The position numbers were made by a program, and so were the translations under genes. The notes below the pieces were generated by a model. That model was not told where the DNA came from, did not search any database, and worked only from the letters and a program-made list of their open reading frames with translations. This document shows, piece after piece, positions 1 through 64,000 of a stretch of 64,000 nt of DNA. The stretch spans positions 5,061-69,060 of the forward strand of contig CALBNX010000014.1 of NCBI GenBank assembly GCA_937896885.1, written 5' to 3'. Source of the DNA: an uncultured Clostridia bacterium. GTDB lineage: Bacteria > Bacillota > Clostridia > Oscillospirales > Acutalibacteraceae. How positions within the stretch are numbered: position 1 is the stretch's first letter; every line of letters begins with the position of its first letter.

Positions 1-769
1 ACTTTCTATCGTAAATGAAAGTGGTCAGACAATTGTCACTTATGAATATGATTCATGGGGTGCAGTTTCATTCTCTGCAACATCAATGCAGAATATGATG
101 TTGGCTTATACACTTTCATTTGTAAGCCCATTCACTTATCGTGGTTATTGTTATGACTATGATATTGAACTTTATTACTTGCAATCAAGATATTATTCAG
201 CAGAGATTGGTAGGTTCATTAATACTGACGATACGCAGATTGCGATTGCGACACAAGGTACTATTCTTGGTGCGAACTTATTTGCGTATTGTGAAAATAA
301 TCCCATAATAAACATTGATAACAATGGGTACGCATATTTGCGAATTCGCACAACTGTATTAGGATTTGCACTTGATTGTTTATTTACTTTGCTAGGTCCA
401 ACTTTTAAGTACGGATTTGATATAGTAGGCTCTGCATTAAGAATGTATGCAAAAAAGAAAGGTTACAAATATTTTGCGGACAAGTTGTTAACTATGGCAA
501 TACCCAAATTCGTTGGTCTTTTTTCAAAGTTCATGACACTTATTCGAACAGCAATATGTAGAGCCACTGGGGCAGTTTTAAGCAACACCATGAGTACAGC
601 TTTTGTACATATCACAAAAGGGTTAACTAGATTTTATAATAATGGACAATATTATAAAATCTACAGTTATATCGCTACTTTTTTATCGGCCGGTTCTCTA
701 GTTGCTGCATGTTTGGCTTTTATTACATCTGGTAGTTGGTTGGATCCGTATGTTATACTAATTAAATAG
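1..769 (+). CDS. RHS/YD-repeat polymorphic toxin, C-terminal end (5' part lies outside the window)
   Basis: Frame 2 is open from nt 2 (IVNESGQTIVTYEYDSWGAV). The RHS-associated core end reads YDYDIELYYLQSRYYSAEIGRFINTDD...NLFAYCENNPIINIDNNGY, with a DPxGL-like boundary near nt 331. A ~145 aa hydrophobic variable tip follows (nt 332-766). Confidence 0.8.
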   Translation, partial: LSIVNESGQTIVTYEYDSWGAVSFSATSMQNMMLAYTLSFVSPFTYRGYCYDYDIELYYLQSRYYSAEIGRFINTDDTQIAIATQGTILGANLFAYCENNPIINIDNNGYAYLRIRTTVLGFALDCLFTLLGPTFKYGFDIVGSALRMYAKKKGYKYFADKLLTMAIPKFVGLFSKFMTLIRTAICRATGAVLSNTMSTAFVHITKGLTRFYNNGQYYKIYSYIATFLSAGSLVAACLAFITSGSWLDPYVILIK

Positions 770-777
770 GAGATTAT

Positions 778-1446
778 ATGAAAAAAAGTAGAATAATATT
801 TTTCTGTAGTGCGCTATTTTTTATATCTTGGTTTATATTTGAAGATGCTGAATCAATTTCTGTACGAAAGTTTTTAGGGATAGATACAAGTGAATCAATA
901 TATTTTTTACGAAGTTATCCCGTAGGGTTAATTAGTTTATTATTGTTTTTTGCTTTTGTTTTTTTATATAATAATGGTAAAAATTTCGATTTTAATTTCT
1001 CTATAAAAAATCAAGTTAAAATCATTACTATTTACTTATTAATATTTTCTTTACCCATTATATTATTAGGTAAAGGATGTACAATAATAACAGAAAACAG
1101 TATCGTTGAATATAATTCTTATGGAGAAATAAAAAAACAATATTCTTTAACAGATATTGATAATGTTCATTGCGATTTATATAGTATAAGAGGCACCTCA
1201 CAATTCACATACAAATTAACAGTTGAAAACAAGTCAATTACTATTTATAGTACTGATGATGAAGAAAATTGGGAAGCAATGATTTGGATTGATACTATTG
1301 TTAAAACTAATAATATACCAAAATCAATTAATGCATCTACAACTATTGAAGAAATCAAGAATTATTCTACTTGGGATATGATACTTAATAGTTCAACCGG
1401 AGTTTATACTCATATAGAATATTTGGAAAAACTATTAGAAACTTAA
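778..1446 (+). CDS. Putative cognate immunity protein (multi-pass membrane protein)
   Basis: Starts 9 nt after the toxin stop with RBS GGAGAT. The N-terminal half has several hydrophobic helices (IIFFCSALFFISWFIF, LISLLLFFAFVFL, IITIYLLIFSLPIILL). Its position right after a polymorphic toxin tip fits an immunity gene. Confidence 0.55.
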   Translation: MKKSRIIFFCSALFFISWFIFEDAESISVRKFLGIDTSESIYFLRSYPVGLISLLLFFAFVFLYNNGKNFDFNFSIKNQVKIITIYLLIFSLPIILLGKGCTIITENSIVEYNSYGEIKKQYSLTDIDNVHCDLYSIRGTSQFTYKLTVENKSITIYSTDDEENWEAMIWIDTIVKTNNIPKSINASTTIEEIKNYSTWDMILNSSTGVYTHIEYLEKLLET

Positions 1447-1518
1447 ATTTAAAATGCCAATGGGCTGTCCTTCTGTGTCCGATGAATCTAATAACTAAAA
1501 CTTAATATTACACACCAA

Positions 1519-1555
1519 AGCCGATGAGGCACCCACCTCATCGGCTGATTTTTTG
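1519..1555 (+). terminator. Rho-independent terminator
   Basis: Stem AGCCGATGAGG / CCTCATCGGCT with a 6 nt loop, followed by a T-run (GATTTTTT). Confidence 0.75.
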
Positions 1556-1574
1556 TCGAAAAAAGCAAAATTAT

Positions 1575-1601
1575 TGTCACAAAACATTGAATATTTACGA
1601 T
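1575..1601 (+). promoter_or_regulatory. ECF-sigma-type promoter motif, copy 1 (TGTCAC-N17-CGAT)
   Basis: TGTCAC at 1575-1580, exactly 17 nt, then CGAT at 1598-1601 followed by TTATAT. The same motif and spacing recur at 7 other sites. Confidence 0.55.
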
Positions 1602-1607
1602 TTATAT

Positions 1608-1787
1608 TATTGAGGATGAACGATATAATCGTAAGATAGAACATTAATATGTGATAAACTGTTTTTTATTTTGATAAGATAATAAATACAAAAATAACAG
1701 TATACTTCCCATCTCAACCCATCTATCTGTATCATCCCACACCTCACCCCCCAGCCGATGGTTCACCCCATCGGCTTAACTTTTTTT
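1608..1787 (+). ncRNA. Candidate small RNA, copy 1 (CU-rich, terminator-ended)
   Basis: Lies between promoter motif copy 1 and the terminator AGCCGATGG..CCATCGGCT (1753-1776) plus T-run 1781-1787. No ORF of 60 aa or more. Contains the pyrimidine tract CTTCCCATCTCAACCCATCTATCTGTATCATCCCACACCTCACCCC. A paralogous copy lies at 23587-23758. Confidence 0.45.
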
Positions 1788-1917
1788 GTCGAAATTCTGA
1801 ATAATTATGTATTTTATATTGACTATTGTTTACCATTTTATAAAACTAAAACATGCATTATTACTCTACTCGAAGACAAATGAAATTACAATATTCAAAT
1901 TGAAAGAAGGACTTTTT

Positions 1918-2532
1918 ATGGAATTAAAACACTACACCAATATGTTCGTTATAACTTTTGTGTTGTTTTTTATTATTTCACTAATAATTGATTTGAAAAA
2001 AACATATACACATGAAAACATATCGTCAAAATTGATGACGCGAGAGAATGGAGAACAATATATTCTTGTGATGACATTTTCTTGGCAATTCAATAAACAA
2101 AAAAGGATTAGAGAATTGTTTAAGCAAAATAGCGTTTATACGAAGAATGATTTCAATTATGTTATAACTAGTTGCCTTAAAGACCAAAAGACAAGTTTGT
2201 TTACTCGTGATTTCGAATTTGGAGTTAAACCTATTGGGCAATCAAAATCCACAGATATAAAATATTTTATATATATTACAGGTAGGGATAATCTTACTGT
2301 TAATTTGAAAAACGCAATCAACTATAATGAGGTATATTCAGAAATATACAGAAGCAACATTGATAACAACGATAAAGAGTTATTACTTAAATATTTTAAC
2401 AGTCTTTCAAACGATGTTGCTTTCGACAAAGAAAATACCAACGCATTCCTTGAACTTCTTAGAAAATATGAGCCAGTATTTTCCTTTGCAGGCAGTATAA
2501 TTAGTATTATATCAGCTCTCCTTTCAATATAA
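1918..2532 (+). CDS. Hypothetical membrane-anchored protein
   Basis: An internal ATG at 1918 with RBS AAGAAGGA is preferred over the 1807 start. N-terminal TM helix FVITFVLFFIISLIIDL and a C-terminal hydrophobic tail. Confidence 0.5.
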   Translation: MELKHYTNMFVITFVLFFIISLIIDLKKTYTHENISSKLMTRENGEQYILVMTFSWQFNKQKRIRELFKQNSVYTKNDFNYVITSCLKDQKTSLFTRDFEFGVKPIGQSKSTDIKYFIYITGRDNLTVNLKNAINYNEVYSEIYRSNIDNNDKELLLKYFNSLSNDVAFDKENTNAFLELLRKYEPVFSFAGSIISIISALLSI

Positions 2533-2586
2533 TTATTAAAATCGAACTAAAAAGCATAACACTAATTAAAACTAATATTCTATACA

Positions 2587-2622
2587 AAACCGATGGTAAT
2601 TTACTATCGGTTTTATTTTTTT
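2587..2622 (+). terminator. Rho-independent terminator
   Basis: Stem AAACCGATGGTAA / TTACTATCGGTTT followed by TATTTTTTT. Confidence 0.7.
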
Positions 2623-2653
2623 GTCGCTTTTTTCTACTTTTTTGCATTTTATC

Positions 2654-2678
2654 TTACAATTGACTCTTAAAATTGTAA
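2654..2678 (+). promoter_or_regulatory. 9-7-9 palindromic site A (TTACAATTG-ACTCTTA-AAATTGTAA)
   Basis: Imperfect inverted arms around a 7 nt spacer. Belongs to a family of four sites (A-D). Lies 50 nt upstream of the 2728 start. Confidence 0.6.
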
Positions 2679-2727
2679 AATGTATTTGAGGTAAAATATA
2701 AATAAATATATATAGGGAGGATTGTTT

Positions 2728-5322
2728 ATGAAGAAAACTACAAATAAAATTTTAAGTATTATTTTATCGGTGTTACTCTTACTTTCAGTAATGCCAATGA
2801 CTGCTTTTGCGACTAGCTCTGTGGCATCTGTCAAAACAACTGATGGTGAAGTTACTGACTACACCGAGTTAACAGAAGCATTTTATGCTGCTGCAAAAAG
2901 CAAAGCTTCAACAATTACATTGTTAAATGATGTTGATTTGAATGGAAATGGTATTGAAATTTCTGAATACACAGGCTTTACATCTGCTGATTTTACTCTT
3001 GAATTGAATGGTAAAACAATTTCAAGTAGTGTCCATAGCAGTGTTTTAAGCACAGGTGAAAATATCATCATCACAATCAAGGATAGTGTTGGTGCGGGTG
3101 GAATCACAAATACAATGGTTAATGGTACCGCAGTTTCCGCTATTCTTGCCATGGGTAATGTTACAATAGAAAATGGTATTTTTACCGCAGAAGATACAGC
3201 CGTTTGTGTTTATAGCGGAAATGCAACAATCAATGGTGGTACATTCAATAGTGATATGTATGCAGTATCTGTCTATGGTGGTTTTTTAACTGTAAATGAC
3301 GGTGAATTTAACGGTGATTCATGCGGATTGCTGTTCACTGAAGAAATAATGTTCTATAAAACACAAGGCAAAGGAATAGTTTCTGGCGGTACATTCAATG
3401 GTGGTATTTCAATAGTTCATTCTGGCGATTTCTATCTTTTAGACGCAATAACTAATGGCTATGGTGTATTTACTCAAGACGGAACAGAAATTATAATTAC
3501 AGAAATGCAAAAATCTGTAAGTGGTAATATTACTATTAAAGAATCTGATAGTAAAAGAGAATATTCAGCGTGTTTAACAAGTGCTGACGGAGCAAAGCAG
3601 GAATTTGTTTCTTTTGATGAAGCTCATTCGGTTGCAATGACAAAGCCGGGTTCGGTTTTGACTTTATATAAAGACATTGAGGTTGACAACACTGTTTACA
3701 CACCAACAAAATTTGTAAAGCCTGATTTCACATTTGAATTGAATGGATATACAGTTTCAGGTAATTCAGACAGTTGTATTTTTGGATTAACAAAGAACGC
3801 AAAAATAACAATAAAAGATAGTGTCGGAACAGGCAAAATCATAAACACTAACGAATCGTTTGGTTCAGTTTTCAGTAATAGTGGTACATTGATTATTGAA
3901 AGTGGTATGATTATCAGCACAGCAAAATCTGCTATTGTAAATGATAATACAGTTATTGTATATGGTGGTTCAATAAGTGGTAAAGAATATGGTATTAAAA
4001 GTACAGGCAATATAACCGTTTACGATGGTGAAATTTCTGGTGGAAAGTTTGGCTTATATGCAAGCACAAAAACTGCTCCTGTTGCCACTCTTTATGGTGG
4101 AACATTTAATGGCGGTATTGACTTGAATCTTTTACCTGTTGGTTATACACTTGCAAATCTTCTTGCAGAAGGTCATTTCTATTATGATAGTGAAGATAAC
4201 AATATTACTGATTTTGGCGATTTCCAAGGAATTAATGATACTGTAATTGTTAAAAATAAATATCCAGTATCTGTTATTCAACCTGATGGCACAACTGAAT
4301 ACTTCCCTACTGTTGATGAAGGCATAGATAAAGCTAATAAAGATACGGATAGCATTTTAAAGCTTTTAAAAGATATTCTTTTGGATTCATCACTCATAAT
4401 TGACGGTAAAACTACTCTTGACCTTAATGGTAAAACAATTGAGGTTAAAGATGCTGTTTCAATTCTTGTAGAAAATGGTGCAATACTCAGTGTTAAAGAT
4501 ACTCTTGATAATGGCACAATTTGCGGAGGCACAGTTTCAGTTGATGGAGGTGCTCTCAATTTTAACAATGGCACAATCACAAGTACAACAAACGGTATTA
4601 CAAACTCTAGTGGTACTGTTAATGTTAACGGTGGTGAAATCATCTCTGAAAATGGCTATGTTGACATTTTTGTTGAGGGAGAAAATACTACCAAAATCTA
4701 TGGTGGCACTTTTAAGGATGGTTTCACAACATCAGGTGCAACTGTAAATGATATTCTCGCAGATGGCTATGTCTTCTATAATGGCGAAGGCGCTGTTGAA
4801 ATTAAAGATAATCAAAAAGTTGTTAGCGATAATGTTGTTGTTTATGAAAAAACAATCGTAACTGCTATGTCATCACAAATCAGATTCAATAGAAATAGTG
4901 ATGGTTCGTATGCTGAAACATTTGATGTAAGAACAAGAGCAAAAATCAGCGATGCAGACTTCAAAAAATATATTGCAGACACAACTGAAGAAGCAAGAAC
5001 TAAAATTACCAAAGTAGGTTTTGTTTATTCAAGAGCAACAACGGAATTCAATATCGAAAGCGCAAAAACGGTTGCACAAGGTGGAACTGTTACTGGATTT
5101 GTAGATGCACCTATAAGCTTCATTCAAGACGCCGATGGTTATTATATGTTTACTTGTATGGTAACAGGTGTAACAGAAGAAGATATTGATAATGGTCTTA
5201 CAACTTATGCATATATCTGTGTTGAAGACACTTGGTATTTCTTCCCTGTCGAAACAACAGCAGAATTTAGTGATTTATATTGCAATTACTATCCTCTCGC
5301 TGCTGAAAAATACGGTTGGTAA
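2728..5322 (+). CDS. Secreted repetitive surface protein (beta-helix-like internal repeats)
   Basis: RBS GGAGGA then ATG at 2728. Signal peptide MKKTTNKILSIILSVLLLLSVMPMTAFA. Three repeats of the pattern (E/D)LNG(K/Y)T..., followed further along by I(T/K)..KDS(V/L)G.G.I.N; Gly/Asn/Thr-rich. Confidence 0.7.
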   Translation: MKKTTNKILSIILSVLLLLSVMPMTAFATSSVASVKTTDGEVTDYTELTEAFYAAAKSKASTITLLNDVDLNGNGIEISEYTGFTSADFTLELNGKTISSSVHSSVLSTGENIIITIKDSVGAGGITNTMVNGTAVSAILAMGNVTIENGIFTAEDTAVCVYSGNATINGGTFNSDMYAVSVYGGFLTVNDGEFNGDSCGLLFTEEIMFYKTQGKGIVSGGTFNGGISIVHSGDFYLLDAITNGYGVFTQDGTEIIITEMQKSVSGNITIKESDSKREYSACLTSADGAKQEFVSFDEAHSVAMTKPGSVLTLYKDIEVDNTVYTPTKFVKPDFTFELNGYTVSGNSDSCIFGLTKNAKITIKDSVGTGKIINTNESFGSVFSNSGTLIIESGMIISTAKSAIVNDNTVIVYGGSISGKEYGIKSTGNITVYDGEISGGKFGLYASTKTAPVATLYGGTFNGGIDLNLLPVGYTLANLLAEGHFYYDSEDNNITDFGDFQGINDTVIVKNKYPVSVIQPDGTTEYFPTVDEGIDKANKDTDSILKLLKDILLDSSLIIDGKTTLDLNGKTIEVKDAVSILVENGAILSVKDTLDNGTICGGTVSVDGGALNFNNGTITSTTNGITNSSGTVNVNGGEIISENGYVDIFVEGENTTKIYGGTFKDGFTTSGATVNDILADGYVFYNGEGAVEIKDNQKVVSDNVVVYEKTIVTAMSSQIRFNRNSDGSYAETFDVRTRAKISDADFKKYIADTTEEARTKITKVGFVYSRATTEFNIESAKTVAQGGTVTGFVDAPISFIQDADGYYMFTCMVTGVTEEDIDNGLTTYAYICVEDTWYFFPVETTAEFSDLYCNYYPLAAEKYGW

Positions 5323-5459
5323 ATCAATTTAGGTTATTATATAGTGAGTTTTGTTAAAAATCTTGCTGTTATAATAAAAAGTCACTCTGGACGGTACAAA
5401 AACATACAATTACACCATCTTTTTCGTTCAGAGTGGCGACTTTAAAGAAAGGCAATATT

Positions 5460-5579
5460 ATGAAGAAATATACACCACCTGATTTCGATATAACTATTTT
5501 TAAAATTGAAGATATTATCACTGCATCGTCACCTACCTTTGGAGACCAAGACCCCAATGGAGATGACTGGTGGGGATAA
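5460..5579 (+). CDS. Unannotated 39 aa small ORF (MKKYTPPDFDITIFKIEDIITASSPTFGDQDPNGDDWWG)
   Basis: ATG at 5460 preceded by AAAGAAAGG, stop TAA at 5577-5579, hairpin GCACCGATAAAATATTATCGGTGC downstream. The minus-strand track ORF 5369..5587 overlaps it and looks less plausible. Confidence 0.35.
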   Translation: MKKYTPPDFDITIFKIEDIITASSPTFGDQDPNGDDWWG

Positions 5580-5657
5580 AATAACAATTAAAATTCAACA
5601 AAAAAAGCATGAAGCACCGATAAAATATTATCGGTGCTAAAAATTACATACTTTTAT

Positions 5658-5684
5658 TGTCACAAAAAGTCAAATTATTTCGAT
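5658..5684 (+). promoter_or_regulatory. ECF-sigma-type promoter motif, copy 2
   Basis: TGTCAC 5658-5663, 17 nt, CGAT 5681-5684, then TTATATAT. Points into site B and ORF 5846. Confidence 0.55.
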
Positions 5685-5791
5685 TTATATATAAAAGGGA
5701 TACTTATAAGTATATGTATTCAAAATTCTTTCAAATGGAAATAGTAACCTTGTTTCTATTTGAAAAAGTTTTGAAAAATAAAACAAACAAC

Positions 5792-5816
5792 TTACAATAA
5801 CCTCTTATTATTGTAA
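5792..5816 (+). promoter_or_regulatory. 9-7-9 site B (TTACAATAA-CCTCTTA-TTATTGTAA)
   Basis: Perfect 9 bp inverted arms with an asymmetric 7 bp spacer. The reverse complement of site C is identical at 24 of 25 positions, including the whole spacer. Confidence 0.65.
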
Positions 5817-5845
5817 ATAATATTAAATCGTGTGGGAGATAACTT

Positions 5846-6844
5846 ATGACAGAAAGTTTAAAGTACGCCTTTTCTATAAAGCGAGTAAAAAAGACTAACG
5901 ATATTGATTATATAAATGCAATTAAGATATACAATGAAAATATTCCTTTTGATATTAGAACAGATTCTAATGAAATCACATCTTGGTTAAATGAAGATTT
6001 AAACAAATCTCCGTTTGTACCATATTGTTTTATACTTTATTTTAATAATGAAGTAGTTGGCTTTGCTATGGAAACGTATATAAAGCGAACTAAAATTATG
6101 GTTGGAGAATATATAACTTTACAAAACGAATTTCATTCAGAAACTGTTTTATTTACATTTTTAGATTTAATGCATAATTATTATCGAATAAATAATATCG
6201 ATATTTCTTATTTTGTTGATGAAATAAGTAATAAAAATTCAGGTAATAGTGTCGATAAAGAAAGTAAACTTTTTAAAAAAATGCTATGTGTTCAAGGCTT
6301 TGGAGAAATTGATGCACCATATACAACATTGCCTTTGGGCTTAAATAATTTTGAAAGTTCCTTTGATGCAAAGATTTTTATTAAATCTAATGATGAACTT
6401 AAACTTATTTCAAAAGAAACATATCTTTCTATTGTTGAATCTATTTACTATGATTACTTTATTGTTTGGTATAAGGATATGTTTACTGAGAGAGAAAAAA
6501 CAAAATACAAACAGAAAGTTGATTGTTTTTTCAAAAGCATATCAGACGATTTAATTAAAGAATCTGAATTAGAGATAAAATTTGTCGATTGTCCTGTTTT
6601 AAAGGAAAGTCAAGATTCATACAAGACAATAAACATCCCAAATCGCAAACAATCAAACATATTAAAATGGCTTTTTATAATATTAGTATTGATTGTACTT
6701 CCACCTATAATAGCTTTAATTTATACAAGCATATTAAACTTTCTACATATTGAAACAAATACAGTTAGTTCTTTATTAGGAGAAAGTTTAAGTGGTTTAT
6801 TAACTTTTATTTCAGCATATGTAATATATAAAAAGGCTCTATAA
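5846..6844 (+). CDS. Hypothetical protein with a C-terminal membrane anchor (possible GNAT-like N-terminal fold)
   Basis: RBS GGGAGA. C-terminal TM segments WLFIILVLIVLPPIIALIYTSIL and LSGLLTFISAYVIY. The N-terminal segment YCFILYFNNEVVGFAMETYI is only weakly acetyltransferase-like. Confidence 0.5.
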   Translation: MTESLKYAFSIKRVKKTNDIDYINAIKIYNENIPFDIRTDSNEITSWLNEDLNKSPFVPYCFILYFNNEVVGFAMETYIKRTKIMVGEYITLQNEFHSETVLFTFLDLMHNYYRINNIDISYFVDEISNKNSGNSVDKESKLFKKMLCVQGFGEIDAPYTTLPLGLNNFESSFDAKIFIKSNDELKLISKETYLSIVESIYYDYFIVWYKDMFTEREKTKYKQKVDCFFKSISDDLIKESELEIKFVDCPVLKESQDSYKTINIPNRKQSNILKWLFIILVLIVLPPIIALIYTSILNFLHIETNTVSSLLGESLSGLLTFISAYVIYKKAL

Positions 6845-7543
6845 TTTTTTTAATGCAACTATTATATTTCCTGAATATTTTTTTAGAGTAGGGATATAGT
6901 TAGCAAGTTTATCTAACTTTGAAAACTTTATTGCTATGTTATCATTTTTAGCGAATAAACCATCAAAAATATGAAATCCACTCACATTGATAATTTCTAT
7001 ATTAAAACTATTTATAATTGATAAGATATATTGATAAGAGTATATCCACTGTCTATGTTCTTTTCCCAAATAAGGGGTTTTAATAACTGCCGTGTCCTTT
7101 TTGAAGTTTTTACTAAATAGGTATTCAAAACCATTACTATTTTCAAATTCAATTATAATTAATCCATTACTTTTTACTACTCTGATAAGTTCGGAAATAG
7201 ATAATATCGCATCCGTGTAATTTATAACACTTCCGACACATATTGCACCGTCAAAAGTATTATCAGCAAATGGGATTTTTTCAATACTCGCTACTGTATA
7301 TTCATCACAATGACATATTTTATTTTCTGCTATATCAATATGATGCATTCGGCAATCTATATCGTATGTATTTCCTGCAGAACCAGCATTTAATATGTAA
7401 TTATTTTTATGCAATGGTATTAATAATTTTTTTAAATATGCTGAAATATAAGAATAAGAGTATTTATACCAAGGTGAGTTTGACCAAACATTATTAGCAT
7501 CCTCATAAAATTTCTTTATTTCATCTATATTAAAATCACTCAT
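6839..7543 (-). CDS. Class I SAM-dependent methyltransferase
   Basis: Start at the internal M (MSDFNIDEIKKF) with RBS AAGGAAAC. Motif I-like ILNAGSAGN and a Methyltransf_11-like segment FDGAICVGSVINYT. Converges on and overlaps ORF 5846-6844 by 6 nt. Confidence 0.65.
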   Translation of the reverse strand: MSDFNIDEIKKFYEDANNVWSNSPWYKYSYSYISAYLKKLLIPLHKNNYILNAGSAGNTYDIDCRMHHIDIAENKICHCDEYTVASIEKIPFADNTFDGAICVGSVINYTDAILSISELIRVVKSNGLIIIEFENSNGFEYLFSKNFKKDTAVIKTPYLGKEHRQWIYSYQYILSIINSFNIEIINVSGFHIFDGLFAKNDNIAIKFSKLDKLANYIPTLKKYSGNIIVALKKL

Positions 7544-7555
7544 TTTATTGTTTCC

Positions 7556-7580
7556 TTTCAATAATAAGAGGTTATTGTAA
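7556..7580 (+). promoter_or_regulatory. 9-7-9 site C (TTTCAATAA-TAAGAGG-TTATTGTAA), an inverted copy of site B
   Basis: The spacer TAAGAGG is the exact reverse complement of the site B spacer CCTCTTA. The site abuts the methyltransferase RBS. Confidence 0.65.
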
Positions 7581-7607
7581 ATTGGTTGCTATAAAAAACA
7601 TCATAAT

Positions 7608-7639
7608 AGAAAAAGTCATCCCCTAACTTGAGATGACTT
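7608..7639 (-). terminator. Terminator-like hairpin reading on the minus strand
   Basis: Stem AAGTCATC / GATGACTT with a T-run (TTTTTCT) on the minus strand. It sits just outside site C and could insulate the methyltransferase from leftward read-through. Confidence 0.35.
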
Positions 7640-7682
7640 CAAATAAACATAATTATTAAATAAATATAAGGAATGTATCATT

Positions 7683-8384
7683 ATGGAGTTATTGTTATAT
7701 AGAAGTTATTTAAAATATTTGAAAGAGAATAAAATACCCGTATCTGAAGCTCTTAAAAGAATACCAAAACTTATGATAGTGCTTTTAGTAGCTCTAATAC
7801 TATCTGCAATAAGCGCAGTAGTTGTCCTCTATATAGAGCAAATTAGACAATACTTTTTTGTACCATTAGGAGTAGAAGCTATTGTTTCACTGATAGTCTT
7901 TTCATATGCACAGCATTACGAAATTAAGAATAGTGATAAAGATATAAAAGCACACAAAAAATATTGTGAAGCATTATACATATGGTTGGAAAAATCTTTG
8001 ATTTCTGTTGAGTCAAAAGATATAGTTGAATTAAAATCTCGAATGGATAGTCGATTGGAAAAATATGCAGAAACACAGCAAAGAACAACTGATATTATAA
8101 TGCGTTTTATTCAAACACTAATTATACCCGTTATTTTAACTGTATTAACGGTTATATTGAATAATCAAATCGATATTAATGTGATTTTAGCATATGGCTT
8201 TGTCGCTATAATGCTTTTATGTTTCTTCATTGTAACTTTATTCGGCTTTGTTTCTTTCATTAATTTAATTAGAAAAAACGAGTACGAAAAAATGAATAGC
8301 TTTTCTAAAGACTTACAAAGCATATTGGACACACAATTTGAAGATGGCATATTTGCCAAAATAGATGTAAAAGAACAAAAATAA
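7683..8384 (+). CDS. Hypothetical multi-pass membrane protein
   Basis: TM helices LMIVLLVALILSAISAVVVLYI, FVPLGVEAIVSLIVFSY, LIIPVILTVLTVIL and AYGFVAIMLLCFFIVTLFGFVSFI. Confidence 0.5.
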   Translation: MELLLYRSYLKYLKENKIPVSEALKRIPKLMIVLLVALILSAISAVVVLYIEQIRQYFFVPLGVEAIVSLIVFSYAQHYEIKNSDKDIKAHKKYCEALYIWLEKSLISVESKDIVELKSRMDSRLEKYAETQQRTTDIIMRFIQTLIIPVILTVLTVILNNQIDINVILAYGFVAIMLLCFFIVTLFGFVSFINLIRKNEYEKMNSFSKDLQSILDTQFEDGIFAKIDVKEQK

Positions 8385-8410
8385 TTTTAATTATAAAAAT
8401 ATTCAAAAAC

Positions 8411-8435
8411 TTACAATAATCAATAGTTATTGTAA
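8411..8435 (+). promoter_or_regulatory. 9-7-9 site D (TTACAATAA-TCAATAG-TTATTGTAA)
   Basis: Perfect arms (10 bp if the flanking C/G pair is included) with a different spacer. Lies 71 nt upstream of the recombinase start. Confidence 0.6.
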
Positions 8436-8505
8436 GAAAGCTAACAAAAATCCTCATAATTTGATAAAATAGGTCGTATCTTATCAAAATATGAGGTGTT
8501 TTTAT

Positions 8506-9414
8506 ATGGAGAACTTGAATTTATATGCAGAAGAGTGCATTTCTGTTATGAAATCTACAAAAAACATATCGGATTATAGTAGTTTGGCATACAGTTCTGA
8601 TTTGAATGATTTTATTGAATTTTGTGGTGGTGAGATTGACAACAATATTTTAGTCAAATATGTATCTTATCTATCACAGGACAGACATCTGTGTGATACT
8701 ACGATTAGCCGTAAATTGATAACGTTAAAAATGTTTTTTGAGTATCTATACAGTAAAAATCTCATAGAACAAAACTATTATCAGAACTGTCATTTCAAAT
8801 TTCGTAAGGAGCGAAAATTACCTAAAACTCTATCTAAAACAGAAACAGCCGAGCTTCTTAAAACTGCAACAGCAGAAAGAAACTCGGCTAAAAGTAATCC
8901 TGAAGTATTGCGAACGTCAAGGAATTTGGCACTTATCGATGTGCTTATAAGTACCGGCATAAGAATTGGTGAAGCATCAGCGATTTCATTGGATGATATT
9001 ATTGAATCTGAAAAGACTTTGCTTATTCATGGAAAAGGTCGTAAACAACGATTGATATACATTTCTTGTGATGAGACATGGAACAACCTTAACAAATGGT
9101 TGAATATCAGAAAGGAAATGGATATCCCTACTGATAAACTTTTTGTCAATCGTAGTGGTAATCAACTTGGCATTCATGGTATCGAATACATATACAAGCG
9201 AATTAAAGAAAACGCTGGCATCAATCCATCTTCTACCCCTCACTATTTGCGACACACCTTCGCAACAAACCTATTATCAAACGGTGCAGATTTGCGTTCA
9301 GTACAAGAGTTGTTGGGTCATAGCAGTGTTGCAATTACAGAAATCTATACCGAAATCACAACACAGAGAAAAAAGGAAGTATTAGATAAATATAACTTTA
9401 GGAATAGCTTATAG
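8506..9414 (+). CDS. Tyrosine site-specific recombinase, XerC/XerD-like
   Basis: N-terminal SAM-like core-binding domain. Catalytic signature: STGIRIGE (R), HGKGRKQR (K), HYLRHTFATNLL (HxxR), LLGHSSVAITEIYTE (H...Y). RBS GAGGTG before the ATG at 8506. Confidence 0.85.
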   Translation: MENLNLYAEECISVMKSTKNISDYSSLAYSSDLNDFIEFCGGEIDNNILVKYVSYLSQDRHLCDTTISRKLITLKMFFEYLYSKNLIEQNYYQNCHFKFRKERKLPKTLSKTETAELLKTATAERNSAKSNPEVLRTSRNLALIDVLISTGIRIGEASAISLDDIIESEKTLLIHGKGRKQRLIYISCDETWNNLNKWLNIRKEMDIPTDKLFVNRSGNQLGIHGIEYIYKRIKENAGINPSSTPHYLRHTFATNLLSNGADLRSVQELLGHSSVAITEIYTEITTQRKKEVLDKYNFRNSL

Positions 9415-9477
9415 CAATAGTAAAAAATATTAAGTTCATTACTATTGATTTAATAAAGGGATAATAAACCATGTATA

Positions 9478-11154
9478 TTAAAAATCAATATTGTATTTTT
9501 TTAACAACTGATTTTTATTGTAATATACGATTATTTTTTTTAAACTTTCTACCGCATTTTTAATGTCAATATATTGGATTTTTTGAGTAATATGCCGAAG
9601 TGTTTCTATCCAAAGTCTTAGAACGATTTCTATTTCTTTTGAATCAATATATCTTTCTTTTGAAATAGAGTTTTTCTGAAGTGTTGGTATGATATCTTCT
9701 ATATCCTTACAATTGTCCAAATGACTACAAATGTAGTCTAAACTGTCTTGTTCTAATTTGTATTTTGTCAACAAGTTAATTAAGCCATTATATATATCCG
9801 AACAAGGCAACTTACAAGTATTCAAAGAATAATAATCTTGTAATTTACAAACAACTTTTATCAGATCATCATTAGAACAAATGCGATTATAGTCAAATTG
9901 AACATTTTCACACTTTTTTAAAGCTGAACATATATCTGGGCTACTCTTGTTCTTTAAATGTTTCGCCAACTCTTTGATTAAAACATTGTCTATCCAATTA
10001 GTTGTCTCCTGTACTGTCCAAAACTTTTCATTACGTGAAGCTTCATGAATATAATAAGGCTTTAGAACAAATTGAATTTCAGGCTCACCAACTCCACAAC
10101 TTGAATTTATTTGAACTAGTGAAATTATTGCGCATAGTTTCATTCCCTGTTCAATTCTTATTTGGAAACGATCAATAAATATATTAAAATCATTTATACT
10201 TTTTATTTTATCAACGATGTTAGATAGGAGCATATAGAAATAATAACTGGTTTTAAACAGTACAATTCCATCACGACACACTTCATAGTTGCTCAAATTA
10301 TGTTTGTTATCTATTTCATTTAGTGAATTTATGAATTCATCATAGTATTTATCTATTATTTCACATAACTGTTTAGTATCTGCTTCAGGCAAAACAAAAA
10401 TTGTATTGTTAAGTGTAATGAAATATTCATTGTTCATCATATTCTTTTTAATGAATGCTCTATAACCATATTTAATATCAGTATGCACACCTGAAAATAA
10501 TTTATATATGTTATTATTTCCATAAACTGTAAATAAGCAGTTCCGTATCTTTAGTGAGCGAAATTCGAATGAACATTTAGCGTTCATATTTTGGAAATCT
10601 GGTAATGTTCCTTTAAAACTTATTTTACTATAAGACATTGAAATAGTTTTTTCAGAACAAAATATTTCATTAGTTTTATATTCATCTTCGTAATCAAATA
10701 TATCATCTAAAATAATATCAATTGCTTGTTCCATGTCTTCATCTTCCATGTATTTGAGTTTTTGGGACAATTGTGCAGCCGTTTCTGTTATCTCAACATC
10801 TTTATTGTATTTTTCAATTTTTCTCAGAACTTCATCATAATTTTTTTTTGCTGCTTCAAGTGCATCAATAATTCGAGCTTTGTTAATCTTATTACTTTTT
10901 CGAATATTCGTTCCTCTACGTGTTGGAACATAGTTAAATAGACTATCGCATTCAAAATCAATAGGAGCACCAACATCTTTTAGCAATCTTGCAAGTTCTT
11001 CTTTATTATCAAAAGAATGAACAGGTATAATATGGTCTATTTCCATCTCTCTATACTTTATTTTTTCACCTCGATAGAAATCCTCATATCCATATACTTC
11101 CCACAAAGCCGTTCTAACATCTGTATCGGAAGTTCTGTATTTTCGTGTTTTCAT
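9478..11154 (-). CDS. HNH-nuclease fusion protein (N-terminal HNH domain, ~470 aa uncharacterised C-terminal region)
   Basis: Start at MKTRKY with RBS AAGGAGAT. HNH motif EIDHIIPVHSF...LFNYVPTRRGTNIRKSNK. No recognisable motif in the rest. Confidence 0.65.
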   Translation of the reverse strand: MKTRKYRTSDTDVRTALWEVYGYEDFYRGEKIKYREMEIDHIIPVHSFDNKEELARLLKDVGAPIDFECDSLFNYVPTRRGTNIRKSNKINKARIIDALEAAKKNYDEVLRKIEKYNKDVEITETAAQLSQKLKYMEDEDMEQAIDIILDDIFDYEDEYKTNEIFCSEKTISMSYSKISFKGTLPDFQNMNAKCSFEFRSLKIRNCLFTVYGNNNIYKLFSGVHTDIKYGYRAFIKKNMMNNEYFITLNNTIFVLPEADTKQLCEIIDKYYDEFINSLNEIDNKHNLSNYEVCRDGIVLFKTSYYFYMLLSNIVDKIKSINDFNIFIDRFQIRIEQGMKLCAIISLVQINSSCGVGEPEIQFVLKPYYIHEASRNEKFWTVQETTNWIDNVLIKELAKHLKNKSSPDICSALKKCENVQFDYNRICSNDDLIKVVCKLQDYYSLNTCKLPCSDIYNGLINLLTKYKLEQDSLDYICSHLDNCKDIEDIIPTLQKNSISKERYIDSKEIEIVLRLWIETLRHITQKIQYIDIKNAVESLKKIIVYYNKNQLLKKYNIDF

Positions 11155-11331
11155 ACTAACATCTCCTTGTGAATTTGCGATTTTAATTACATTAATTATA
11201 TAAAAAAATAAAAATTTTTTCAATTAGAGAAATCTTGCTATATAAGAATTTTTATCAAAAGTTCATAAATTTATCTTTTCTGCTGTGTATTTTCAAGTGA
11301 GTAGTTCACTTTCTCCTATCGTAATGACAGG

Positions 11332-11388
11332 AGCCACCTACCAACTAAAGGGCATAGTTGTCCCTGGGTTGTAGGTGGCTCTTTTTTG
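11332..11388 (+). terminator. Branched hairpin plus T-run (related to the hairpin at 17924)
   Basis: Stem GAGCCACCTAC / GTAGGTGGCTC with a 29 nt loop, then TTTTTT. Confidence 0.5.
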
Positions 11389-11451
11389 TTGCAACAGTCA
11401 ATAATAAGCACTATTTTCACTTATTGATTATAAGACACCATTCAAAGCGTT

Positions 11452-11478
11452 TGTCACAAAATGATACATATTTTCGAT
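11452..11478 (+). promoter_or_regulatory. ECF-sigma-type promoter motif, copy 3
   Basis: TGTCAC 11452-11457, 17 nt, CGAT 11475-11478, then TAATAT. Upstream of the giant gene. Confidence 0.55.
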
Positions 11479-11646
11479 TAATATAGTATACCAAAATTAG
11501 ATGGAGAGGTGTTTTATTTGTTGGTAAATAAATATTTTGTTTCAAAAAAATAGAAATGGCATGGTGTCTGTTTTGTCATGAAATTACGGTAGATTTTAAT
11601 TTTGCCATACCCGTTGATTGTACAAAAATTAATATCTACTAGTGAT

Positions 11647-14600
11647 ATGAAAAGAGGGATTATTGTGAAAAAGGTCAGGATTTTTTTCAAATCAGCAATT
11701 TCAATTGTTTTAGCACTTGTAATTCTACTGGCATTAGAAAGCCCTATAATGTCAGCAATTGCTTCAGGCATTGAAAGTTTAGCACAACCTGAAGTTTCGA
11801 TTTCTGCCGAAGAAATTACACAAGCTTTGAACAACGCTGAAATTGTTGATATGAGCAAAGACAGTCAGTTTGTTTTGGCTGATGATTCAGTAGAAATTTC
11901 AGATGATTATTTTCCTAAAACTGCTGATATTAATTGTGTTGAATACCCACAGATAACAAACAATTATGAAGTATCTCCCATATCAGAAGGATTGGAAGGA
12001 GATGTTATGGTTTGTTTAACACAAAAATGGTTAAATCAAGAATATGGTGATGTAGAAGGTTTTATCAAAGTTACGGAAAATGGTGAAACAGGGTGGAATA
12101 CCATTTATGCCCTTATACGAGCCTTACAATATGAGCTTGGAATAACAAGCTTAACTAATAATTTTGGACCTACAACAAGTAAACTATATTCACAAAATAT
12201 TTTACGAAGACAAGATGGTGTAACAGATAACAAATATGCTATTTTGCAAGGTGCGTTGTGGTGCAAAGGATATTGTCCGGGATATAACATATCCATGGAT
12301 AGTGATGGAGTTGTAACATTTAACGCTGTTTTTGATGAAGGTGTTGAGAACGCAATTAAACAGTTACAAGCAGATGCGGGTTTACTTGAACAAGATGGTG
12401 TTGTATCATTAAATATTATGAAGGCTCTTATGTCAATGGATAGCTTCAAATTGTTACCAGCATCATACGGCAGTGATAATAAAATTCGTAATTTTCAACA
12501 GTGGCTCAATCGTAATTATGAAGAATATACAGGATTGAATCCATGCGACGGTGTATATGGTCGAAACACAAATAAAGCTCTTGTTTATGCTTTGCAAGCA
12601 GAAGAAGGATTGCCTGTCGGTGTTGCTACTGGTAATTTCGGAAATACAACAAAACTTTGTTGTCCTACAATTCCATATGATAGAAACAATGAAAATGCTG
12701 CACGAAAATATTCTGGTGAGACAGATAGTGATTTGTACACATACAAAGAGATTCAAGATTTTACCAAGCTTATGCAGTTTGCTCTATATGTTAACGGCTT
12801 TGGCGATGGTGATTTCGATGGCGTATATGACAATGCCACTAAACAAGCTATCAGGGGATTCCAAGAACACCATGCAATTGTTGTTAACGGAACGGCTAAT
12901 ACTGGTACGTGGCTATCTTTATTTATTAGCTGTGGAGATAAATATCGTGATGCAATAGCTGCAGACTGTGCAACAATTTTAACTGAAGCAAAAGCCCAAG
13001 CTTTAGTTGAAAATGGATATGAATATATAGGTAGATATTTAACCGGTACATATGGTGGTGGCATTAATAAAGCACTTTCACGTGAAGAAGCCGAAATAAT
13101 TCTTGAAGCTGGTTTGAAAATTTTCCCTATATATCAAGATGGCGGAACAACACAAAGTGATTTCACTGCAGAAAATGGAATACTTGACGGTAAAGCTGCC
13201 GTCAATGCCGCTAAAGCACTTGGATTGCCTGATGGCACAATTATTTATTTTGCTGTTGATTTTGATGCTATGGATTACCAAATCAAATCAAATATTATTC
13301 CATATTTTAAGGAAGTATATGCTGAGGTGACAAGTGCAAGTGCATACCAGGTAGGCGTTTATGGTGCAAGAAATGTTTGCTCACGTGTTTCTAATGCAGG
13401 ATATGCTTGCAGTAGTTTTGTAGGAAATATGTCAACAGGCTTTAGCGGTAACCTTGGTTTTAAAATGCCGTCCAATTGGGCCTTTGACCAGTTTGGTAAT
13501 ATGGATAAAAATGGAAATTATCTGATAATTTCTAGTGCTGATGGTAATTTTGAAATTGATAAAGACGGTGCTTCTGGTAGAGATGATGGTGTATCTTGGT
13601 TAAAAGATGTTGAACCTACAGATTATTGGGACACGGATGGTATTGATTCTGGTAATACAGACAGTGACACTCTTTATGGACCTACAGTTAACATTTTTGG
13701 TAATGCTGTGCCCCTATTCCAATTTGATATATCTTTTGAAACAAAGATTGCTCAAATAGAAACATGGTATGACCACGAAGAAAAAGCTACAAAAGTATTA
13801 ATTGGGTTACGATTAGCAGGTGTGGAAACTGAAATTGGTGGAACACGCGAAAAAATCAATAAATGCAATGAAGCTTATGAACAGGTAAAAAAAACCTTAT
13901 ATAAAATAGGTCAACCAAATACAACATACACATCTATAAAAGATAATTTCAAGGGAAGCCTATATGATAAAGGAGTCAAAGTCGGGTTCGATTTTAACGG
14001 ATATTTTTTGGGATACGCAAAAATAAATAATGATGGCAAGGTAGTCGAGGGAATGCTAGGATTAATGGCAACCGCAAAAGCCAGCATCTCATATCCTATT
14101 GTTCCAACACTTTATCTCAAGTTCCAAATTGAAGGCAGTTTGCAAGGTAAACTTCAACTTATCATAAATGATTCTGGGGCTTTGGGTACTCATGGAGAGT
14201 TTGTCTTTTCAATTAAACCAAGTGTAGGAATTGAGGGTAATCTTTATGTTGCACGAGCGTATGTTGGGTTAAGTGGTGAATTAGAATGTTTAACCCGCAT
14301 ACCATTTAGAACTCTACAAGAATCATTTGAAGCAGAGTATACAGGTAGTTTTTTCTTTGAATGGAATGCATTGTTCTGGAATGGTCGGTATGATTGGGAT
14401 TTTTTAAACGTGAAACTATATCCACAATCAGAAGAGTCCGTTTCAGTTGATGTGTATGACAATTTAAGTTTCATTGAACCACTATCCCAAGCAAGTGTGC
14501 TATCCAATACGACTAACCCAGACGTATTCAAATCTAGCGTTCAAGTTTACGCAGCCCCTAAAATAGTTGACTTTGGCAATGGTCAGTTGTTTATGACATA

Positions 14601-16905
14601 CATTGATGATGCACAAAATCGTTCTGCTGAAAATCGTACTACTTTGATGTATAGTATTTATAACGGAACCATTTGGAGTACACCTCAACCTGTTTTGGAT
14701 GATGGAACTGCCGACTTCGAAGCACAAATACAGCCCGATGGTACAGGTGGTGTTCACATCCTTTGGCAAAATGCCAATACTACATTTAGTGAAGGCGTAA
14801 CATTGGAACAAATGTCACAGGAAATGGAATTATACTATTCTCATTGGAATGGTACAACAATGGAAAATACTACAGCTATTACATCTTCTAATCAGAATTT
14901 AGAAATGACATATTCTGTGGCATCTTCCGACAACAACATTTCTGTTATATGGCAAGAAAACTCTAACAATGATTCTCTTGTTATGAGTGGAACAAACTCA
15001 ATTCACAGACGACAATTAATTGATGGTTTCTGGCAAGATATTGAAAATATTGCATCAAATTTGTCAACAATAAATAGTATTGAAACAGGATATATAAACA
15101 ATTCAAATATAGTTGTTTATTCTGCTAAATCTAATCTTGATGAGGATTTAGAAATATTCTACTATGATGGCACCGAAACAGTTGAATTTACAGATGACGA
15201 TGTACACGATTATTCTGTAAATATCTTGAACGATGAAATATATTGGATTAGTGAAAACTCAATTAACTGCGTAACAAACGGAGATATATCTACAAAACAA
15301 ACTATTCAGATATTTGACGGTACAGTTACTGAAATAAATGTTATCGGAAATGATAATGGAAATAAATCAATTGTATGGACATTAGCTGATGAAACAAAAG
15401 TTGACTTCTATGCAACTGACTTTAATAGTGAAACAAATTCTTATGGAATCATTCGACCAATCACAACCGTTAGTGGTGTTATTAGAGGTTGGGATGCATG
15501 CTTAACATCTGATGGAAATATTGAGTTATCATATTGTAATGCCGAAATATTGGAAGAACCAACTGAGGGTAATTATTACGGAACATTAAGTTTGATTCAA
15601 AAAGCAGAAGAAGATTTCTGTGATATTTCCATAATATCCGAGTTGGGTTGTAGTGGTTATATTGCTCCTAACGAAGAACTTACATTGACGGCTGATATAT
15701 ATAATCGTGGTTCACTACCTGTAAATCAATTCCTTGTTAACGTTATTGATGAAAATGGAAGCATTGTTCAATCTAATAGTATAGAAAAGGAAGTTGGTGT
15801 AAATGAGTATTCAAATATAGAATTTTCATTTACATTACCTGAAACTATTACAAGAACTGATTACAAGGTGAAAACCTTACCACAGCAGTATGACGATATT
15901 AACGAAGGAGATAACTACACTACCCTATCTGTTGGCTTCCCTGATTTAGTTATAAGCTCAATGGAAGAGGTCAGAAGTGATTTAGGTCGAGAACTTCATG
16001 TTACAATTAAAAATCAAGGATATGATGTTGTAAATGCATCTAATTTGAGTTTGTATTTAGATTCGTACAATGGAACAAATCTTGAGACTAAAGAACTTGC
16101 ATCCATTCAACCTGGAGAGGAAGTTGTTTGTACTTTCAATTTAACTGAATCTAATTCTGTACCAGCAGTTAGTGAAGAACCTAATTATGTATATCTGTCA
16201 CTAGAAACGACAGAAACAGAAAATGATTATTCAAACAACTATTCAGAGTATATTGTCTATCCCGATTATTCAATAACTTTAAATACAGGGACTTCTGGAG
16301 GAACAGTTTCAGGAACAGGCATTTACATAAAAGATAGTCTTGTTGAAATAAACGCAACACCTGAACAAGGATACATTTTCAGTGGTTGGTACGAGAACAA
16401 TGTTAAGATTCTTGGTGCTGATTCATCATATTCATTCAATGCAACACAAGATAGAATCTTAACTGCTAAATTTGTCCAATTAGATTTCTGTAGTATTTAT
16501 GCGTTAACATCTCAAACCGGAGAAGTTGATGAGACAAACAAATATCTACGAGGTATTAAAGCTGGTGGAAAAGTTAACGATTACTTTGCGGTAAGTGACA
16601 ATGGTTCATTATTACAGATTGAAAACAATTATGGCAATATAAATGCCACAGGCACAATTGTACAGACTCTTTCTTCAAGCAGAACTGTAATTGATGAATA
16701 TATTATTGTAATTTTGGGCGATGTAAATGGTGATGGAGCTATTGATGGATTTGATGTAATCACAATAGACCTATACATAGCCAATCTTCACGAACTTACT
16801 GGTGCTTATTTAGAAGCTGCCGACATAAATCAAGACGGATTAGTTGACGATTCGGATTATCAACTTTGTATTGATATAAGTACATTAAAAGTTGGTGGAT
16901 ATTAG
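11647..16905 (+). CDS. Giant secreted cell-wall-binding protein: 4x PG_binding_1-like repeats, DUF1906/Rv2525c-like glycoside-hydrolase-like domain, long beta-rich region, CARDB-like repeats, Listeria-Bacteroides repeat, C-terminal dockerin
   Basis: Start at ATG 11647, or GTG 11665 (RBS AGAGGGA). Signal peptide KKVRIFFKSAISIVLALVILLALESP. PG-binding repeats such as YALIRALQYELGI and ATKQAIRGFQEHHAI. DUF1906-like segment YIGRYLTG...IFPIYQ...IYFAVDFDA...VGVYGARNVC. Flg_new-like segment GGTVSGTGIY...GYIFSGWYENN. Dockerin GDVNGDGAIDGFDV...ADINQDGLVDDSDY. Confidence 0.75.
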   Translation: MKRGIIVKKVRIFFKSAISIVLALVILLALESPIMSAIASGIESLAQPEVSISAEEITQALNNAEIVDMSKDSQFVLADDSVEISDDYFPKTADINCVEYPQITNNYEVSPISEGLEGDVMVCLTQKWLNQEYGDVEGFIKVTENGETGWNTIYALIRALQYELGITSLTNNFGPTTSKLYSQNILRRQDGVTDNKYAILQGALWCKGYCPGYNISMDSDGVVTFNAVFDEGVENAIKQLQADAGLLEQDGVVSLNIMKALMSMDSFKLLPASYGSDNKIRNFQQWLNRNYEEYTGLNPCDGVYGRNTNKALVYALQAEEGLPVGVATGNFGNTTKLCCPTIPYDRNNENAARKYSGETDSDLYTYKEIQDFTKLMQFALYVNGFGDGDFDGVYDNATKQAIRGFQEHHAIVVNGTANTGTWLSLFISCGDKYRDAIAADCATILTEAKAQALVENGYEYIGRYLTGTYGGGINKALSREEAEIILEAGLKIFPIYQDGGTTQSDFTAENGILDGKAAVNAAKALGLPDGTIIYFAVDFDAMDYQIKSNIIPYFKEVYAEVTSASAYQVGVYGARNVCSRVSNAGYACSSFVGNMSTGFSGNLGFKMPSNWAFDQFGNMDKNGNYLIISSADGNFEIDKDGASGRDDGVSWLKDVEPTDYWDTDGIDSGNTDSDTLYGPTVNIFGNAVPLFQFDISFETKIAQIETWYDHEEKATKVLIGLRLAGVETEIGGTREKINKCNEAYEQVKKTLYKIGQPNTTYTSIKDNFKGSLYDKGVKVGFDFNGYFLGYAKINNDGKVVEGMLGLMATAKASISYPIVPTLYLKFQIEGSLQGKLQLIINDSGALGTHGEFVFSIKPSVGIEGNLYVARAYVGLSGELECLTRIPFRTLQESFEAEYTGSFFFEWNALFWNGRYDWDFLNVKLYPQSEESVSVDVYDNLSFIEPLSQASVLSNTTNPDVFKSSVQVYAAPKIVDFGNGQLFMTYIDDAQNRSAENRTTLMYSIYNGTIWSTPQPVLDDGTADFEAQIQPDGTGGVHILWQNANTTFSEGVTLEQMSQEMELYYSHWNGTTMENTTAITSSNQNLEMTYSVASSDNNISVIWQENSNNDSLVMSGTNSIHRRQLIDGFWQDIENIASNLSTINSIETGYINNSNIVVYSAKSNLDEDLEIFYYDGTETVEFTDDDVHDYSVNILNDEIYWISENSINCVTNGDISTKQTIQIFDGTVTEINVIGNDNGNKSIVWTLADETKVDFYATDFNSETNSYGIIRPITTVSGVIRGWDACLTSDGNIELSYCNAEILEEPTEGNYYGTLSLIQKAEEDFCDISIISELGCSGYIAPNEELTLTADIYNRGSLPVNQFLVNVIDENGSIVQSNSIEKEVGVNEYSNIEFSFTLPETITRTDYKVKTLPQQYDDINEGDNYTTLSVGFPDLVISSMEEVRSDLGRELHVTIKNQGYDVVNASNLSLYLDSYNGTNLETKELASIQPGEEVVCTFNLTESNSVPAVSEEPNYVYLSLETTETENDYSNNYSEYIVYPDYSITLNTGTSGGTVSGTGIYIKDSLVEINATPEQGYIFSGWYENNVKILGADSSYSFNATQDRILTAKFVQLDFCSIYALTSQTGEVDETNKYLRGIKAGGKVNDYFAVSDNGSLLQIENNYGNINATGTIVQTLSSSRTVIDEYIIVILGDVNGDGAIDGFDVITIDLYIANLHELTGAYLEAADINQDGLVDDSDYQLCIDISTLKVGGY

Positions 16906-16952
16906 ATTTAATTAAGATTAATAAATTTATAATATTTAATGAGGTGAAATAA

Positions 16953-17471
16953 ATGGCTAAAGAAAGATTAGATGAAAAAGTAACCGTTAGAGGAATAATT
17001 TTTCTTATTCTCACAATTCTAGGATTATTTGGATTGTTTGTATTAATGAATAACATTGGTGATGATAAAACTCCTGCCACTTATGAACAAGTATGGAATA
17101 CTCTAACCGAATATGAGTGTACAGCTCTTGATTATACAAAGCATTTTAGTGAAAAGTATCCTGAGTTGGATTTTGAATATGCAATCTCTTGTAGAGATGA
17201 TGACATTTATGTTGACTTTTTCCAATTTAGCAATGTTGAAGATGCAAATATTGCATATAGCAAATTTAATTCTGTTATAAACAAGAATTTTTCAAGAGAT
17301 GCGGTGGAAACTGGCGGAGATATGAGAAACTTCACTATTAGAACTTACTTGTACGAAGGTGAGTACTTTTATCTTATGAGAGTGGATAATACTGTTTTCT
17401 TTAGTAGATGTCTAGAACCAAATAAAAGTTTAGTCAACGATATAGCGTCTAGTTTGGGATACTATCTTTAA
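16953..17471 (+). CDS. Hypothetical membrane-anchored protein
   Basis: RBS GAGGTGAAA. Single N-terminal TM helix GIIFLILTILGLFGLFVLM. Confidence 0.5.
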   Translation: MAKERLDEKVTVRGIIFLILTILGLFGLFVLMNNIGDDKTPATYEQVWNTLTEYECTALDYTKHFSEKYPELDFEYAISCRDDDIYVDFFQFSNVEDANIAYSKFNSVINKNFSRDAVETGGDMRNFTIRTYLYEGEYFYLMRVDNTVFFSRCLEPNKSLVNDIASSLGYYL

Positions 17472-17483
17472 GGAGCGATAATT

Positions 17484-17891
17484 ATGAATTATATGCAACA
17501 AACTTTGCTTACTGTAATTTACTTTATTTTTCTTTTACCGATTACTTATTTAAGTTTTCGTTGGGTTTGGGAATTACTTTGTAAAGCTGGAGGAACAACT
17601 CCAGAAGAAGTAAAACAGAAAAAAAGAGAATTATTTAATAGAACAGTAAATCCACAAATTCAATTTAGAGTATGGTTAGAGCAAAAAGCTACAGATGTTA
17701 TGAAATTTCGTAGAATATATAACATATACTCTATATGTACAACAACGAATATTATCTTTTTAGCTTTTGCTTTTAGTGGATTTGTAACCCCTGCACTTAA
17801 CAAATTAGTTAAGTTGGGAATGGTCATTGTTCCTACTTTAATCATTTGTAGCTTAATTGCAAAAATGATATATAAACATAAGTCTAAATAA
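17484..17891 (+). CDS. Hypothetical membrane protein
   Basis: RBS AGGAG. TM helices at both ends (LLTVIYFIFLLPITYL; IIFLAFAFSGFV; MVIVPTLIICSLIA). Confidence 0.5.
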   Translation: MNYMQQTLLTVIYFIFLLPITYLSFRWVWELLCKAGGTTPEEVKQKKRELFNRTVNPQIQFRVWLEQKATDVMKFRRIYNIYSICTTTNIIFLAFAFSGFVTPALNKLVKLGMVIVPTLIICSLIAKMIYKHKSK

Positions 17892-17923
17892 CTTTTATGT
17901 TATTTAGCTAAAGTCAATGTTAT

Positions 17924-17956
17924 GAGCCATCTACCAAGTTGTAGATGGCTCTTTTT
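17924..17956 (+). terminator. Rho-independent terminator (short version of the 11332 hairpin)
   Basis: Stem GAGCCATCTAC / GTAGATGGCTC, loop CAAGTT, then TTTTT. Confidence 0.7.
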
Positions 17957-17958
17957 CG

Positions 17959-18213
17959 TTATAACAATTTGAATAATAGACTACTTGTTGCACCATTTGT
18001 TCTATATCTTTGTTCGGTTTCAAGCATTCGTTCTTTTCTTAAATCATTAAGAGCTCGTCTGACTGTTGATTGAGACATTTTCAAATCTTTCGAAATTGTG
18101 GCTATTGACGGCCAACATTCATTCTTTTCGTTGGCTCGGTCATATAGATACAGATATACAAGAACTGCTCGACTTGGTAATTCTGATTGATACACATGTT
18201 TTAATTTACCCAT
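17959..18213 (-). CDS. Helix-turn-helix DNA-binding protein (ICE regulatory or accessory)
   Basis: Winged-HTH-like segment SIATISKDLKMSQSTVRRALNDLRKERMLE. Overlaps the coupling-protein gene end. Confidence 0.6.
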   Translation of the reverse strand: MGKLKHVYQSELPSRAVLVYLYLYDRANEKNECWPSIATISKDLKMSQSTVRRALNDLRKERMLETEQRYRTNGATSSLLFKLL

Positions 18214-20071
18214 TTTTCATCGCCTCCGCTATTGTTCTATGTTTTGTTATGTGGTTTACTGGCACTATACGCAATTGTGTCTTATCTTTTCCATTTTTAT
18301 GTTGTGTCATCTCGTGTTCATCTGTATTAGATTCATTTGTTTCATGATGCAACCATTCAGGATGAAATTTAGCAACAATAGTGCCCATCAATTCTTTTCG
18401 TGAAGCATATTCGACTTTCCTATTTGCATTATCTGATACGATATATGGTTTGCTCTCATCAAATTCTATTCCCCATTCAAAGAATAACTTGAGTTTTGTT
18501 TTCATTGGATTAACACCTGTTTTCATTACAATAAACTGTCCTTTAGGTAGTGATTTGAGTTCATCAGGAGTCATCAATGGTCTTTCAATCATCTGCAAAC
18601 TCTGTGATGGGTCATTCTTACCACGAGATACTGAACCAGACATTACCGTTCTGCTACCTAATGCTTTAGATAATTCTTCGGCAGAACTACTATTAGGTGC
18701 AAATCCACCGAACAAGGTTATCTGTGTATTATCTACAATAATATCAGCACCTTCTTTTCCATAGTTCTTTTCAAGTTGTCTAAAAGATTGAATAATAGGT
18801 ATAATCTGTAATCTACGGGAACGAGAAGCACTAAACATCATTTCTGCAGACTCAATCTTTGGTAGCGTACCAAACTCATCACAGAAAAATACACATCTGT
18901 TTTTGAGTTTACCACCTTGTTCATCGGCTACTGCAAGTATTTCACGATATAACTGTTGGATAATAAGAGATACCATAAAGAATGTGTTAGGATTTTCTTC
19001 AGGCATATTGATAAAGATTGCACACTTTTCTGAGCAGAACTTTTCGGCATCTATTTCGGTATCAAAACACAATAATTGCTCTAACTCTGAATCAAGAAAA
19101 GTATTCAGTCTTGATAATGCTGTACTCATAACACTCGCCATTGTATTTTCGGAAGTAGTGAGAGCCGCACCTGCGAACCACTTTGCTTTATGGTCATCAG
19201 GTAACATAGATATCAAGTTTTGAAATTGATTTTTACCTTTCTCTTGTGTTGGTTCAAGAAGTTCTTGTATGACTTTGAATACGGACACAATATGCCTTTT
19301 GCTTGGCTCACAAAATTCTGCTACAAGCAATATTGTTGCAGTAAGGATACCTTCTGCCGCATCGTAGAAATACGCATTTTGTCCGAATGAAGCGGCATCC
19401 ATACCTGATAAGATAATTGTTTTGGATATAATCTTGGCATATTTCTCTGCTTGTGCTTTGTAAGAGAGTTTATCCGGATTAGCGATATACAAGTCCATAT
19501 ACTTGTTAACGAGGTGCAAGAGGTTGTTTCCGTTTGAACGAGTGGGGTTTCTTAAATCAATTACTGCTACACTATAGCCATAGTCTTTTGCTATGTAGCC
19601 ATAGTTTCGCATAATATCTCCTTTGGTATCAGTTGACAGAAAAGACATACCCGAAGCCAAAGCATATTCTATACAAGGATATAACCAATAAGCAGTTTTA
19701 CCGACACCTGCCGCACCAATCATCAATACATGAACATCTCCTGTATCAACCAATGCAGTTGTGTTATGTTTTCCACCTTTGCAACCTACAACAATTCCTT
19801 GTGGTAATGGTTGTTCTTTCTTTTTTACTGATGCAGTTGGATTTTTGCCTTTTAATGCTTGTTTACGCCATTTTTTCGGAGTGAATAGAACATATTTGTA
19901 AGTCTTCAGTAACTCGGATTTAGTTGCCCATCGAGCAGTACCGTGTTGTCCGTCACCGACAGTTTTGCTCTTAATATTATTCAGGTTGTATATGTGAGTA
20001 ATAAGAGATATACCACCGAGAATACAGAACATTACCCCAAAGGCAATAATCAAAGTTGTAACGCTTGACAT
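18206..20071 (-). CDS. Type IV coupling protein (VirD4/TraG family)
   Basis: N-terminal TM helix, Walker A GAAGVGKT, Walker B-like VFFCDEFGTLP, ~620 aa. Confidence 0.85.
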   Translation of the reverse strand: MSSVTTLIIAFGVMFCILGGISLITHIYNLNNIKSKTVGDGQHGTARWATKSELLKTYKYVLFTPKKWRKQALKGKNPTASVKKKEQPLPQGIVVGCKGGKHNTTALVDTGDVHVLMIGAAGVGKTAYWLYPCIEYALASGMSFLSTDTKGDIMRNYGYIAKDYGYSVAVIDLRNPTRSNGNNLLHLVNKYMDLYIANPDKLSYKAQAEKYAKIISKTIILSGMDAASFGQNAYFYDAAEGILTATILLVAEFCEPSKRHIVSVFKVIQELLEPTQEKGKNQFQNLISMLPDDHKAKWFAGAALTTSENTMASVMSTALSRLNTFLDSELEQLLCFDTEIDAEKFCSEKCAIFINMPEENPNTFFMVSLIIQQLYREILAVADEQGGKLKNRCVFFCDEFGTLPKIESAEMMFSASRSRRLQIIPIIQSFRQLEKNYGKEGADIIVDNTQITLFGGFAPNSSSAEELSKALGSRTVMSGSVSRGKNDPSQSLQMIERPLMTPDELKSLPKGQFIVMKTGVNPMKTKLKLFFEWGIEFDESKPYIVSDNANRKVEYASRKELMGTIVAKFHPEWLHHETNESNTDEHEMTQHKNGKDKTQLRIVPVNHITKHRTIAEAMKNG

Positions 20072-20967
20072 TGTTTTTTTACCTCACTTTCTTTAGAAAA
20101 TACTAAATCCTCATTCCAATCTTTGTGCTTTGGAACGAGGATTTTTGATTTAATATTTAATTCATTTAGTTTGTTTTGAATTCGTTTGTTAGCTTCTAGT
20201 CCAGGATTATCATTATCAAAGCATAGATAAGTGAATTGGATATTAGGATTGTCTTTAAGACATTGAAAAAGCACCCTGTCCGATACAGAACAAGATGCCG
20301 CATAACTGTGTTTTTTCCAAGCTTTTTTATGCATTGAGATAAAGGATAGCAAATCAATTGGTGCTTCGAATAGAAATAGATATTTACTTTTTCCATGCCA
20401 ATGAAAACTGTATTCTGGAATACTGCCACTAGCATTTCCTTTGTATGTACTACCTTCACCAATCCCTCTCATATGAGCATGACGGGGTATACCGTTCTCA
20501 TCATAGCCGAGAAATACAACACTGTGATAATCTTTTGATTCATAGAGCATTTGCTCATGAAAAAATGAGTATATGATTTCTTTATCTATTCCTCGTTTAA
20601 CGATTAAGTAGTTAATCATTCGGCTCATATCATCGCTTTTAGGCGGAGGTATAAATTCTTTGCTTTTGTTTGTTTTCTTTACTTGCTGTGTATGGGTTAT
20701 CGCACAACAACTATTGCCAAGTAAGTATTCCATAGCACCTTGAAAAGACTTGTTATAGAACTTATGAACAAAATCAATCGTATCCCCGCCAACTCTTTCA
20801 TATTGATGGAACCATAAGTTATCTCTTATGGTTATTTTTTGTGAGTTGCAGAACCACTCATATTCTGAACCAGATTTCTTAATTTGCTCACCTTGGCTTT
20901 GCAGAAGACTAACAATATCCGTTTGTCTCGCTTGTCGTTTTTGTTCTTCTGTAAAATGAATATACAT
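20050..20967 (-). CDS. DUF3991/Toprim domain protein (primase-like conjugation protein)
   Basis: Start at MYIHFTEEQ with RBS GGAGGTGGA. Toprim acidic motifs LFLFEAPIDLLS and LCFDNDNPG. Confidence 0.7.
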   Translation of the reverse strand: MYIHFTEEQKRQARQTDIVSLLQSQGEQIKKSGSEYEWFCNSQKITIRDNLWFHQYERVGGDTIDFVHKFYNKSFQGAMEYLLGNSCCAITHTQQVKKTNKSKEFIPPPKSDDMSRMINYLIVKRGIDKEIIYSFFHEQMLYESKDYHSVVFLGYDENGIPRHAHMRGIGEGSTYKGNASGSIPEYSFHWHGKSKYLFLFEAPIDLLSFISMHKKAWKKHSYAASCSVSDRVLFQCLKDNPNIQFTYLCFDNDNPGLEANKRIQNKLNELNIKSKILVPKHKDWNEDLVFSKESEVKKQCQALQL

Positions 20968-21052
20968 TATTCCACCTCCATTAATTATAGTTTTATCTAA
21001 TATCAATAAATTTTTTACCGATATAAAAAATTTATTGAATAACATAAAAAAA

Positions 21053-21079
21053 TGTCACAAAAGCACTTATAGTTTCGAT
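21053..21079 (+). promoter_or_regulatory. ECF-sigma-type promoter motif, copy 4
   Basis: TGTCAC 21053-21058, 17 nt, CGAT 21076-21079, then ATATAAT. Upstream of the three-gene plus-strand insert. Confidence 0.55.
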
Positions 21080-21182
21080 ATATAATTATATAGTCGGTAT
21101 TCAAATAAGAATTATAAACGACTAATATTTTTTAATTGTAGAAAAAAGAATGAATAAAATTATTACAACATAGGTGATTTTT

Positions 21183-21662
21183 ATGATGAATAAGTATAGT
21201 TGGAAAAAGTCATTGTTTAAAAATATTTTTCTTTTATTTTTATTGGTTGGTATAATCATATTAATAGTAGTAATAAGTTATTTGTGGGGAGAACTTATAA
21301 AATCGAATGAATTATTTTGTAGTTTGGTGGGTACTTTTTTAGGTATATTTGTTGCATTAATGTTTGATAGATTAATTGAAAATTTCAAATCAATAAAAAC
21401 ATTAAAGAATTGGCTAATATTATTAGATAAAGAACTTACACCTATTTTACAAATACAGCCTAATTCGAGCATTCAGTTTAATTGTTTACAAAATCTAATT
21501 AATTCACCAGATTTCACATTATTCATGAAAAACGAGGAGCTTTTATTAAGTTTATATAATCTTAATAATAACTTGGAAAAATTCGAAAATGGTCAAAATG
21601 ATAGTAATATAATTAATGCAATAAAAAAAGACATAAAGGTAGTAATTAATTTCATAAAATAA
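21183..21662 (+). CDS. Hypothetical membrane protein (2 TM)
   Basis: RBS AGGTGA then ATG at 21183. TM helices IFLLFLLVGIIILIVVISYLW and LVGTFLGIFVALMF. Confidence 0.5.
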   Translation: MMNKYSWKKSLFKNIFLLFLLVGIIILIVVISYLWGELIKSNELFCSLVGTFLGIFVALMFDRLIENFKSIKTLKNWLILLDKELTPILQIQPNSSIQFNCLQNLINSPDFTLFMKNEELLLSLYNLNNNLEKFENGQNDSNIINAIKKDIKVVINFIK

Positions 21663-21676
21663 AGAGGTGCTTTAAT

Positions 21677-22222
21677 ATGTGCTTAGAACAGAAAAACAAA
21701 AAATTTGATTCGTGCTCACCAAATACTTCACAAGAAGAAAAAACTTATGAAGAAAAGTTAAAAAATAATTATTTACAGAAACTTTTTTTATATACATGGA
21801 ACTCAACTTACAGAACGGTTGAAGAATCATATCTCAAATACAATGGTCAAAAAGTATATATTAATTTTGATGATGAGAATACAGATAATTTTAGTTATGT
21901 TGGAACTTGTGAAATTGAAGATCATGCAATCTTCATTAATGTAAAATCAAAAGAAGATAATGACCAATGTTTAGTGATACTAATGAATGATAAAAATTTT
22001 GATCATGAGTATGACACAATATATTTTAATGTTGGAATGATGCTTTCATATGGTCGTAGAAGTCAATTCCCTGAAAGCAAAACGGTTTTTGCTTGCCAAA
22101 AAAAACTAAACATAAATAGCAACTCAATTTTTAACAGACTAATAAAAGACCAACTTAAAAAATATCAAATTGAACCTAATTTTTTAAAAGAAATTAGTAA
22201 GAAAATAGATAAGGTGGGTTGA
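21677..22222 (+). CDS. Hypothetical soluble protein
   Basis: RBS AAGAGGTG. No recognised motif. Ends in TGA, which shows TGA is a stop codon in this genome. Confidence 0.45.
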   Translation: MCLEQKNKKFDSCSPNTSQEEKTYEEKLKNNYLQKLFLYTWNSTYRTVEESYLKYNGQKVYINFDDENTDNFSYVGTCEIEDHAIFINVKSKEDNDQCLVILMNDKNFDHEYDTIYFNVGMMLSYGRRSQFPESKTVFACQKKLNINSNSIFNRLIKDQLKKYQIEPNFLKEISKKIDKVG

Positions 22223-22229
22223 TGGAAAT

Positions 22230-23276
22230 ATGAGTTCAATAAATATAACAAATGTTGAGGAACTGTTGGAATATAGTAACAACTGCTTTGAAAAAATTAT
22301 GAGAAAGCATATAGTAATTATACTAAATTCACAAAAGAATCTAGCACCATCACCGACTTTAGAATTTGAACATGCAAATTCAATTGAACTTTTTACGGAT
22401 ACTGAATATCAAGAAATTGTGGAAGCTTTTGATGAACTGAAAGTTAAATATTCAATTTATTATGAAGAATTAAGCTTTATGACGGATGTGTTGAATGGCA
22501 ATTTAATTCCTGCTGATATTGTGGTTTTTAATTTTGCAAGAAATGGAATAAAAGAAGGTAAAAAAAGTTTAATTCCGTCTTTTTGCGATTTGTTAAATAT
22601 AATTTACACAGGTTCTGGAGCTTTTGCTCAATCATTATGTAGAAATAAATTTGTATATAATAAATTATTACAACAAATTGGTCTCAAGATGCCAAAAACT
22701 TGTGGATACACTCCTCAAGGGAAATGGATGGGTGGACTAGAACCACATGATTTAGATAAAGTAATTATTAAACCTATTGCTGAAAGTGGAAGTATAGGAG
22801 TATCTAAAGAAATTGTGCACTATAATTCTTTAAATAAAAATGATATTAATTTTATACATAATCAAACTATGTTATTTCAAGAATATATTATCGGTAAAGA
22901 AGTGGAATGTCCATTTTTTGTAATAAATGGTAATGTGATTGCGTTACCAGCAATTGAATTAAAAATAAAGAATCAAAGTTTTTTAGATATAGAAACTTCT
23001 GCGAACAATGATTATACTTTTTCAATTTTCAATACTGAAAAAGCAGTTCAACTTTATCCTTTACTAGATAAGATAGTTTCAACTTTAAACATTAATGGGT
23101 ATGGTCGCGCTGATTTTAGAGTGACTAAAGATGGAGAAATGTTTTTATTTGATGTTGCTACAATGCCCTTTATATGTAAGCATTCTTCTTTTGCTTTTGC
23201 CATGGAATATTTAAATTTAAAAAGGTCTGACATATTTAAAATTATTTTATGTATTGCTCTACATAATAAAGTTTAG
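22230..23276 (+). CDS. ATP-grasp enzyme, D-Ala-D-Ala-ligase-like
   Basis: Ddl-like central and C-terminal signatures: IYTGSGAFAQSLCRNKFVYNKLLQQIGLKMP, VIIKPIAESGSIGV, GYGRADFRVTKDGEMFLFDVATMP. Confidence 0.65.
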   Translation: MSSINITNVEELLEYSNNCFEKIMRKHIVIILNSQKNLAPSPTLEFEHANSIELFTDTEYQEIVEAFDELKVKYSIYYEELSFMTDVLNGNLIPADIVVFNFARNGIKEGKKSLIPSFCDLLNIIYTGSGAFAQSLCRNKFVYNKLLQQIGLKMPKTCGYTPQGKWMGGLEPHDLDKVIIKPIAESGSIGVSKEIVHYNSLNKNDINFIHNQTMLFQEYIIGKEVECPFFVINGNVIALPAIELKIKNQSFLDIETSANNDYTFSIFNTEKAVQLYPLLDKIVSTLNINGYGRADFRVTKDGEMFLFDVATMPFICKHSSFAFAMEYLNLKRSDIFKIILCIALHNKV

Positions 23277-23553
23277 TTAGTCTATTGTTAAGAGTTCAAC
23301 ATTTTTATGTTTTTTACATTTCCAACAGGTATAATATAATTTACTATTTTAATTACTAAAAAATATTATTTGCCAAGATGTAAAGACATACTAAAGCCGA
23401 TAATAATTTTCATTGGTGTCGTTTTTAATCCACTTATATGCTAATTACTACTAAACACGAATGGGTGCTTTTTTTGTAATTCGACTCTTAATAACTAAAA
23501 CTCAATATGATATAATAATATATTATATAAACACTTTTTAAATTAGCTGTTTT

Positions 23554-23580
23554 TGTAACAAAATATTGATAGTATGCGAT
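23554..23580 (+). promoter_or_regulatory. ECF-sigma-type promoter motif, copy 5 (TGTAAC variant)
   Basis: TGTAAC 23554-23559, 17 nt, CGAT 23577-23580. Occupies the same position relative to sRNA copy 2 as motif 1 does to copy 1. Confidence 0.5.
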
Positions 23581-23586
23581 TTGTAA

Positions 23587-23758
23587 ACATTGAGGATGAG
23601 CGATATATTCGTAAGATAGAATGTCAATATTTGACAAACTGTTCTTCATTTTGATAAGAGAATAATTTAACAAAGAACAGTTCACTTCCCATCTCATCTA
23701 TCTGTATCATCCCACACCTCACCCCTAGCCGATGGTTCTCCCCATCGGCTTATTTTTT
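23587..23758 (+). ncRNA. Candidate small RNA, copy 2
   Basis: Shares long identical blocks with copy 1: ATTGAGGATGA, TCGTAAGATAGAA, ATTTTGATAAGA, ACTTCCCATCTCA, ATCTATCTGTATCATCCCACACCTCACCCC. Terminator AGCCGATGGTTC..CCCCATCGGCT (23727-23750) plus T-run. Confidence 0.45.
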
Positions 23759-23819
23759 ATGTAATAAGCACTTATTTAATGAAAAAATTATAATAGTTTA
23801 ATTACAAGATGAATTTTTG

Positions 23820-23846
23820 TGTCACAAAATGATGTAAAAAAACGAT
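23820..23846 (+). promoter_or_regulatory. ECF-sigma-type promoter motif, copy 6
   Basis: TGTCAC 23820-23825, 17 nt, CGAT 23843-23846, then TTATTATAT. Lies 32 nt upstream of ORF 23878. Confidence 0.55.
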
Positions 23847-23877
23847 TTATTATATAAAGAGTTTTTGAGGTGATATA

Positions 23878-24195
23878 ATGAATAAAAAAGAACTATATGA
23901 ACTAAAAAAAGATTTTGAATTTGATTGTTATTTACATGATGACATTTCATATCTCTTTATGAAATATGGCTTCTATGTCTGTATGATATTTTTTGCACTT
24001 AATGCTATTTTCGGTATATCGTCCATTGTTACCTATATTATTATTGGAGATGTTTTTGCTTTAATATTTTCAACTTTAATATCTGCACTTCTTTCTTTGC
24101 TTGGTGCTTTTGTACACATTGTAGGATTGGTAATTTTTAATATTAAATTCAGACAAAAATATCATTACTATAAATATGAAATTTTCTGGCCTTGA
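23878..24195 (+). CDS. Small membrane protein
   Basis: RBS GAGGTGA. Two long TM helices (FYVCMIFFALNAIFGISSIVTYIIIG; LISALLSLLGAFVHIVGLVIF). The 3' end overlaps the convergent relaxase gene. Confidence 0.5.
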   Translation: MNKKELYELKKDFEFDCYLHDDISYLFMKYGFYVCMIFFALNAIFGISSIVTYIIIGDVFALIFSTLISALLSLLGAFVHIVGLVIFNIKFRQKYHYYKYEIFWP

Positions 24196-25574
24196 GCAAT
24201 TTGCTTTTCTTCAATCTTTTGTTGAAGTTTCTTTTCGATGTGTTGATTGATATTATCGTTTTTCTCAATTTCATATTGTATGATTTGAGAAATTCGAGCA
24301 AACAATCTTAACGAGGAAAGAGTAATTGAAGTCGCTGAAACCATGTTATTTACATAACCTTTATGCGATGTCACTTTTGAAGTGGCATCGCTTTTTTGTG
24401 CTCGGACATTATTCTTTATCTCTTTTGTGGTATCTTCAACTACTTCTTGTTGTTCATCTTCTTGTGAGATAAGTTTGAATACTTCATTTACAACTGCATT
24501 ACGAATACTTTTGAATTCTTTGTTTTGTGATAATGGAATCTTCTTTGGCAAATTATCCATATATGTAAGAATAACATTGTTCCTTTGCTCATACCACAGC
24601 GCATACAAAGCAGAGACTTTTTCGTCCTTTGCAATTTCATCAACAATAGCATCAACAATATTTTTAGTTGATTTAGGAAGATAACCATATACCTTTCTAC
24701 CTGTATAATCACCAAGCTCGTTAGTAAGTTTTTTGAATAACATTTCAACTGTTTTATTTCCATAATTACTTTTACTAATTTGCTCACTAATATCGTTGAT
24801 TATTTCTCTACTGCGTTCTTTAATATTGTCACGATATATAGTTTGTTTTGAATAAACTTGTAACAAATCTTGCCTGAATATATCTCTCGCAAATGCAGAC
24901 TTGAGTTTAAGAATTCCTTGTTCTGTCATATACGGTTGCTTGCCTACAGAATAAGCTACCACATGAACATGGGGATGATGACCTTCGTTATGGAATGCCG
25001 CATACCATCTTAAATCTTCAATAGGAATTTTCATGCTCTCTGCTATTGCTGGAACATTAGAACGGATTAACTTTTGCCAAGCATAAGAGTTATCATATCC
25101 TAATCGTTCTGCATCTTCTCTTTTTAAAGATATAATATCAGTCCAGACTATGCCTTCGTGATTAGCAACCGTTTCTGAAACTTTTGATAGATTAATTGGT
25201 ACATTATCATCAGTAAACAAGCCGTGAGAACCTAGTTTTTCAACTCTTGGTCTTTTAGCAATGTACTCAACATACTTTTTTCTTTGATTTATGACTTCAG
25301 GATTATCTTCAATAGCACGAGCTATGAATTCAGAAGCATTTTTTCTTGTCGGTGAAGACAAATAATCTTTGTATTCAAAGTTTGAAGCTGTATCGTTCAA
25401 GTCTTTCAATATTTCTTTAATCAATCTTTGCTGTTCAACAGTTGCAGGCAAGTGTTCCCAAGAGTCATCTTTCTTTTCTACACCATCTCTTGTAGCTATA
25501 TAGTTGATTAAATTTTTTGAATGTTTAACTTTACCCGATTTGATGTATCTGCATTTTAATATTATCTTAGCCAA
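24168..25574 (-). CDS. Relaxase (MobL/MOBP-like mobilisation nuclease)
   Basis: TTG start with RBS AAAGGAAA. N-terminus AKIILKCRYIKSGK, histidine cluster FHNEGHHPHVHVVAYS. Position next to the candidate oriT and an RHH-like accessory gene. Confidence 0.7.
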   Translation of the reverse strand: MAKIILKCRYIKSGKVKHSKNLINYIATRDGVEKKDDSWEHLPATVEQQRLIKEILKDLNDTASNFEYKDYLSSPTRKNASEFIARAIEDNPEVINQRKKYVEYIAKRPRVEKLGSHGLFTDDNVPINLSKVSETVANHEGIVWTDIISLKREDAERLGYDNSYAWQKLIRSNVPAIAESMKIPIEDLRWYAAFHNEGHHPHVHVVAYSVGKQPYMTEQGILKLKSAFARDIFRQDLLQVYSKQTIYRDNIKERSREIINDISEQISKSNYGNKTVEMLFKKLTNELGDYTGRKVYGYLPKSTKNIVDAIVDEIAKDEKVSALYALWYEQRNNVILTYMDNLPKKIPLSQNKEFKSIRNAVVNEVFKLISQEDEQQEVVEDTTKEIKNNVRAQKSDATSKVTSHKGYVNNMVSATSITLSSLRLFARISQIIQYEIEKNDNINQHIEKKLQQKIEEKQIAQGQKISYL

Positions 25575-25588
25575 TAAATATTTCCTTT

Positions 25589-25999
25589 CTATTCATAGTT
25601 TTGAAAAGATACGGCATCTTCAAGTTTAATTGTACCTTGAATTTTTTTGACTTCATCAACGCACATTCCACGAAGGGCAATTAAGGTATCTTTTTCAATA
25701 TTGTTACTTGCCGCAGTTACATGAAGCATCATAGCAATCTCGACTGCCATCTTGAAAAGCAATCTTCCCATTCTATTTTCAAAACTATCAAGCGTTCCTT
25801 TCACAGTTGAGAGAACAACATTAGGTAAGTATTCGCGATAGTTTGGTGCAGTAAGGAAGCCACAATAAAAGATTATTGCTTTTTCAATAAACTCTGATTT
25901 GGTCTTGCACCCATCCTTTTTGTATAGCTCATCTATCTTCAATTCTGTTTCAGGATAATACCATAATTGAAATTTCTTTTTACCTTTTGGATTTGCCAT
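25589..25999 (-). CDS. Relaxosome accessory protein candidate
   Basis: Small basic N-terminus (MANPKGKKKFQLWY) and an SEFIEKAI ribbon-helix-helix-like segment. Immediately upstream of the relaxase. Confidence 0.45.
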   Translation of the reverse strand: MANPKGKKKFQLWYYPETELKIDELYKKDGCKTKSEFIEKAIIFYCGFLTAPNYREYLPNVVLSTVKGTLDSFENRMGRLLFKMAVEIAMMLHVTAASNNIEKDTLIALRGMCVDEVKKIQGTIKLEDAVSFQNYE

Positions 26000-26029
26000 A
26001 TATTATCACTCCTTTTACTCTAAATTTAG

Positions 26030-26360
26030 CAGCAACCCTGCTCTAAATGGCTAAACAGCGTGGTTTCTTGATTTTGCAGTCAAAACACAATTTTTAAGCC
26101 CCATTTGCAACCCACTTTTTTGAAAGTCTAAAACCCCTTGACACAGCCCGCGTTGCGGGCTGTTGTGGTCGAGGAATGGGAGCTTTGCAACCCATCCTCT
26201 TTTTCCTGCAACAAAATCGGACAGTGAAAAACTGCCGATTTTCTCTCATTTGAGTTAGTTTGCAAATTTGCCCCACAAAACCGTTTTTTATTTCTTTGTC
26301 GGAATCGTACTCGATTTTCTATTTAAAAGGCTTTAGAGGGCTTTTCTTGGGGTCACAAAT
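26030..26360. promoter_or_regulatory. Candidate oriT / relaxosome assembly region
   Basis: A 330 bp non-coding, locally GC-rich stretch upstream of the accessory and relaxase genes. GC hairpin ACAGCCCGCGTTGCGGGCTGT. The direct repeat TTTGCAACCCA occurs twice (about 26104 and 26186), with further TGCAAC/TTGCAAA motifs. Confidence 0.45.
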
Positions 26361-26362
26361 CG

Positions 26363-26611
26363 CTATTCTTTGTTTTCATTGCCTGTGGTTGTCACAGGTC
26401 CTTTTTTTCTTCTTTTTAGAGTAGGAACGACTCTGCCACTCCTCATCTCAATAAACTCTCTCACATTCTGTGGTACTACCTTTGCATAAACAACTTCAGT
26501 AGCTTTTTCAAGTTCATCTTCAAGTGTAACACCTTTTTGTGCGAGATAGATTTTTAATGCATTTAACTTTTCTTCATCGTACGAAAAATTAATGGGTACT
26601 TTTTTTATCAT
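26363..26611 (-). CDS. Small conserved ICE protein (RHH-like)
   Basis: Start at MIKKVPINFSYDEEK with RBS AAGGATGTGA, 82 aa. The longer 101 aa version would overlap the upstream gene. Confidence 0.5.
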   Translation of the reverse strand: MIKKVPINFSYDEEKLNALKIYLAQKGVTLEDELEKATEVVYAKVVPQNVREFIEMRSGRVVPTLKRRKKGPVTTTGNENKE

Positions 26612-26625
26612 AAGTTTCACATCCT

Positions 26626-27402
26626 TTACATTTCTTGTATGATAGTTGCTACGGGTTCTTCTATCCACTCTGCAAGATAAGTGGATACATTTTTCATATT
26701 TGCTTTCGATATATCCGTGTCAATCCACTGTGCATCTACTATGCATGAATTCAAAAAATCCATATTTATTACATTAGTTTTTAAGAACTTTGCATTAGAA
26801 AAATTAGAGTGAGTATAAACACCATTTTGCATACCACATTTAATGAATTCAGCATCTGTAAAATCAGCTTCTTCAGCAGTTACTTTTTCCATATAGCAAC
26901 CCTCAAATGATGTTCCGATACATTCTGCAAAGCACATCTGTGTATCATGAAAACTGCAGTTAATGAATTTTGAACCACTTAATATTACGCTATTTAATTC
27001 AAGACCATTGAAGTCATAGCTATCAAAAAACATATTTCTGAAGTCTGCCTGAACACCACCATACTCATCATTAAGCCAAAGATAGTGTTTGGCTATTTGA
27101 ATTTTTATTTCTTGTGGAGTAGGAACAAATAAATTGTCTTTTGTTTCTTCATTGAGATATTCAGGTTTAATAATGAACTGCATTTCTCCACAGTACAGAC
27201 AAGGAACTTCAACTTCTTCTCTTTCTGAAAGCATATCCATTAACAATGTCTGGTCTAATGATTTCATGCCAAACTCCTGACTCATTGAATCAATATCAAG
27301 AAGATAGCGACCATTATGTTGTCCTTTAATAGCTCTCTGAACACATTCGTCAGCTATCTCTTTCATGTTGTCAGTATAGATTTTTAAGTTTTTGTAGTCC
27401 AT
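26626..27402 (-). CDS. Pentapeptide-repeat protein (possible DNA mimic)
   Basis: The C-terminal ~130 aa is made of tandem A(D/N)LxX-type pentapeptides: LELNSVILSGSKFINCSFHDTQMCFAECIGTSFEGCYMEKVTAEEADFTDAEFIKCGMQNGVYTHSNFSNAKFLKTNVINMDFLNSCI. Confidence 0.7.
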   Translation of the reverse strand: MDYKNLKIYTDNMKEIADECVQRAIKGQHNGRYLLDIDSMSQEFGMKSLDQTLLMDMLSEREEVEVPCLYCGEMQFIIKPEYLNEETKDNLFVPTPQEIKIQIAKHYLWLNDEYGGVQADFRNMFFDSYDFNGLELNSVILSGSKFINCSFHDTQMCFAECIGTSFEGCYMEKVTAEEADFTDAEFIKCGMQNGVYTHSNFSNAKFLKTNVINMDFLNSCIVDAQWIDTDISKANMKNVSTYLAEWIEEPVATIIQEM

Positions 27403-27412
27403 CTTCTACACC

Positions 27413-27775
27413 TCACATTGATATATCAGAGTCCATATTCTCTGATATATTTTCAAGATTGATATCGTTACTTATATCAAAAATCTTTCGTGCTTCAGGA
27501 AGAAATGAAGCATACCTTGCATAAGCACTACCTTGCGCATCAACAAGAATCCTATCATTACTGTTTTCAGATAATACAAGCATACAACAACGAACATCAT
27601 CTTCGTAGCCCATGCAATCTCGGTTTTCTAAAATAAAATCATAGTTGTTAAGTAAATGTTTTGAAAAATATTCAAAGTCACTTTGTGTTAACTCTATGAC
27701 TTTTGTTACTTTACATTTTTCAGTTTCAATGTCTGCTTCTTTTCTTCTGAATGTAGCATTAAAAATCAAGTTCAT
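27413..27775 (-). CDS. Hypothetical ICE protein
   Basis: Start at MNLIFNATF with a strong RBS AGGAGGAAA. ATGA overlap with the upstream gene stop. Confidence 0.5.
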   Translation of the reverse strand: MNLIFNATFRRKEADIETEKCKVTKVIELTQSDFEYFSKHLLNNYDFILENRDCMGYEDDVRCCMLVLSENSNDRILVDAQGSAYARYASFLPEARKIFDISNDINLENISENMDSDISM

Positions 27776-28809
27776 ATATTTTCCTCCTGTTCTAAATATT
27801 CGATATATGGTATTTTCAACCAATGTGTCCAAGCGATTGAGGATAACCTCGTCCGTATAACTCCCACTTGAGTATTAGCTGCCTGAATGACTTCTCCTTT
27901 ACCTATGTAGATACCAATATGACCTTCGTGCCAAACACCAAGTCCCGGTATTTCAGGTAGCGTATCAATTGTTCCTTTTTCAGTTGCATTGTCAAACATA
28001 TTGTCTGCACCAATGTCAGGCATATTGTTTGAACCGATAATCGTCTTCTTATTCTCTGTATCGTACCAACTGTAACCTTTTATAAGACCTACACAGTCTG
28101 CAGTTCTCTTACCGAGCCAGTTGGAAGTTATAAATTCAACATTGTTTCCAACCATATCGGGATATTGCTCTGCTTTAAGTTCAAGCATAGTTTTGTCAAG
28201 GACTGTTCCATATGTACCATAAACATATCCCCAATGATTATCTGCCGCATTGATGGCCCATGTAACAAGGTCGAGATTGTTCTTGGTTGTTGCATCCGCA
28301 TATCCTGATGTGTCAATGTAAACAGAACGGATACCGTTCATTATATTTGAGAAATCTTCAACAGACAAGTCTGTTCCAAAGGTTGAATTGACTTTTGAGA
28401 TTAACTGTTCATCAGTTTGATTGTCTGAAAAGCAAGCTGTTAGTTTTGAAACAAAGTCATTCTGTTTTGCATAATCAGAAAGCCCAAGTACATAAAGTAT
28501 CTGGGCTTCTTTTATCTGATTATTCGAATGACCTGCATCAGTCATTGATGCTTGAATATTATTCATTGTGTCTTCGACAAACTGTAACTTTGCTTGTTCT
28601 TCTGTAGTTAAACTTGATATAACGGTTTCTTTGATTCCGCTTGTATCTAATTCAATATTGCCACTGAAAAAATACACAACTGCCACTATTGGCATAAGCA
28701 AGCCCACCACAACAGATAAAACCATACAGAGAATCTTTTTCAAGGTTTCGGGTTCTGTAACAATAGCAAGTGCTATCTTCTTTAAGGCGGTGGCAACGGT
28801 AGCAGACAT
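27772..28809 (-). CDS. NlpC/P60 (C40) peptidoglycan hydrolase of the transfer apparatus
   Basis: N-terminal TM helix. C-terminal C40 signature RTADCVGLIKGYSWY...VWHEGHIGIYIG. Confidence 0.75.
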   Translation of the reverse strand: MSATVATALKKIALAIVTEPETLKKILCMVLSVVVGLLMPIVAVVYFFSGNIELDTSGIKETVISSLTTEEQAKLQFVEDTMNNIQASMTDAGHSNNQIKEAQILYVLGLSDYAKQNDFVSKLTACFSDNQTDEQLISKVNSTFGTDLSVEDFSNIMNGIRSVYIDTSGYADATTKNNLDLVTWAINAADNHWGYVYGTYGTVLDKTMLELKAEQYPDMVGNNVEFITSNWLGKRTADCVGLIKGYSWYDTENKKTIIGSNNMPDIGADNMFDNATEKGTIDTLPEIPGLGVWHEGHIGIYIGKGEVIQAANTQVGVIRTRLSSIAWTHWLKIPYIEYLEQEENI

Positions 28810-30641
28810 TATCTGCCACCAGTCTTTCCAAACAATGCAAATTTATATTCAGGTGCAATTACCTGCAACAGATATCTTTCATTACCGCAACGGTAAAGAC
28901 AAGTACCACGTTCAGGGTATTTAATCAACTCAAACTCACTTGGTTCAATTTGCAACGCATCCATAAAATCTTTGGGGTTAATCTGACCTGCGTTGAATAA
29001 AAACTGATGTGTAGGAATTGAAAACAACGGTTTTGTAAACTCTCTGATAGACGGAATCAAAAAGTCCTCAATATTCTGACTTGCAAGAATAATTGAGGAT
29101 TCTTTTTTTCTAACTCTTTTCATTGAGTTACGGATATATTCAATTGCTGTCATATTAGTTAGGAATAAGTAAAGCTCATCGATGGATGCAGTTGTGTTGC
29201 CAATACCGAGCAACTGATTGCTCATATATGACAAGATGTTAAAGAGCATTGCATCTTTGAGCCTTTTGTTTGTATCCATAAGGCCTTTAACACCAAACAC
29301 AAGAAATGCATCATCTGTAATATTTGTGTGTCCATTGAAGTATTTACTTTCTGCACCTACACACATACTGTGGATACCCAAACAGATTTCCTGCAAGGTT
29401 TCTTCTGTGTAAAGATGCTTGTAATGATGGTTGTATGCCATAAACTCTTTTTCACACAAATCATATAAATCTTTCATCACAGGGAAGTCCGTAGGCTTCA
29501 TCTGACTGTAATCTGTTGTATCGGTAATGTTAAACTTTTCATACAACTTTGAAAGCATAATTTCAATAGTATCAATCTGCGCATCTGTAAAATCCTTGTA
29601 GCTTCTGAAAAAGTCTTTAAGGAATGCAATGTGTTGTGATAGTCTTGATACCTTTTGGAATGCTTCGGGGACAGACAAATCCTCTTCATCAATTTCTTCT
29701 CCCCATGCTTTTGGTTCAAGAGGATTGATTGTGTATTTGCCTAACATAAAGTCAATGTAACAACCATCAAGAGATGAGCAAAGTTCTTCGTATTCAGCTT
29801 CAGGGTCAAGGCAGATAATCTTCTTTCCTGACTCACGAATATTTGTTAGTAATAATTTAAGAAGATAACTTTTACCCTGACCACTATTACCGAGAATGAG
29901 GATATTGGATGTTGTTTTATCTTCTGCACGTCTGTCAAAGTCAACAAGGATATTTGTTCCGTACTTATCTCTCCCGATATAGATACCGTTAGGGTCTGTC
30001 TTACCTGAAAAGTTAAATGGATACAGATTTGCCACAGAGCTTGCAGGAAGCACTCTTTCAAACTGTGTACCGAACTGATTGAAGCCCACAGGCAGAACAG
30101 AAAGGAAACCTTCTTTTTGTCGCAAAGTGAGACGGTCAACTGAAATCTTTGAACGAGTAAGTTCCATTGCAACTTCACTTTGTAATTCCTTTAACTCATC
30201 CATATCTTTTGCTTTCAATTCAATGAATACGGAACAATGGAGCAACGGTTCTCTGTTCTTACGAAGGTTTGCAAGCATTTCAATTACATCCTGTAAGTTG
30301 CCTTCAGCTTCAATAGTTTCGTTTACATCGTTGCCACCACTTTTGAGTTTGTTTCGTCTTGTTGCATTCTGGATAATCTTACGCTGCTCCATACTTTCAA
30401 CAAGACGATGGTAAACTCTCAATGTAACACCGTTTCTGTCAGCAAGCTGTGAGAGTATTGCCTGTTCTTCAGTTGTTGGTGGATATTCTCTTACTGCCCA
30501 TACACAACGATATGAATCACCAACAATATAATGGTCAGAGAGGAACTTTATTGTACTTGGGAGAATGCAGTCAAAGAAATCTTTTGTACGGATTTCTTCA
30601 ATCTGTTCGGGAGTTAATTCTTTTTTCTTACTCATTTTCAT
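28809..30641 (-). CDS. VirB4-family conjugation ATPase
   Basis: Walker A LGNSGQGKSYLLK, Walker B-like ASIDELYLF, 610 aa. Confidence 0.85.
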   Translation of the reverse strand: MKMSKKKELTPEQIEEIRTKDFFDCILPSTIKFLSDHYIVGDSYRCVWAVREYPPTTEEQAILSQLADRNGVTLRVYHRLVESMEQRKIIQNATRRNKLKSGGNDVNETIEAEGNLQDVIEMLANLRKNREPLLHCSVFIELKAKDMDELKELQSEVAMELTRSKISVDRLTLRQKEGFLSVLPVGFNQFGTQFERVLPASSVANLYPFNFSGKTDPNGIYIGRDKYGTNILVDFDRRAEDKTTSNILILGNSGQGKSYLLKLLLTNIRESGKKIICLDPEAEYEELCSSLDGCYIDFMLGKYTINPLEPKAWGEEIDEEDLSVPEAFQKVSRLSQHIAFLKDFFRSYKDFTDAQIDTIEIMLSKLYEKFNITDTTDYSQMKPTDFPVMKDLYDLCEKEFMAYNHHYKHLYTEETLQEICLGIHSMCVGAESKYFNGHTNITDDAFLVFGVKGLMDTNKRLKDAMLFNILSYMSNQLLGIGNTTASIDELYLFLTNMTAIEYIRNSMKRVRKKESSIILASQNIEDFLIPSIREFTKPLFSIPTHQFLFNAGQINPKDFMDALQIEPSEFELIKYPERGTCLYRCGNERYLLQVIAPEYKFALFGKTGGR

Positions 30642-31236
30642 CCACCTCTGTCACATATTGTTCGCCGTCAATATCTGGCATCTTTTCGCCATTCATTGAT
30701 GCACCGAAATACAAGGCGAAGAATCTCTTAATATCTTCCTTTCTCATTCGTTTTACTTCAAATCCTTGTTCGGCTATAAGCTTCTCTACCTTATTAGCAG
30801 AAGAGAATACTTGTTCGGGTTTCTGTGAACGATATCGGGTAACAAATATAAATTGTCTGGCCGTTGCCATTTCAATCTGTATGTCATCAAGAAAATCCAT
30901 ATCATTTTTAAGGATTTTCTTGACCTTTGAATTCGGTTCATTCTCATATCTGCTCTGCAAGTACAACTTGTTGTTATCAAAGCATTCTGATGCATCCGTA
31001 CAGGCAAATTCAATATCGGGTAATGCTGATAAAAGCATCATAAAGTGCCTGATTTTGTTTTCTAAATTCACACTTGAAAGCACAGAGATATTTGTAGGTG
31101 CGATTGAATAAAAAACAAGCTCACCACGATTGGTTTCTACACCATATTGGGTGAACTTTGTTACACCGATTAAATCCTGAACCGAATGTCCTTTTTTCTT
31201 TTTATCTTTCTTTGTCAAAAAATCACTTCCATTCAT
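30628..31236 (-). CDS. Conjugation protein resembling the N-terminal domain of long VirB4 proteins
   Basis: 202 aa, overlaps the VirB4 ORF by 14 nt. The motif SVQDLIGV...ELVFYSIAPTNISVLS resembles the start of ~800 aa Firmicutes VirB4 proteins. The combined length would be about 810 aa. Confidence 0.5.
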   Translation of the reverse strand: MNGSDFLTKKDKKKKGHSVQDLIGVTKFTQYGVETNRGELVFYSIAPTNISVLSSVNLENKIRHFMMLLSALPDIEFACTDASECFDNNKLYLQSRYENEPNSKVKKILKNDMDFLDDIQIEMATARQFIFVTRYRSQKPEQVFSSANKVEKLIAEQGFEVKRMRKEDIKRFFALYFGASMNGEKMPDIDGEQYVTEVDENE

Positions 31237-31483
31237 AATATTGTTGGGTTGAAATGAAGTATCTCACTGCATATTTAATAAAATCCAATATCGTTGTTTC
31301 ATCTATACGGATAGTTAAAAAGCCGTAACACAAGGTTACAGCAATTGGAATTAACCATCTGAACTGTACCAAAACAACAATGGATAAAAGCAGAGACACT
31401 CCTAATATTGTAAAATCTTTAAGACTCCATAACCATAAGTTTGCAGTAGCTTTAAGGTTTTGAGGATATAGATATTGTGTCAT
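31223..31483 (-). CDS. PrgI/VirB3-like small membrane protein
   Basis: 86 aa with two TM helices. The N-terminus YLYPQNLKATANLWLWSLKDF is typical of PrgI-family proteins preceding VirB4. Confidence 0.6.
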   Translation of the reverse strand: MTQYLYPQNLKATANLWLWSLKDFTILGVSLLLSIVVLVQFRWLIPIAVTLCYGFLTIRIDETTILDFIKYAVRYFISTQQYYEWK

Positions 31484-31497
31484 TGTATTTCTCCTTT

Positions 31498-32427
31498 TTA
31501 TCTTGCTCTTGCAAGTGACCGAGTCATATTTACAGCAGTTGTTGAAGCGTGAACTACAGACATCATATTTACCTTTACGCTTGAATCAAGACCAAACTGT
31601 TGAGCTATTCTCGGCACTTCATTTGCGGCAAGCATAATACCAAGTGCGAGGAGCATATTGTCGGGGAATGTTATTAGACCAAGATATAGCAAGGTTGCCT
31701 GTAAAAACGCTGTTAAGCACAAGGCGGCAATCTGTTTCATCCATTGGTTGAATCCATCCGTATATCCTCTCGGAACAGAGAACATATATAACGAAGCGAC
31801 TGCCATCTGCACAAGCAGAATGCCACCTCGTTTGATATTCTGAAAGAAAATCTTAACAACACAGTAACCAAACGCAATGAGGGCAAGTGTGCTATACAGT
31901 GTAATCTGCATAGTTTGAGGTGCCATAAATGTTGAGGTTAATATGCTCAATGCTTTTTGTGACAAATTGATACCTTGTTCATTTGCAAAGATACTTGCAA
32001 GGTCATGCGAGAATGTGTTCTGTAAACTTATGCAGAATCTATACAACTCTACGGGAACGACACCAATCAGCGAACAGGCAAAGAAACCTTTTAAGATATT
32101 AATTGCAGTTGTCTTTACATTTGCACGACCTTGCTGATATTCGATTGCTACATCAAATACTGCTACAACCGTGCCGGCGGTGAACAGTGTTCAACCGAAC
32201 AAAGTAAATATCATTATTGTTGCATCTACCCATTCAAGTTCAAAGATTTCTGCACCGAGATTACCCATAACCGTAAAAAAGTCGGCAATAGCACCATACA
32301 CCATTTCATAAATCCAACGCAATGCGGTGTCCCAAATAGTTCTTGCTATCTGTTCGCCAAGAGTACCAAAGACTGTGCCTATTGAATCTCCTATACCGGA
32401 GATAAGGTCACCGAGCCAATCAAACAT
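31498..32427 (-). pseudogene. VirB6-like polytopic membrane protein interrupted by an in-frame TGA
   Basis: ORFs 32191..32427 and 31498..32046 are in the same frame. The sequence reads ...IMIFTLFG-TGA(32191-32193)-TLFTAGTVVAVFDVAIEY... with no start or RBS after the stop. A continuous reading gives 310 codons with multiple TM helices. Confidence 0.65.
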
Positions 32428-32443
32428 GCTCTACACCTCCGCA

Positions 32444-32776
32444 TCAGATAATTGTCCAGATGTACAATGGAGCGGTAAGTGTAAAGATAAGACAGGCAAA
32501 CAAGATACATGGTGCAGTAAATTCAAACTGTCCATGTTTCTTGTATTCAAAGTATGCTGTACCGACTTTTACGAAAAACAGGATTGCTAGAATCATGTCA
32601 ACCACAGGGAAGACTACATTGTTCACGACTTGTTGCACCTGACCTTTAGCCGCATTCCAAGTGTTTTCAATAGCACCTGCAACATCACCTGTGGCAAAAG
32701 ACATTACTGAAAAACTGCAAATGAGCAAAGCCACAAGCAGAATAATACCAGTTGTTTTTAAGTGTTTGTTTTTCAT
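32444..32776 (-). CDS. VirB2/TrbC-like pilin candidate
   Basis: Start at MKNKHLK with RBS AGGAGGTAA. Signal peptide then two hydrophobic helices, 110 aa. Immediately upstream of the VirB6-like gene. Confidence 0.5.
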   Translation of the reverse strand: MKNKHLKTTGIILLVALLICSFSVMSFATGDVAGAIENTWNAAKGQVQQVVNNVVFPVVDMILAILFFVKVGTAYFEYKKHGQFEFTAPCILFACLIFTLTAPLYIWTII

Positions 32777-32792
32777 AAGATTACCTCCTGAT

Positions 32793-35700
32793 TTATTCTT
32801 CATCTTTTCTCTTGATTGTGATAATGACATAAGCTACAAGACCACCAAAGGCAATGGCAGTCATACCAACCCAAAAACTTAATCTCCATGATGCATCTGT
32901 ATTTGGAATATCGGGCACAGGAACTTTAGGTTTAGGGATTTTCTCGTTTGTGATTTTAAGTTCAATCAACATACCATCTTCTGTAATCTCAAAATAATGA
33001 TAATCATTATCTTTGATATATCCGTCAGGAGCTGATTTTTCATGAATGAAGTATCCGTTGTGTCTTAAATCATTCATGATATATACACCGACTTCATCCT
33101 CTTTGAGTTCGCCTATAAGAATATCAATTTCAGGATTAAATTCCTTGTTTCCGTCAACATCCACATAGAGTTCAAAGATTGCACCTGAAAGCTTTATTTC
33201 AGGATTATCTTCATCCACCTTTGTTACTTCAACAGAGCCGAGAATAAATTTGTTTTCTACAACAAGTTCGATTACCTCTCCATCTTCCATGACCTTCACC
33301 TTGTATACTGTAGGATTGAGTTTGAATGAAGGGGGTGATTTAAGTTCATGAATAATCCATTTGCCATAAGAAACATTTTCAAATCCGAATACACCGATTT
33401 CATTTGAAGTAGAAATCATAAGGGCTGTTTCCTCTGTGAATTCAGTTTCACTTTCATTGAAAAGACCAAAGACTGCACCTGCGATAGCAAAACCATCTTC
33501 ATCAATTTTCTTACCTACAATAGTTCCACGGATAGGCTTGTTTTCAACCTCGATTACCACCACTATAATTCCACCATCTTCTTTTGCTGTATCGGCAGTA
33601 ATGTCAAAAGATACAGGGTTTCTGTCTATTACATATCCGTATGGTGCTTGAACCTCTATAAGTGAATATCCCTTACCATAAGGAAGTCTTTCAGGTGTTA
33701 TAAGTGAACCATTTGCATCTGTATAGAAGGTGTCAATTGTTGTAGGTGTAGGATAAGTATATGTCATTGTTACAAGTTTGCCATCAGGGTCATAAATCTT
33801 GAAACCAGCACCAGCGTATGGAACTGTCTTTCCTGTTTCGGAATCCTTTTTGATTACCTTAACATAACTTTCAAGGTTTGCATTGTTAATGAGGTAACGG
33901 TATGTCTGACCATCAGTATTAATTACCACATCAAAATCAGCAATAAATTCTCTGCCTTCAGTACCTTTAGTTTGATGCACAGTATATGTACCGTATGGCA
34001 AATCTTTTGTCTGTGTAAAACCATTTTTATCACAAACGATTGCATCTCGTTCTGTTTCTTTTGCTTTATTGTAACTGCCAGCAGATTTAAGATATACTTG
34101 GAATTCTGCGCCAACTTCAGGATGCTCAATCTGTGTACTACCATTGTCTGAATGCTTGATAATGGCAATATTGCCTTTGATAACTTGTTCTGTTACATTC
34201 ATTGAGAGTGTATTCTTTTCTACCGTATAGTTCTTTGATTCAGCACAAATTTTGTGTACTGTTTCATCAAGAAGATAACCTTCACTTGCAGTAATCTCTC
34301 TCAATGTCCAATTATCACCACAAACATATTCTTTTGTTGTAAATTTACCATTAGCATCTGTTGTGTATTTGTCCACTAATTTTTCACCATAGTAAACACC
34401 ATAAACTGCACCTGAAAGTGTTGCATCGCCTTGAGCATAGCCTTTTTCAGCGTCTGTTTTTGTAACCGTTACTGTAAATTTCTTGAGCACATTGTGGAAT
34501 GATTTTTCTGTTATCTTATTCCATTGAATGTTTGCATTCTGTGATTCAGGAACTACATATTTTGAATCAGTATCGACTTCTTCAAGGGTGTAGTTGTTGC
34601 CAATAAGCACATCATTGAATATAGCAATACCGTTTTTATCTGTTACTGCATATTCATCGACTTTAAGTCCTGAATGAGATGTTCCGTATAGATGGAACTT
34701 AACACCTTCATTAAGACCATCTTCTGATGTCTTTGTAACCTCCAAGTTTCCTCGTTTAAGGGTATTGTTGAAAGTAATTGTTGAGGTTTGTCCTGAAACT
34801 ACAGTTACTGTTCTTGTTTCTTGTGGTTCGTACTTATCCTCAACTGTTTCTGTAATAGTGTATGTACCAGGTTTTAAGTCACTTATAGTAATTTTACCGC
34901 CATTTTCTGTTTTAACCGTTTTATCTACACCATTACCTATAATACGAAATGAGATTCCATCAATCTTATTATCTTCTGATGTCTTTACAATCTGTACTTT
35001 ACCGGGTATCTGTTCATTTATAGCATTGATAGTAACTGTTCCTTTGTTACTAGAATTTACAGTTACTGTCCATTCTGATTGACCTGATGCCTGATAGTTT
35101 GTAGGGAATACAGTTTCTTTTACTGTATATGTGCCATATGGTAATCTTTCCTGTGATACAGCATATCCGTTGCTATTAGTTGGACCAATTTTGTATTGAA
35201 TGCCTGTTTCTTTATGTGTAGCAACAAACACAGCACCACTTAATGCCTTACCATTGGTATCCTTTTTGTATATTTCAATTACACCATTTTCTTCAATAAT
35301 CTCTGGAACAATAACTGATGATACTAACTCTGCCGCACCATTTTTTGATAAACCTTCCAAAGTGATAATTTCAGGGCCACGACTGTTGCCCACGTGAGTA
35401 ATAAAATTCTTACCATTGTACTTACCGGCATACAAGCCAACGTGACTTACCGTTCCACTTGCAGTAAATACAATCAATGAACCGATTGGGATTTCTTCGT
35501 CTGCGGTAAAAGTCTTTCCGTCTGAACTTTGCTTGAATTTAATCTCTCTTGCAAGTCCTGATTCTACCCATTTTTCTGCCGCAGTTGACCACGCACCTGA
35601 TGATTTAAGATTTGTTGGTCGAATATAATCAGATGTGCCAACTCCTGCAATGTTTGGAAGATAATTAAAGTACACATATGAGCAATACGATGCACAGCAG

Positions 35701-36050
35701 AGACCATATTTCTCAAAGCGAGCAAGATTTGGAGCTTTGCCTGAAACTGTTGACACATTTACAACAGTTTCTGTACCTTCATTTGCAAAACCTGTATCAT
35801 AACTGATATTTGATAAGATACTATCAGCTACCATTGAACCGTATTTCTTGAAAATTTGTCCGTTATCTTTTAAGCCCTGCACATCGTATCCTGTATATGC
35901 CAACGCATCAAGATAGACATTATCAAGCATTTCATCGGGGATATCCGAAGCAGGAGCCGCAAATACCGTAACTGGAATTGTTGAAAATACCGATATTACG
36001 GCAAGAATAACTGCAAGTAATTTTTTGATATTAATATTTTTCTTGAACAT
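32793..36050 (-). CDS. Cell-wall-anchored adhesin with an N-terminal NlpC/P60- or CHAP-like domain and tandem Cna-B/SpaA-type repeats
   Basis: Signal peptide. Cys/His hydrolase-like segment GLCCASYCSYVY...VSHVGLYAG. Seven or more repeats of the G..F.(L/V)....(G)(T/K)Y.(V/L).E...P.GY type. C-terminus IPNTD followed by a TM helix and RKDEE (sortase-signal-like). Confidence 0.75.
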   Translation of the reverse strand: MFKKNINIKKLLAVILAVISVFSTIPVTVFAAPASDIPDEMLDNVYLDALAYTGYDVQGLKDNGQIFKKYGSMVADSILSNISYDTGFANEGTETVVNVSTVSGKAPNLARFEKYGLCCASYCSYVYFNYLPNIAGVGTSDYIRPTNLKSSGAWSTAAEKWVESGLAREIKFKQSSDGKTFTADEEIPIGSLIVFTASGTVSHVGLYAGKYNGKNFITHVGNSRGPEIITLEGLSKNGAAELVSSVIVPEIIEENGVIEIYKKDTNGKALSGAVFVATHKETGIQYKIGPTNSNGYAVSQERLPYGTYTVKETVFPTNYQASGQSEWTVTVNSSNKGTVTINAINEQIPGKVQIVKTSEDNKIDGISFRIIGNGVDKTVKTENGGKITISDLKPGTYTITETVEDKYEPQETRTVTVVSGQTSTITFNNTLKRGNLEVTKTSEDGLNEGVKFHLYGTSHSGLKVDEYAVTDKNGIAIFNDVLIGNNYTLEEVDTDSKYVVPESQNANIQWNKITEKSFHNVLKKFTVTVTKTDAEKGYAQGDATLSGAVYGVYYGEKLVDKYTTDANGKFTTKEYVCGDNWTLREITASEGYLLDETVHKICAESKNYTVEKNTLSMNVTEQVIKGNIAIIKHSDNGSTQIEHPEVGAEFQVYLKSAGSYNKAKETERDAIVCDKNGFTQTKDLPYGTYTVHQTKGTEGREFIADFDVVINTDGQTYRYLINNANLESYVKVIKKDSETGKTVPYAGAGFKIYDPDGKLVTMTYTYPTPTTIDTFYTDANGSLITPERLPYGKGYSLIEVQAPYGYVIDRNPVSFDITADTAKEDGGIIVVVIEVENKPIRGTIVGKKIDEDGFAIAGAVFGLFNESETEFTEETALMISTSNEIGVFGFENVSYGKWIIHELKSPPSFKLNPTVYKVKVMEDGEVIELVVENKFILGSVEVTKVDEDNPEIKLSGAIFELYVDVDGNKEFNPEIDILIGELKEDEVGVYIMNDLRHNGYFIHEKSAPDGYIKDNDYHYFEITEDGMLIELKITNEKIPKPKVPVPDIPNTDASWRLSFWVGMTAIAFGGLVAYVIITIKRKDEE

Positions 36051-36121
36051 ATATATCGTCCTTTCAAATAGAAAACTCTGCTACATTAAGTAACAGAGTT
36101 CCTTTTCATATATATTTTATT

Positions 36122-36919
36122 TTATAAATTGTCGCTATTTTCCATAGCAACTGCTATATCGCAATACCACATTCCACTTTCGTATGTGATTCCTATGCCG
36201 ATATATTTGTATCGACTGTCACCAACATACGCCCAGTGTCCTGAACTGTTCCTTGTGAGTGTTGCAAATTTCTTTGCTATCTCATCAGCCGTTCCTACAT
36301 ACCCAGCCTTTGCTATTGCTTCGCCAGCATTAGCGGTGTAGTAGGGTTCACCTGACATACCATACAAGGATGGGTCAACATACTCACCATATTTGAGTGC
36401 AGTAGCGGCAGTTCGTTCATCTTCTGTATCATGAGCAAAGTTAGATATTAGTTGACGACTACGATGTTCTGCATATTTGGTTAATCCAGGAAGTTTAGTC
36501 GTTACGGGAGTACCTTGCTCTTTACGGTACTCGTTGATGTAATAAGCTAACCTTTCCGCTATTGCTTTCTCATCTGCCTTTGCAGCATACTGAGCAGGAC
36601 TTGTTGTTCCTGTTTCAGTTTCTTGTGGCTTGGTGGTAATTGTTGTATTTGTTGGTTTTGGCTTTAAACTTTTAACAGTTGTAGTTTCTTTACTGTCAGC
36701 ATTTTGACCACTTGTTATTTCTTCACTTTTAGGTTTTGTACTTTCTTCTGTAGGTTCGGTAGTGCTTTCAGTTGCTTCCTCAACTGTTTCTGGTTCGGTT
36801 GTGGATTCCTTTACCGTTACATTTGATTGGGTAGTGGTAGTCTGTTCTTCAGTATTTCTGCATCCTGTTATGCTTAGAAGGAGTGCTATGCATAGAAACA
36901 TTGATAATGCTCTTTTCAT
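36122..36919 (-). CDS. Lipoprotein with a CAP/SCP (PR-1-like) domain
   Basis: Start at MKRALSMFLCIALLLSITGC (lipobox) with RBS AGAGGTGAA. Thr/Glu-rich linker. The C-terminal segment YINEYRKEQG...GHWAYV...YIGIGI is CAP-like. Confidence 0.6.
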   Translation of the reverse strand: MKRALSMFLCIALLLSITGCRNTEEQTTTTQSNVTVKESTTEPETVEEATESTTEPTEESTKPKSEEITSGQNADSKETTTVKSLKPKPTNTTITTKPQETETGTTSPAQYAAKADEKAIAERLAYYINEYRKEQGTPVTTKLPGLTKYAEHRSRQLISNFAHDTEDERTAATALKYGEYVDPSLYGMSGEPYYTANAGEAIAKAGYVGTADEIAKKFATLTRNSSGHWAYVGDSRYKYIGIGITYESGMWYCDIAVAMENSDNL

Positions 36920-36986
36920 AATTTTCACCTCTAACTCATACAATACACAAAAATTTTCAAAAGTCCAGCAAAATTGCGAATGTTTT

Positions 36987-37370
36987 TTACATATCCTGAG
37001 AAACAGCTTCATCCTGTGTAACATCTTCACTCTGCGTCTGATTTTCTCTCATTTCTAACTGTTCTTCATAGGCCTTAAGAACAACGCTATTGAGTTCAGC
37101 ACGAGCTTCTGATGAGATTGGATGGCACACATCAGAATATTTCTGTTTGCCATCTTTTGTGTACTTGCTCTGTGGCATTGATACAAAAAGACCGTTTTTG
37201 GATTCAATTATCTTTACTCCATGAAAAGCAAAAGCATCCGCAATTGTGATACTCGCAACTGCCTTTACATTGCTATCTTCATAATCAACCATCTGTGTGA
37301 TTTTTGCTTTGATATTAAGAGATGGTTTCTGTTTGTTTGTATTCTTAAAATTTGATTTTTTGTTTGCCAT
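36987..37370 (-). CDS. SpoVG-family nucleic-acid-binding protein homologue
   Basis: VKAVASITIADAFAFHGVKIIESKNGLFVSMPQSKYTKDGKQKYSDVCHPISSEARAEL parallels the SpoVG core (..VHDIRVIEG..GLFVAMPS.R..DG.FRDIAHPI). Confidence 0.6.
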   Translation of the reverse strand: MANKKSNFKNTNKQKPSLNIKAKITQMVDYEDSNVKAVASITIADAFAFHGVKIIESKNGLFVSMPQSKYTKDGKQKYSDVCHPISSEARAELNSVVLKAYEEQLEMRENQTQSEDVTQDEAVSQDM

Positions 37371-37385
37371 AATAACTATCCTTTC

Positions 37386-38075
37386 TTAACCATAATAAAT
37401 TATGAATCCCATATCATTTTGAACATCTTCTTCGGGGATTTCTTCAGGTTCGGAGAAGCGTTCCATATATTTCTGTGCTTCTTCATCTGTAAGGGAGCAG
37501 AAGTCATCTTCTGTCAAGCCCACCACAAAGAAAGAGCCAGCGATAATTGAAGAGCCATCACCGATACGGCGATTACCATCAAGACCCATAAGTTTGCCTT
37601 CTTCATTACAGATAATGGCAGTACCATCCTCGTTGTAAACAATTTCGATAAGTCCACCAACTGCTTTCTGTTCGGCATCAAGTGTGTGTTCAATTTCAGA
37701 AACAAAAGGTTTTCTGTGAGGTTCAACATACACAACTTGCATCAGGTTGTCCTGTTTGTGAACAAGTGATTCATCAAAGTCAATCTTTGCAAAACCGATA
37801 CGGTCACAGTAATAGAATCCAGCTTCAAGGTCATTGATGTTTTCTTCGAGTTTTACCACATCTGATACAGAGAGTGCGTGACCTCTATGTAACGGATGAC
37901 CGTCTGTATTGAACTTTTTGAACACATCTTCGAGTGTGTTGCTATCGACATCACCCATAAATACTTCGTTATACAAAGATGCATCGACCTTGTTATCTTT
38001 GAGACGATTAAGGGATTGAAATTTAGCACCAACATTATCTCGATTGGTGTCAATCTGATAAATTTTAATATTCAT
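37386..38075 (-). CDS. Conserved ICE protein of unknown function
   Basis: 229 aa with no catalytic motif recognised. The N-terminus MNIKIYQIDTNRD resembles YodL-like domains seen on conjugative elements; this comes from memory. Confidence 0.4.
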   Translation of the reverse strand: MNIKIYQIDTNRDNVGAKFQSLNRLKDNKVDASLYNEVFMGDVDSNTLEDVFKKFNTDGHPLHRGHALSVSDVVKLEENINDLEAGFYYCDRIGFAKIDFDESLVHKQDNLMQVVYVEPHRKPFVSEIEHTLDAEQKAVGGLIEIVYNEDGTAIICNEEGKLMGLDGNRRIGDGSSIIAGSFFVVGLTEDDFCSLTDEEAQKYMERFSEPEEIPEEDVQNDMGFIIYYG

Positions 38076-38079
38076 AATA

Positions 38080-38382
38080 TTAAACCTCCATTTTCATATT
38101 GGTTTGCTGTTCTGCCCACATTACTGAAAGGTGAACAAGTGCGGCTCTCTGTTGCTCGGCAGAAAGACCATTGAGGAAGTCATAAAGTGTAACTTCGTCA
38201 TCTTTTTTAGTATGTCGCTGACTGCAATTATCACAGATTTTTTCTTTTTTCACTGTAACCGAACTACCATCAGGGTTTTCTGTGAAAGACAATACATCGT
38301 TATAACTGAATCCGATTCTCTGTCTGATTTCAAACGGAATGGTAATTCTTCCTCGTTTACCAAGAATTCTGAATAGTTTCAT
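38080..38382 (-). CDS. AbrB/SpoVT-type DNA-binding protein
   Basis: Start at MKLFRILGKRGRITIPFEIRQRIGF, a swapped-hairpin AbrB-like N-terminus. Confidence 0.55.
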   Translation of the reverse strand: MKLFRILGKRGRITIPFEIRQRIGFSYNDVLSFTENPDGSSVTVKKEKICDNCSQRHTKKDDEVTLYDFLNGLSAEQQRAALVHLSVMWAEQQTNMKMEV

Positions 38383-38651
38383 TACATCACATCCTTTACA
38401 CATTCCTCACAAAAATCGAAGCAAGGGCAGTTAGCACAATCTTCATCACAATCCATATTGAAAAATTCACATTCTTCGCAATTGCCGTCGCAGATGTAAT
38501 CATCTTCGTTTTCTGCAGCTTTAATTACAATAGTTCCTTTTCGAGCACTGATATATAAAATACCAGCCTGACCTGCACCAGCTTCTTCAAATATTTCAGT
38601 TGGAATTGCCAAAAGGACATATTCATTTGAATTTAGTTTTTTATCTTGCAT
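38382..38651 (-). CDS. Small acidic cysteine-rich protein
   Basis: Start at MQDKK with RBS AAGGAGTG. The C-terminal ~40 aa carry 11 Cys (DDYICDGNCEECEFFNMDCDEDCANCPCFDFCEECV). Confidence 0.45.
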   Translation of the reverse strand: MQDKKLNSNEYVLLAIPTEIFEEAGAGQAGILYISARKGTIVIKAAENEDDYICDGNCEECEFFNMDCDEDCANCPCFDFCEECVKDVM

Positions 38652-39652
38652 TGAACAATACACTCCTTTAAGATTTTTTCATAATTCACATCATCTTCTT
38701 TAATACCGTTATGAAGATTGAATAAAGTCATTTGCTTGGGTTTTGCTTTTTCTCTTTCGTATAAATCGTAATTACCGATAAGTAATTCTTTGAATTCTTT
38801 CCCGGCATCATATCGTTGAGCCATAGAGTGAGTACGAGAGAAATCAAGCATTGGAAAACCTTTATACAACTTCCTGATTTCAGGGCAATCGTTGTAGGAC
38901 AACAAAAACTTTCCATTGATATTTTTCAAGGTATCACGAAGCCTTACATGGTCATCCCATCCGAACTCAATCGCATACATATCTTCAGTAGAGAAATATG
39001 GCGGGTCAAGATAGAAGAAGGCATCATTTCTGTCATAGTGTCTAATCAGAGTTTCAAAGTCCTGATTTTCAACAACCACATTTGCCATTCTGTTTTCAAG
39101 TTCCTGAATAAGACCGAATAGTTTCCGTATATCAAATGGCTGTGAAGCGAAGGATTTACAACTACTTGAATAACTATAACGGAGCAATTTCAAAAACATT
39201 GAAGCTCTGCGTACATCATAATCTTTCGTTATCCTTGTACGGATTTCTTTAAGTTCATCTGCTTCAGGAACAGGGAATGACAACTCTGTCAATTTAAGTT
39301 CTTCCGAAAGGTATTCATCGCTGAACTGCTCATGGTCAAAGAACCTGCGGATTGCGATAAAATCCTCCCGGGAGTTTAGATTGCAGAAACCTAACTCACG
39401 AATTGTAGCCACTGTGCGTTCTTTCATACAATGAAAGAGGTTAGCTAAATTTCGGTCAAAGTCGTTATACACCTCAAAGGGATGTATTTCGGGTTTACCA
39501 AGTAACACACTACCTGAACCACCGAATACATCAATAAATCTGCCATAATTCACGGGAAATACGGCATAAAGAATATGTAGGATGGAAGATTTATTTCCCA
39601 CCCTTGATACAGGAGTTTTAATATTAACCACCTTACTTTCGTAAGGCATCAA
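38633..39652 (-). CDS. Orphan N6-adenine DNA methyltransferase (Dam / D12 class)
   Basis: Motif I FIDVFGGSGSV, NDFDRNLANLF, motif IV FFYLDPPYF. No adjacent endonuclease gene. Confidence 0.8.
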   Translation of the reverse strand: MMPYESKVVNIKTPVSRVGNKSSILHILYAVFPVNYGRFIDVFGGSGSVLLGKPEIHPFEVYNDFDRNLANLFHCMKERTVATIRELGFCNLNSREDFIAIRRFFDHEQFSDEYLSEELKLTELSFPVPEADELKEIRTRITKDYDVRRASMFLKLLRYSYSSSCKSFASQPFDIRKLFGLIQELENRMANVVVENQDFETLIRHYDRNDAFFYLDPPYFSTEDMYAIEFGWDDHVRLRDTLKNINGKFLLSYNDCPEIRKLYKGFPMLDFSRTHSMAQRYDAGKEFKELLIGNYDLYEREKAKPKQMTLFNLHNGIKEDDVNYEKILKECIVQCKIKN

Positions 39653-39708
39653 TCGTTCAAAACAAAAAGAGGTATCAATCTGTTAAAAACGATTGATACC
39701 GTAAATCT

Positions 39709-39813
39709 TTATCTATTCATATCTTCGTCAGATTTTGAAGCCGCATTGCAAAACGCCATTGCAATAATGCCAATCATACTGCCGACAACACAACCAATAA
39801 AAAATGCGAGCAT
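39709..39813 (-). CDS. Unannotated 34 aa hydrophobic peptide (MLAFFIGCVVGSMIGIIAMAFCNAASKSDEDMNR)
   Basis: RBS AGAGGTGAAAAT then ATG at 39813, stop at 39709-39711. Followed on the minus strand by the hairpin GGTATCAATC..GATTGATACC. Confidence 0.4.
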   Translation of the reverse strand: MLAFFIGCVVGSMIGIIAMAFCNAASKSDEDMNR

Positions 39814-39824
39814 ATTTTCACCTC

Positions 39825-41492
39825 TTAAATCATTTCATTGTCATAACTATGTGTTGATTCAATACAATGTTGCTCGAATGCAGAACCAACAGGAGTATGT
39901 AAATCAGGATGACCTGCATTAGTAATTGTGTATTCTTCAACTGTTATTACCGTTTCGGAAACATGAATATCTTTTAAGTATTTATGCACACCAAAGCAAC
40001 CCGTACCTAATGTTGTTACATGAGATGGAACAACAAATGCCTCAATGTTTTTACCCTGTGGATAGAAGTATAGTTTTGTTGTGTCTTTGCTATACAAAGC
40101 ACCATCAATAATGCATAAGTTTTCATTATTTTCTGAAACACTAAAGTATTCAACTGAACGCATATCTGCCAAAGCATTACCTTCGATGGTAGTTACTGTG
40201 TCAGGAATCTCTAATGTTTTAATTTTGCTACAGTATTGAAGTGCATATTTTTCAATTGTTGTTACACCAGATGGAATTTCAATACTTTCAAGAGATATAC
40301 ATGAGTAAAGGAGACCATAACTGAGTTTTGTAATTCCTTTCGGAATATTAATACTCTTTAATGCTTTACATTCACTAAATGCTCTATCTGCCATTGTTGT
40401 AACTGTTTCAGGAATTACAATACTTTCAAGTGCATAAGCATATCTGAATGCCCATAAGCCAATTGATTGTAAACCATAAGGTAAACTGACATTGGCAAGT
40501 AAATCACATTCACTGAAAGCAGAACTCCCAATGGATTTAACATTCTTTCCTACGACAAGAGTTACAAGACCTTTACAACGCGAAAAACTGCTGCTTGAAA
40601 CAGTCGTTAAACTTTCTGGAAGAATAACTTCAGTAAGAGCATAGCATTCATAAAAAGCTGAACTGCCAATGGTTTTAACGCTATTTGGAAAGTCAACATT
40701 ATTAAGCGCATGACATCTGTTAAATACATTATCTGCAATGATGGTTAAACTTTCAGGGAAGTCAATTGTTATTAAGTTTTCGCATTCATAAAAAGCACAT
40801 ACACCAATATTAATAATGCCTTCTTTGATAAGTGCGGTATTAAGTGTTTCTTTGTTCAAAGAGAATTCAGACTCTCTCGCATTCCAACCTTTCATTCTAC
40901 CGTCACTGTCATCGCCATTTTTAGTAACAAGAACAGCGGAATAATCCTCAGTAAACTGTGCGACAACATATTCAGGCTTTGTTGCACCAATACCGAAAAG
41001 TAACGGATTTTCATCGATTTCTTCAACGGTATAGTCTGTCTGTGTAATTTCTTTAACATCCACATTAAAGGTTACTGTTGCAGTATATACACCTGAATAG
41101 TTTACATCGCTTGAGGTTTTTGCAGTGAGTGTTGTTACTGCATCGTCACTTGCACCTGCTATCTGTTTGAGAACACTATCACCGGATGTGACTTCTTCAT
41201 CATCGGCATAAAAGGTATAAGGAATTGTAATGCCATTTGCTTCACGAAGTTTTAGTTGATTATCAAATTTTGCAGAAATATTCACTTCATATCCAAATGG
41301 AATAACCGCATCAGCGATTTTCACTTCTTGTCCGTCTGCATTAGCTTCAATATATTCAGGAAGGGTAACTGTGTAGCTACTTTCTACTGTATAATCTAAT
41401 GTTGCCGTTTTGCTTTCTGCAGCAAAGGAGGTTAACGGGAATGCCGTAAGGAGCGTGAGCAGAACGCAAAACATTGAGATAATTTTTTTCAT
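39825..41492 (-). CDS. Secreted BspA-type leucine-rich-repeat surface protein
   Basis: Signal peptide. About 12 repeats of the I(G/A)..AF..C..L..I.(I/L)P type, e.g. IGVCAFYECENLITIDFPESLTII and IGSSAFYECYALTEVILPESLTTV. Confidence 0.75.
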   Translation of the reverse strand: MKKIISMFCVLLTLLTAFPLTSFAAESKTATLDYTVESSYTVTLPEYIEANADGQEVKIADAVIPFGYEVNISAKFDNQLKLREANGITIPYTFYADDEEVTSGDSVLKQIAGASDDAVTTLTAKTSSDVNYSGVYTATVTFNVDVKEITQTDYTVEEIDENPLLFGIGATKPEYVVAQFTEDYSAVLVTKNGDDSDGRMKGWNARESEFSLNKETLNTALIKEGIINIGVCAFYECENLITIDFPESLTIIADNVFNRCHALNNVDFPNSVKTIGSSAFYECYALTEVILPESLTTVSSSSFSRCKGLVTLVVGKNVKSIGSSAFSECDLLANVSLPYGLQSIGLWAFRYAYALESIVIPETVTTMADRAFSECKALKSINIPKGITKLSYGLLYSCISLESIEIPSGVTTIEKYALQYCSKIKTLEIPDTVTTIEGNALADMRSVEYFSVSENNENLCIIDGALYSKDTTKLYFYPQGKNIEAFVVPSHVTTLGTGCFGVHKYLKDIHVSETVITVEEYTITNAGHPDLHTPVGSAFEQHCIESTHSYDNEMI

Positions 41493-41551
41493 AACTTTTC
41501 TCCTTAATTAAGATTAATAGCCCCAAGGCAAGAAGGGGCTACAGTAATTAC

Positions 41552-42079
41552 TTAGGCTACAGATACTACGAAGTTTGCAGTGTTTGCATACATGCCTGAA
41601 TAGATTGGTGCTTCAGTAAGAATACCACCGATTGCAACAGTTGTTACGCTTGTTGGGTTACCTGCATCAACAGTAAGGATTGTATCGCCTGTGTTGATAT
41701 CAGAACCATCTACCTGAAGACCATATCCGATTGTTACTTCACCGTTATCTCTCAATTTGAGCTCATCATTGTATGTGATGTCAATTGAAAGAGTTGTGTT
41801 GTATGGAATAAGAACTTCTTTAGCAGTAATGTTCTGTGTAACAGGGCTCTTATTCATTGGAGCAGCTTCAATGTAGTCAGGGATTGTTACTTTATATGTA
41901 CCTGATACTTCATCGTCTGTTGGGTCATCGAGGTCATTCGGATTACCAAATTCACCAATTTTGTAATATACGGTTGAGTCACCTGATGGGGCGGTCTGGT
42001 CAAGTTCACCTGCAAATGCAGTTACTGACATAAGGCAAAGAGCCATAACGAGTGTGATAATTGTAATAAGTCTTTTCAT
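41552..42079 (-). CDS. Secreted protein paralogous to the N-terminal domain of the LRR protein
   Basis: Signal peptide. YKVTIPDYIEAAP...ELKLRDNGEVTIGY...YSGMYANTANFVVSV aligns with YTVTLPEYIEANA...QLKLREANGITIPY...YSGVYTATVTFNVDV of ORF 39825-41492. Confidence 0.55.
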   Translation of the reverse strand: MKRLITIITLVMALCLMSVTAFAGELDQTAPSGDSTVYYKIGEFGNPNDLDDPTDDEVSGTYKVTIPDYIEAAPMNKSPVTQNITAKEVLIPYNTTLSIDITYNDELKLRDNGEVTIGYGLQVDGSDINTGDTILTVDAGNPTSVTTVAIGGILTEAPIYSGMYANTANFVVSVA

Positions 42080-42144
42080 AATTTTTTACCTACCTTTTTA
42101 AATTTTTGATATATATCTTCGGTTATCTTGCCTGCGTATAACCG

Positions 42145-42882
42145 TCAGATAACATTGATTGTGATTTTTGTATCTGCTGAATTCATCTTTGCTCCTGTTT
42201 CAAGCTCATTTGTAAGAATTGAAACAAATGCCGTACATGTACCTTTTTCTAAAGGTTCATTGATTTTGATTCTTTTGATTTCATTACCAGGTGGAACATG
42301 GTCTGACTGGTAAAGTACAGTTCCATCTTCCAAGGTGATAATGAAGGTGAAATAACAGGGATTACCGTCAGGGTTTTTGAGTGAGATAGGTAGATTTCCT
42401 GTTTCGCCAGCTTTTACGTTCCATTCGGTAAATCCACAGATTGTTATTTGATTTCTTTCTGCTTCTTCTGTCGTTTCTTCAATATCCACAAACTGTTCAA
42501 TTACTGGATTCCAAGGTTCGTCATCAACCGTTGGCTCGTTTGGATGAAACATTGTGAGCAAGCAGAGAAGTATTGCTATTAAAAGGATGAATGGCAAGAG
42601 ACTTGGTCTGATAATAGCGTAATAGTTGTCATCATTTCCTTTTACATATCCTCTTACTACAGAGAACATAGGCCTTTCTTTAAATAAATCAAAAGAATTC
42701 TTTTCAGTCTGAATAGTATTCTCTGTACGAGATTTCCTGAAATGAAAAAAACCTTGAATGGATGTTTCATCACACTCAAGGCTCTTAAATCTCTTTTTGG
42801 ATATATAGCGAATTGCTTCTTTTTGATATTTTATGACTTTGTCGTAAGCAGGGTCATTTCTCTTAATCTGAACTATATTCAT
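42145..42882 (-). CDS. Single-pass membrane protein
   Basis: Central TM helix LLPFILLIAILLCLLTMF with a beta-rich C-terminal ectodomain. Confidence 0.5.
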   Translation of the reverse strand: MNIVQIKRNDPAYDKVIKYQKEAIRYISKKRFKSLECDETSIQGFFHFRKSRTENTIQTEKNSFDLFKERPMFSVVRGYVKGNDDNYYAIIRPSLLPFILLIAILLCLLTMFHPNEPTVDDEPWNPVIEQFVDIEETTEEAERNQITICGFTEWNVKAGETGNLPISLKNPDGNPCYFTFIITLEDGTVLYQSDHVPPGNEIKRIKINEPLEKGTCTAFVSILTNELETGAKMNSADTKITINVI

Positions 42883-42903
42883 AATGACTTTCCTTTCTTT
42901 TAA

Positions 42904-43473
42904 TTACATTTGTGGCTCATAATCTTCATCGGCATCTTCGTTCATTTCGTCATCTGATGTGATGTTTACATACTCACCGATAACATAAAGAGCTTCTTCA
43001 TAACTGCCGGATGCTTTTACCTTATCACGCATCTCTACTGCTTGTTCAGCCATTCCGTTATCACGGAGTGTCTTTGAAGCAATGCCGATAAGATTGAAGA
43101 TGTTACCATCCTTACCAATAAGAGGACAGTCAGGTTTGTGCTTTTTCTCAGCATAACCACCCAACTGGTTTGGTATGAAATCTGAAAGCCATGTGCCGCC
43201 AAATGAATTGTATGTATGCAATCTCCAGATGGCGAATTTACCGATATCAAGTTCCACATCATCAAACGGGAATAACAGACAAGTCAAGTCATTATGAGTG
43301 AAGCTCTGACAGTCAGTAAATTTTGTGTTATTCAAAAGAATACCATGTTTAGTCAATTCTTCATTAATTCCGTCAACCCATTCCTGAAGGTCACCACCGC
43401 AACCCTGAAGAATTAAACCTTCCTTTTCATTCATTTGAGGAATAGCATCAGTTGTAATGTTTGTAATACTCAT
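42904..43473 (-). CDS. Hypothetical ICE protein
   Basis: 189 aa, acidic C-terminus, no motif recognised. ATGA-type overlap with the upstream gene. Confidence 0.45.
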   Translation of the reverse strand: MSITNITTDAIPQMNEKEGLILQGCGGDLQEWVDGINEELTKHGILLNNTKFTDCQSFTHNDLTCLLFPFDDVELDIGKFAIWRLHTYNSFGGTWLSDFIPNQLGGYAEKKHKPDCPLIGKDGNIFNLIGIASKTLRDNGMAEQAVEMRDKVKASGSYEEALYVIGEYVNITSDDEMNEDADEDYEPQM

Positions 43474-44543
43474 AAACTTAATTCTCCTATATCTTCGGAT
43501 TCGTCCTCATCAACATCTTCAGGCATCGTGTAATCACCGTCAATGTAGTCACCGAAAGTAACTGAATCATCACCAACAAAATGAGGTTTTGTGTCTTCAT
43601 CAAAGGCAATGAACTTCTGAATACCTAAATCAAGTTTTTCATTGATGACAATAGTACCGCCGAAGTTTACTGTTACGTTTTCTTCCAATGTACTGTATTC
43701 TCCGGAATCATCTGTACGGATATGGTAATAGTGAAGAGCTTTTGGAACATCGTGGTCAGTCAATTTTTTATCTGAATACAATGCAGGTTTACCAAGAACT
43801 TCGACAAGCTCATAGTCACCATAATGAACAGAGATATAGTCATTTTCTGCAATATTGAGAACAAGACCAATTTCTTCGAGGTCATAGTCCATAACTTTTG
43901 CCGCAAATTCAATGGCTACTTTATCACTTTCGGGATAATACTCTGATACAAGTTCACCATTTTCGTATTCCCATCTGCCACAGTTCTGACCGATATCTTC
44001 GTCAGCCCATTCATGACTGAATTTAATATTAGGAAACATTTCAGCAAGCTTATTAATGACAGGGTGAGGTGATGACCATGCAGTTGTGAAATACAGAGCA
44101 TCCATTTTGGCGTAGGACATATCCTCACTATAGCCATAGGAATTCCACTTTGTACCCCAGTTATTGATACTCCACTCATACCATGTTGAGTAGCCATACT
44201 GATAAGCATTCTGGAATGCTTTCTTTCCTAATTCCCAATCTCCTCGTTCAATATCCTTGCGGATTTCAAGGAATTTTTCTTCACTTTCAGCAGGGACATT
44301 AAGTAAATCTAAATTCTCAACTTTTCTCCCGAAAGTATAAATTTCGAGGAATTCCTTGTATGCTTTAAGGCCTCTGTCTGTCCTGCTACCACTTTCAATA
44401 TTTAGTGATTCAGGCATTGGAATGAGTTTGTTAAAGTCAATAGTACCGATACCGAATTCGTCAACTTTAATCTGCTCAAGCATTTCTTTGATTCTGTCGG
44501 CATCGCCCTCATATTTAACTATGTTAGTAATATGGTTTGGCAT
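43470..44543 (-). CDS. Hypothetical ICE protein
   Basis: 357 aa. The N-terminus MPNHITNIVKYEGDADRIKEM resembles DUF1281-like plasmid/ICE proteins (from memory). Acidic C-terminus. Confidence 0.4.
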   Translation of the reverse strand: MPNHITNIVKYEGDADRIKEMLEQIKVDEFGIGTIDFNKLIPMPESLNIESGSRTDRGLKAYKEFLEIYTFGRKVENLDLLNVPAESEEKFLEIRKDIERGDWELGKKAFQNAYQYGYSTWYEWSINNWGTKWNSYGYSEDMSYAKMDALYFTTAWSSPHPVINKLAEMFPNIKFSHEWADEDIGQNCGRWEYENGELVSEYYPESDKVAIEFAAKVMDYDLEEIGLVLNIAENDYISVHYGDYELVEVLGKPALYSDKKLTDHDVPKALHYYHIRTDDSGEYSTLEENVTVNFGGTIVINEKLDLGIQKFIAFDEDTKPHFVGDDSVTFGDYIDGDYTMPEDVDEDESEDIGELSL

Positions 44544-44637
44544 TTTTGTTTCTCTCCTTTATTAGTTATTTCCGAAAAAAGGCATAAAAAATCGGACTAC
44601 CTAAAGGTATCCGAGACTTCCATACTTTTATTCAATT

Positions 44638-44949
44638 TTACATTTCTATAACTGGATTATTATCTTCGTCCACATCATCGATATCTTGTGTTGTGTCTTG
44701 TTCTTCTGCAAGTTCCTGTTCGGTGAGTTTGCGAAAGGAATCTTCGCCTGGGACAAGACCTAACTGTCTGCCATTGTCAAAACTGCAATGGACAGTACCG
44801 AGTGAGTCAACTGTTCTTACAGTTCCTCTTGTGTTCGGCGGAATTGGTCGTGGGTCATCACCCATGTGCAAAAGCAACACTCTCGTTCTAGCGGGATATT
44901 GCTTTTTATATGTTTCCGCCTGTCTGCTCAATCTTTCCCATTCGTTCAT
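44638..44949 (-). CDS. DUF4314-like small protein
   Basis: RVLLLHMGDDPRPIPPNTRGTVRTVDSLGTVHCSFDNGRQLGLVPGEDSF matches the DUF4314 pattern common on Firmicutes conjugative elements. Confidence 0.55.
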   Translation of the reverse strand: MNEWERLSRQAETYKKQYPARTRVLLLHMGDDPRPIPPNTRGTVRTVDSLGTVHCSFDNGRQLGLVPGEDSFRKLTEQELAEEQDTTQDIDDVDEDNNPVIEM

Positions 44950-45035
44950 TTTTTCACCTCCTTGAATGGTTAATTTATATTTGATAGAATGTTTTTACTT
45001 AAATCATTTCTATCACCAACTCCTTTCAGGCATAA

Positions 45036-45067
45036 AACAAGAGCTAATCGTTTGATTAACTCTTGTT
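45036..45067 (-). terminator. Strong hairpin at the ICE / defence-island junction
   Basis: Stem AACAAGAGCTAATC / GATTAACTCTTGTT (13 of 14 bp), loop GTTT. On the minus strand it is followed by TTTTAT. Confidence 0.35.
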
Positions 45068-45267
45068 ACTGTTGTTAATATAAGATATTCATCCTCAAAT
45101 AAAATTTCGATTATTTTTATATAGATATACATTACTTGATTTTGTTGTAATAAATAGATATAATAATATGTAGTATTTTATCACAATATGTCTTTTTTTA
45201 TATTGTGATTTGAAATCAATTTTGAGAGATAGATGATTATCTCTGTGCGGAAAAGGAAGGATACAAT

Positions 45268-48200
45268 ATGGCAAGCAAAGAAATGAAGATTCATATTGAT
45301 TTACTAAAACGCAGAGGCAACTTTTTTACCAATATAGGCTTATTAATTTCAATAAATAATGGAGATGACTATTATAATATAATAAAAAAGTATTTTACAG
45401 ATTCTAATCCAATTAATAGAAAATCTTTTTTTCACAATAATTATAATGATGTATTAGAATATACCCCTACTGGACAAACCGCTAACTTATTAAAAATGTT
45501 ATTATGGAGTAGTACTATTATATCTTTCTATAAAGAAGAAATTGTAAATTTTGTTTCCATAAAGAAAAAATTTGATTATTATGTTTTAACCGGAGATTAT
45601 GAAAACGCATTAAAAGAATTGGATTACATAGAAAACAATATAAGCTTTTCTATGTGGTCACTCAAAAATAGAATAATGCTTGCTAACTTAAGAGGCGACA
45701 GAGTTGATGAATATATTAATTCCTTGAATTTAAATAAATATGCAACATCACATGCTAACTTATATGCTCATTTTACAAAAGTTGAGTGTAATGTTAATGA
45801 ATATATTAAAAATATAGAACATATTACTAATACTTTGCCAAAAGATTATGTAAATTGTTTTTTATATCTATATGGTGATGTTGATGATATAGAAATTGAA
45901 AACTATTCTAATGTTTTAGCATATTGTAATGCTTATTCAATTATTGATAGCTATCTTTGCATTAAAAGAATTCTACATAGTTATTTATCAACAGAAGAGT
46001 TTGAAAACAAGCTAATACAAAAAAGCATAGATATCTTATCATGCATAGAGAACGATGATGAACTATTACTTTTTATATCACACAACATCCCTAAAGATAT
46101 GAATATGTCTTCTTCCTGTGAAAGATTATTTGCTGATTTTAGTCATAAGAATTATGAAAAAATCTTTATAAATCGAAATAACTATTTACTAGATATCTCA
46201 GCATGTAGTCTCATAAAAATTATTATTATCACGATATCTGGTATTCTTTCTAATAAAATTGATAATAATTTTTCAGAAAAAAGCATTTTGGATTCCATTA
46301 TTCTTTCTTTATACAGAGTTTTAAAGTCTGATAACCTATATGATTTTCGTATTGGATTGTCAAAAATGGAAAGTTATAATAGAGTATTACGTTGGTTTGA
46401 TATATCAAATCCCTTAGGTCTCTTTTGGAAGAATTGTTTAAGTTATATAGAGGAGAATCCGATAGAAAAATGCTTTTCTATCGATGATAAAATACTTTAT
46501 AATAAGATTGTAGATTTACAAGTTCCGCCAATCTTTTTCGAATCGCTTTATCATTATACAAAAATGGATTTTGATTATTCTGATATTAAAAAAGATTTTA
46601 CTGATAATGAGAATAATATCTTTATAATATCATTGCTTTACATACAATATTATGTCGCGCTAGGCAAAAAGGACTACTATTTTGCTACTGATATTTTCTC
46701 AAAGGCTATTGCTAATTTTACTCCATTAATATATAGATTTAGAGTTGATGAAGTTTGTAAACATGTTATAAATAATATTACTATAAAAGAATCAGTAACA
46801 ATAAGTGATGTTATTTTTTCCTTCAATGTGAATGATTTAAAACCATACAAACTTATAGCTTATAAGAATTTTTTGGATGAAAACAACATTGTAAAGCCTT
46901 TAGAGATTATTAATTTGCCTATAGATAAGCAGCTTAAAATATATTTTCTTAAAGAAATTTGCACGATTGACACAATGACATGTCTCTATGTTACATTTCC
47001 TAATAGTAATGAGATTGAAAACCATAGAATAGAAATCTGCAAATTCTTACTTGAGAATGATCCTTCAAATAAAGGCTCATATGGTAAAGAAATATCAGAA
47101 ATATTAAAAGAACAAGAAGTAAGAAAATTAAACAAAACTATTGATAAGTCTAAATTAAGTATAGATTACCAATATATTTTAGATAAAACATATGAACAAT
47201 TCTTAGATTTAACTAAAATGTATTATGATACTAGACCAGATGCAATAGAGTATGTTTCTTTTTCGTCACCAATGATTATCAGCACTGAACCACAAAGTTG
47301 GCGTTTTATTGCTTTGTCTCGCGATATTGTACTCGAAAATATGTATAAAGTATATGCCGCAGAGTTCTGTTTTGGAAGCAGGGGCCTTGATACATACCTT
47401 AGTACACGAGTACGACATGGAACTTTTGAAAACACAATAAAGAAAGTGTTTATAGAAAATAATCTATATAACACTGAAAACAATTTTTTTAAATCTATGT
47501 TTTCAAAAGAGCATGTTTCACAAAAAATTACGGAGGTTATAAAAGACTTTAGAGAACAATTACTTAATAGGATTCATGTTTTGACAAACACAACATTTAA
47601 AGTATTTATTGAAAATGAGATAAAAGGAGCTCTTTTCGATTATTATATGGATACAAAAGATGTAGCAATAATATACAAACAATTGAATTTAAAAGAATCA
47701 TTTTCAGTTCTTGATTTTATAAACATTATTTCGGATACAATAGTAATAAAAACAAACGAATATCTTGCGTTTATTAGAGACGCTGTTTTAGAAAATCTTA
47801 AAAGCGAGATTATTGACTTGTTAGATAATTTAAATGCCGATGTAGAAATCTACTGCTTGGAAGCTTCAGCACTTTCTAATATTAGAAATAACATATCTAG
47901 AAGCAAAACAAACATTCAAAACAAAATAGATGATATAAAAAATTGGTTTTACCTATCCGAATCAATTCCTATGGAAAACTATACAATTGACAAATTGATT
48001 GATGTGTTAAACAAGAATTTATGTCAGCAGTTTGATGATTTTAATTTAATTGATTTAAAAACTAACAACTCTATTTCAAAAGATTTTGTAGGTGAATCTT
48101 TCGTTTATCTTTACGATATACTGCACATTCTTTTGTCAAATGCAATTATTCATTCAAAATTTGAAAATTTAAATGAATTGAAAATTATTTTGGAGACAAC

Positions 48201-48486
48201 AGAAATTAGTGATGAATATGTTTCATTCTGTATAAAAAATAATTATTCTGAAGCATGTAGTCGTGAGCAAGTGGAAGAATCAATTAGAAAAATTAATAAT
48301 ATTTATGTAAATAGAGAATACACAAAAGTAGATACCCACAAAGAAGGCGGAATGGGCCAAATAAAAGTTTTAGATATTTTATATAATATTTTAAATGTCG
48401 GGAATACTTTTGAGGCAGTATGTGATTCTGATAATTATGAAATAAAGTTTACTATTTCAAAAAAAGGAGTAATTGCCTGTGATTAA
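45268..48486 (+). CDS. dtcA: Detocs DtcA-like sensor: large helical-repeat N-terminal region plus a histidine-kinase-type GHKL ATPase
   Basis: RBS AAGGAAGGA. 1072 aa with no TM helix or signal peptide. The N-terminal ~650 aa are Tyr/Leu/Asn-rich and helical-repeat-like. Candidate phospho-His in LSTRVRHGTFEN (His codon 47416-47418). N-box ILLSNAIIHS and G-box HKEGGMGQIKV at the C-terminus. Confidence 0.7.
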   Translation: MASKEMKIHIDLLKRRGNFFTNIGLLISINNGDDYYNIIKKYFTDSNPINRKSFFHNNYNDVLEYTPTGQTANLLKMLLWSSTIISFYKEEIVNFVSIKKKFDYYVLTGDYENALKELDYIENNISFSMWSLKNRIMLANLRGDRVDEYINSLNLNKYATSHANLYAHFTKVECNVNEYIKNIEHITNTLPKDYVNCFLYLYGDVDDIEIENYSNVLAYCNAYSIIDSYLCIKRILHSYLSTEEFENKLIQKSIDILSCIENDDELLLFISHNIPKDMNMSSSCERLFADFSHKNYEKIFINRNNYLLDISACSLIKIIIITISGILSNKIDNNFSEKSILDSIILSLYRVLKSDNLYDFRIGLSKMESYNRVLRWFDISNPLGLFWKNCLSYIEENPIEKCFSIDDKILYNKIVDLQVPPIFFESLYHYTKMDFDYSDIKKDFTDNENNIFIISLLYIQYYVALGKKDYYFATDIFSKAIANFTPLIYRFRVDEVCKHVINNITIKESVTISDVIFSFNVNDLKPYKLIAYKNFLDENNIVKPLEIINLPIDKQLKIYFLKEICTIDTMTCLYVTFPNSNEIENHRIEICKFLLENDPSNKGSYGKEISEILKEQEVRKLNKTIDKSKLSIDYQYILDKTYEQFLDLTKMYYDTRPDAIEYVSFSSPMIISTEPQSWRFIALSRDIVLENMYKVYAAEFCFGSRGLDTYLSTRVRHGTFENTIKKVFIENNLYNTENNFFKSMFSKEHVSQKITEVIKDFREQLLNRIHVLTNTTFKVFIENEIKGALFDYYMDTKDVAIIYKQLNLKESFSVLDFINIISDTIVIKTNEYLAFIRDAVLENLKSEIIDLLDNLNADVEIYCLEASALSNIRNNISRSKTNIQNKIDDIKNWFYLSESIPMENYTIDKLIDVLNKNLCQQFDDFNLIDLKTNNSISKDFVGESFVYLYDILHILLSNAIIHSKFENLNELKIILETTEISDEYVSFCIKNNYSEACSREQVEESIRKINNIYVNREYTKVDTHKEGGMGQIKVLDILYNILNVGNTFEAVCDSDNYEIKFTISKKGVIACD

Positions 48487-48922
48487 TAAGATTTTAGTTG
48501 TAGAAGATGATGCATTAAAAGGTCGTCAAATAGTTAATTTCACAAAATCAATTAACAACAATATAATAATCACTCAAAAAGGTGCATTAAATTCTGGACT
48601 TATAGAGTTAACTAAAAATGAATATGATTTGGTTATTCTCGATATGAGTTTACCGACTTTTGACAACAATGAATCAGAACATTTCCAGCCTTATGGTGGA
48701 TTGTTGTTTTTAGATGAGGTGAAAAGAAAGAAATATAAAGTACCGGTTGTGATAGTGACTCAATATGCCTCTTTTGGAGAAGGAGAAGGCGAAACAACGC
48801 TTGAAGAAATTGATTTAAATTGTAAAAACAAATATCCAAATTTCAAAGAAATAATCTACTATTTAGATGATGATTGGCAAGAGAAGTTAAAGACATACAT
48901 TGTAGGTGAAAATGATGATTAG
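48473..48922 (+). CDS. dtcB: Detocs DtcB-like stand-alone receiver (REC) protein
   Basis: Overlaps the dtcA end. The likely start is GTG 48479, 9 nt after AAGGAG. REC motifs ILVVEDD, DLVILDMSLP and PVVIVTQ. No output domain. Confidence 0.75.
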   Translation: MPVINKILVVEDDALKGRQIVNFTKSINNNIIITQKGALNSGLIELTKNEYDLVILDMSLPTFDNNESEHFQPYGGLLFLDEVKRKKYKVPVVIVTQYASFGEGEGETTLEEIDLNCKNKYPNFKEIIYYLDDDWQEKLKTYIVGENDD

Positions 48923-50117
48923 AATTCTTTTTATTGATGATAATATTGAACGAACACAGGAAATTGCTAGTTGGTTAGATGAGTATCAAATAGAAAATGA
49001 TAGCGAATTCGCTGTAACAAAAGATGATGCATTAAGAAAACTAAGCTGTAACCAGTACGACTTGGTAATCGTTGATATTGTTCTACCCGAAAGTATGAAA
49101 ACACTAGGATTTTCAAAATCTGCAGGTTTGGATATTGTTAAAGAGATATGTTTTAGCAGAACCGTTATCCGTCCATTGTTTTTATTGGGTATAACTTCAA
49201 ATCAAGAAAGCTATGATGCTGTAAAAAACGAGTTTGACAGCAGTTTCATACCATTATCTATTTGGGAAATAGGTGATGATAATTGGAAAACAAAATTAAT
49301 TGCGAAAATTAAATATCTTTCAAAATTAACGAATGAGTATAAGCCTATTAATAAAAATAAAGTAGATGTAGCAATTATTACAGCTGTCGATGATGAGTAT
49401 CATGCACTTGACGCTTTGCCAGTATGTTGGAGAGATGTAATAATACCATGTGACCCTCTTATATATTCAAGAGGCATATTAACCAGTGGAAAGATTATTT
49501 TGAGAGTAAAACTGCCAGAAATGGGAATGAGTGCTGCTTCACATGTTACAACTAGAATTATAGAGTTGTTTGAACCTAAATCAGTCATAATGACTGGAAT
49601 TTGTGGTGGAAATAAAGGCGAAGTAGATTTGGGGGATGTTGTTGTAGCAGAGAGAACATGGGACTATGGTTCAGGGAAGATAAAAAAAGGAGAAGATGGG
49701 AAAATAACTTTTTCTGCCTTGCCAAACCAAATTGGTATTGATACGATATTGCGAAGTGATATTGAACGAAATTCAAAAATAATAAGCAAGATATGTGACG
49801 AATGGAATACGACGAAAAATGATGATAAAAGTTCTTCGATAAAAATAGGTGCTATAACAACAGGTTCTGCTGTTGTGGCAAATAGAGATATTATCGATGC
49901 AATTATTGAACCTCAATACAGAAAGGTATTGGGTATAGATATGGAAACATATGGCGTGTATTTTGCATGCGAAAAGACAGGGAGAAACATAAAATTTGTT
50001 TCAATTAAGGCAGTTTCTGATTTGGCTGATGTAGAAAAAGACGATTCGTATCACAATTTTTGTTCATATGTAAGTGCAAAATTTGCTTTTAAATTAGTTG
50101 AACTGGATATTTTATAA
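48906..50117 (+). CDS. dtcC: Detocs DtcC-like effector: receiver domain fused to a PNP_UDP_1 (nucleoside phosphorylase / MTA-nucleosidase-like) domain
   Basis: Overlaps the dtcB end. REC motifs ILFIDDN, DLVIVDIVLP and LGITSN. Phosphorylase-fold motifs VDVAIITAVDDEYHAL, MTGICGG, GDVVVAE, GIDMETYGV and IKAVSDLAD. Confidence 0.8.
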   Translation: MKMMIRILFIDDNIERTQEIASWLDEYQIENDSEFAVTKDDALRKLSCNQYDLVIVDIVLPESMKTLGFSKSAGLDIVKEICFSRTVIRPLFLLGITSNQESYDAVKNEFDSSFIPLSIWEIGDDNWKTKLIAKIKYLSKLTNEYKPINKNKVDVAIITAVDDEYHALDALPVCWRDVIIPCDPLIYSRGILTSGKIILRVKLPEMGMSAASHVTTRIIELFEPKSVIMTGICGGNKGEVDLGDVVVAERTWDYGSGKIKKGEDGKITFSALPNQIGIDTILRSDIERNSKIISKICDEWNTTKNDDKSSSIKIGAITTGSAVVANRDIIDAIIEPQYRKVLGIDMETYGVYFACEKTGRNIKFVSIKAVSDLADVEKDDSYHNFCSYVSAKFAFKLVELDIL

Positions 50118-50185
50118 TACATAACAAATTATAAGGTATTTAATAACTTAACTATAACATAGACTTTAATAAAATTTTATATCAA

Positions 50186-50236
50186 AACAAAAATCCGAAA
50201 CCGTTGCCAATTGGCAATAGTTTCGGATTTTTTGTT
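50186..50236. terminator. Bidirectional terminator between convergent operons
   Basis: Stem AAATCCGAAAC / GTTTCGGATTT with the inner palindrome TTGCCAATTGGCAA. A-run on the left and T-run on the right. Confidence 0.75.
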
Positions 50237-50375
50237 TTGGTTGGAGCATAGGACGATTCCATTTAATATCTTGATTATAAAGTAAGCATTCATCACAGCT
50301 TAACTAATCCCAATATTATTCACTTGTTTATCGTTTACTAATTCTCACAAAAAAGTCAAGAAATGCATAGTAATA

Positions 50376-51347
50376 TTAAAAGAAAATCATATGATTATCT
50401 TTTAATTGTTGCAATATAGACTCAATATCATCTCTTACTTTTCTTTCATATATAGATGTATTATTATCTATTTGTTTAAAGTTCAAATTATATAGTTGCT
50501 CTTTGTAATCTTCATTCAAGTCAAAATATCTATGTAGTACACAACTCTTAGCATTAAACATATCATCAATATGTGTGTTACCATCATCCACGCGATATAA
50601 CACAAATACATCAGTTATAGCTTTAACCTTCATACCATGGTTTACCGCAGAGTTAAACTCACTCACAGCATTAATCAATTGTGTTCCCTTTGATGTATTA
50701 CAATCAATTAGTACAGCACATCCTTTGCGGTGTTCAAAGAGTTCCCAAGAACCTTCTATATTCACCTTATAGCATTCTTTAGTAGAACTATCTATTGTTG
50801 TTGCTCTAGAATCATCGTTCTTATCTTTTACCACAACAAGTTTTGCACCGTATTTCATAGCCACAGATTGAGCTAATTCCACGTTACCACCTTTAGGTAC
50901 AACAATTACAGCAGGATTTGTTTTTCTTGTTTTATTTATTAAAGTAACCATTAATTCTGTCATTTCATTTAAATCGTCAGAATCTGTTGAAGCCTCCATT
51001 GTATCCACATAATATCTACTATTAATATCTTTGCTGTAATTAATATTAGTTGGGAAAGCCATTGTATATCGAGCGAGAAGTAATATTAATCTTTCAAAAG
51101 AATTCTCTGCCTTTTTCATTTTTGACCGTTTGGCTATATTTTTCATTGATTTGTTAATTTCTTTTGCCGTTTTATCAGTAAAACCCCAATCAAATAAAAC
51201 CTTCTCTATTAAATTTTCATCATGATTGCCGTAAATAAACTTTGAATACCATTTATTGTTTCTAGGAACATTTGCAAATGCTGCTATTATATCTCTTATT
51301 GAAAATATTCCTAAAACAACAAGAATTACCCATTCTGACCAATTCAT
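50376..51347 (-). CDS. Membrane-anchored phosphoribosyltransferase-fold (PRTase-like) protein
   Basis: N-terminal TM helix WSEWVILVVLGIFSI. Type I PRTase-like core AVIVVPKGGNVELAQSVAMKYGAKLVVV and a degenerate PRPP loop AVLIDCNTSKGTQL. Confidence 0.6.
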   Translation of the reverse strand: MNWSEWVILVVLGIFSIRDIIAAFANVPRNNKWYSKFIYGNHDENLIEKVLFDWGFTDKTAKEINKSMKNIAKRSKMKKAENSFERLILLLARYTMAFPTNINYSKDINSRYYVDTMEASTDSDDLNEMTELMVTLINKTRKTNPAVIVVPKGGNVELAQSVAMKYGAKLVVVKDKNDDSRATTIDSSTKECYKVNIEGSWELFEHRKGCAVLIDCNTSKGTQLINAVSEFNSAVNHGMKVKAITDVFVLYRVDDGNTHIDDMFNAKSCVLHRYFDLNEDYKEQLYNLNFKQIDNNTSIYERKVRDDIESILQQLKDNHMIFF

Positions 51348-51351
51348 ACAT

Positions 51352-52095
51352 TTATCCTTTCACATCGTTTTGCTTTAACAAATATTCCAACAAGTATTCA
51401 TCTGAATCAAACGAGTAACAACCGTTTTGTTTTATATAATCAGTTATTTCTTTAACTTTAGTATCTTCAACGTATTTCCACACCGAATCATTACACCAAT
51501 TTACAACTCTATCAACACATGTATATTTATTATCTATAAATTTTTTATAAAATTCATCTTCAGGATTGATGTATAAACCTCCTGTTAAAAAAAGTTTTAC
51601 AAAACTAGTATCATTGATTATCTCGCAGTATTCGTTCATACTAATAAACGGTAAAATAGGCTTCAGTACTACAGCTGTTTTTACTCCTGTGTCTTTCAAA
51701 TTTTTCAACAAATCAATTCTATATTTATAATCAGCAGTACCTGGTTCGATTTCATTTATACAACTTTTAGTTGTGAATCCGACACCTAATTTTACGAAAC
51801 CATTTCTAATTTTCGAGTTTAATTTTAATATATCATTTATTGAAGAATCCGCAATTTTGCCCTTACACGAAAAACTAAAAATTATTTTTTTGCTATCATT
51901 ATATTTTTTTAAGATTTTTTCACAAAAAGTCCAATCAATTTCAAAATCCGAATCACAAGTTGGATAAAAAGCAAGCACATCATCATCAAAAAATTCTTCA
52001 TTAATTTTCGGATATTTATAATTATCCCATTTTGAAAAACAATACATACAATTTTTCTCACATTTTTTATTAGAATGAATAAAAACTCGTTTCAT
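51352..52095 (-). CDS. Small radical SAM enzyme
   Basis: CX3CX2C cluster at the N-terminus (KKCEKNCMYCFSKW). 247 aa. Lies 4 nt upstream of the PRTase-like gene, so the two are probably co-transcribed. Confidence 0.65.
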   Translation of the reverse strand: MKRVFIHSNKKCEKNCMYCFSKWDNYKYPKINEEFFDDDVLAFYPTCDSDFEIDWTFCEKILKKYNDSKKIIFSFSCKGKIADSSINDILKLNSKIRNGFVKLGVGFTTKSCINEIEPGTADYKYRIDLLKNLKDTGVKTAVVLKPILPFISMNEYCEIINDTSFVKLFLTGGLYINPEDEFYKKFIDNKYTCVDRVVNWCNDSVWKYVEDTKVKEITDYIKQNGCYSFDSDEYLLEYLLKQNDVKG

Positions 52096-52311
52096 AATAA
52101 TCTCCAGTCAAAAATATTTATTTGCAGTTCAAAAAATAAAATACAAATGCGCCACATTAGCGTATCATATATGATATGGTTGTTTTAATAGTATTTTTAT
52201 CTTTCGATCACTTTTTTTATTATATTTTGTTTTTTATTATTATAGTATTTTTTAGTCAAATATTTTTAGTTAATAAAACTATTTTATACAAGTCAAGTGT
52301 CTAAATTTATA

Positions 52312-52338
52312 ATCGGAATGAAGTCATATTTTGTGACA
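52312..52338 (-). promoter_or_regulatory. ECF-sigma-type promoter motif, copy 7 (minus strand)
   Basis: The plus strand reads ATCG(52312-52315)-N17-GTGACA(52333-52338). The reverse complement is TGTCACAAAATATGACTTCATTCCGATTATAAAT. It points at the radical SAM gene. Confidence 0.5.
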
Positions 52339-52815
52339 TTTTTTTGTATTTTACTAAAGTATATTCAATAACAAATATATGCTAATACTGATTTATGTGT
52401 TATAACACAAGTATTAGATATGAAACATTACCATACGATGAAACAATAACATTAGAACATCTTACACAATTTTTCCATTTTTAAAAGCCGAATATAAAAA
52501 ATTATAGGAATTGTTTCTATTTATGAGGATGTTGAAAAATGGTTACGATAAAAAGAATTCTTTAGAATTCGAATTAAACTTATTGAAATATATATGGAAA
52601 CTGACGCCTTATCATCTGTACCCGACTTTTTCTTTATACGTTTCTGTGTGTTCGCATAAAAGGGATTAAACATCTGAAATGATTGTGTATATGATAATGG
52701 GTATCGTTCGAAATACGAACCAAAATATGCTTTTAAAAATTACATTGCTGAGCTTGTCAATGATTGAAACTAGTTATCCACATACTATCAGAACTTATTT
52801 GATTAATTCTAGCGA

Positions 52816-52871
52816 TTAGACCGCTTATGGACCACTTGAGGTGAAAACTCGATGGAAATATTAGAATTATT
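52816..52871 (+). repeat. 56 bp direct repeat, copy 1
   Basis: TTAGACCGCTTATGGACCACTTGAGGTGAAAACTCGATGGAAATATTAGAATTATT has 3 mismatches against 54907-54962. Contains an SD (GAGGTGA) plus ATG. Confidence 0.8.
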
Positions 52872-52957
52872 AAAATGGTATGAACTTAAACCCTGTCTTT
52901 TTAATGGAATAGTGGACACTACATAGAAAACATATTACTCAAATGTTCTTTTTTATA

Positions 52958-54580
52958 TTATTCCTGAACTTTAACCTGAAACTTTTTAGTATAGACATTT
53001 GGAGAATGCTTCGAACGAATCTCATATCTAATATATTGTGGTACAGATTCAAAGAATAAGTATGCAGGGAAATGCATCGAGGTGTGTTGTTTTAAATAAG
53101 GCACATTAAAACACAAAATATCTTCTTTGTCTGTATCACGAATTCCATAACAGAAGACATCATTAAGTGAATCACAATATTTTTGTTTGCACTCTTCAAG
53201 TTCGTCTTCTCTACTTTTAAAAGGAAGGTTAATAAGACCAGGTATGTATGGTTGAACAGGATAATTTGAATATGCTTCCACGTCAGCAGTAGAATGTCCT
53301 GCGAATAAATATTCTACTGCATCTGCGTCTACGATTTCCTCTATGAAATGTATCCCTGGGATAGGTAAATTTTCTATGTTTACTAAATGACCCTTATCAA
53401 TAAAAATTTTTACATCAATATCTTCGTCAAATGTAGTACCCATATTGCTGATAACAAGCGATGTATTATACAAAGAGGATAGTTTAAGAAAATACTCCTC
53501 AGCATCGTTGTAATCCTCGACCTTTTTTATAAGTTCTTTTAAGTGATTATGCTTTTCTTTTTCGCTATCTGAACCTATGTATTCAGTCGTTGTTGTATTC
53601 ATGATATTAAATACTGGAGTTGAGGTTTCAAAATGTAGATTTCCCAAACTCCAAAACTCATTTGAAAGCGTTATTCCTTTTTTTGCACAAAAAGTTTCAA
53701 CTAACTCAATGTACCCTGAGTACAATTCAACTTTTTTGCATACGGGTGGTTCCTGCCCCAACATCGTATGATAATCTGCTTTACTAATTGAACCATTGGC
53801 TAATCCTTTCATTATTTCCCCTACGGTCATATGTTCCTTTTGCTCATCAGTAAGTTTGGGAGTGTTTATTTCTTCCGGTGTTTCTGAAGGAACTATATCA
53901 AAACCATTAATAACTGTTATCAAGTCTCGTATAGCATTTTCTTTGTTTACAAGAACCTTGATATTTTTATATCTATCATTACTTAAAAAGATAGTGTCAG
54001 ATTTATCACATTCTGCTGTGATTAATAGGTTTGGTATGAAGGTAGGTGATACTTCAGAAATGGTAGATGATACTGTCTTGAGAAAATACATAGTAATTGC
54101 ATTTTGAAATTCTTTTCGCAGCTGTTCATCGCTTTTTATAACAGAGTATATGCCTTTATCAGCATACTTGTCTTTGAAACTCTTAACTTTTGCTAATTGC
54201 TCCAGATCAATCGTGCTATGATCTACTTGCCTTTCTATAAAATACAGAAAAACTTGTTTGCCTTGAGAAAGCATAATTTCGATTTCTTCTTCAGTGCCAG
54301 AATCGTAATGATCGGTCGGGGTGCCAAATCTTGTTCCGAGCAAAGCAACACACAAATCACAATTATTAACAAACTGTTCATTGAGTAATTTTTGAGGTTT
54401 TCCGCCAGATTGTGGAAAACTATCCGTCGACCAATGTTTAAGGTCAACACGAATATTGTTTATTGTTCCAAGAGTGTTGTTAAATATTGTGGTACACTCT
54501 TCTATAACTCCTTTCAAGTCAAGCACATCGCCTGGGCATGACAGTAATAAATCATAAACTGTAACATTTGGACGTGGCAT
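52958..54580 (-). CDS. DUF4062-like (TIR / nucleoside-deoxyribosyltransferase-like Rossmannoid) N-terminal domain protein with an uncharacterised ~380 aa C-terminal region
   Basis: The N-terminal pattern VYDLLLSCPGD...SFPQSGGKPQKLLNEQFVNNCDLCVALLGTRFGT....SGTEEEIEIMLSQGKQVFLYF matches the DUF4062 consensus (S...FP.S...P......I..CD..I.I.G.RYG....S.TE.E...A...GKP.L.F). Confidence 0.55.
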   Translation of the reverse strand: MPRPNVTVYDLLLSCPGDVLDLKGVIEECTTIFNNTLGTINNIRVDLKHWSTDSFPQSGGKPQKLLNEQFVNNCDLCVALLGTRFGTPTDHYDSGTEEEIEIMLSQGKQVFLYFIERQVDHSTIDLEQLAKVKSFKDKYADKGIYSVIKSDEQLRKEFQNAITMYFLKTVSSTISEVSPTFIPNLLITAECDKSDTIFLSNDRYKNIKVLVNKENAIRDLITVINGFDIVPSETPEEINTPKLTDEQKEHMTVGEIMKGLANGSISKADYHTMLGQEPPVCKKVELYSGYIELVETFCAKKGITLSNEFWSLGNLHFETSTPVFNIMNTTTTEYIGSDSEKEKHNHLKELIKKVEDYNDAEEYFLKLSSLYNTSLVISNMGTTFDEDIDVKIFIDKGHLVNIENLPIPGIHFIEEIVDADAVEYLFAGHSTADVEAYSNYPVQPYIPGLINLPFKSREDELEECKQKYCDSLNDVFCYGIRDTDKEDILCFNVPYLKQHTSMHFPAYLFFESVPQYIRYEIRSKHSPNVYTKKFQVKVQE

Positions 54581-54832
54581 ATATTATCTCCTTTATTATT
54601 AATCTTATATAAAACTATGTCGTCTATTTGTAGGTTGAGCTTTTCACAAACACGCAGAATAATGTCACTTTCAACTGATTTGTTCTGCGTTATATTTAGC
54701 TTTTATCAAAACATTCTCTACACATATAGCCATTTTTTGGAGAACGACAATTATTTTGACAATTACTGTTTATTAATATTTTGTTATATTTTCTAAAGTA
54801 TATTTCATATAAAACATACCTATTTAATATAA

Positions 54833-54859
54833 ATCGTTTTTTGAAATAGAAATGTGACA
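54833..54859 (-). promoter_or_regulatory. ECF-sigma-type promoter motif, copy 8 (minus strand)
   Basis: The plus strand reads ATCG(54833-54836)-N17-GTGACA(54854-54859). The reverse complement is TGTCACATTTCTATTTCAAAAAACGATTTATATT. It points at the 540 aa gene. Confidence 0.5.
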
Positions 54860-54906
54860 AAAAATATAATAAATTTAGTTTTTTTACAAAAAACTTAGAT
54901 TCTATT

Positions 54907-54962
54907 TTAGACCACTTATGGACCACTTGAGGTGAAAACGCGATGTAAATATTAGAATTATT
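54907..54962 (+). repeat. 56 bp direct repeat, copy 2
   Basis: TTAGACCACTTATGGACCACTTGAGGTGAAAACGCGATGTAAATATTAGAATTATT. The ATG is followed directly by TAA, so this is a decayed copy. Confidence 0.8.
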
Positions 54963-55039
54963 TGAAAAATGTGCTTGAAATATTGGGATTATTAGAGTAA
55001 AATTAACTCAAAACCTATCTTTTAAGGTTATCGTCGACG

Positions 55040-55084
55040 CTACGAACCAAAAGGTCGGGGGTTCGAATCCCTTCCGGCGTGCCA
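55040..55084 (+). pseudogene. 3' half of a tRNA-Arg(ACG)-like gene (att scar)
   Basis: Parses as anticodon loop CTACGAA, 3' anticodon stem CCAAA, variable loop AGGTC, T-arm GGGGG-TTCGAAT-CCCTT, acceptor CCGGCGT, discriminator G and CCA. No matching 5' half exists upstream: no D-arm and no complementary acceptor or anticodon strands. Confidence 0.6.
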
Positions 55085-55090
55085 TTAAAA

Positions 55091-55125
55091 GAGAGTACAC
55101 TTTTGTGTACTCTCTTTTATTTTTA
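55091..55125 (+). terminator. Rho-independent terminator after the tRNA fragment
   Basis: Stem GAGAGTACAC / GTGTACTCTC, loop TTTT, then TTTTATTTTT. Confidence 0.8.
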
Positions 55126-55286
55126 TGTAATATGGACGGGAATCGACCGTCTGCTACGGCTTCGCCTTGCATACTGCACGCTCGACATAACTGTCTCACG
55201 CCTTTTGGCTAAAAACAATTCCCCGAATTGTTTTCTTGACGCAAAAGCCCTCTCGGGTTCGATTCCCTATATTTGAATTCAGGCAA

Positions 55287-55322
55287 AAAGAAAACAGCCA
55301 CACTTTGTGTAGCTGTTTCTTT
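55287..55322. terminator. Bidirectional terminator, ending the minus-strand tRNA operon
   Basis: Stem AGAAAACAGCCACAC / GTGTAGCTGTTTCT, flanked by CAAAAAG and TTTTT. Confidence 0.7.
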
Positions 55323-55323
55323 T

Positions 55324-55398
55324 TGGTGACCCGGACGGGAATCGAACCCGTGTTACCGCCGTGAAAGGGCGGTGTCTTAACCGCTTGACCACCGGGCC
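55324..55398 (-). tRNA. tRNA-Glu (anticodon UUC)
   Basis: The reverse complement GGCCCGGTGGTCAAGCGGTTAAGACACCGCCCTTTCACGGCGGTAACACGGGTTCGATTCCCGTCCGGGTCACCA folds as a cloverleaf. Anticodon loop CTTTCAC, encoded CCA. Confidence 0.95.
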
Positions 55399-55424
55399 AT
55401 TTTTAAGGGACTTGTTCAGTCCCT

Positions 55425-55501
55425 TGGTAGCGGCAACGGGACTTGAACCTGTGACCTTCCGGGTATGAACCGGACGCTCTAGCCAACTAAGCTATGCCGC
55501 C
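55425..55501 (-). tRNA. tRNA-Met (anticodon CAU, elongator-like)
   Basis: The reverse complement is GGCGGCATAGCTTAGTTGGCTAGAGCGTCCGGTTCATACCCGGAAGGTCACAGGTTCAAGTCCCGTTGCCGCTACCA. Anticodon stem TCCGG/CCGGA, loop TTCATAC. A lysidine-modified Ile2 identity cannot be excluded from sequence alone. Confidence 0.85.
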
Positions 55502-55735
55502 ATAGTTGCCGTCGTGTTGACGGCTTGATTATTATAATATAAGACTTTTGTTTTGTCAACATATTTTTACAAATATTTTTTACTTTTTTTCAAAAATTAT
55601 TATTGGATTGAAATTATTCTGAAATTCTCTTGATTTTATGTGTTTATTGTTTTTTGTAGTCAGTTTTTCCCTTTACAAAGTGTATTTTCTGTGCTAAAAT
55701 TTTCTTGTTAAAAATCAATTCACGGGGTGAAAAAT

Positions 55736-56932
55736 ATGAACCTTAAAGAACAAAGACAATGGGTGCTTGATGAACTTAATAGCGTTGCTGATTTCTGGCT
55801 TCAGAATGGTATGGACAAAGTTCACGGTGGCGTTTACACTTGTCTTGATAAAGACGGCAAAGTTTTCTCAACTGACAAAAGTGTCTGGATGCAAGGCCGT
55901 TGCGGTTGGACATTTGCTTATCTCTGCCATATTTATGGTGTGAAAGAAGAATGGCTCAAAGCATCAAAAAGTTGCATTGACTTTCTTGAAGATTATTGCG
56001 TAAACAAAAATGCTCAAGGCAGACTTTATTTCACAGTTACAGAAGATGGCAAGCCACTTCGTCAAAGAAGATATTGCTATTCAGAAGCATTTTATTGCAT
56101 TGCAAATGCTGAATACTATGGTATTACAGGTGAAAAAGAACATTTAGAGAGAGCAAGACGTGCTTATGATATCTATTGGAATCTTAACCACGGTATGCCT
56201 GACCCAACAGGTTTAGGTCCAAAGACTGACCCAGAAACCCGAACAGGCAGAGCACTTGGTATTCCGATGATTATTCTCAATGTTACTTCTGTTATGCTTC
56301 GTGTTGACCCTGAAAATGCGGACCTTTATAACAGCCGTGCAAACGAATGTGTTGAACATATTTTAAAATATCACGTTAAAAAGGATTTAGGTTGCACGCT
56401 TGAAACAGTTGCTCTTGATGGTACACCAAGACTTGATATTACAGAAGGACGAGTTGTAAACCCTGGTCACGATATTGAGTGTAGCTGGTTCTTGATGGAA
56501 AGAGCAAATCAGACTGGTGATAAAGAGCTTCACGCAAAAGCTATTGAAATCTTTGATATGGCATTCCAAAAAGGCTGGGACAAGGAATTTGGTGGTATCC
56601 TCTATTTCTTTGACTGTCTTGGCAATCCGCCTGAAGCATATGAGCACGATATGAAACTCTGGTGGCCACACAACGAGGCACTTATTGCATCTTTGATGAT
56701 TTACAGAGATACAAAGAATGAAAAATATCTCGATATTTTCAATCAGTTGTTCGAATATACAAAGGACAAGTTTGCAGTAGCACCTTGTGGTGAATGGTAT
56801 GGTTATCTTCGTCGTGATGGTAATCCTACACTTCCTGCTTGTATTGGTTCAACATTCAAAGGACCATTCCACGTGCCAAGATGTCTTATTATGCTTGACC
56901 AAATGATGAAAGAAATTGAAGAAAGAGGTTAA
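55736..56932 (+). CDS. AGE-family epimerase (N-acylglucosamine 2-epimerase-like)
   Basis: RBS GGGGTGA then ATG at 55736. Alpha/alpha-barrel family motifs WMQGRCGWTF, NPGHDIECSWFL, LWWPHNEAL and GEWYGYLRRDG. Adjacent to a NanA-like lyase. Confidence 0.65.
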   Translation: MNLKEQRQWVLDELNSVADFWLQNGMDKVHGGVYTCLDKDGKVFSTDKSVWMQGRCGWTFAYLCHIYGVKEEWLKASKSCIDFLEDYCVNKNAQGRLYFTVTEDGKPLRQRRYCYSEAFYCIANAEYYGITGEKEHLERARRAYDIYWNLNHGMPDPTGLGPKTDPETRTGRALGIPMIILNVTSVMLRVDPENADLYNSRANECVEHILKYHVKKDLGCTLETVALDGTPRLDITEGRVVNPGHDIECSWFLMERANQTGDKELHAKAIEIFDMAFQKGWDKEFGGILYFFDCLGNPPEAYEHDMKLWWPHNEALIASLMIYRDTKNEKYLDIFNQLFEYTKDKFAVAPCGEWYGYLRRDGNPTLPACIGSTFKGPFHVPRCLIMLDQMMKEIEERG

Positions 56933-56937
56933 TTAAA

Positions 56938-57864
56938 ATGAGTCTTGAAAAATATAAGGGTGTTATCCCCGCATTCTATGCTTGTTATGATGAAAACGGT
57001 GATGTTTCAGTTGATGGCACAAAGGCATTAGTTGAATTCCTTATTTCAAAAGGTGTTGACGGTCTTTATGTTGGTGGTTCATCAGGTGAATGCATCTATT
57101 TAAGTGTTGAAGACAGAAAAAAGACACTTGAAGCAGTTATGGAAGCCAACAAAGGCAGAATCACAATTATTGCTCATGTTGCTTGTAACAATACAAAAGA
57201 CAGCTGTGAGCTTGCTCGTCACGCTGAAGCACTTGGTGTTGATGCCATCGCAACAATCCCACCAATTTATTTCAGACTTCCCGAAAAGGCTATTGCAAAA
57301 TACTGGAATGACATTTCAGCAGCAGCACCAAACACAGATTATGTTATTTATAACATTCCACAGCTTGCAGGTGTTGCACTTACAATGCCATTGTTCGACG
57401 AGATGCTTAAAAATCCTAGAGTAATTGGTGTTAAGAACTCATCAATGCCAATTCAGGACATTCAGATGTTCCGTCGTCAAGCAGCACTCAACAACCGTGA
57501 AGTTGTTATTTTCAATGGTCCTGACGAACAGTTTATCGGTGGCCGTATGATTGGTGCTGAAGGTGGCATTGGTGGTACATATGGTGTTATGCCTGAGCTT
57601 TTCGTTACACTTAACAATATGATTAAAGCCAGCGATGTTAAGGAAGCATATAAATTGCAGGACGACATCAACGAAGTAATTTACACAATGTGCTCAACAA
57701 AAGGTAATATGTATGCAACTGCAAAGGCTGCTCTTAAAAAGAGAGCAGGACTTGAGCTTGGTGGTGTAAGAGAGCCACTCTTAAACCTTCAAGATGGCGA
57801 CGAAGTAATCGTTGACAAGGTTGTTGAATTAGTTGAAACAGCAGTTGCTAAATGGGTTAAATAA
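56938..57864 (+). CDS. nanA: N-acetylneuraminate lyase-like DapA-family aldolase
   Basis: DGLYVGGSSGE, PPIYF, YNIP and IGVKNSS (candidate Schiff-base Lys). Paired with the AGE epimerase. Confidence 0.65.
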   Translation: MSLEKYKGVIPAFYACYDENGDVSVDGTKALVEFLISKGVDGLYVGGSSGECIYLSVEDRKKTLEAVMEANKGRITIIAHVACNNTKDSCELARHAEALGVDAIATIPPIYFRLPEKAIAKYWNDISAAAPNTDYVIYNIPQLAGVALTMPLFDEMLKNPRVIGVKNSSMPIQDIQMFRRQAALNNREVVIFNGPDEQFIGGRMIGAEGGIGGTYGVMPELFVTLNNMIKASDVKEAYKLQDDINEVIYTMCSTKGNMYATAKAALKKRAGLELGGVREPLLNLQDGDEVIVDKVVELVETAVAKWVK

Positions 57865-57915
57865 AATATAAACAAAAATTAAGTGGTGTTCAATTGAGCA
57901 CCACTTTTTATTATA

Positions 57916-58776
57916 TTAATTCTTTTCTAACCAATCAAAAACAAAATCTATTACTTTTTCATAATCGACCTTTAACACTCCACCAAGCCCTTGGTCTCCA
58001 ATGCAAAGACTAACTAAATCATTACCAGACATGGCGACTATTCTGATATATGAGCCATCATTTTTTAAGGCATAATATCCAATTATGTTTTCTTCATTTA
58101 TTTCTTTCAGTGTTGAAAATCCATCTTCAACATAGCGAGATTTTTCAAGTTGGTAAACTTCTTCGTCATATATTTTTTTAACAGCCCATCTTGGGCAATC
58201 CTTCATCCATGTATAAAAAGCAATGCCCCGACTCTTACCAATAATTTCGCCATCTGTTGTAGCTGTGTTTTCATTAAAATCATATAACGGACCACTTGTA
58301 ACTGTTACGGCAGGTAATGTGCTTGCAAAATATGTATTATTTAAAGCCACAGATGCCGTATTAACATCAAGATTAGTATAATTTTCAATTTTAAAATCTT
58401 TGAAATCATCTTCTAAAACATTAGCTGTTAAAAGCATAGAAATCGACGACCACGAAGACAATAAAACACAAACTACAACTGCGATTATAGCCGTTAAGCG
58501 ATAAATTTTCTTATGATTTTTTGGTAAGTTTGATGCAACATCAGAATATTTTGTAAATTCAATTTCAGAATCGTATGTACCATGAATATAAACTATTGTA
58601 CGGATTATTTTAGAAAGTCCTATTATAGTAAATATAGGTATTTCCAAAGTTGCCGCTGACACAATACCACTCGCTGAACCAGAAAAGTCAAGCCAATATG
58701 AAGCTATTACTATTAGCAATACAAATGTTATTACTTGATAAATAAGTTTTCTTATAATTGCCTTATCGTTTGTCAT
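57916..58776 (-). CDS. Hypothetical membrane protein
   Basis: Start at MTNDKAIIRK with RBS GGGGAAGGG. Three TM helices followed by an extracytoplasmic domain. Confidence 0.5.
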   Translation of the reverse strand: MTNDKAIIRKLIYQVITFVLLIVIASYWLDFSGSASGIVSAATLEIPIFTIIGLSKIIRTIVYIHGTYDSEIEFTKYSDVASNLPKNHKKIYRLTAIIAVVVCVLLSSWSSISMLLTANVLEDDFKDFKIENYTNLDVNTASVALNNTYFASTLPAVTVTSGPLYDFNENTATTDGEIIGKSRGIAFYTWMKDCPRWAVKKIYDEEVYQLEKSRYVEDGFSTLKEINEENIIGYYALKNDGSYIRIVAMSGNDLVSLCIGDQGLGGVLKVDYEKVIDFVFDWLEKN

Positions 58777-58867
58777 ATACCCTTCCCCAAATAATCTATA
58801 TAATTCTTTACAAATTAAAATCAAACTCTTACAAATCAAATATAACACTAACTTTATAAAAAGTCAA

Positions 58868-58894
58868 ACAAAAAGGGCGATTCGTGAATCGCCC
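58868..58894 (-). terminator. Terminator downstream of the arg operon
   Basis: Stem GGGCGATTC / GAATCGCCC with a T-run on the minus strand (A-run 58868-58874 on the plus strand). Confidence 0.65.
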
Positions 58895-59040
58895 CTACAT
58901 TTTTAGTTAAATATCATACTTTTATAGAACACATTATTTTTGAGCAGATTTTTCGTAAGACAATGTGTCCAAGGCGAAGCTGTATAAAAATACCGCGAGC
59001 CGATAGACACGCGGTATTGCGGAAAATATGCCAAAAAGAA

Positions 59041-59952
59041 TTATTTTTTCTCCATAAGTGCAACCATAACTGCTTTTTGTGCGTGGAGTCTGTTTTCTGC
59101 TTCGTCGAAGATTTCGTCTGCATGTTCTTCAAACACTTTTTCTGTGATTTCTTCGCCACGGTGTGCAGGAAGACAATGTTGCACCATACAGCCTGGGTTT
59201 GCTGCTTCTAACAACTTATCATTGATTTGATAGATGCCTTGGAAAATCTGTCTTCTTTCATAAGCTTCTTGCTCTTGACCCATTGATGCCCAAACATCTG
59301 TGAAGATTACATCTGCACCAGCACAAGCTTCAACAGGGTCACGATAAAGACCGAAACCTTTATAATCCTTTGCAAAGTCAAGAACTCTTTGGTCAGGGTC
59401 ATAGTTTTCAGGGCAAGCAACTGTTACATCCATACCCATTTTAAGACCACCGACGATAAGTGAATTTGCCATATTGTTACCGTCACCGATATATGTCATT
59501 TTAAGTCCGTCAAGGTGACCTTTATGCTCACGGACTGTCATAAGGTCAGCAAGCACCTGACAAGGATGGCAGAAGTCAGTAAGACCGTTGATAATTGGAA
59601 TAGAACCATATTTTGCAAGGTTTTCAACTTCACTCTGCTCAAAAGTTCTAATCATAATACCGTCAAGGTAACGAGAAAGCACACGAGCTGTATCCTGAAT
59701 TGGCTCACCACGACCAATCTGCAAGTCACGGTTTGAAAGGAAGAGCGCCTGACCACCAAGCTGATACATACCTGTTTCAAAAGAAACACGAGTACGAGTT
59801 GATGATTTCTGGAAAATCATACCAAGTGTCTGACCTTCAAGTCTATGGTGTTTGATTCCGTTTTTATTTTCATATTTCAACTGGTCTGCAAGATTTAAAA
59901 TTTCTGTAATCTCTTCAGTTGAAAGTGAGAGCATACTTAAAAGATGTTTCAT
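59041..59952 (-). CDS. argF: Ornithine carbamoyltransferase
   Basis: STRTRVSFE (carbamoyl-phosphate site), FCHPCQ, HCLPAHRGEE. Confidence 0.92.
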   Translation of the reverse strand: MKHLLSMLSLSTEEITEILNLADQLKYENKNGIKHHRLEGQTLGMIFQKSSTRTRVSFETGMYQLGGQALFLSNRDLQIGRGEPIQDTARVLSRYLDGIMIRTFEQSEVENLAKYGSIPIINGLTDFCHPCQVLADLMTVREHKGHLDGLKMTYIGDGNNMANSLIVGGLKMGMDVTVACPENYDPDQRVLDFAKDYKGFGLYRDPVEACAGADVIFTDVWASMGQEQEAYERRQIFQGIYQINDKLLEAANPGCMVQHCLPAHRGEEITEKVFEEHADEIFDEAENRLHAQKAVMVALMEKK

Positions 59953-59955
59953 AGT

Positions 59956-61128
59956 TTATACCTCTGCAATAATATTTTTCAATATGTTGATACCTTTGTC
60001 GATTTCTTCTTTTGAAATTACCAAAGGCGGTAACATTCGAAGCTTAGTTTTAGCGGTGAGAATTAAAAGTCCGTTCTCACTGCATTTTTTTGCGACTTCA
60101 CCGGCATTTTTAGTCTTTAATTCAATACCGAGCATAAGACCTAAACCGCTGACAGATTTTATTTCTTCAATAGCGCCAAGTTTTTCTCTTATATACTCCC
60201 CTTTTTCTGCGACTTCATTTAAGAAATTATCTGTGAGAGTATTGAGAATATATTTAGCACCTGCACAAGCAACTGGGTTGCCACCAAATGTTGTTCCGTG
60301 AGTGCCTGCTGTCAACACATTTGCACATTTTTCTGTGCAAAGACAAGCGCCCATAGGAAGACCATTACCGATACCCTTTGCACTTGTAACAACATCAGGT
60401 AAAATGCCAGCGTGTTCATATGCGAAAAGTTTACCCGTTCGTCCCATACCTGTCTGAACTTCGTCGATTATGAGAAGAATATCCTTTTCCTTACATACCT
60501 TTTCAACAGTTTTAAGGTACTCGAAATCAGTTGGCACAACGCCACCCTCACCTTGAACAATTTCAAGGATGATTGCACAAACGGTATCGTCCGCCATTTC
60601 TAAAAACTGCTCAGTGTTGCCTGACTCTGCATATTTAAAGCCCCCAACGAATGGGTCAAAGAACTTATGATAATGCTCTTGACCTGTTGCAGTAATGGTA
60701 GCCATTGTTCTGCCGTGGAATGAGTTTACAAGAGTGATTATATTGTGACGGTTTTCACCGTATTTATCAAAACTATATTTACGAGCCAATTTAATTGCAC
60801 ATTCATTTGCTTCAGCACCTGAATTACAAAGGAAAACACGTTCAAAGCCTGTTCTTTTTGTAAGCATTTCTGCGTATTCAGCAACAGTAGAATTATAATA
60901 AAGGTTTGATGTATGCTGAACTTTTTTAAGTTGCTCAGTTACTGCATCAATCCAACCTTCGTTGTTATAGCCAAGAGAATTAACACCAATTCCTGAACCG
61001 AAGTCGATTACTTCATTACCTTCGCTGTCAATGAATGTTGCACCATTGCCCTTTTCGATTGAAACAGGAAAATGTGCATAAGTTGGCATTAAAGAATTGT
61101 CTGCCTGATTTTTAATATTTTCTAACAT
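59956..61128 (-). CDS. argD: Acetylornithine aminotransferase
   Basis: Class III aminotransferase motifs NSGAEANE, IIDEVQTGMGRTGK and TSAKGIGNG (PLP Lys). Lies within the arg cluster. Confidence 0.9.
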   Translation of the reverse strand: MLENIKNQADNSLMPTYAHFPVSIEKGNGATFIDSEGNEVIDFGSGIGVNSLGYNNEGWIDAVTEQLKKVQHTSNLYYNSTVAEYAEMLTKRTGFERVFLCNSGAEANECAIKLARKYSFDKYGENRHNIITLVNSFHGRTMATITATGQEHYHKFFDPFVGGFKYAESGNTEQFLEMADDTVCAIILEIVQGEGGVVPTDFEYLKTVEKVCKEKDILLIIDEVQTGMGRTGKLFAYEHAGILPDVVTSAKGIGNGLPMGACLCTEKCANVLTAGTHGTTFGGNPVACAGAKYILNTLTDNFLNEVAEKGEYIREKLGAIEEIKSVSGLGLMLGIELKTKNAGEVAKKCSENGLLILTAKTKLRMLPPLVISKEEIDKGINILKNIIAEV

Positions 61129-61143
61129 TATGTATCACCTGAA

Positions 61144-62016
61144 TTAAAGGAACATTGTGCCTATACCACTATCTGTCAACATTTCTATCAAAATAGAATG
61201 TGGAATTCTGCCGTCAATAATATGTGTACGCTTAACGCCACGACGAACAGCCTCAACACAGCAATCAATTTTTGGAATCATTCCACCCTTGATAATGCCT
61301 TGACTTTTAAGCTGTGGCACTTCGCTGACATTAACACTATGAATAAGTGTATCTTCGTCGTCCTTATCCCTTAAAAGCCCACGGACATCTGTCATTAAAA
61401 GAAGTTTTTCAGCACCCAATGCTGCTGCGATTTTTGCCGCTGCAATATCTGCATTGATATTGAAAACTTCACCGTTTTCGCCACCACCAACAGTTGAGAT
61501 TACAGGAATATAGTGCTGTTCGAGAATACCATCAACCAAAGTTGTATCAATATCGATAATATCACCAACAAAGCCGATGTCTTTTTCAACTTTTTTAGCC
61601 TTAATCATTCCGTCATCAAGACCGCAGATACCGATTGCGTGACCACCGTGATGATGAAGAAGATGAACAAGACGCTTGTTGACTTTACCAGCAAGAACCA
61701 TCTGCACAATATCGATAGTTTCTTCGTCAGTATAGCGAAGTCCGTCAACGAATTTTGACTCCTTACCTATTTTATTGAGCATATCGTTGATTTCAGGTCC
61801 ACCACCGTGAACGAGAATAACATTGATGCCAACTGAACGAAGAAGAACAATATCAGTCATAACTGCTTCTTGCAAATCTTCATTTATCATTGCGTTGCCA
61901 CCATATTTGATAACAACTGTTTTTCCGTGATACTGCTGAATGTAAGGGAGCGCCTGAACAAGCACTTCACTACGGTCAGCATGTGTAAGTTTTGAAATGT
62001 CCATTGTATTCACCAT
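61144..62016 (-). CDS. argB: Acetylglutamate kinase
   Basis: VVIKYGGNAM, LVHGGGPEI, NINADIAA. Confidence 0.92.
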   Translation of the reverse strand: MVNTMDISKLTHADRSEVLVQALPYIQQYHGKTVVIKYGGNAMINEDLQEAVMTDIVLLRSVGINVILVHGGGPEINDMLNKIGKESKFVDGLRYTDEETIDIVQMVLAGKVNKRLVHLLHHHGGHAIGICGLDDGMIKAKKVEKDIGFVGDIIDIDTTLVDGILEQHYIPVISTVGGGENGEVFNINADIAAAKIAAALGAEKLLLMTDVRGLLRDKDDEDTLIHSVNVSEVPQLKSQGIIKGGMIPKIDCCVEAVRRGVKRTHIIDGRIPHSILIEMLTDSGIGTMFL

Positions 62017-62106
62017 ATTAGAATTTATTTAGAAAGGGAAATCCCCTATATTTTACACAAATTTCAAGAGTGCGCACAGTTTGTAGGGGCTCGTCCCCTA
62101 CATTTT

Positions 62107-63321
62107 TTATGTTCTATAATCTCCATTGATTTTTACATATTCATATGTAAGGTCGCAGCCGTAAGCTGTTGCGTTGTATTCACCATCGTTAAGAGAAACA
62201 ATTATATATACTTCGTCTTCTATAAGAACTGTTTTTGCGATTTCTTCTGAAAATTCTATGCCTGCGCCGTTTTTACAAACTGCGATTTCTCCGCCTGAAG
62301 ATTTAAATGAAACATCAACCTTGTTAACATCAATATCTGCACCTGCATAACCAAGTGCACAAAGGATACGTCCCCAGTTTGCATCTGCACCAAACATTGC
62401 AGCTTTTACAAGTGATGAGCAGATAACACTCTTTGCACAAATCTTTGCGATTTCCTTAGTCTTTGCACCACTCACCTGACATTCAACAAGTTTGGTTGCA
62501 CCCTCACCGTCTTTTGCCATAAGTTTTACAAGCTTTTCGCAAATAGCATTAAGTGCTGAAACGAATGTAAAGTAATCATCATTTTCACTTTCAATTCTTG
62601 CATTTCCGCAAAGTCCTGATGCCAAAACTGCAACAGTATCGTTTGTTGATGTATCACCATCAACTGAAAGCATATTAAAACTATCTTTAACAACTTCTAA
62701 AAGTGCTTTTTTGAGCATTTCACTTGAAATGTTTGCATCGGTTGTGATAAATCCAAGCATTGTAGCCATATTCGGATGAATCATACCGCTACCCTTTGAG
62801 ATAGCACCGATTTTACATTCTTTACCTTGGAGTGTAAATGAAACTGCAAATTCTTTTTTTACAGTATCGGTTGTCATAATCGCCTGTGCGGCATTGTCAG
62901 AACCGTCTTCACTTAATTCTGCAACAAGCTGTGCCATACCCTTTTCGATTGGTTCAATATCAATTGGTTGACCAATAACACCAGTAGATGCAACAACAAA
63001 GTCGGTTGATTTAAGTCCTGTTGCTTTAGCTACGATTTCGCACATCATTTCTGCTTTTTCTATACCGTCAGCATTGCAAGTATTTGCAATACCACTGTTA
63101 CAGATTACACCATAAGCCTTACCATCTGCAATATTGTTTCTTGTAACTGTAATCGGTGCACCGTAAACGAGATTCTGTGTATAAACTGCTGCTGCATCAC
63201 ATTCAATTTCACAGAGAATAAGTGCTAAATCTTTTTTTGTTTTGTTCTTACGGATTCCGCAGTGAATACCACTTGCTTTGAATCCTTTTGGTGCAGTAAC
63301 ACCACCATTTATAAATTGCAT
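62107..63321 (-). CDS. argJ: Bifunctional ornithine acetyltransferase / N-acetylglutamate synthase
   Basis: Start at MQFINGGVTAPKGFKASG with RBS GGTGAAAA. Autoprocessing site region HPNMATMLGFITTDA. Confidence 0.92.
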   Translation of the reverse strand: MQFINGGVTAPKGFKASGIHCGIRKNKTKKDLALILCEIECDAAAVYTQNLVYGAPITVTRNNIADGKAYGVICNSGIANTCNADGIEKAEMMCEIVAKATGLKSTDFVVASTGVIGQPIDIEPIEKGMAQLVAELSEDGSDNAAQAIMTTDTVKKEFAVSFTLQGKECKIGAISKGSGMIHPNMATMLGFITTDANISSEMLKKALLEVVKDSFNMLSVDGDTSTNDTVAVLASGLCGNARIESENDDYFTFVSALNAICEKLVKLMAKDGEGATKLVECQVSGAKTKEIAKICAKSVICSSLVKAAMFGADANWGRILCALGYAGADIDVNKVDVSFKSSGGEIAVCKNGAGIEFSEEIAKTVLIEDEVYIIVSLNDGEYNATAYGCDLTYEYVKINGDYRT

Positions 63322-63332
63322 AATTTTCACCA

Positions 63333-64000
63333 TTATATGTTTAATTGAAATTTTGGGTCTAACCCCATTTTTATGTTCAAGCATTGAACTGCGGCACCGC
63401 TGGCACCTTTACCGAGATTATCATATCTTGCGATTAAAAGAATTCTGTCATCATTACCGCAGACTGTAATTTCCATACCGTCGTTTTCGCTCATTTTGTT
63501 ACCTGCGATAAAGCCGTTTTCGTCAATACTTTCTTTGTACATTACAATATCTGAATTGTATTTTTCTTTGTAAAGAGCCTTGATATCCTCTACAGTTTTG
63601 CCGTTCTTCAAATCCTTTTTGAAAAGTGGAACTGTCATAACCATACCGCTGAAATAGTCGCAGATATATGGGCTGAAAATCGGCTCGTTATTAAGACCTG
63701 AAATGGCTTTCATCTCTTTTAAGTGCTTATGCTGTTGAGTGAGAGCGTATTCTCTTGGTGCATCCAAAAGCCAATCTCTTTCTGCATCCTCATACTGTGC
63801 GATACCATTTTTACCTGCACCGCTGTAGCCTGACATAGCGTGACAAGCAATACAAATATCACTATCAACAAATCCAGCATCCACCAAAGGCTTTACAAGT
63901 GCAATAAATCCACTTGCATAGCAACCTGGTACTGCAATTCGCTTTGATTTTTTAAGTTTATTCTCAAAGTCTTCGCTGAGTTCTGGAAAACCATATGCCC
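63333..64000 (-). CDS. argC: N-acetyl-gamma-glutamyl-phosphate reductase (5' end outside the window)
   Basis: The frame stays open to nt 64000 (..KRIAVPGCYASGFIALVKPLVDAGF..). Contains the catalytic Cys motif PGCY and YDNLGKGASGAAVQ. Confidence 0.9.
   Translation of the reverse strand, partial: AYGFPELSEDFENKLKKSKRIAVPGCYASGFIALVKPLVDAGFVDSDICIACHAMSGYSGAGKNGIAQYEDAERDWLLDAPREYALTQQHKHLKEMKAISGLNNEPIFSPYICDYFSGMVMTVPLFKKDLKNGKTVEDIKALYKEKYNSDIVMYKESIDENGFIAGNKMSENDGMEITVCGNDDRILLIARYDNLGKGASGAAVQCLNIKMGLDPKFQLNI

Follow-up and report, generated by a model that had tools for sequence, protein, structure and literature searches.

Three overlapping, co-directional and contiguous genes at positions 45268–50117 (plus strand) of the window, the stretch of 64,000 nucleotides from an uncultured Clostridia bacterium analysed here, very probably constitute a complete Detocs system of the PNP type, with a mechanism assigned by homology to the system of Vibrio alginolyticus UCD-32C (Rousset et al. 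2023, bioRxiv 10.1101/2023.01.24.525353). [quoted passage not shown] A preliminary description of this DNA had recognized the Detocs architecture, which is borne out by profile matches, by direct alignments of DtcB and DtcC with validated proteins, and by conservation of the triad across phyla; its further suggestion of a divergent variant missed by Detocs profiles has to be given up, as DtcB and DtcC of the window score higher on existing profiles than the proteins of the type system.

Assignment to Detocs and organization of the cassette

A PADLOC profile scan of six proteins of the window matched DtcA to PDC-M60A (E = 1.8e-43), DtcB to PDC-M60B (E = 7.7e-31), and DtcC to PDC-M60C (E = 1.4e-90 over residues 5–399; 302 bits). 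The validated Detocs proteins of V. alginolyticus and Enterobacter cloacae match PDC-M60 models too, which identifies PDC-M60 as Detocs; the only other PADLOC systems matched by the six proteins were SduA (a weak receiver match), pVip (0.01), and PDC-S60. Profile searches had been proposed earlier as a check on the architecture; besides PDC-M60A/B/C they recovered PNP_UDP_1 and, for DtcB, Response_reg, while HATPase_c was not found. Detocs loci are detected by dtcA, dtcB, and dtcC lying co-directionally and interrupted by no more than a single foreign gene (Rousset et al. 2023), an arrangement seen in the window triad. V. alginolyticus has the genes in the same order, as do about 30 loci spread over five phyla (Clostridia, Bacteroidota, Proteobacteria, Planctomycetota, and Acidobacteriota); one of these loci belongs to Jannaschia helgolandensis DSM 14858, a listed Detocs carrier (Rousset et al. 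2023). Compared with the V. alginolyticus system, the window system resides in a low-GC gut Clostridia host and in a cassette next to an integrative conjugative element (ICE). The features of the cassette are as follows:

45136–45164, plus strand: promoter candidate (TTGATT, 17-nt spacer, TATAAT), about 104 nt 5′ of the dtcA ATG
5′ of the dtcA ATG, plus strand: Shine-Dalgarno-like element of dtcA, AAGGAAGG
45268–48486, plus strand: dtcA, longest ORF, ATG start, 1072 aa; predicted sensor kinase
48479–48922, plus strand: dtcB, 147 aa from the GTG at 48479; stand-alone receiver
48912–50117, plus strand: dtcC, 401 aa from the ATG at 48912; receiver-PNP/nucleosidase fusion
50184–50240: terminator-like hairpin closing the cassette, an inverted repeat (arms of 27 nt) bordered by an A-run and a T-run

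Taken as longest ORFs, dtcB begins with TTG (48473–48922, 149 aa) and dtcC with GTG (48906–50117, 403 aa), giving overlaps of 14 nt between dtcA and dtcB (48473–48486) and 17 nt between dtcB and dtcC (48906–48922), exactly as first described; all of the motifs quoted at that time (STRVRHG, LLSNAIIHS, and GGMGQ; GICGG, GIDMETYG, and AVSDLAD of dtcC; ILDMS and IVDIV of the two receivers) are likewise found in the translations. The true starts are likely to sit a few codons further 3′. A GGAG at 48466–48469 favors the GTG at 48479 as the start of dtcB (147 aa, the length also called for dtcB in the related locus L001), and AGGTGA at 48904–48909 favors the ATG at 48912 or 48915 as the start of dtcC (400–401 aa); the overlaps would then be 8 nt for dtcA/dtcB and 8 or 11 nt for dtcB/dtcC. 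Purifying selection acts on each of the three genes (dN/dS of 0.04–0.17 overall, with 0.14–0.17 for dtcA and 0.04–0.09 for dtcB).

The promoter candidate matches the consensus at 10 of 12 positions in a scan that by itself is not significant; its −35/−10 core and about 20 nt 3′ of the core are kept in L001 and in a second related locus (L002), and the remaining intergenic region is not conserved. This site is thus the probable operon promoter, as judged from sequence. The hairpin, which is 83–87% conserved directly 3′ of dtcC in L001 and in another locus (L005), is a putative bidirectional intrinsic terminator-like element. The cassette is a self-contained promoter-to-terminator unit of roughly 5 kb adjoining a conjugative element, and its GC content of 24–34%, as compared to 35–40% in the flanks, agrees with the AT-rich DNA described previously.

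The DtcA kinase

Both DtcA of the window and that of V. alginolyticus are large soluble kinases with a conserved His roughly 335–355 residues from the C-terminus; their N-termini differ, with similarity below detection. Three regions can be delimited in the window protein:

45268–47184, plus strand: N-terminal all-alpha helical-repeat (solenoid) domain, residues 1–639
47401–47421, plus strand: H-box STRVRHG, residues 712–718, with candidate phospho-acceptor His717
47986–48483, plus strand: C-terminal alpha/beta ATP-binding (GHKL/CA-like) domain, residues ~907–1072

The long helical-repeat N-terminus noted in the preliminary description is reproduced by an AlphaFold2 model with helices throughout (pLDDT 90.8, pTM 0.88), and this region is presumed to be the sensor domain. 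Foldseek searches with it returned TPR/ARM/HEAT-type matches only, none of them significant, and a Pfam scan of DtcA gave no TPR, HisKA, or HATPase_c match. The reported absence of a transmembrane helix mostly holds, as the single hydrophobic stretch (residues 310–328; Kyte-Doolittle 19-residue mean of 2.09) appears in the model as a helix buried within the confident solenoid.

Homologues of DtcA bear the Pfam domain PF27260 (Y4jQ) and form a family of 2850 clusters at 50% identity, mostly with full-length alignments. E. cloacae JD6301, whose Detocs-hydrolase system was validated alongside the Vibrio system (Rousset et al. 2023), has a DtcA of the same subfamily as the window protein; its N-terminal 399 aa match an HMM built around the window DtcA (E = 2.1e-33), and a single PADLOC model (PDLC04723) is matched both by the window DtcA and by the fragment of the validated E. 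cloacae DtcA. Across 49 diverse family members, R716 and H717 do not vary, and almost every Detocs locus encodes a DtcA with the motif GLDxYLSxR[IV]RH, located 335–377 residues from the C-terminus. From the distance to the C-terminus we infer that H717 corresponds to V. alginolyticus H645; its role as phospho-acceptor is predicted.

The C-terminal domain contains an N-box (LLSNAIIHS, residues 955–963, including Asn958) and a G2-like box (EGGMGQIK, residues 1026–1033, with GGMGQ at 1027–1031), and N958 and G1030 are invariant in the DtcA family. A classical G1 box (DxGxG) was not found in DtcA, an invariant Asn991 standing in place of the G1 Asp. A structure model of residues 640–1072 (pLDDT 84.6) retrieved the histidine kinases HK853, CpxA, and ZraS as well as PDK/BCK kinases from the PDB with Foldseek (E = 1e-6 to 1e-5, probability 1.0), and the CA domain of ThkA superposes with a TM score of 0.68; no sequence-level PDB match was obtained for the kinase domain. 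Because Pfam HATPase_c is blind to this domain, its assignment to the GHKL class depends on the predicted structure together with the N-box and G2-like motifs, and on this footing a GHKL/histidine-kinase-type fold is supported by the model. The earlier designation as a GHKL ATPase thus stands for the N-box, the G2-like box, and the fold, but not for a classical G1 box or a HATPase_c match.

Classical kinases have roughly 105–115 residues between the His and the N-box Asn. In DtcA, His717 precedes the N-box Asn by 241 residues, and the model puts this His in a short helix-loop-helix, with a DHp-like hairpin following about 100 residues later. This distance, the universal Asp-to-Asn change in G1, and the lack of HisKA and HATPase_c profile matches point to a non-textbook kinase. 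We regard it as possible, if rather doubtful, that the DtcA family, including the window copy, departs from the textbook working of histidine kinases. If so, the phosphorelay of DtcA could have a geometry of its own, with the His in a separate module of CheA-P1-like or HPt-like type, or its use of nucleotides could be altered. As a separate matter, the cassette was apparently swapped recently between ICE-flanking sites.

Genomic context and mobility

The conjugative element next to the Detocs cassette occupies 18.2–44.9 kb of the window, and a PDC-S60-like DUF4062 protein is encoded downstream of the cassette, a mobile and defense-like setting that favors the Detocs assignment. The operon had been placed between an ICE and a tRNA att scar; the ICE is present, but the att scar lacks support, as the tRNA-Glu and tRNA-Met genes (55324–55501) are undamaged and the window contains no att-type repeat of them longer than 14 nt. 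A neighboring pair of genes, one radical-SAM and one PRTase-like, is a more novel item than the Detocs triad.

This location could indicate that the Detocs machinery mainly serves the conjugative element, for example by stabilizing it or by keeping rival mobile elements out, and that protecting the host from phages is not its primary role. Both in the window and in L001 the cassette adjoins related conjugative elements at their DUF4314 end, and the two cassettes share 94.5% identity, against only 66–74% for the flanking ICE genes, which suggests movement between ICE-associated sites. However, the L002 cassette lies amid housekeeping genes with no ICE, another (L004) is found beside an integrase only, and the characterized Detocs systems are chromosomal and anti-phage (Rousset et al. 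2023), making a role primarily in the service of the ICE improbable.

The receivers, the nucleosidase effector, and the proposed mechanism

DtcB is a receiver alone, free of an output domain, in agreement with the preliminary description; in addition to PDC-M60B it matches Pfam Response_reg at 32.6 bits, over the cut-off. It aligns with the V. alginolyticus DtcB, also a receiver of about 149 aa, at 28% identity (E = 3e-10), with ILDMSLP aligned and its Asp conserved; D57 (149-aa numbering) is the candidate phospho-receiving residue. The E. cloacae DtcB likewise matches PDC-M60B.

DtcC (403-aa numbering) combines a receiver (~5–130), which remains under the Pfam gathering threshold (23.6 vs. 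30.2 bits), with a PNP domain (~155–398) that matches PNP_UDP_1 (E = 3.4e-19) and aligns with the catalytic motifs of MTAN, namely the Glu of ME and the Asp of SD, as anticipated from the initial reading of this gene as a receiver fused to an MTA-nucleosidase fold. The V. alginolyticus DtcC has the same two domains, equals it in length, and can be aligned along the whole sequence at 28% identity (E = 1e-36); its D58 and D353 correspond to D57 (receiver Asp) and D372 (PNP catalytic Asp) in the window, and D57, E347, and D372 are invariant in the comparison. PNP effectors are the majority type, in about 80% of Detocs systems (Rousset et al. 2023), whereas the E. cloacae effector is a transmembrane alpha/beta hydrolase.

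By homology with the mechanism characterized in V. alginolyticus (Rousset et al. 2023), soluble DtcA would sense some cue of phage infection through its long helical-repeat N-terminus and autophosphorylate on His717 by means of the GHKL-type ATP-binding domain. [quoted passage not shown] For the window system, the transfer of phosphate, the cleavage of ATP, the effect on phages, and the triggering cue are all inferred from this homology.

The same architecture could act on a substrate other than ATP and dATP, such as NAD-related compounds, other NTPs, or MTA/SAH. Identity to the characterized DtcC is only 28%, making ATP specificity an extrapolation, and the PNP domain also matches models for the MTA/SAH and futalosine nucleosidases. 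Cap17, a CBASS effector (TPALS-PNP ATP nucleosidase), has a PNP fold as well, and the PNP domain of DtcC may belong to the Cap17 (defensive) clade of the PNP superfamily; its likeness to a Cap17 fragment amounts to 37% identity over just 52 residues. Cap17 is switched on by a cyclic-nucleotide sensor domain, whereas DtcC would be switched on by a phospho-receiver. A CBASS system with a Cap17-type effector was rejected, as the N-terminus of DtcC is a receiver and no CBASS was among the PADLOC matches of the six proteins. Against another substrate, the 302-bit DtcC profile score far exceeds those of the housekeeping nucleosidase models (≤68 bits, all under curated cut-offs), the PADLOC PN-superfamily "Effector" model is matched by the window DtcC (E = 1.2e-18) as well as by the validated DtcC, and the tested PNP domains of Cap17 and DtcC both cleave ATP (Rousset et al. 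2023); a different substrate is therefore very improbable. A housekeeping MtnN/Pfs (5′-methylthioadenosine/S-adenosylhomocysteine nucleosidase; stand-alone, ~230 aa) was also rejected. DtcC shares its fold and active-site motifs, but scores 67.9 bits where 169 are required, fails all NCBIfam equivalog cut-offs, is fused to a receiver, contains an insertion, and lies in a mobile context.

Chemotaxis CheA/CheY1/CheY2 is a classical two-component system with a phosphate-sink receiver. Detocs shares with it the His-to-Asp phosphotransfer logic and a second, output-less receiver competing for phosphate, but the window system differs from classical sink systems in its lack of a HisKA/HATPase_c signature, in an H-box 241 residues before the N-box, in the Asp-to-Asn change in G1, and in a predicted toxic enzyme, instead of a regulator, as output. 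A two-component system of the ordinary kind, regulatory or metabolic, that tunes nucleoside salvage or the metabolism of quorum sensing and plays no part in immunity would account for the histidine-kinase-like protein, the receivers, and an effector fold common to MtnN/Pfs, but is exceedingly unlikely and was rejected, given that DtcA matches neither HisKA nor HATPase_c in Pfam, that the DtcC output is PNP_UDP_1 and fails every MtnN equivalog cut-off, that a DNA-binding output and a membrane sensor are both absent, and that the proteins fall in an experimentally validated defense family encoded by a patchy, horizontally transferred cassette of anomalous GC content in mobile or defense-rich neighborhoods.

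Assignment of the operon to PNP-type Detocs

We identified three plus-strand open reading frames (ORFs), encoding a sensor kinase (DtcA), a stand-alone receiver (DtcB), and a receiver joined to a PNP effector (DtcC). The ORF listing reproduced the coordinates, overlaps (14 nt for dtcA/dtcB and 17 nt for dtcB/dtcC, between longest ORFs), and motifs reported for them in the preliminary description.

Genes of the Detocs operon (longest ORFs)
45268–48486, plus strand: gene 1, dtcA, ATG start, 1072 aa
48473–48922, plus strand: gene 2, dtcB, TTG start, 149 aa
48906–50117, plus strand: gene 3, dtcC, GTG start, 403 aa

The dtcA ATG is preceded by a good Shine-Dalgarno sequence, AAGGAAGG. The true starts of dtcB and dtcC are probably a few codons 3′ of the longest-ORF starts, with overlap persisting, because of both the Shine-Dalgarno-like spacing and the gene calls in relatives (147 aa for dtcB and 400–401 aa for dtcC); GGAG (48466–48469) is 9 nt from a GTG at 48479 and only 3 nt from the TTG at 48473, and AGGTGA (48904–48909) lies upstream of ATG codons at 48912 and 48915.

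DtcA, DtcB, and DtcC matched the PADLOC profiles PDC-M60A (E = 1.8e-43), PDC-M60B (E = 7.7e-31), and PDC-M60C (E = 1.4e-90), respectively. In PADLOC v2, PDC-M60 is a candidate system that carries no name; according to one survey paper, PDC systems receive new names once matched with DefenseFinder calls. The validated Detocs proteins tested (V. alginolyticus DtcC and DtcB, E. cloacae DtcB, and an N-terminal fragment of E. cloacae DtcA; Table S1 of bioRxiv 10.1101/2023.01.24.525353) match the same PDC-M60 models, which ties PDC-M60 to Detocs; these shared matches, together with direct alignments, support the Detocs reading. A divergent variant missed by existing profiles, as had been considered, is contradicted by the strong recovery of the operon, with DtcC (302 bits vs. 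216 for validated DtcC, PDC-M60C) and DtcB (105 bits vs. 62 and 96 for validated DtcBs, PDC-M60B) outscoring the validated proteins. By sequence, the operon is thus typical of PNP-type Detocs, and existing profiles recover it strongly.

The proposed domain content of genes 2 and 3 was borne out by Pfam and by alignment with validated proteins: DtcB is a receiver without output (Response_reg, 32.6 bits, over cut-off), while DtcC combines PNP_UDP_1 (E = 3.4e-19) with a receiver match that falls under threshold. All NCBIfam nucleosidase models matching DtcC did so under their equivalog cut-offs; its PDB sequence matches are MTA/SAH nucleosidases, with the active-site ME and SD motifs aligned. DtcC aligns over its full length with V. 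alginolyticus DtcC (28% identity, E = 1e-36), and the residues mutated in the latter, D58 (receiver) and D353 (PNP) (bioRxiv 10.1101/2023.01.24.525353), correspond to D57 and D372 in the window. D57, D372, E347 (ME motif), and the GICxG loop are invariant among five aligned DtcC sequences. DtcB shares 28% identity (E = 3e-10) with Vibrio DtcB and keeps the Asp of ILDMSLP.

Architecture, folds, residues, and family membership were established directly in this analysis. The phosphotransfer, substrate, trigger, and phenotype that we infer by homology would run as follows: DtcA would sense infection via its solenoid, autophosphorylate His717, and phosphorylate DtcC Asp57, activating the PNP nucleosidase (Asp372); activated DtcC would cleave ATP and dATP, and infection would be aborted. 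DtcB may serve as a phosphate sink preventing autoimmunity, a role hypothesized in bioRxiv 10.1101/2023.01.24.525353.

Solenoid and kinase core of DtcA

The PADLOC DtcA model covers only residues 531–1034 of the window's DtcA, and the Vibrio DtcA N-terminus showed no similarity to this protein by direct comparison, hhalign, or HMM; together, these results suggested that the sensor might be new. A novel sensor N-terminus was rejected, as most top-scoring family members align over their full length and the E. cloacae N-terminus matches. A DtcA profile retrieved 2850 clusters (1734 at E ≤ 1e-30) from 1.84 billion representatives, with most top matches spanning profile positions ~1–1070, and the N-terminal 399 aa of validated E. 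cloacae DtcA matched the HMM of the window-DtcA family with E = 2.1e-33. For residues 1–639, AF2 gave an all-alpha solenoid with high confidence (pLDDT 90.8, pTM 0.88), for which Foldseek returned generic TPR/ARM/HEAT folds at non-significant levels; the modelled solenoid is consistent with, though no proof of, the "TPRs" label used in bioRxiv 10.1101/2023.01.24.525353. DtcA had been described as lacking a transmembrane helix; segment 310–328 does exceed the Kyte-Doolittle threshold, but the model buries it as one of the solenoid helices, and the description largely holds.

DtcA had no match among the Pfam models scanned, HisKA and HATPase_c included, and sequence searches of PDB with either the single sequence or a 14-sequence profile returned nothing; because the PDB searches were empty, the fold was assigned from AF2 and Foldseek. 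In the model of residues 640–1072 (pLDDT 84.6), an alpha/beta domain comes after a long helical hairpin; this model gave 132 Foldseek matches in PDB at E ≤ 1e-3. These are mostly histidine-kinase DHp+CA structures (HK853, CpxA, ZraS, and bacteriophytochrome, with a TM of 0.68 for the ThkA CA domain), and the GHKL kinases PDK/BCK are also prominent. The GHKL kinase claim holds for the predicted fold and for the N-box and G2-like motifs, but Pfam HATPase_c is silent and the classical G1 motif is absent.

A 49-sequence DtcA alignment contains invariant R716-H717, D950, N958 (N-box), N991, G1030, and K1033. The classical G1 DxGxG is missing family-wide, with the invariant Asn991 in its position (followed by N, D, or E). 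His717 lies 241 residues before the N-box Asn, and AF2 places it in a helix-loop-helix that precedes the DHp-like hairpin by ~100 residues. This atypical core, in both His spacing and the Asn replacing the G1 Asp, is a trait of the DtcA family and not a peculiarity of this locus; its sites are residues 712–718 and 985–995 of the window's DtcA in the family alignment A4. Nearly all Detocs loci examined carry the H-box GLDxYLSxR[IV]RH in DtcA, 335–377 residues from the C-terminus, a distance that fits H645 of Vibrio DtcA at the ~977-aa length we infer from operon coordinates. The odd kinase core merits structural or biochemical attention.

Cassette boundaries, mobile context, and distribution

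Lying next to a conjugative element, the Detocs cassette shows the layout of a compact unit with a predicted promoter and terminator of its own.

Features flanking the operon
18206–44949 (~18.2–44.9 kb), mostly minus strand: conjugative element, upstream of Detocs
50184–50240: hairpin with 27-nt arms and A-/T-run flanks, closing the cassette; kept in L001 and L005

DNA identity between the window and L001/L005, contigs of relatives carrying Detocs loci, is 94.5–95% over 45265–50148 and ~83% on to 50252, and the ICE genes upstream match at only 66–74%. As previously noted, the DNA is AT-rich (cassette GC 24–34%, flanks 35–40%). A −35/−10 pair (45136–45164) and ~20 nt 3′ of it are kept in L001 and L002, and the rest of the spacers is divergent. 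Directly 3′ of the conserved dtcA −10 box is a perfect 10-nt inverted repeat (45180–45209; ATCACAATAT, 10-nt spacer, ATATTGTGAT), the left arm of which falls within the sequence kept in L001 and L002; this repeat could be an operator or a 5′-UTR hairpin. Farther upstream is another hairpin, with arms of 14 nt (45036–45067).

The ICE placed beside the operon was confirmed by conjugation genes at ~18.2–44.9 kb, encoding a T4 coupling protein, Toprim/DUF3991 primase, MobL relaxase, VirB4/TraG-like ATPase, and TrbL; further genes encode a 1085-aa SpaA-repeat adhesin, a BspA-type LRR protein, Dam methylase, YodL/DUF3846, LPD28, and DUF4314. The element's proteins that were scanned include no identified integrase, and a search for att repeats found none. 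A related element (66–74% nt identity) flanks the cassette in L001; the cassette is found among housekeeping genes in L002 and beside an integrase in L004, both from relatives. Downstream of Detocs are a radical-SAM and PRTase-like pair, a DUF4062 protein, and then tRNA-Glu and tRNA-Met genes. The suggested tRNA att scar is unsupported, because both tRNA genes are intact and no att-type repeat derived from them occurs (only chance 11–14-nt matches in the window); an Rfam scan of 44–56 kb revealed nothing beyond the two tRNAs.

A word-index search with DtcA identified 11 full-length close relatives (36–94% identity), each from a metagenome or a Clostridia MAG and each with a Pfam PF27260 (Y4jQ) domain; their contigs keep the gene triad. 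Scanning species genomes with a DtcC alignment yielded 49 loci; the nearest are in Acutalibacteraceae MAGs (94% and 63%), a "Clostridium sp." MAG (56%), and an Oscillospiraceae MAG (54%), and farther ones (~30% identity) are in Bacteroidota, Proteobacteria, Planctomycetota, and Acidobacteriota. Judged by these nearest relatives, the source of the window is most likely a gut bacterium of the Acutalibacteraceae or Oscillospiraceae (Bacillota, Clostridia); exact-sequence look-ups gave no record for its DtcC or its radical-SAM protein. All loci with full-length DtcC have a DtcA-like gene directly upstream, then a ~450-bp gap that in many contains a REC ORF. The scanned loci include Jannaschia helgolandensis DSM 14858, a Detocs carrier in bioRxiv 10.1101/2023.01.24.525353, which also records Detocs in Clostridia (C. 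pasteurianum and Lachnospiraceae bacterium A4) and streptococci; no Acutalibacteraceae or Oscillospiraceae are among the searched entries of its genome tables. For all three genes, dN/dS against L001 and L002 is 0.04–0.17; dtcA, dtcB, and dtcC are therefore maintained by selection. With this locus, an uncultured gut lineage of the Acutalibacteraceae/Oscillospiraceae gains an intact PNP-type Detocs, useful for annotation and for the choice of Gram-positive representatives; it changes no concept.

Neighbouring genes

Genes near the Detocs cassette
50376–51347, minus strand: PRTase-like partner, 323 aa, starting 4 nt after the radical-SAM gene
51352–52095, minus strand: small, divergent radical-SAM protein, 247 aa, CxxxCxxC at residues 11–18
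52958–54580, minus strand: DUF4062 protein, 540 aa, residues 7–172 matching PADLOC PDC-S60 (E = 5.5e-27)

Matches of the radical-SAM protein to Pfam and to NCBIfam Rv2578c-type models are all weak; its partner has a hydrophobic helix at its N-terminus, along with a weak PRTase-like match. Neither matched PADLOC significantly (only pVip, E = 0.01, for the radical-SAM protein), and only 10 homologue clusters were found. The pair recurs with 4–6 nt spacing in three unrelated contexts, namely beside an RHS toxin (L054), beside TnpV and HTH regulators (L057), and between Kiwa KwaA/KwaB and an ATPase_2/radical-SAM/UDG-SocA cluster (L058); the partner proteins are 32% identical (E = 1e-51). The pair is a candidate for an uncharacterised defence or mobile module, and a more promising lead for novelty than the Detocs operon. 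A radical-SAM and PRTase accessory pair shared with L004 was rejected, as the Detocs-adjacent genes of this kind there are unrelated to the window's pair; likewise, the radical-SAM homologue P0163 does not belong to the L007 Detocs contig, the two being different contigs that share a length of 13,297 bp by coincidence.

The 540-aa protein matches Pfam DUF4062 just over cut-off (residues 44–100), with a weak nucleoside 2-deoxyribosyltransferase-like signal, and its C-terminal ~370 aa have no PADLOC or Pfam match; the protein is probably a defence candidate of the single-gene type, its C-terminus being novel. A 1767-aa secreted-type protein is encoded at 11602–16905 on the plus strand and contains peptidoglycan-binding, Rv2525c-like glycoside-hydrolase, CARDB, Listeria-Bacteroides repeat, and dockerin domains, the last of which suggests that the host background is cellulosome-associated or Ruminococcus-like.

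Follow-up and report, generated by a model that had tools for sequence, protein, structure and literature searches.

The window analyzed here, a stretch of 64,000 nucleotides from an uncultured Clostridia bacterium, carries next to a Detocs operon a pair of minus-strand genes that encode a small radical SAM enzyme and a phosphoribosyltransferase (PRTase)-like protein. A sequence-only reading had proposed the pair as an immune cassette belonging to no named system. The locus raises the question of whether these two genes form a functional unit, and whether that unit acts on nucleotides in defense or in some other process.

Organization of the gene pair in the window

Both predicted ORFs, of 247 and 323 amino acids and separated by 4 nt, are present, and the features of the locus are listed in Table 1. 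A ribosome-binding site (GGAG) lies 7 nt upstream of the radical SAM ATG, and a plausible ribosome-binding site for the PRTase-fold gene (AAAGGA) is found inside the 3′ end of the radical SAM gene. The two genes form one operon, extending from a repeated promoter-like motif to a strong terminator. The terminator hairpin, located between the stop of the PRTase-like gene (50376) and that of dtcC (50117), has a minimum free energy of −33.4 kcal/mol, compared with −12.7 ± 2.9 kcal/mol for shuffled sequences (z = −7.2).

Table 1. Coordinates of the gene pair, its putative regulatory elements, and its neighbors in the window
Feature	Position	Strand	Remarks
Detocs neighbor	45268-50117	+	PDC-M60A/B/C matches, up to E 1e-90
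Bidirectional terminator hairpin	50183-50239	both	T-runs on either side; common to the cassette and the convergent Detocs operon
PRTase-fold gene	50376-51347	−	323-aa ORF; hydrophobic N-terminal helix, helical region, orotate-PRTase-like domain from ~residue 95
Radical SAM gene	51352-52095	−	247-aa ORF, SPL/COG1533-like, cluster motif at residues 12-19
AT-rich 5′ leader	52096-52311	−	216 nt between motif and radical SAM gene
Promoter-like motif TGTCACA-N16-CGAT	52312-52338	−	216 nt 5′ of radical SAM ATG
PDC-S60-like/DUF4062 neighbor gene	52958-54580	−	second defense neighbor

The position of the cassette between two defense candidates was borne out, with Detocs on one side and the PDC-S60-like gene on the other. 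That the cassette might be a conserved part of the neighboring Detocs dtcABC is contradicted by its opposite, convergent strand, by the strong terminator between the two units, and by the other annotated loci, where no PNP_UDP_1 response-regulator gene accompanies the pair. The window was also seen to lie in a low-GC island adjoining tRNA genes. A dockerin-bearing protein, together with the relatives found, would suit a Ruminococcus-like Clostridium as host.

Exact matches to TGTCACA-N16-CGAT number seven in the window, where shuffled sequences would lead one to expect 0.04. All seven copies are intergenic, each pointing at a downstream gene, and some precede non-defense genes. The motif was absent from all 27 related loci searched. 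Of the earlier description as an island-wide ECF-type promoter, the repeated motif upstream of the pair stands. Its likeness to ECF-type −35/−10 spacing suggests an alternative-sigma promoter, and this assignment is kept conditional because non-defense genes are also preceded by the motif and because no sigma factor was found (no Sigma70_r2 or Sigma70_r4 domain among the 23 window ORFs scanned against Pfam). The leader contains a weak hairpin and T-run at 52150-52162, and a search of its 216 nt for a riboswitch or other known RNA matched no Rfam family at E ≤ 1.

The radical SAM enzyme and the PRTase-fold protein

The cluster motif and the fold both place the 247-aa enzyme in the radical SAM superfamily. 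The predicted CX3CX2C motif is present near the N-terminus as CEKNCMYCF (C12, C16, and C19), and the Cys triad is kept in 85 of the 86 clusters that make up the family, the exception being a fragment. Beyond these 86 clusters the family breaks off abruptly, and the next matches are generic radical SAM proteins. The predicted structure (pLDDT 88.3) has a partial-barrel radical SAM fold, which Foldseek matched to LipA, HydE, spore photoproduct lyase (SPL), BioB, and PFL-AE at E values from 6e-6 to 1e-3, those for LipA, HydE, and SPL being ~1e-5; the Pfam Radical_SAM score is 15.2 bits, under the gathering score of 29.5. Among predicted viral structures, the model found generic radical SAM folds only.

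The sequence-only reading had likened the enzyme to viperins and to SplB, and only the second comparison survived. The enzyme resembles SPL (COG1533), not viperin. Its best sequence relatives are the SPL/COG1533 proteins SplB, Rv2578c, and PA0069, with which it shares a CX3CXYC motif where Tyr precedes the last Cys. The SPL match in a PDB profile search (E 5.6e-5) covers only ~150 residues, 77 to 228, and partial NCBIfam matches to Rv2578c (E 1e-9; 37.7 bits vs a curated cut-off of 430) and PA0069 (E 1e-7; 30.9 bits vs 360) fall within residues 60 to 162; no full-length SPL/COG1533 model matched above its curated cut-off. Some family members also give faint matches to PF20903. Unlike the SPL/COG1533 proteins, the enzyme is ~100 residues shorter, has its cluster at the extreme N-terminus, and belongs to a discrete family linked to a PRTase-fold gene. 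C47, within YPxCD, is invariant in 86/86 clusters and Y18 is present in 85/86; on conservation, these residues are candidates for counterparts of the H-atom-donor Cys (C140) and the Tyr relay (Y96/Y98) of SPL. Membership of the viperins was rejected, as their models align only to the cluster motif, ~25 residues in length (PADLOC pVip, E 0.0084 and 0.014, residues 4 to 28; NCBIfam viperin, E 0.015, residues 6 to 32) and no viperin is found among the best 50 Foldseek matches. PADLOC-DB v2 likewise gave no match for the enzyme beyond the cluster motif. Like the 247-aa enzyme, the prokaryotic viperins (pVips) are small radical SAM proteins of defense islands thought to act on nucleotides, and some are found together with a gene of nucleotide metabolism, but the match between them is limited to residues 4 to 32 (E 0.008-0.015).

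The 323-aa protein was expected to have a type I PRTase fold, and its predicted structure (pLDDT 75.8) agrees. In this model the fold appears closest to orotate PRTases (Foldseek E 7e-11), a kinship visible by structure only. Foldseek against the PDB returned 145 matches at E ≤ 1e-3, with target TM-scores up to 0.81, and the best 50 of the 145 are all PRTases (orotate, adenine, and one generic 'phosphoribosyltransferase'). Searches of the protein itself found no Pfam match, Pfam Pribosyltran included, and an OPRT-like NCBIfam match at E 0.0023; sequence searches of the family against the PDB found nothing at E ≤ 1, even with a profile of 111 sequences. The family comprises 271 representatives at E ≤ 1e-3 among the 1.84 billion searched.

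With type I and defense PRTases, the 323-aa protein shares the core Rossmann-like PRTase fold, and its PPi-loop lysine (PKGGN), flexible-loop lysine, and PRPP-type loop lie where type I PRTases have them. K152 and N155 are invariant across 111 diverse representatives (23-44% identity), and G154, K174, E198, G199, D215, C216, N217, and G221 are each at least 90% conserved. These putative active-site residues are family-specific, strongly conserved, and, to judge from the alignment, under selection. The degenerate PRPP loop pointed out earlier, VLIDCNTSKGT, is present and includes D215 and C216. The canonical PRPP motif has two acidic residues side by side ahead of a T/S-rich loop with Gly, and this loop departs from it: where type I PRTases have the second acidic residue, the family has an almost invariant Cys (D-C-N-x-S-x-G), found in at least 90% of the 111 representatives. 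Because the loop is without this second acidic residue, use of PRPP by the protein is not assured.

The protein also departs from type I PRTases in having an extra hydrophobic helix at its N-terminus and a helical stretch of ~90 residues. The 19-residue Kyte-Doolittle mean over residues 7 to 25 is 2.34, and the N-terminus is hydrophobic in 91% of 129 family representatives. The hydrophobic N-terminus behind the earlier claim of a single N-terminal TM helix is thus present; its role as a membrane anchor is likely but not proven, because the hydrophobic stretch holds a conserved Arg (R18) and an adjacent acidic residue. A suggested kinship to the PRTase effectors of retron and toxin-antitoxin defense systems failed, since PADLOC-DB v2 contains no model that matches the 323-aa protein at E ≤ 1, and membership of the ShosT, PsyrT, and retron type III PRTase groups was rejected on this ground. 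One PRTase-like relative (P0239) is fused to a C-terminal extension that is dehydrogenase-like by eye only.

Gene linkage, accessory genes, and genomic neighborhoods

Twenty-two distinct loci were examined. Both core genes are held by 20 of them, and in 20/20 they are direct neighbors in the same orientation, an affirmative answer to whether the two co-occur elsewhere. Adjacency persists down to 31-35% identity despite altered gene order, and no fusion of the two core genes was found. The other two loci are L005, where the radical SAM gene is accompanied by an HD phosphohydrolase gene that takes the position beside it, and L021, which is cut upstream. The cassette is present in 9 of ~185,000 species genomes. 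It is rare, patchy, horizontally transferred, and found mainly in Clostridia, and both core families are small and sharply bounded.

A MazG/PRA-PH (PF01503) gene adjoins the pair in 13/22 loci, and a gene for a papain-like, C39_2-like peptidase lies beside it in 9 or 10 of 22; in L015 the two are fused. The MazG motif EExxE...D...D and the Cys/His/Asp residues of the peptidase are invariant. The presence of MazG and HD partners beside the core suggests nucleotide phosphate chemistry. The accessory MazG-type enzyme resembles DR2231, a dUTPase. In histidine biosynthesis, a PRTase (HisG) is followed by a PRA-PH-family pyrophosphohydrolase (HisE), and the antiviral nucleoside oxetanocin A is made by a radical SAM enzyme (OxsB) and an HD phosphohydrolase (OxsA), which the radical SAM and HD pair of L005 recalls as a mechanistic analogy. 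HisG is a type IV PRTase and OxsB a large B12-dependent radical SAM enzyme; for HisG/HisE and OxsA/OxsB, homology to the cassette is neither implied nor found. No remnants of MazG or C39-like genes were detected in the window by tblastn, and the window has the cassette reduced to its minimal two genes, where three or four are usual.

Strong defense neighbors are present at no fewer than 7 and at most 10 of the 22 distinct loci, a raw count from a small sample. All three members of the close clade of the window have them: Detocs and the PDC-S60-like gene in the window itself, HerA in L001 (E 2e-167), and Avs4 in L011 (E 9.5e-213). Other loci have Lamassu LmuB (L014; E 2e-96), AbiH and a PARIS/PD-T4-4-like ATPase (L004), a KAP NTPase with AAA_15/21 and RloB (L023), or AbiEi (L022) as neighbors, and in L006 to L009 the cassette is cargo of an integrative element. 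Half or more of the loci have ordinary neighbors, which include transporters, carbohydrate enzymes, ribosomal genes, and capsule genes; examples are L025, near rplS and trigger factor, L020, near rpsF-ssb, L010, which adjoins capsule genes, and L027, between folA and thyA. The association with defense is consequently only moderate. As to whether the pair falls in defense islands, 7 to 10 of the 22 loci, the window included, have clear defense neighbors, and other loci lie on mobile elements or among ordinary genes. No recognizable cofactor, nucleoside-antibiotic, or RiPP cluster surrounds the pair at any locus, as expected of a unit that is not embedded in a biosynthetic pathway. A viral origin was considered and rejected, IMG/VR being without relatives and no locus being viral.

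Comparison with Ophion and possible functions of the cassette

Ophion, a validated defense system of Pseudomonas aeruginosa, consists of a radical SAM enzyme (OpnA), a PHP phosphoesterase (OpnB), and a PRTase (OpnC); radical SAM and PRTase mutants lose defense, and the phosphoesterase is partly required (bioRxiv 10.1101/2025.09.30.679545). The earlier statement that the pair is not a named system holds to the extent that no named homolog was found, but the pairing is not without precedent, as Ophion shares its parts list. Ophion and the cassette alike combine radical SAM, PRTase, and phosphoesterase genes in a small operon (the window is without the phosphoesterase), and both adjoin other defense systems. 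The split of Ophion into essential and partly required components parallels that of the cassette into a core (radical SAM and PRTase) and accessory genes (MazG, or HD in L005).

OphA and OphC, taken from Table S1 of the preprint, were compared by hhalign with profiles built from 12, 13, and 111 family sequences, each template being a single sequence. The probability was 1.6% for the radical SAM family against OphA, confined to a 12-column cluster motif, and 0.17-0.35% for the PRTase family against OphC. Neither protein gave a signal, and homology to Ophion, short of the very remote kind, was rejected. The third gene differs, being PHP in Ophion, MazG-type or HD in the cassette relatives, and missing in the window; no PHP gene occurs in the window or the related loci, and the Ophion three-gene layout was not found. 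The loop of OphC is canonical (GDDVLVTGST), and OphC lacks a hydrophobic helix at its N-terminus, unlike the cassette PRTase. The hosts of Ophion are Gammaproteobacteria, whereas those of the cassette are Clostridia, and about half of the cassette relatives have an extra papain-like peptidase, unlike Ophion.

We give roughly even chances to the cassette being a nucleotide-directed, defense-type system, Ophion-like in its parts list and logic, for which a nucleotide substrate and a defense role are putative. The PRTase-like enzyme, highly divergent and orotate-PRTase-like, would be tethered to the membrane and would employ its PKGGN PPi loop, K174, and D-C-N-x-S-x-G loop to make or break the N-glycosidic bond of a 5-phosphoribosyl compound. 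By means of a 5′-deoxyadenosyl radical, its radical SAM partner would modify that nucleotide or base, and the outcome would be an antimetabolite, or nucleotide depletion, that keeps an invading phage or mobile element from replicating. An NTP pyrophosphatase of the MazG type and a papain-like Cys peptidase would assist in most relatives, and both would be dispensable in the clade of the window. A pyrimidine nucleotide is a possible substrate, because of the orotate-PRTase-like fold, the kinship of the radical SAM enzyme to a thymine-dimer lyase, the likeness of MazG to DR2231, and the folA/thyA setting of L027; these distant similarities and one locus are a hint. More tentatively, the pair could be the core of an undescribed Firmicutes anti-phage system, independent of Ophion or related to it beyond recognition, in which a new radical-SAM-derived nucleotide antimetabolite, possibly a pyrimidine analog, would be made at the membrane, with optional MazG and papain-like modules to tune or trigger it.

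The ordinary gene neighborhoods of many loci (L025, L020, L010, and L027) would fit a metabolic or biosynthetic unit that makes or salvages a modified nucleobase or nucleotide, for example a cofactor-like compound, an interbacterial nucleoside antimetabolite, or a cell-envelope precursor at the membrane, and has no part in immunity. In deazapurine nucleoside pathways, such as that of toyocamycin, a PRTase and a phosphatase work alongside a radical SAM enzyme, and an anchor in the membrane would agree with a product linked to the envelope. However, the cassette is self-contained: it consists of two to four genes, and neither a transporter nor a resistance gene, a regulator, or another pathway enzyme is conserved with it. 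It is also very rare, with a patchy distribution (9 of ~185,000 species genomes), and many loci, including 3/3 of the window's clade, are in mobile elements or defense islands. We consider this explanation rather unlikely.

Two further explanations appear improbable. An SPL-like enzyme might repair or modify DNA bases, with the PRTase-fold protein as its DNA- or nucleotide-binding partner, in self-DNA marking or spore/UV repair. The nearest radical SAM relatives, SPL and the COG1533 'DNA repair photolyase', and the Clostridia hosts agree with such a role, but the enzyme is without the ~90-residue region that lies upstream of the SPL cluster (its own begins at residue 12), the SPL match extends over only ~150 residues (E 5.6e-5), the strict coupling to a PRTase fold, usually with an NTP pyrophosphatase as well, points to free nucleotides, and the family is far too rare for general repair. 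The cassette might also be a toxin-antitoxin-like or addiction module, in which a PRTase-fold toxin of the nucleotide pool, comparable to ShosT or PsyrT, is controlled or neutralized by the radical SAM enzyme. Defense PRTase toxins exist in the literature, and the cassette is carried by integrative elements and in L005 lies near toxin-antitoxin genes. Set against this are the lack of HMM similarity to ShosT, PsyrT, and retron PRTases, the fully conserved catalytic motif of the radical SAM enzyme, which would be unusual in an antitoxin, and the accessory MazG and peptidase genes, which are atypical of such modules. A RiPP maturation cassette of radical SAM maturase and C39-type leader peptidase is very improbable: at about half of the loci the pair is accompanied by a Peptidase_C39_2-like gene whose Cys/His/Asp triad is intact, which would fit, but this gene is missing from the window and other two- or three-gene loci, there is no conserved small ORF beside the cassette (17 loci, upstream), the radical SAM enzyme has only 247 aa and lacks SPASM and twitch domains, and partners of the PRTase and MazG kinds are at odds with RiPP logic.

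The wider interest of a nucleotide-directed defense cassette lies in its relation to the viperins, radical SAM makers of antiviral nucleotides that connect the immunity of bacteria with that of humans and have been a source of new chain-terminator chemistry. If the proposed reading is true, a modified nucleotide not seen before and a new reaction of SPL-type radical SAM enzymes could come to light, in a group where Rv2578c and PA0069 still await assignment of a function. The repeated TGTCACA-N16-CGAT motif suggests that one dedicated regulator is common to several accessory and defense genes of this genome, and the two genes of the window would make a small, readily testable version of such a system. 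If true, the two-enzyme logic of radical SAM and PRTase would have been used more than once in immunity, and the setting of this second, unrelated pairing would be the defense islands of gut and rumen Clostridia.

Organisation of the cassette and its surroundings

The two minus-strand genes of the cassette, encoding a radical SAM enzyme and a PRTase-like protein, form the compact pair described in the sequence-only reading, with 4 nt between them, and the motifs CEKNCMYCF (C12, C16, C19) and VLIDCNTSKGT were found exactly as given there. Ribosome-binding sites precede both ORFs; the second, AAAGGA, lies within the 3' end of the radical SAM gene, which fits translational coupling of the PRTase-like gene. 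The cassette leader gave zero family matches in Rfam, and the AT-rich stretch separating the cassette from the upstream gene lacks both Rfam matches and any ORF of at least 60 aa.

On one side the cassette converges with a complete Detocs defence operon, whose effector is a PNP_UDP_1 phosphorylase, and on the other lies a gene whose product matches PDC-S60 and DUF4062 at its N-terminus; the sequence-only reading thus placed the cassette correctly between two defence candidates. Membership of the cassette in Detocs itself was rejected. The PDC-S60-like protein also has a weak nucleoside 2-deoxyribosyltransferase-like match, and its C-terminal ~360 aa gave no match. GC content is 27-31% at the cassette stretch, whereas it is 36-39% in the adjoining regions on either side. 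The low-GC stretch terminates at tRNA-Glu and tRNA-Met genes, which border an island holding Detocs, the cassette and the PDC-S60-like gene and may be its integration site. A conjugative or mobilisable element makes up another low-GC region, and several of its ORFs have no family match.

Features of the window around the radical SAM/PRTase-like cassette
Feature	Position	Strand	Detail
Conjugative or mobilisable element	1-25600		low GC
Integrase	8491-9414		in element
Cell-surface protein, 1767 aa	11602-16905		in element; peptidoglycan-binding, glycoside-hydrolase-like, dockerin domains
T4SS coupling protein	18206-20071		in element
DUF3991/Toprim primase	20050-21045		in element
MobL relaxase	24168-25574		in element
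Detocs operon, complete	45268-50117	+	PDC-M60A E 1.8e-43, PDC-M60B E 7.7e-31, PDC-M60C E 1.4e-90
Hairpin, T-runs both sides	50183-50239		-33.4 kcal/mol, z = -7.2; between cassette and convergent operon
PRTase-like ORF, 323 aa	50376-51347	-
Radical SAM ORF, 247 aa	51352-52095	-
AT-rich stretch, 860 nt	52096-52957
PDC-S60-like ORF, 540 aa	52958-54580	-	N-terminus: PDC-S60 (E 5.5e-27), DUF4062
tRNA-Glu(TTC) + tRNA-Met(CAT)	55324-55501	-	border of low-GC island
TGTCACA-N16-CGAT(T)	1575-1601, 5658-5684, 11452-11478, 21053-21079, 23820-23846	+
TGTCACA-N16-CGAT(T)	52312-52338	-	216 nt 5' of radical SAM ATG
TGTCACA-N16-CGAT(T)	54833-54859	-

The window contains seven copies of the motif TGTCACA-N16-CGAT, where 0.04 would be expected, and all seven are intergenic and face a downstream gene. 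Five lie inside the conjugative element (1-25 kb), before uncharacterised genes and the dockerin-bearing surface protein, and the other two precede the cassette and the PDC-S60-like gene. Its spacing is similar to that of ECF-type -35/-10 elements, such as the SigX-type TGTAAC-N17-CGAC of B. subtilis. The putative ECF-type promoter proposed earlier is a real motif. The Detocs operon has no copy upstream, and no sigma factor gene was found among 23 window ORFs scanned against Pfam. Together the seven copies resemble a single alternative-sigma-factor regulon reaching across the conjugative element and into the defence island. None of the related loci contains the motif, which therefore belongs to this genome and not to the cassette.

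Two enzyme families

The radical SAM enzyme falls below the threshold of Pfam Radical_SAM (E 0.025). Its AlphaFold model is confident (pLDDT 88.3) and similar to radical SAM barrels generally (LipA, HydE, SPL, BioB, PFL-AE), with generic matches only among predicted viral structures. Partial COG1533-type matches were obtained to Rv2578c (E 1e-9) and PA0069 (E 1e-7), and the family profile matched spore photoproduct lyase (SPL) structures over residues 77-228 (E 5.6e-5). Searched against 5.8 billion proteins, the profile recovered 86 family clusters at E<=1e-35, followed by a gap before generic radical SAM proteins start at E 4e-6. The protein is thus a short SPL-type radical SAM enzyme, with its cluster at the extreme N-terminus, in a discrete family of its own. 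The Cys triad is conserved in 85 of the 86 clusters, and C47, a further Cys within YPxCD, in all of them. Of the viperin and SplB likenesses first suggested, only the SPL side holds: viperin models cover just the first ~25-30 residues, no viperin is among the best 50 structural matches, and assignment as a pVip was rejected. Some family members have faint PF20903 (SPL) matches or the JGI label 'DNA repair photolyase'. A role in DNA repair or modification is less likely than the main rival reading given below.

The PRTase-like protein has no Pfam or PADLOC match and a weak NCBIfam 'OPRT-like' match (E 0.0023), and its sequence profiles reached no PDB entry. Its model (pLDDT 75.8, low for residues 1-80) matched 145 PDB structures at E<=1e-3 (best E 7e-11, target TM-score up to 0.81), and every one of the 50 listed is a PRTase (an orotate or adenine PRTase or, in one case, a generic 'phosphoribosyltransferase'), in agreement with the type I fold read from the sequence. 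Among 1.84 billion representatives searched, 271 relatives were recovered (124 at E<=1e-30), most aligning full length with the N-terminal part included. Across 111 representatives with 23-44% identity, two residues of PKGGN, K152 and N155, never vary, and G154, K174, E198, G199, D215, C216, N217 and G221 are each at least 90% conserved; by position, these would correspond to the PPi loop, flexible-loop lysine and PRPP loop of orotate PRTases. In the PRPP loop a Cys replaces the second acidic residue, a family-specific change. The loop had been called degenerate, but its family-wide conservation marks a conserved variant and not decay. In 91% of members the N-terminal hydrophobic segment exceeds the Kyte-Doolittle threshold, yet it contains a conserved Arg (R18) beside an acidic residue, and the TM helix proposed there is better described as a likely membrane anchor. 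Identity as a ShosT/PsyrT/retron-type PRTase was rejected. One distant member from the representative search, P0239 (647 aa), keeps both acidic residues in its loop (V-I-D-D-S-C-S-R-G-S) and has a ~320-aa C-terminal extension that resembles, by eye only, a medium-chain dehydrogenase/reductase domain.

Linkage, accessory genes and genomic setting of relatives

The set of relatives, assembled by looking up exact proteins and scanning 185,579 species genomes, comprises 27 loci (L001-L027), equivalent to 21 distinct places, or 22 including the window. The two genes co-occur, adjacent and co-oriented, in 20 of the 20 places holding both, although gene order varies, and they are inherited together. 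Sequence ends upstream of the PRTase-like gene in L021, and in L005 (5659-7266) the most distant radical SAM member (35-36% identity) accompanies an HD phosphohydrolase (NCBIfam PRK10119-like, E 7e-27) with no PRTase-like gene. The operon encodes two enzymes with catalytic motifs under strong selection. A toxin-antitoxin module is a less likely explanation of the linked pair.

A ~130-aa PF01503 (PRA-PH/MazG) gene with an invariant EExxE...D...D metal motif is added in 13 places, and 9 or 10 places have a ~190-aa Peptidase_C39_2-like gene whose Cys/His/Asp residues are invariant; where present, these accessory genes encode a nucleotide pyrophosphatase and a Cys peptidase. Among solved structures the pyrophosphatase is closest to 3nl9 (E 1e-28) and to DR2231 of Deinococcus (E 5e-9), a dUTP-specific pyrophosphatase. 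In L015 (10987-11913) a single 308-aa protein combines the two accessory proteins, a fusion suggesting that they work together. Only the core genes are found in the window, L001-3 (the window's clade, at least 67% identity), L020 and L027, and probably in L011, also of this clade, where the contig stops just after the pair. No accessory-gene remnants were detected in the window by tblastn, and the loci share no conserved small ORF next to the cassette. The window's cassette is the minimal form of a rare, unnamed, horizontally mobile radical SAM and PRTase-fold system.

All nine genome matches in the scan are Clostridia (Flavonifractor, Clostridium, Ruminococcus, Dorea, Lachnospiraceae, Acetivibrio), and no viral relatives of the cassette were found. 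In L006-9 it is cargo of an integrative element with RepA_N, Rep, FtsK, Xis and Int genes. Strong defence neighbours are HerA in L001 (E 2e-167), Avs4 in L011 (E 9.5e-213), LmuB in L014 (E 2e-96), AbiH and a PARIS/PD-T4-4-like ATPase in L004, AbiEi in L022, and a KAP NTPase and AAA_15/21 + RloB in L023, besides Detocs and the PDC-S60-like gene in the window; PDC-M07A, PDC-S34 and SoFic also match proteins in the loci as a pool. By a raw tally without matched background, between 7 and 10 of the 22 loci have defence neighbours, among them all 3 members of the window's clade. In the remaining loci the cassette sits among transporters, carbohydrate enzymes, capsule genes or ribosomal genes.

Other genes adjoin some relatives. 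In L004 (1192-5460), just upstream of the cassette and with AbiH downstream of it, is another candidate system of an HATPase_c/DUF4325 protein, a C2185-like_N + Radical_SAM protein and the AAA_15/21 ATPase with PARIS/PD-T4-4-like matches. In the closest two-gene relatives, L001 (11922-14272) and L002, a giant RHS/YD-repeat toxin-like protein and HerA come before the pair, and a 353-aa unclassified protein and a Trypsin_2-like protease after it; all four are absent from the window. On the environmental contig L027 (9009-13395) the pair lies between folA (dihydrofolate reductase) and thyA (thymidylate synthase) and adjoins an AAA_28 kinase-like gene, the only hint linking the cassette to thymidylate metabolism.

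Comparison with Ophion and predicted function

No description of the cassette's family was found in a literature search, in keeping with the view that the pairing is not a recognised named system; the nearest is Ophion, to which it has no detectable homology. Ophion is a validated three-gene Pseudomonas system that blocks jumbo phages and comprises the radical SAM protein OpnA, the PHP protein OpnB and the PRTase OpnC; OpnA and OpnC mutants abolish defence, whereas OpnB is needed only partly (bioRxiv 10.1101/2025.09.30.679545). The three Ophion protein sequences were taken from Table S1 of that preprint, and profile comparison of the cassette families with OpnA and OpnC gave no sign of homology outside the 12-column cluster motif. 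The cassette thus has the parts list and core/accessory pattern of Ophion but does not qualify as a member.

We suggest that the pair would act on a phosphoribosyl compound, with the PRTase-fold enzyme making or breaking a base-ribose bond and the radical SAM enzyme abstracting an H atom to alter the base or sugar. An antimetabolite or nucleotide depletion could result and halt an invader. Four features hint weakly at a pyrimidine substrate: the orotate-PRTase-like fold, the relation of the radical SAM enzyme to SPL, the similarity of the accessory pyrophosphatase to DR2231, and the position of L027 between folA and thyA. A small metabolic or antibiotic-like pathway is the main rival reading. 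None of the 22 loci looks like a multi-enzyme biosynthetic cluster. RiPP maturation is less likely than the main rival. The original observation is confirmed and its interpretation supported in part: the cassette is most plausibly a predicted nucleotide-directed defence system, analogous but not detectably homologous to Ophion, and a good, compact candidate for experiment.
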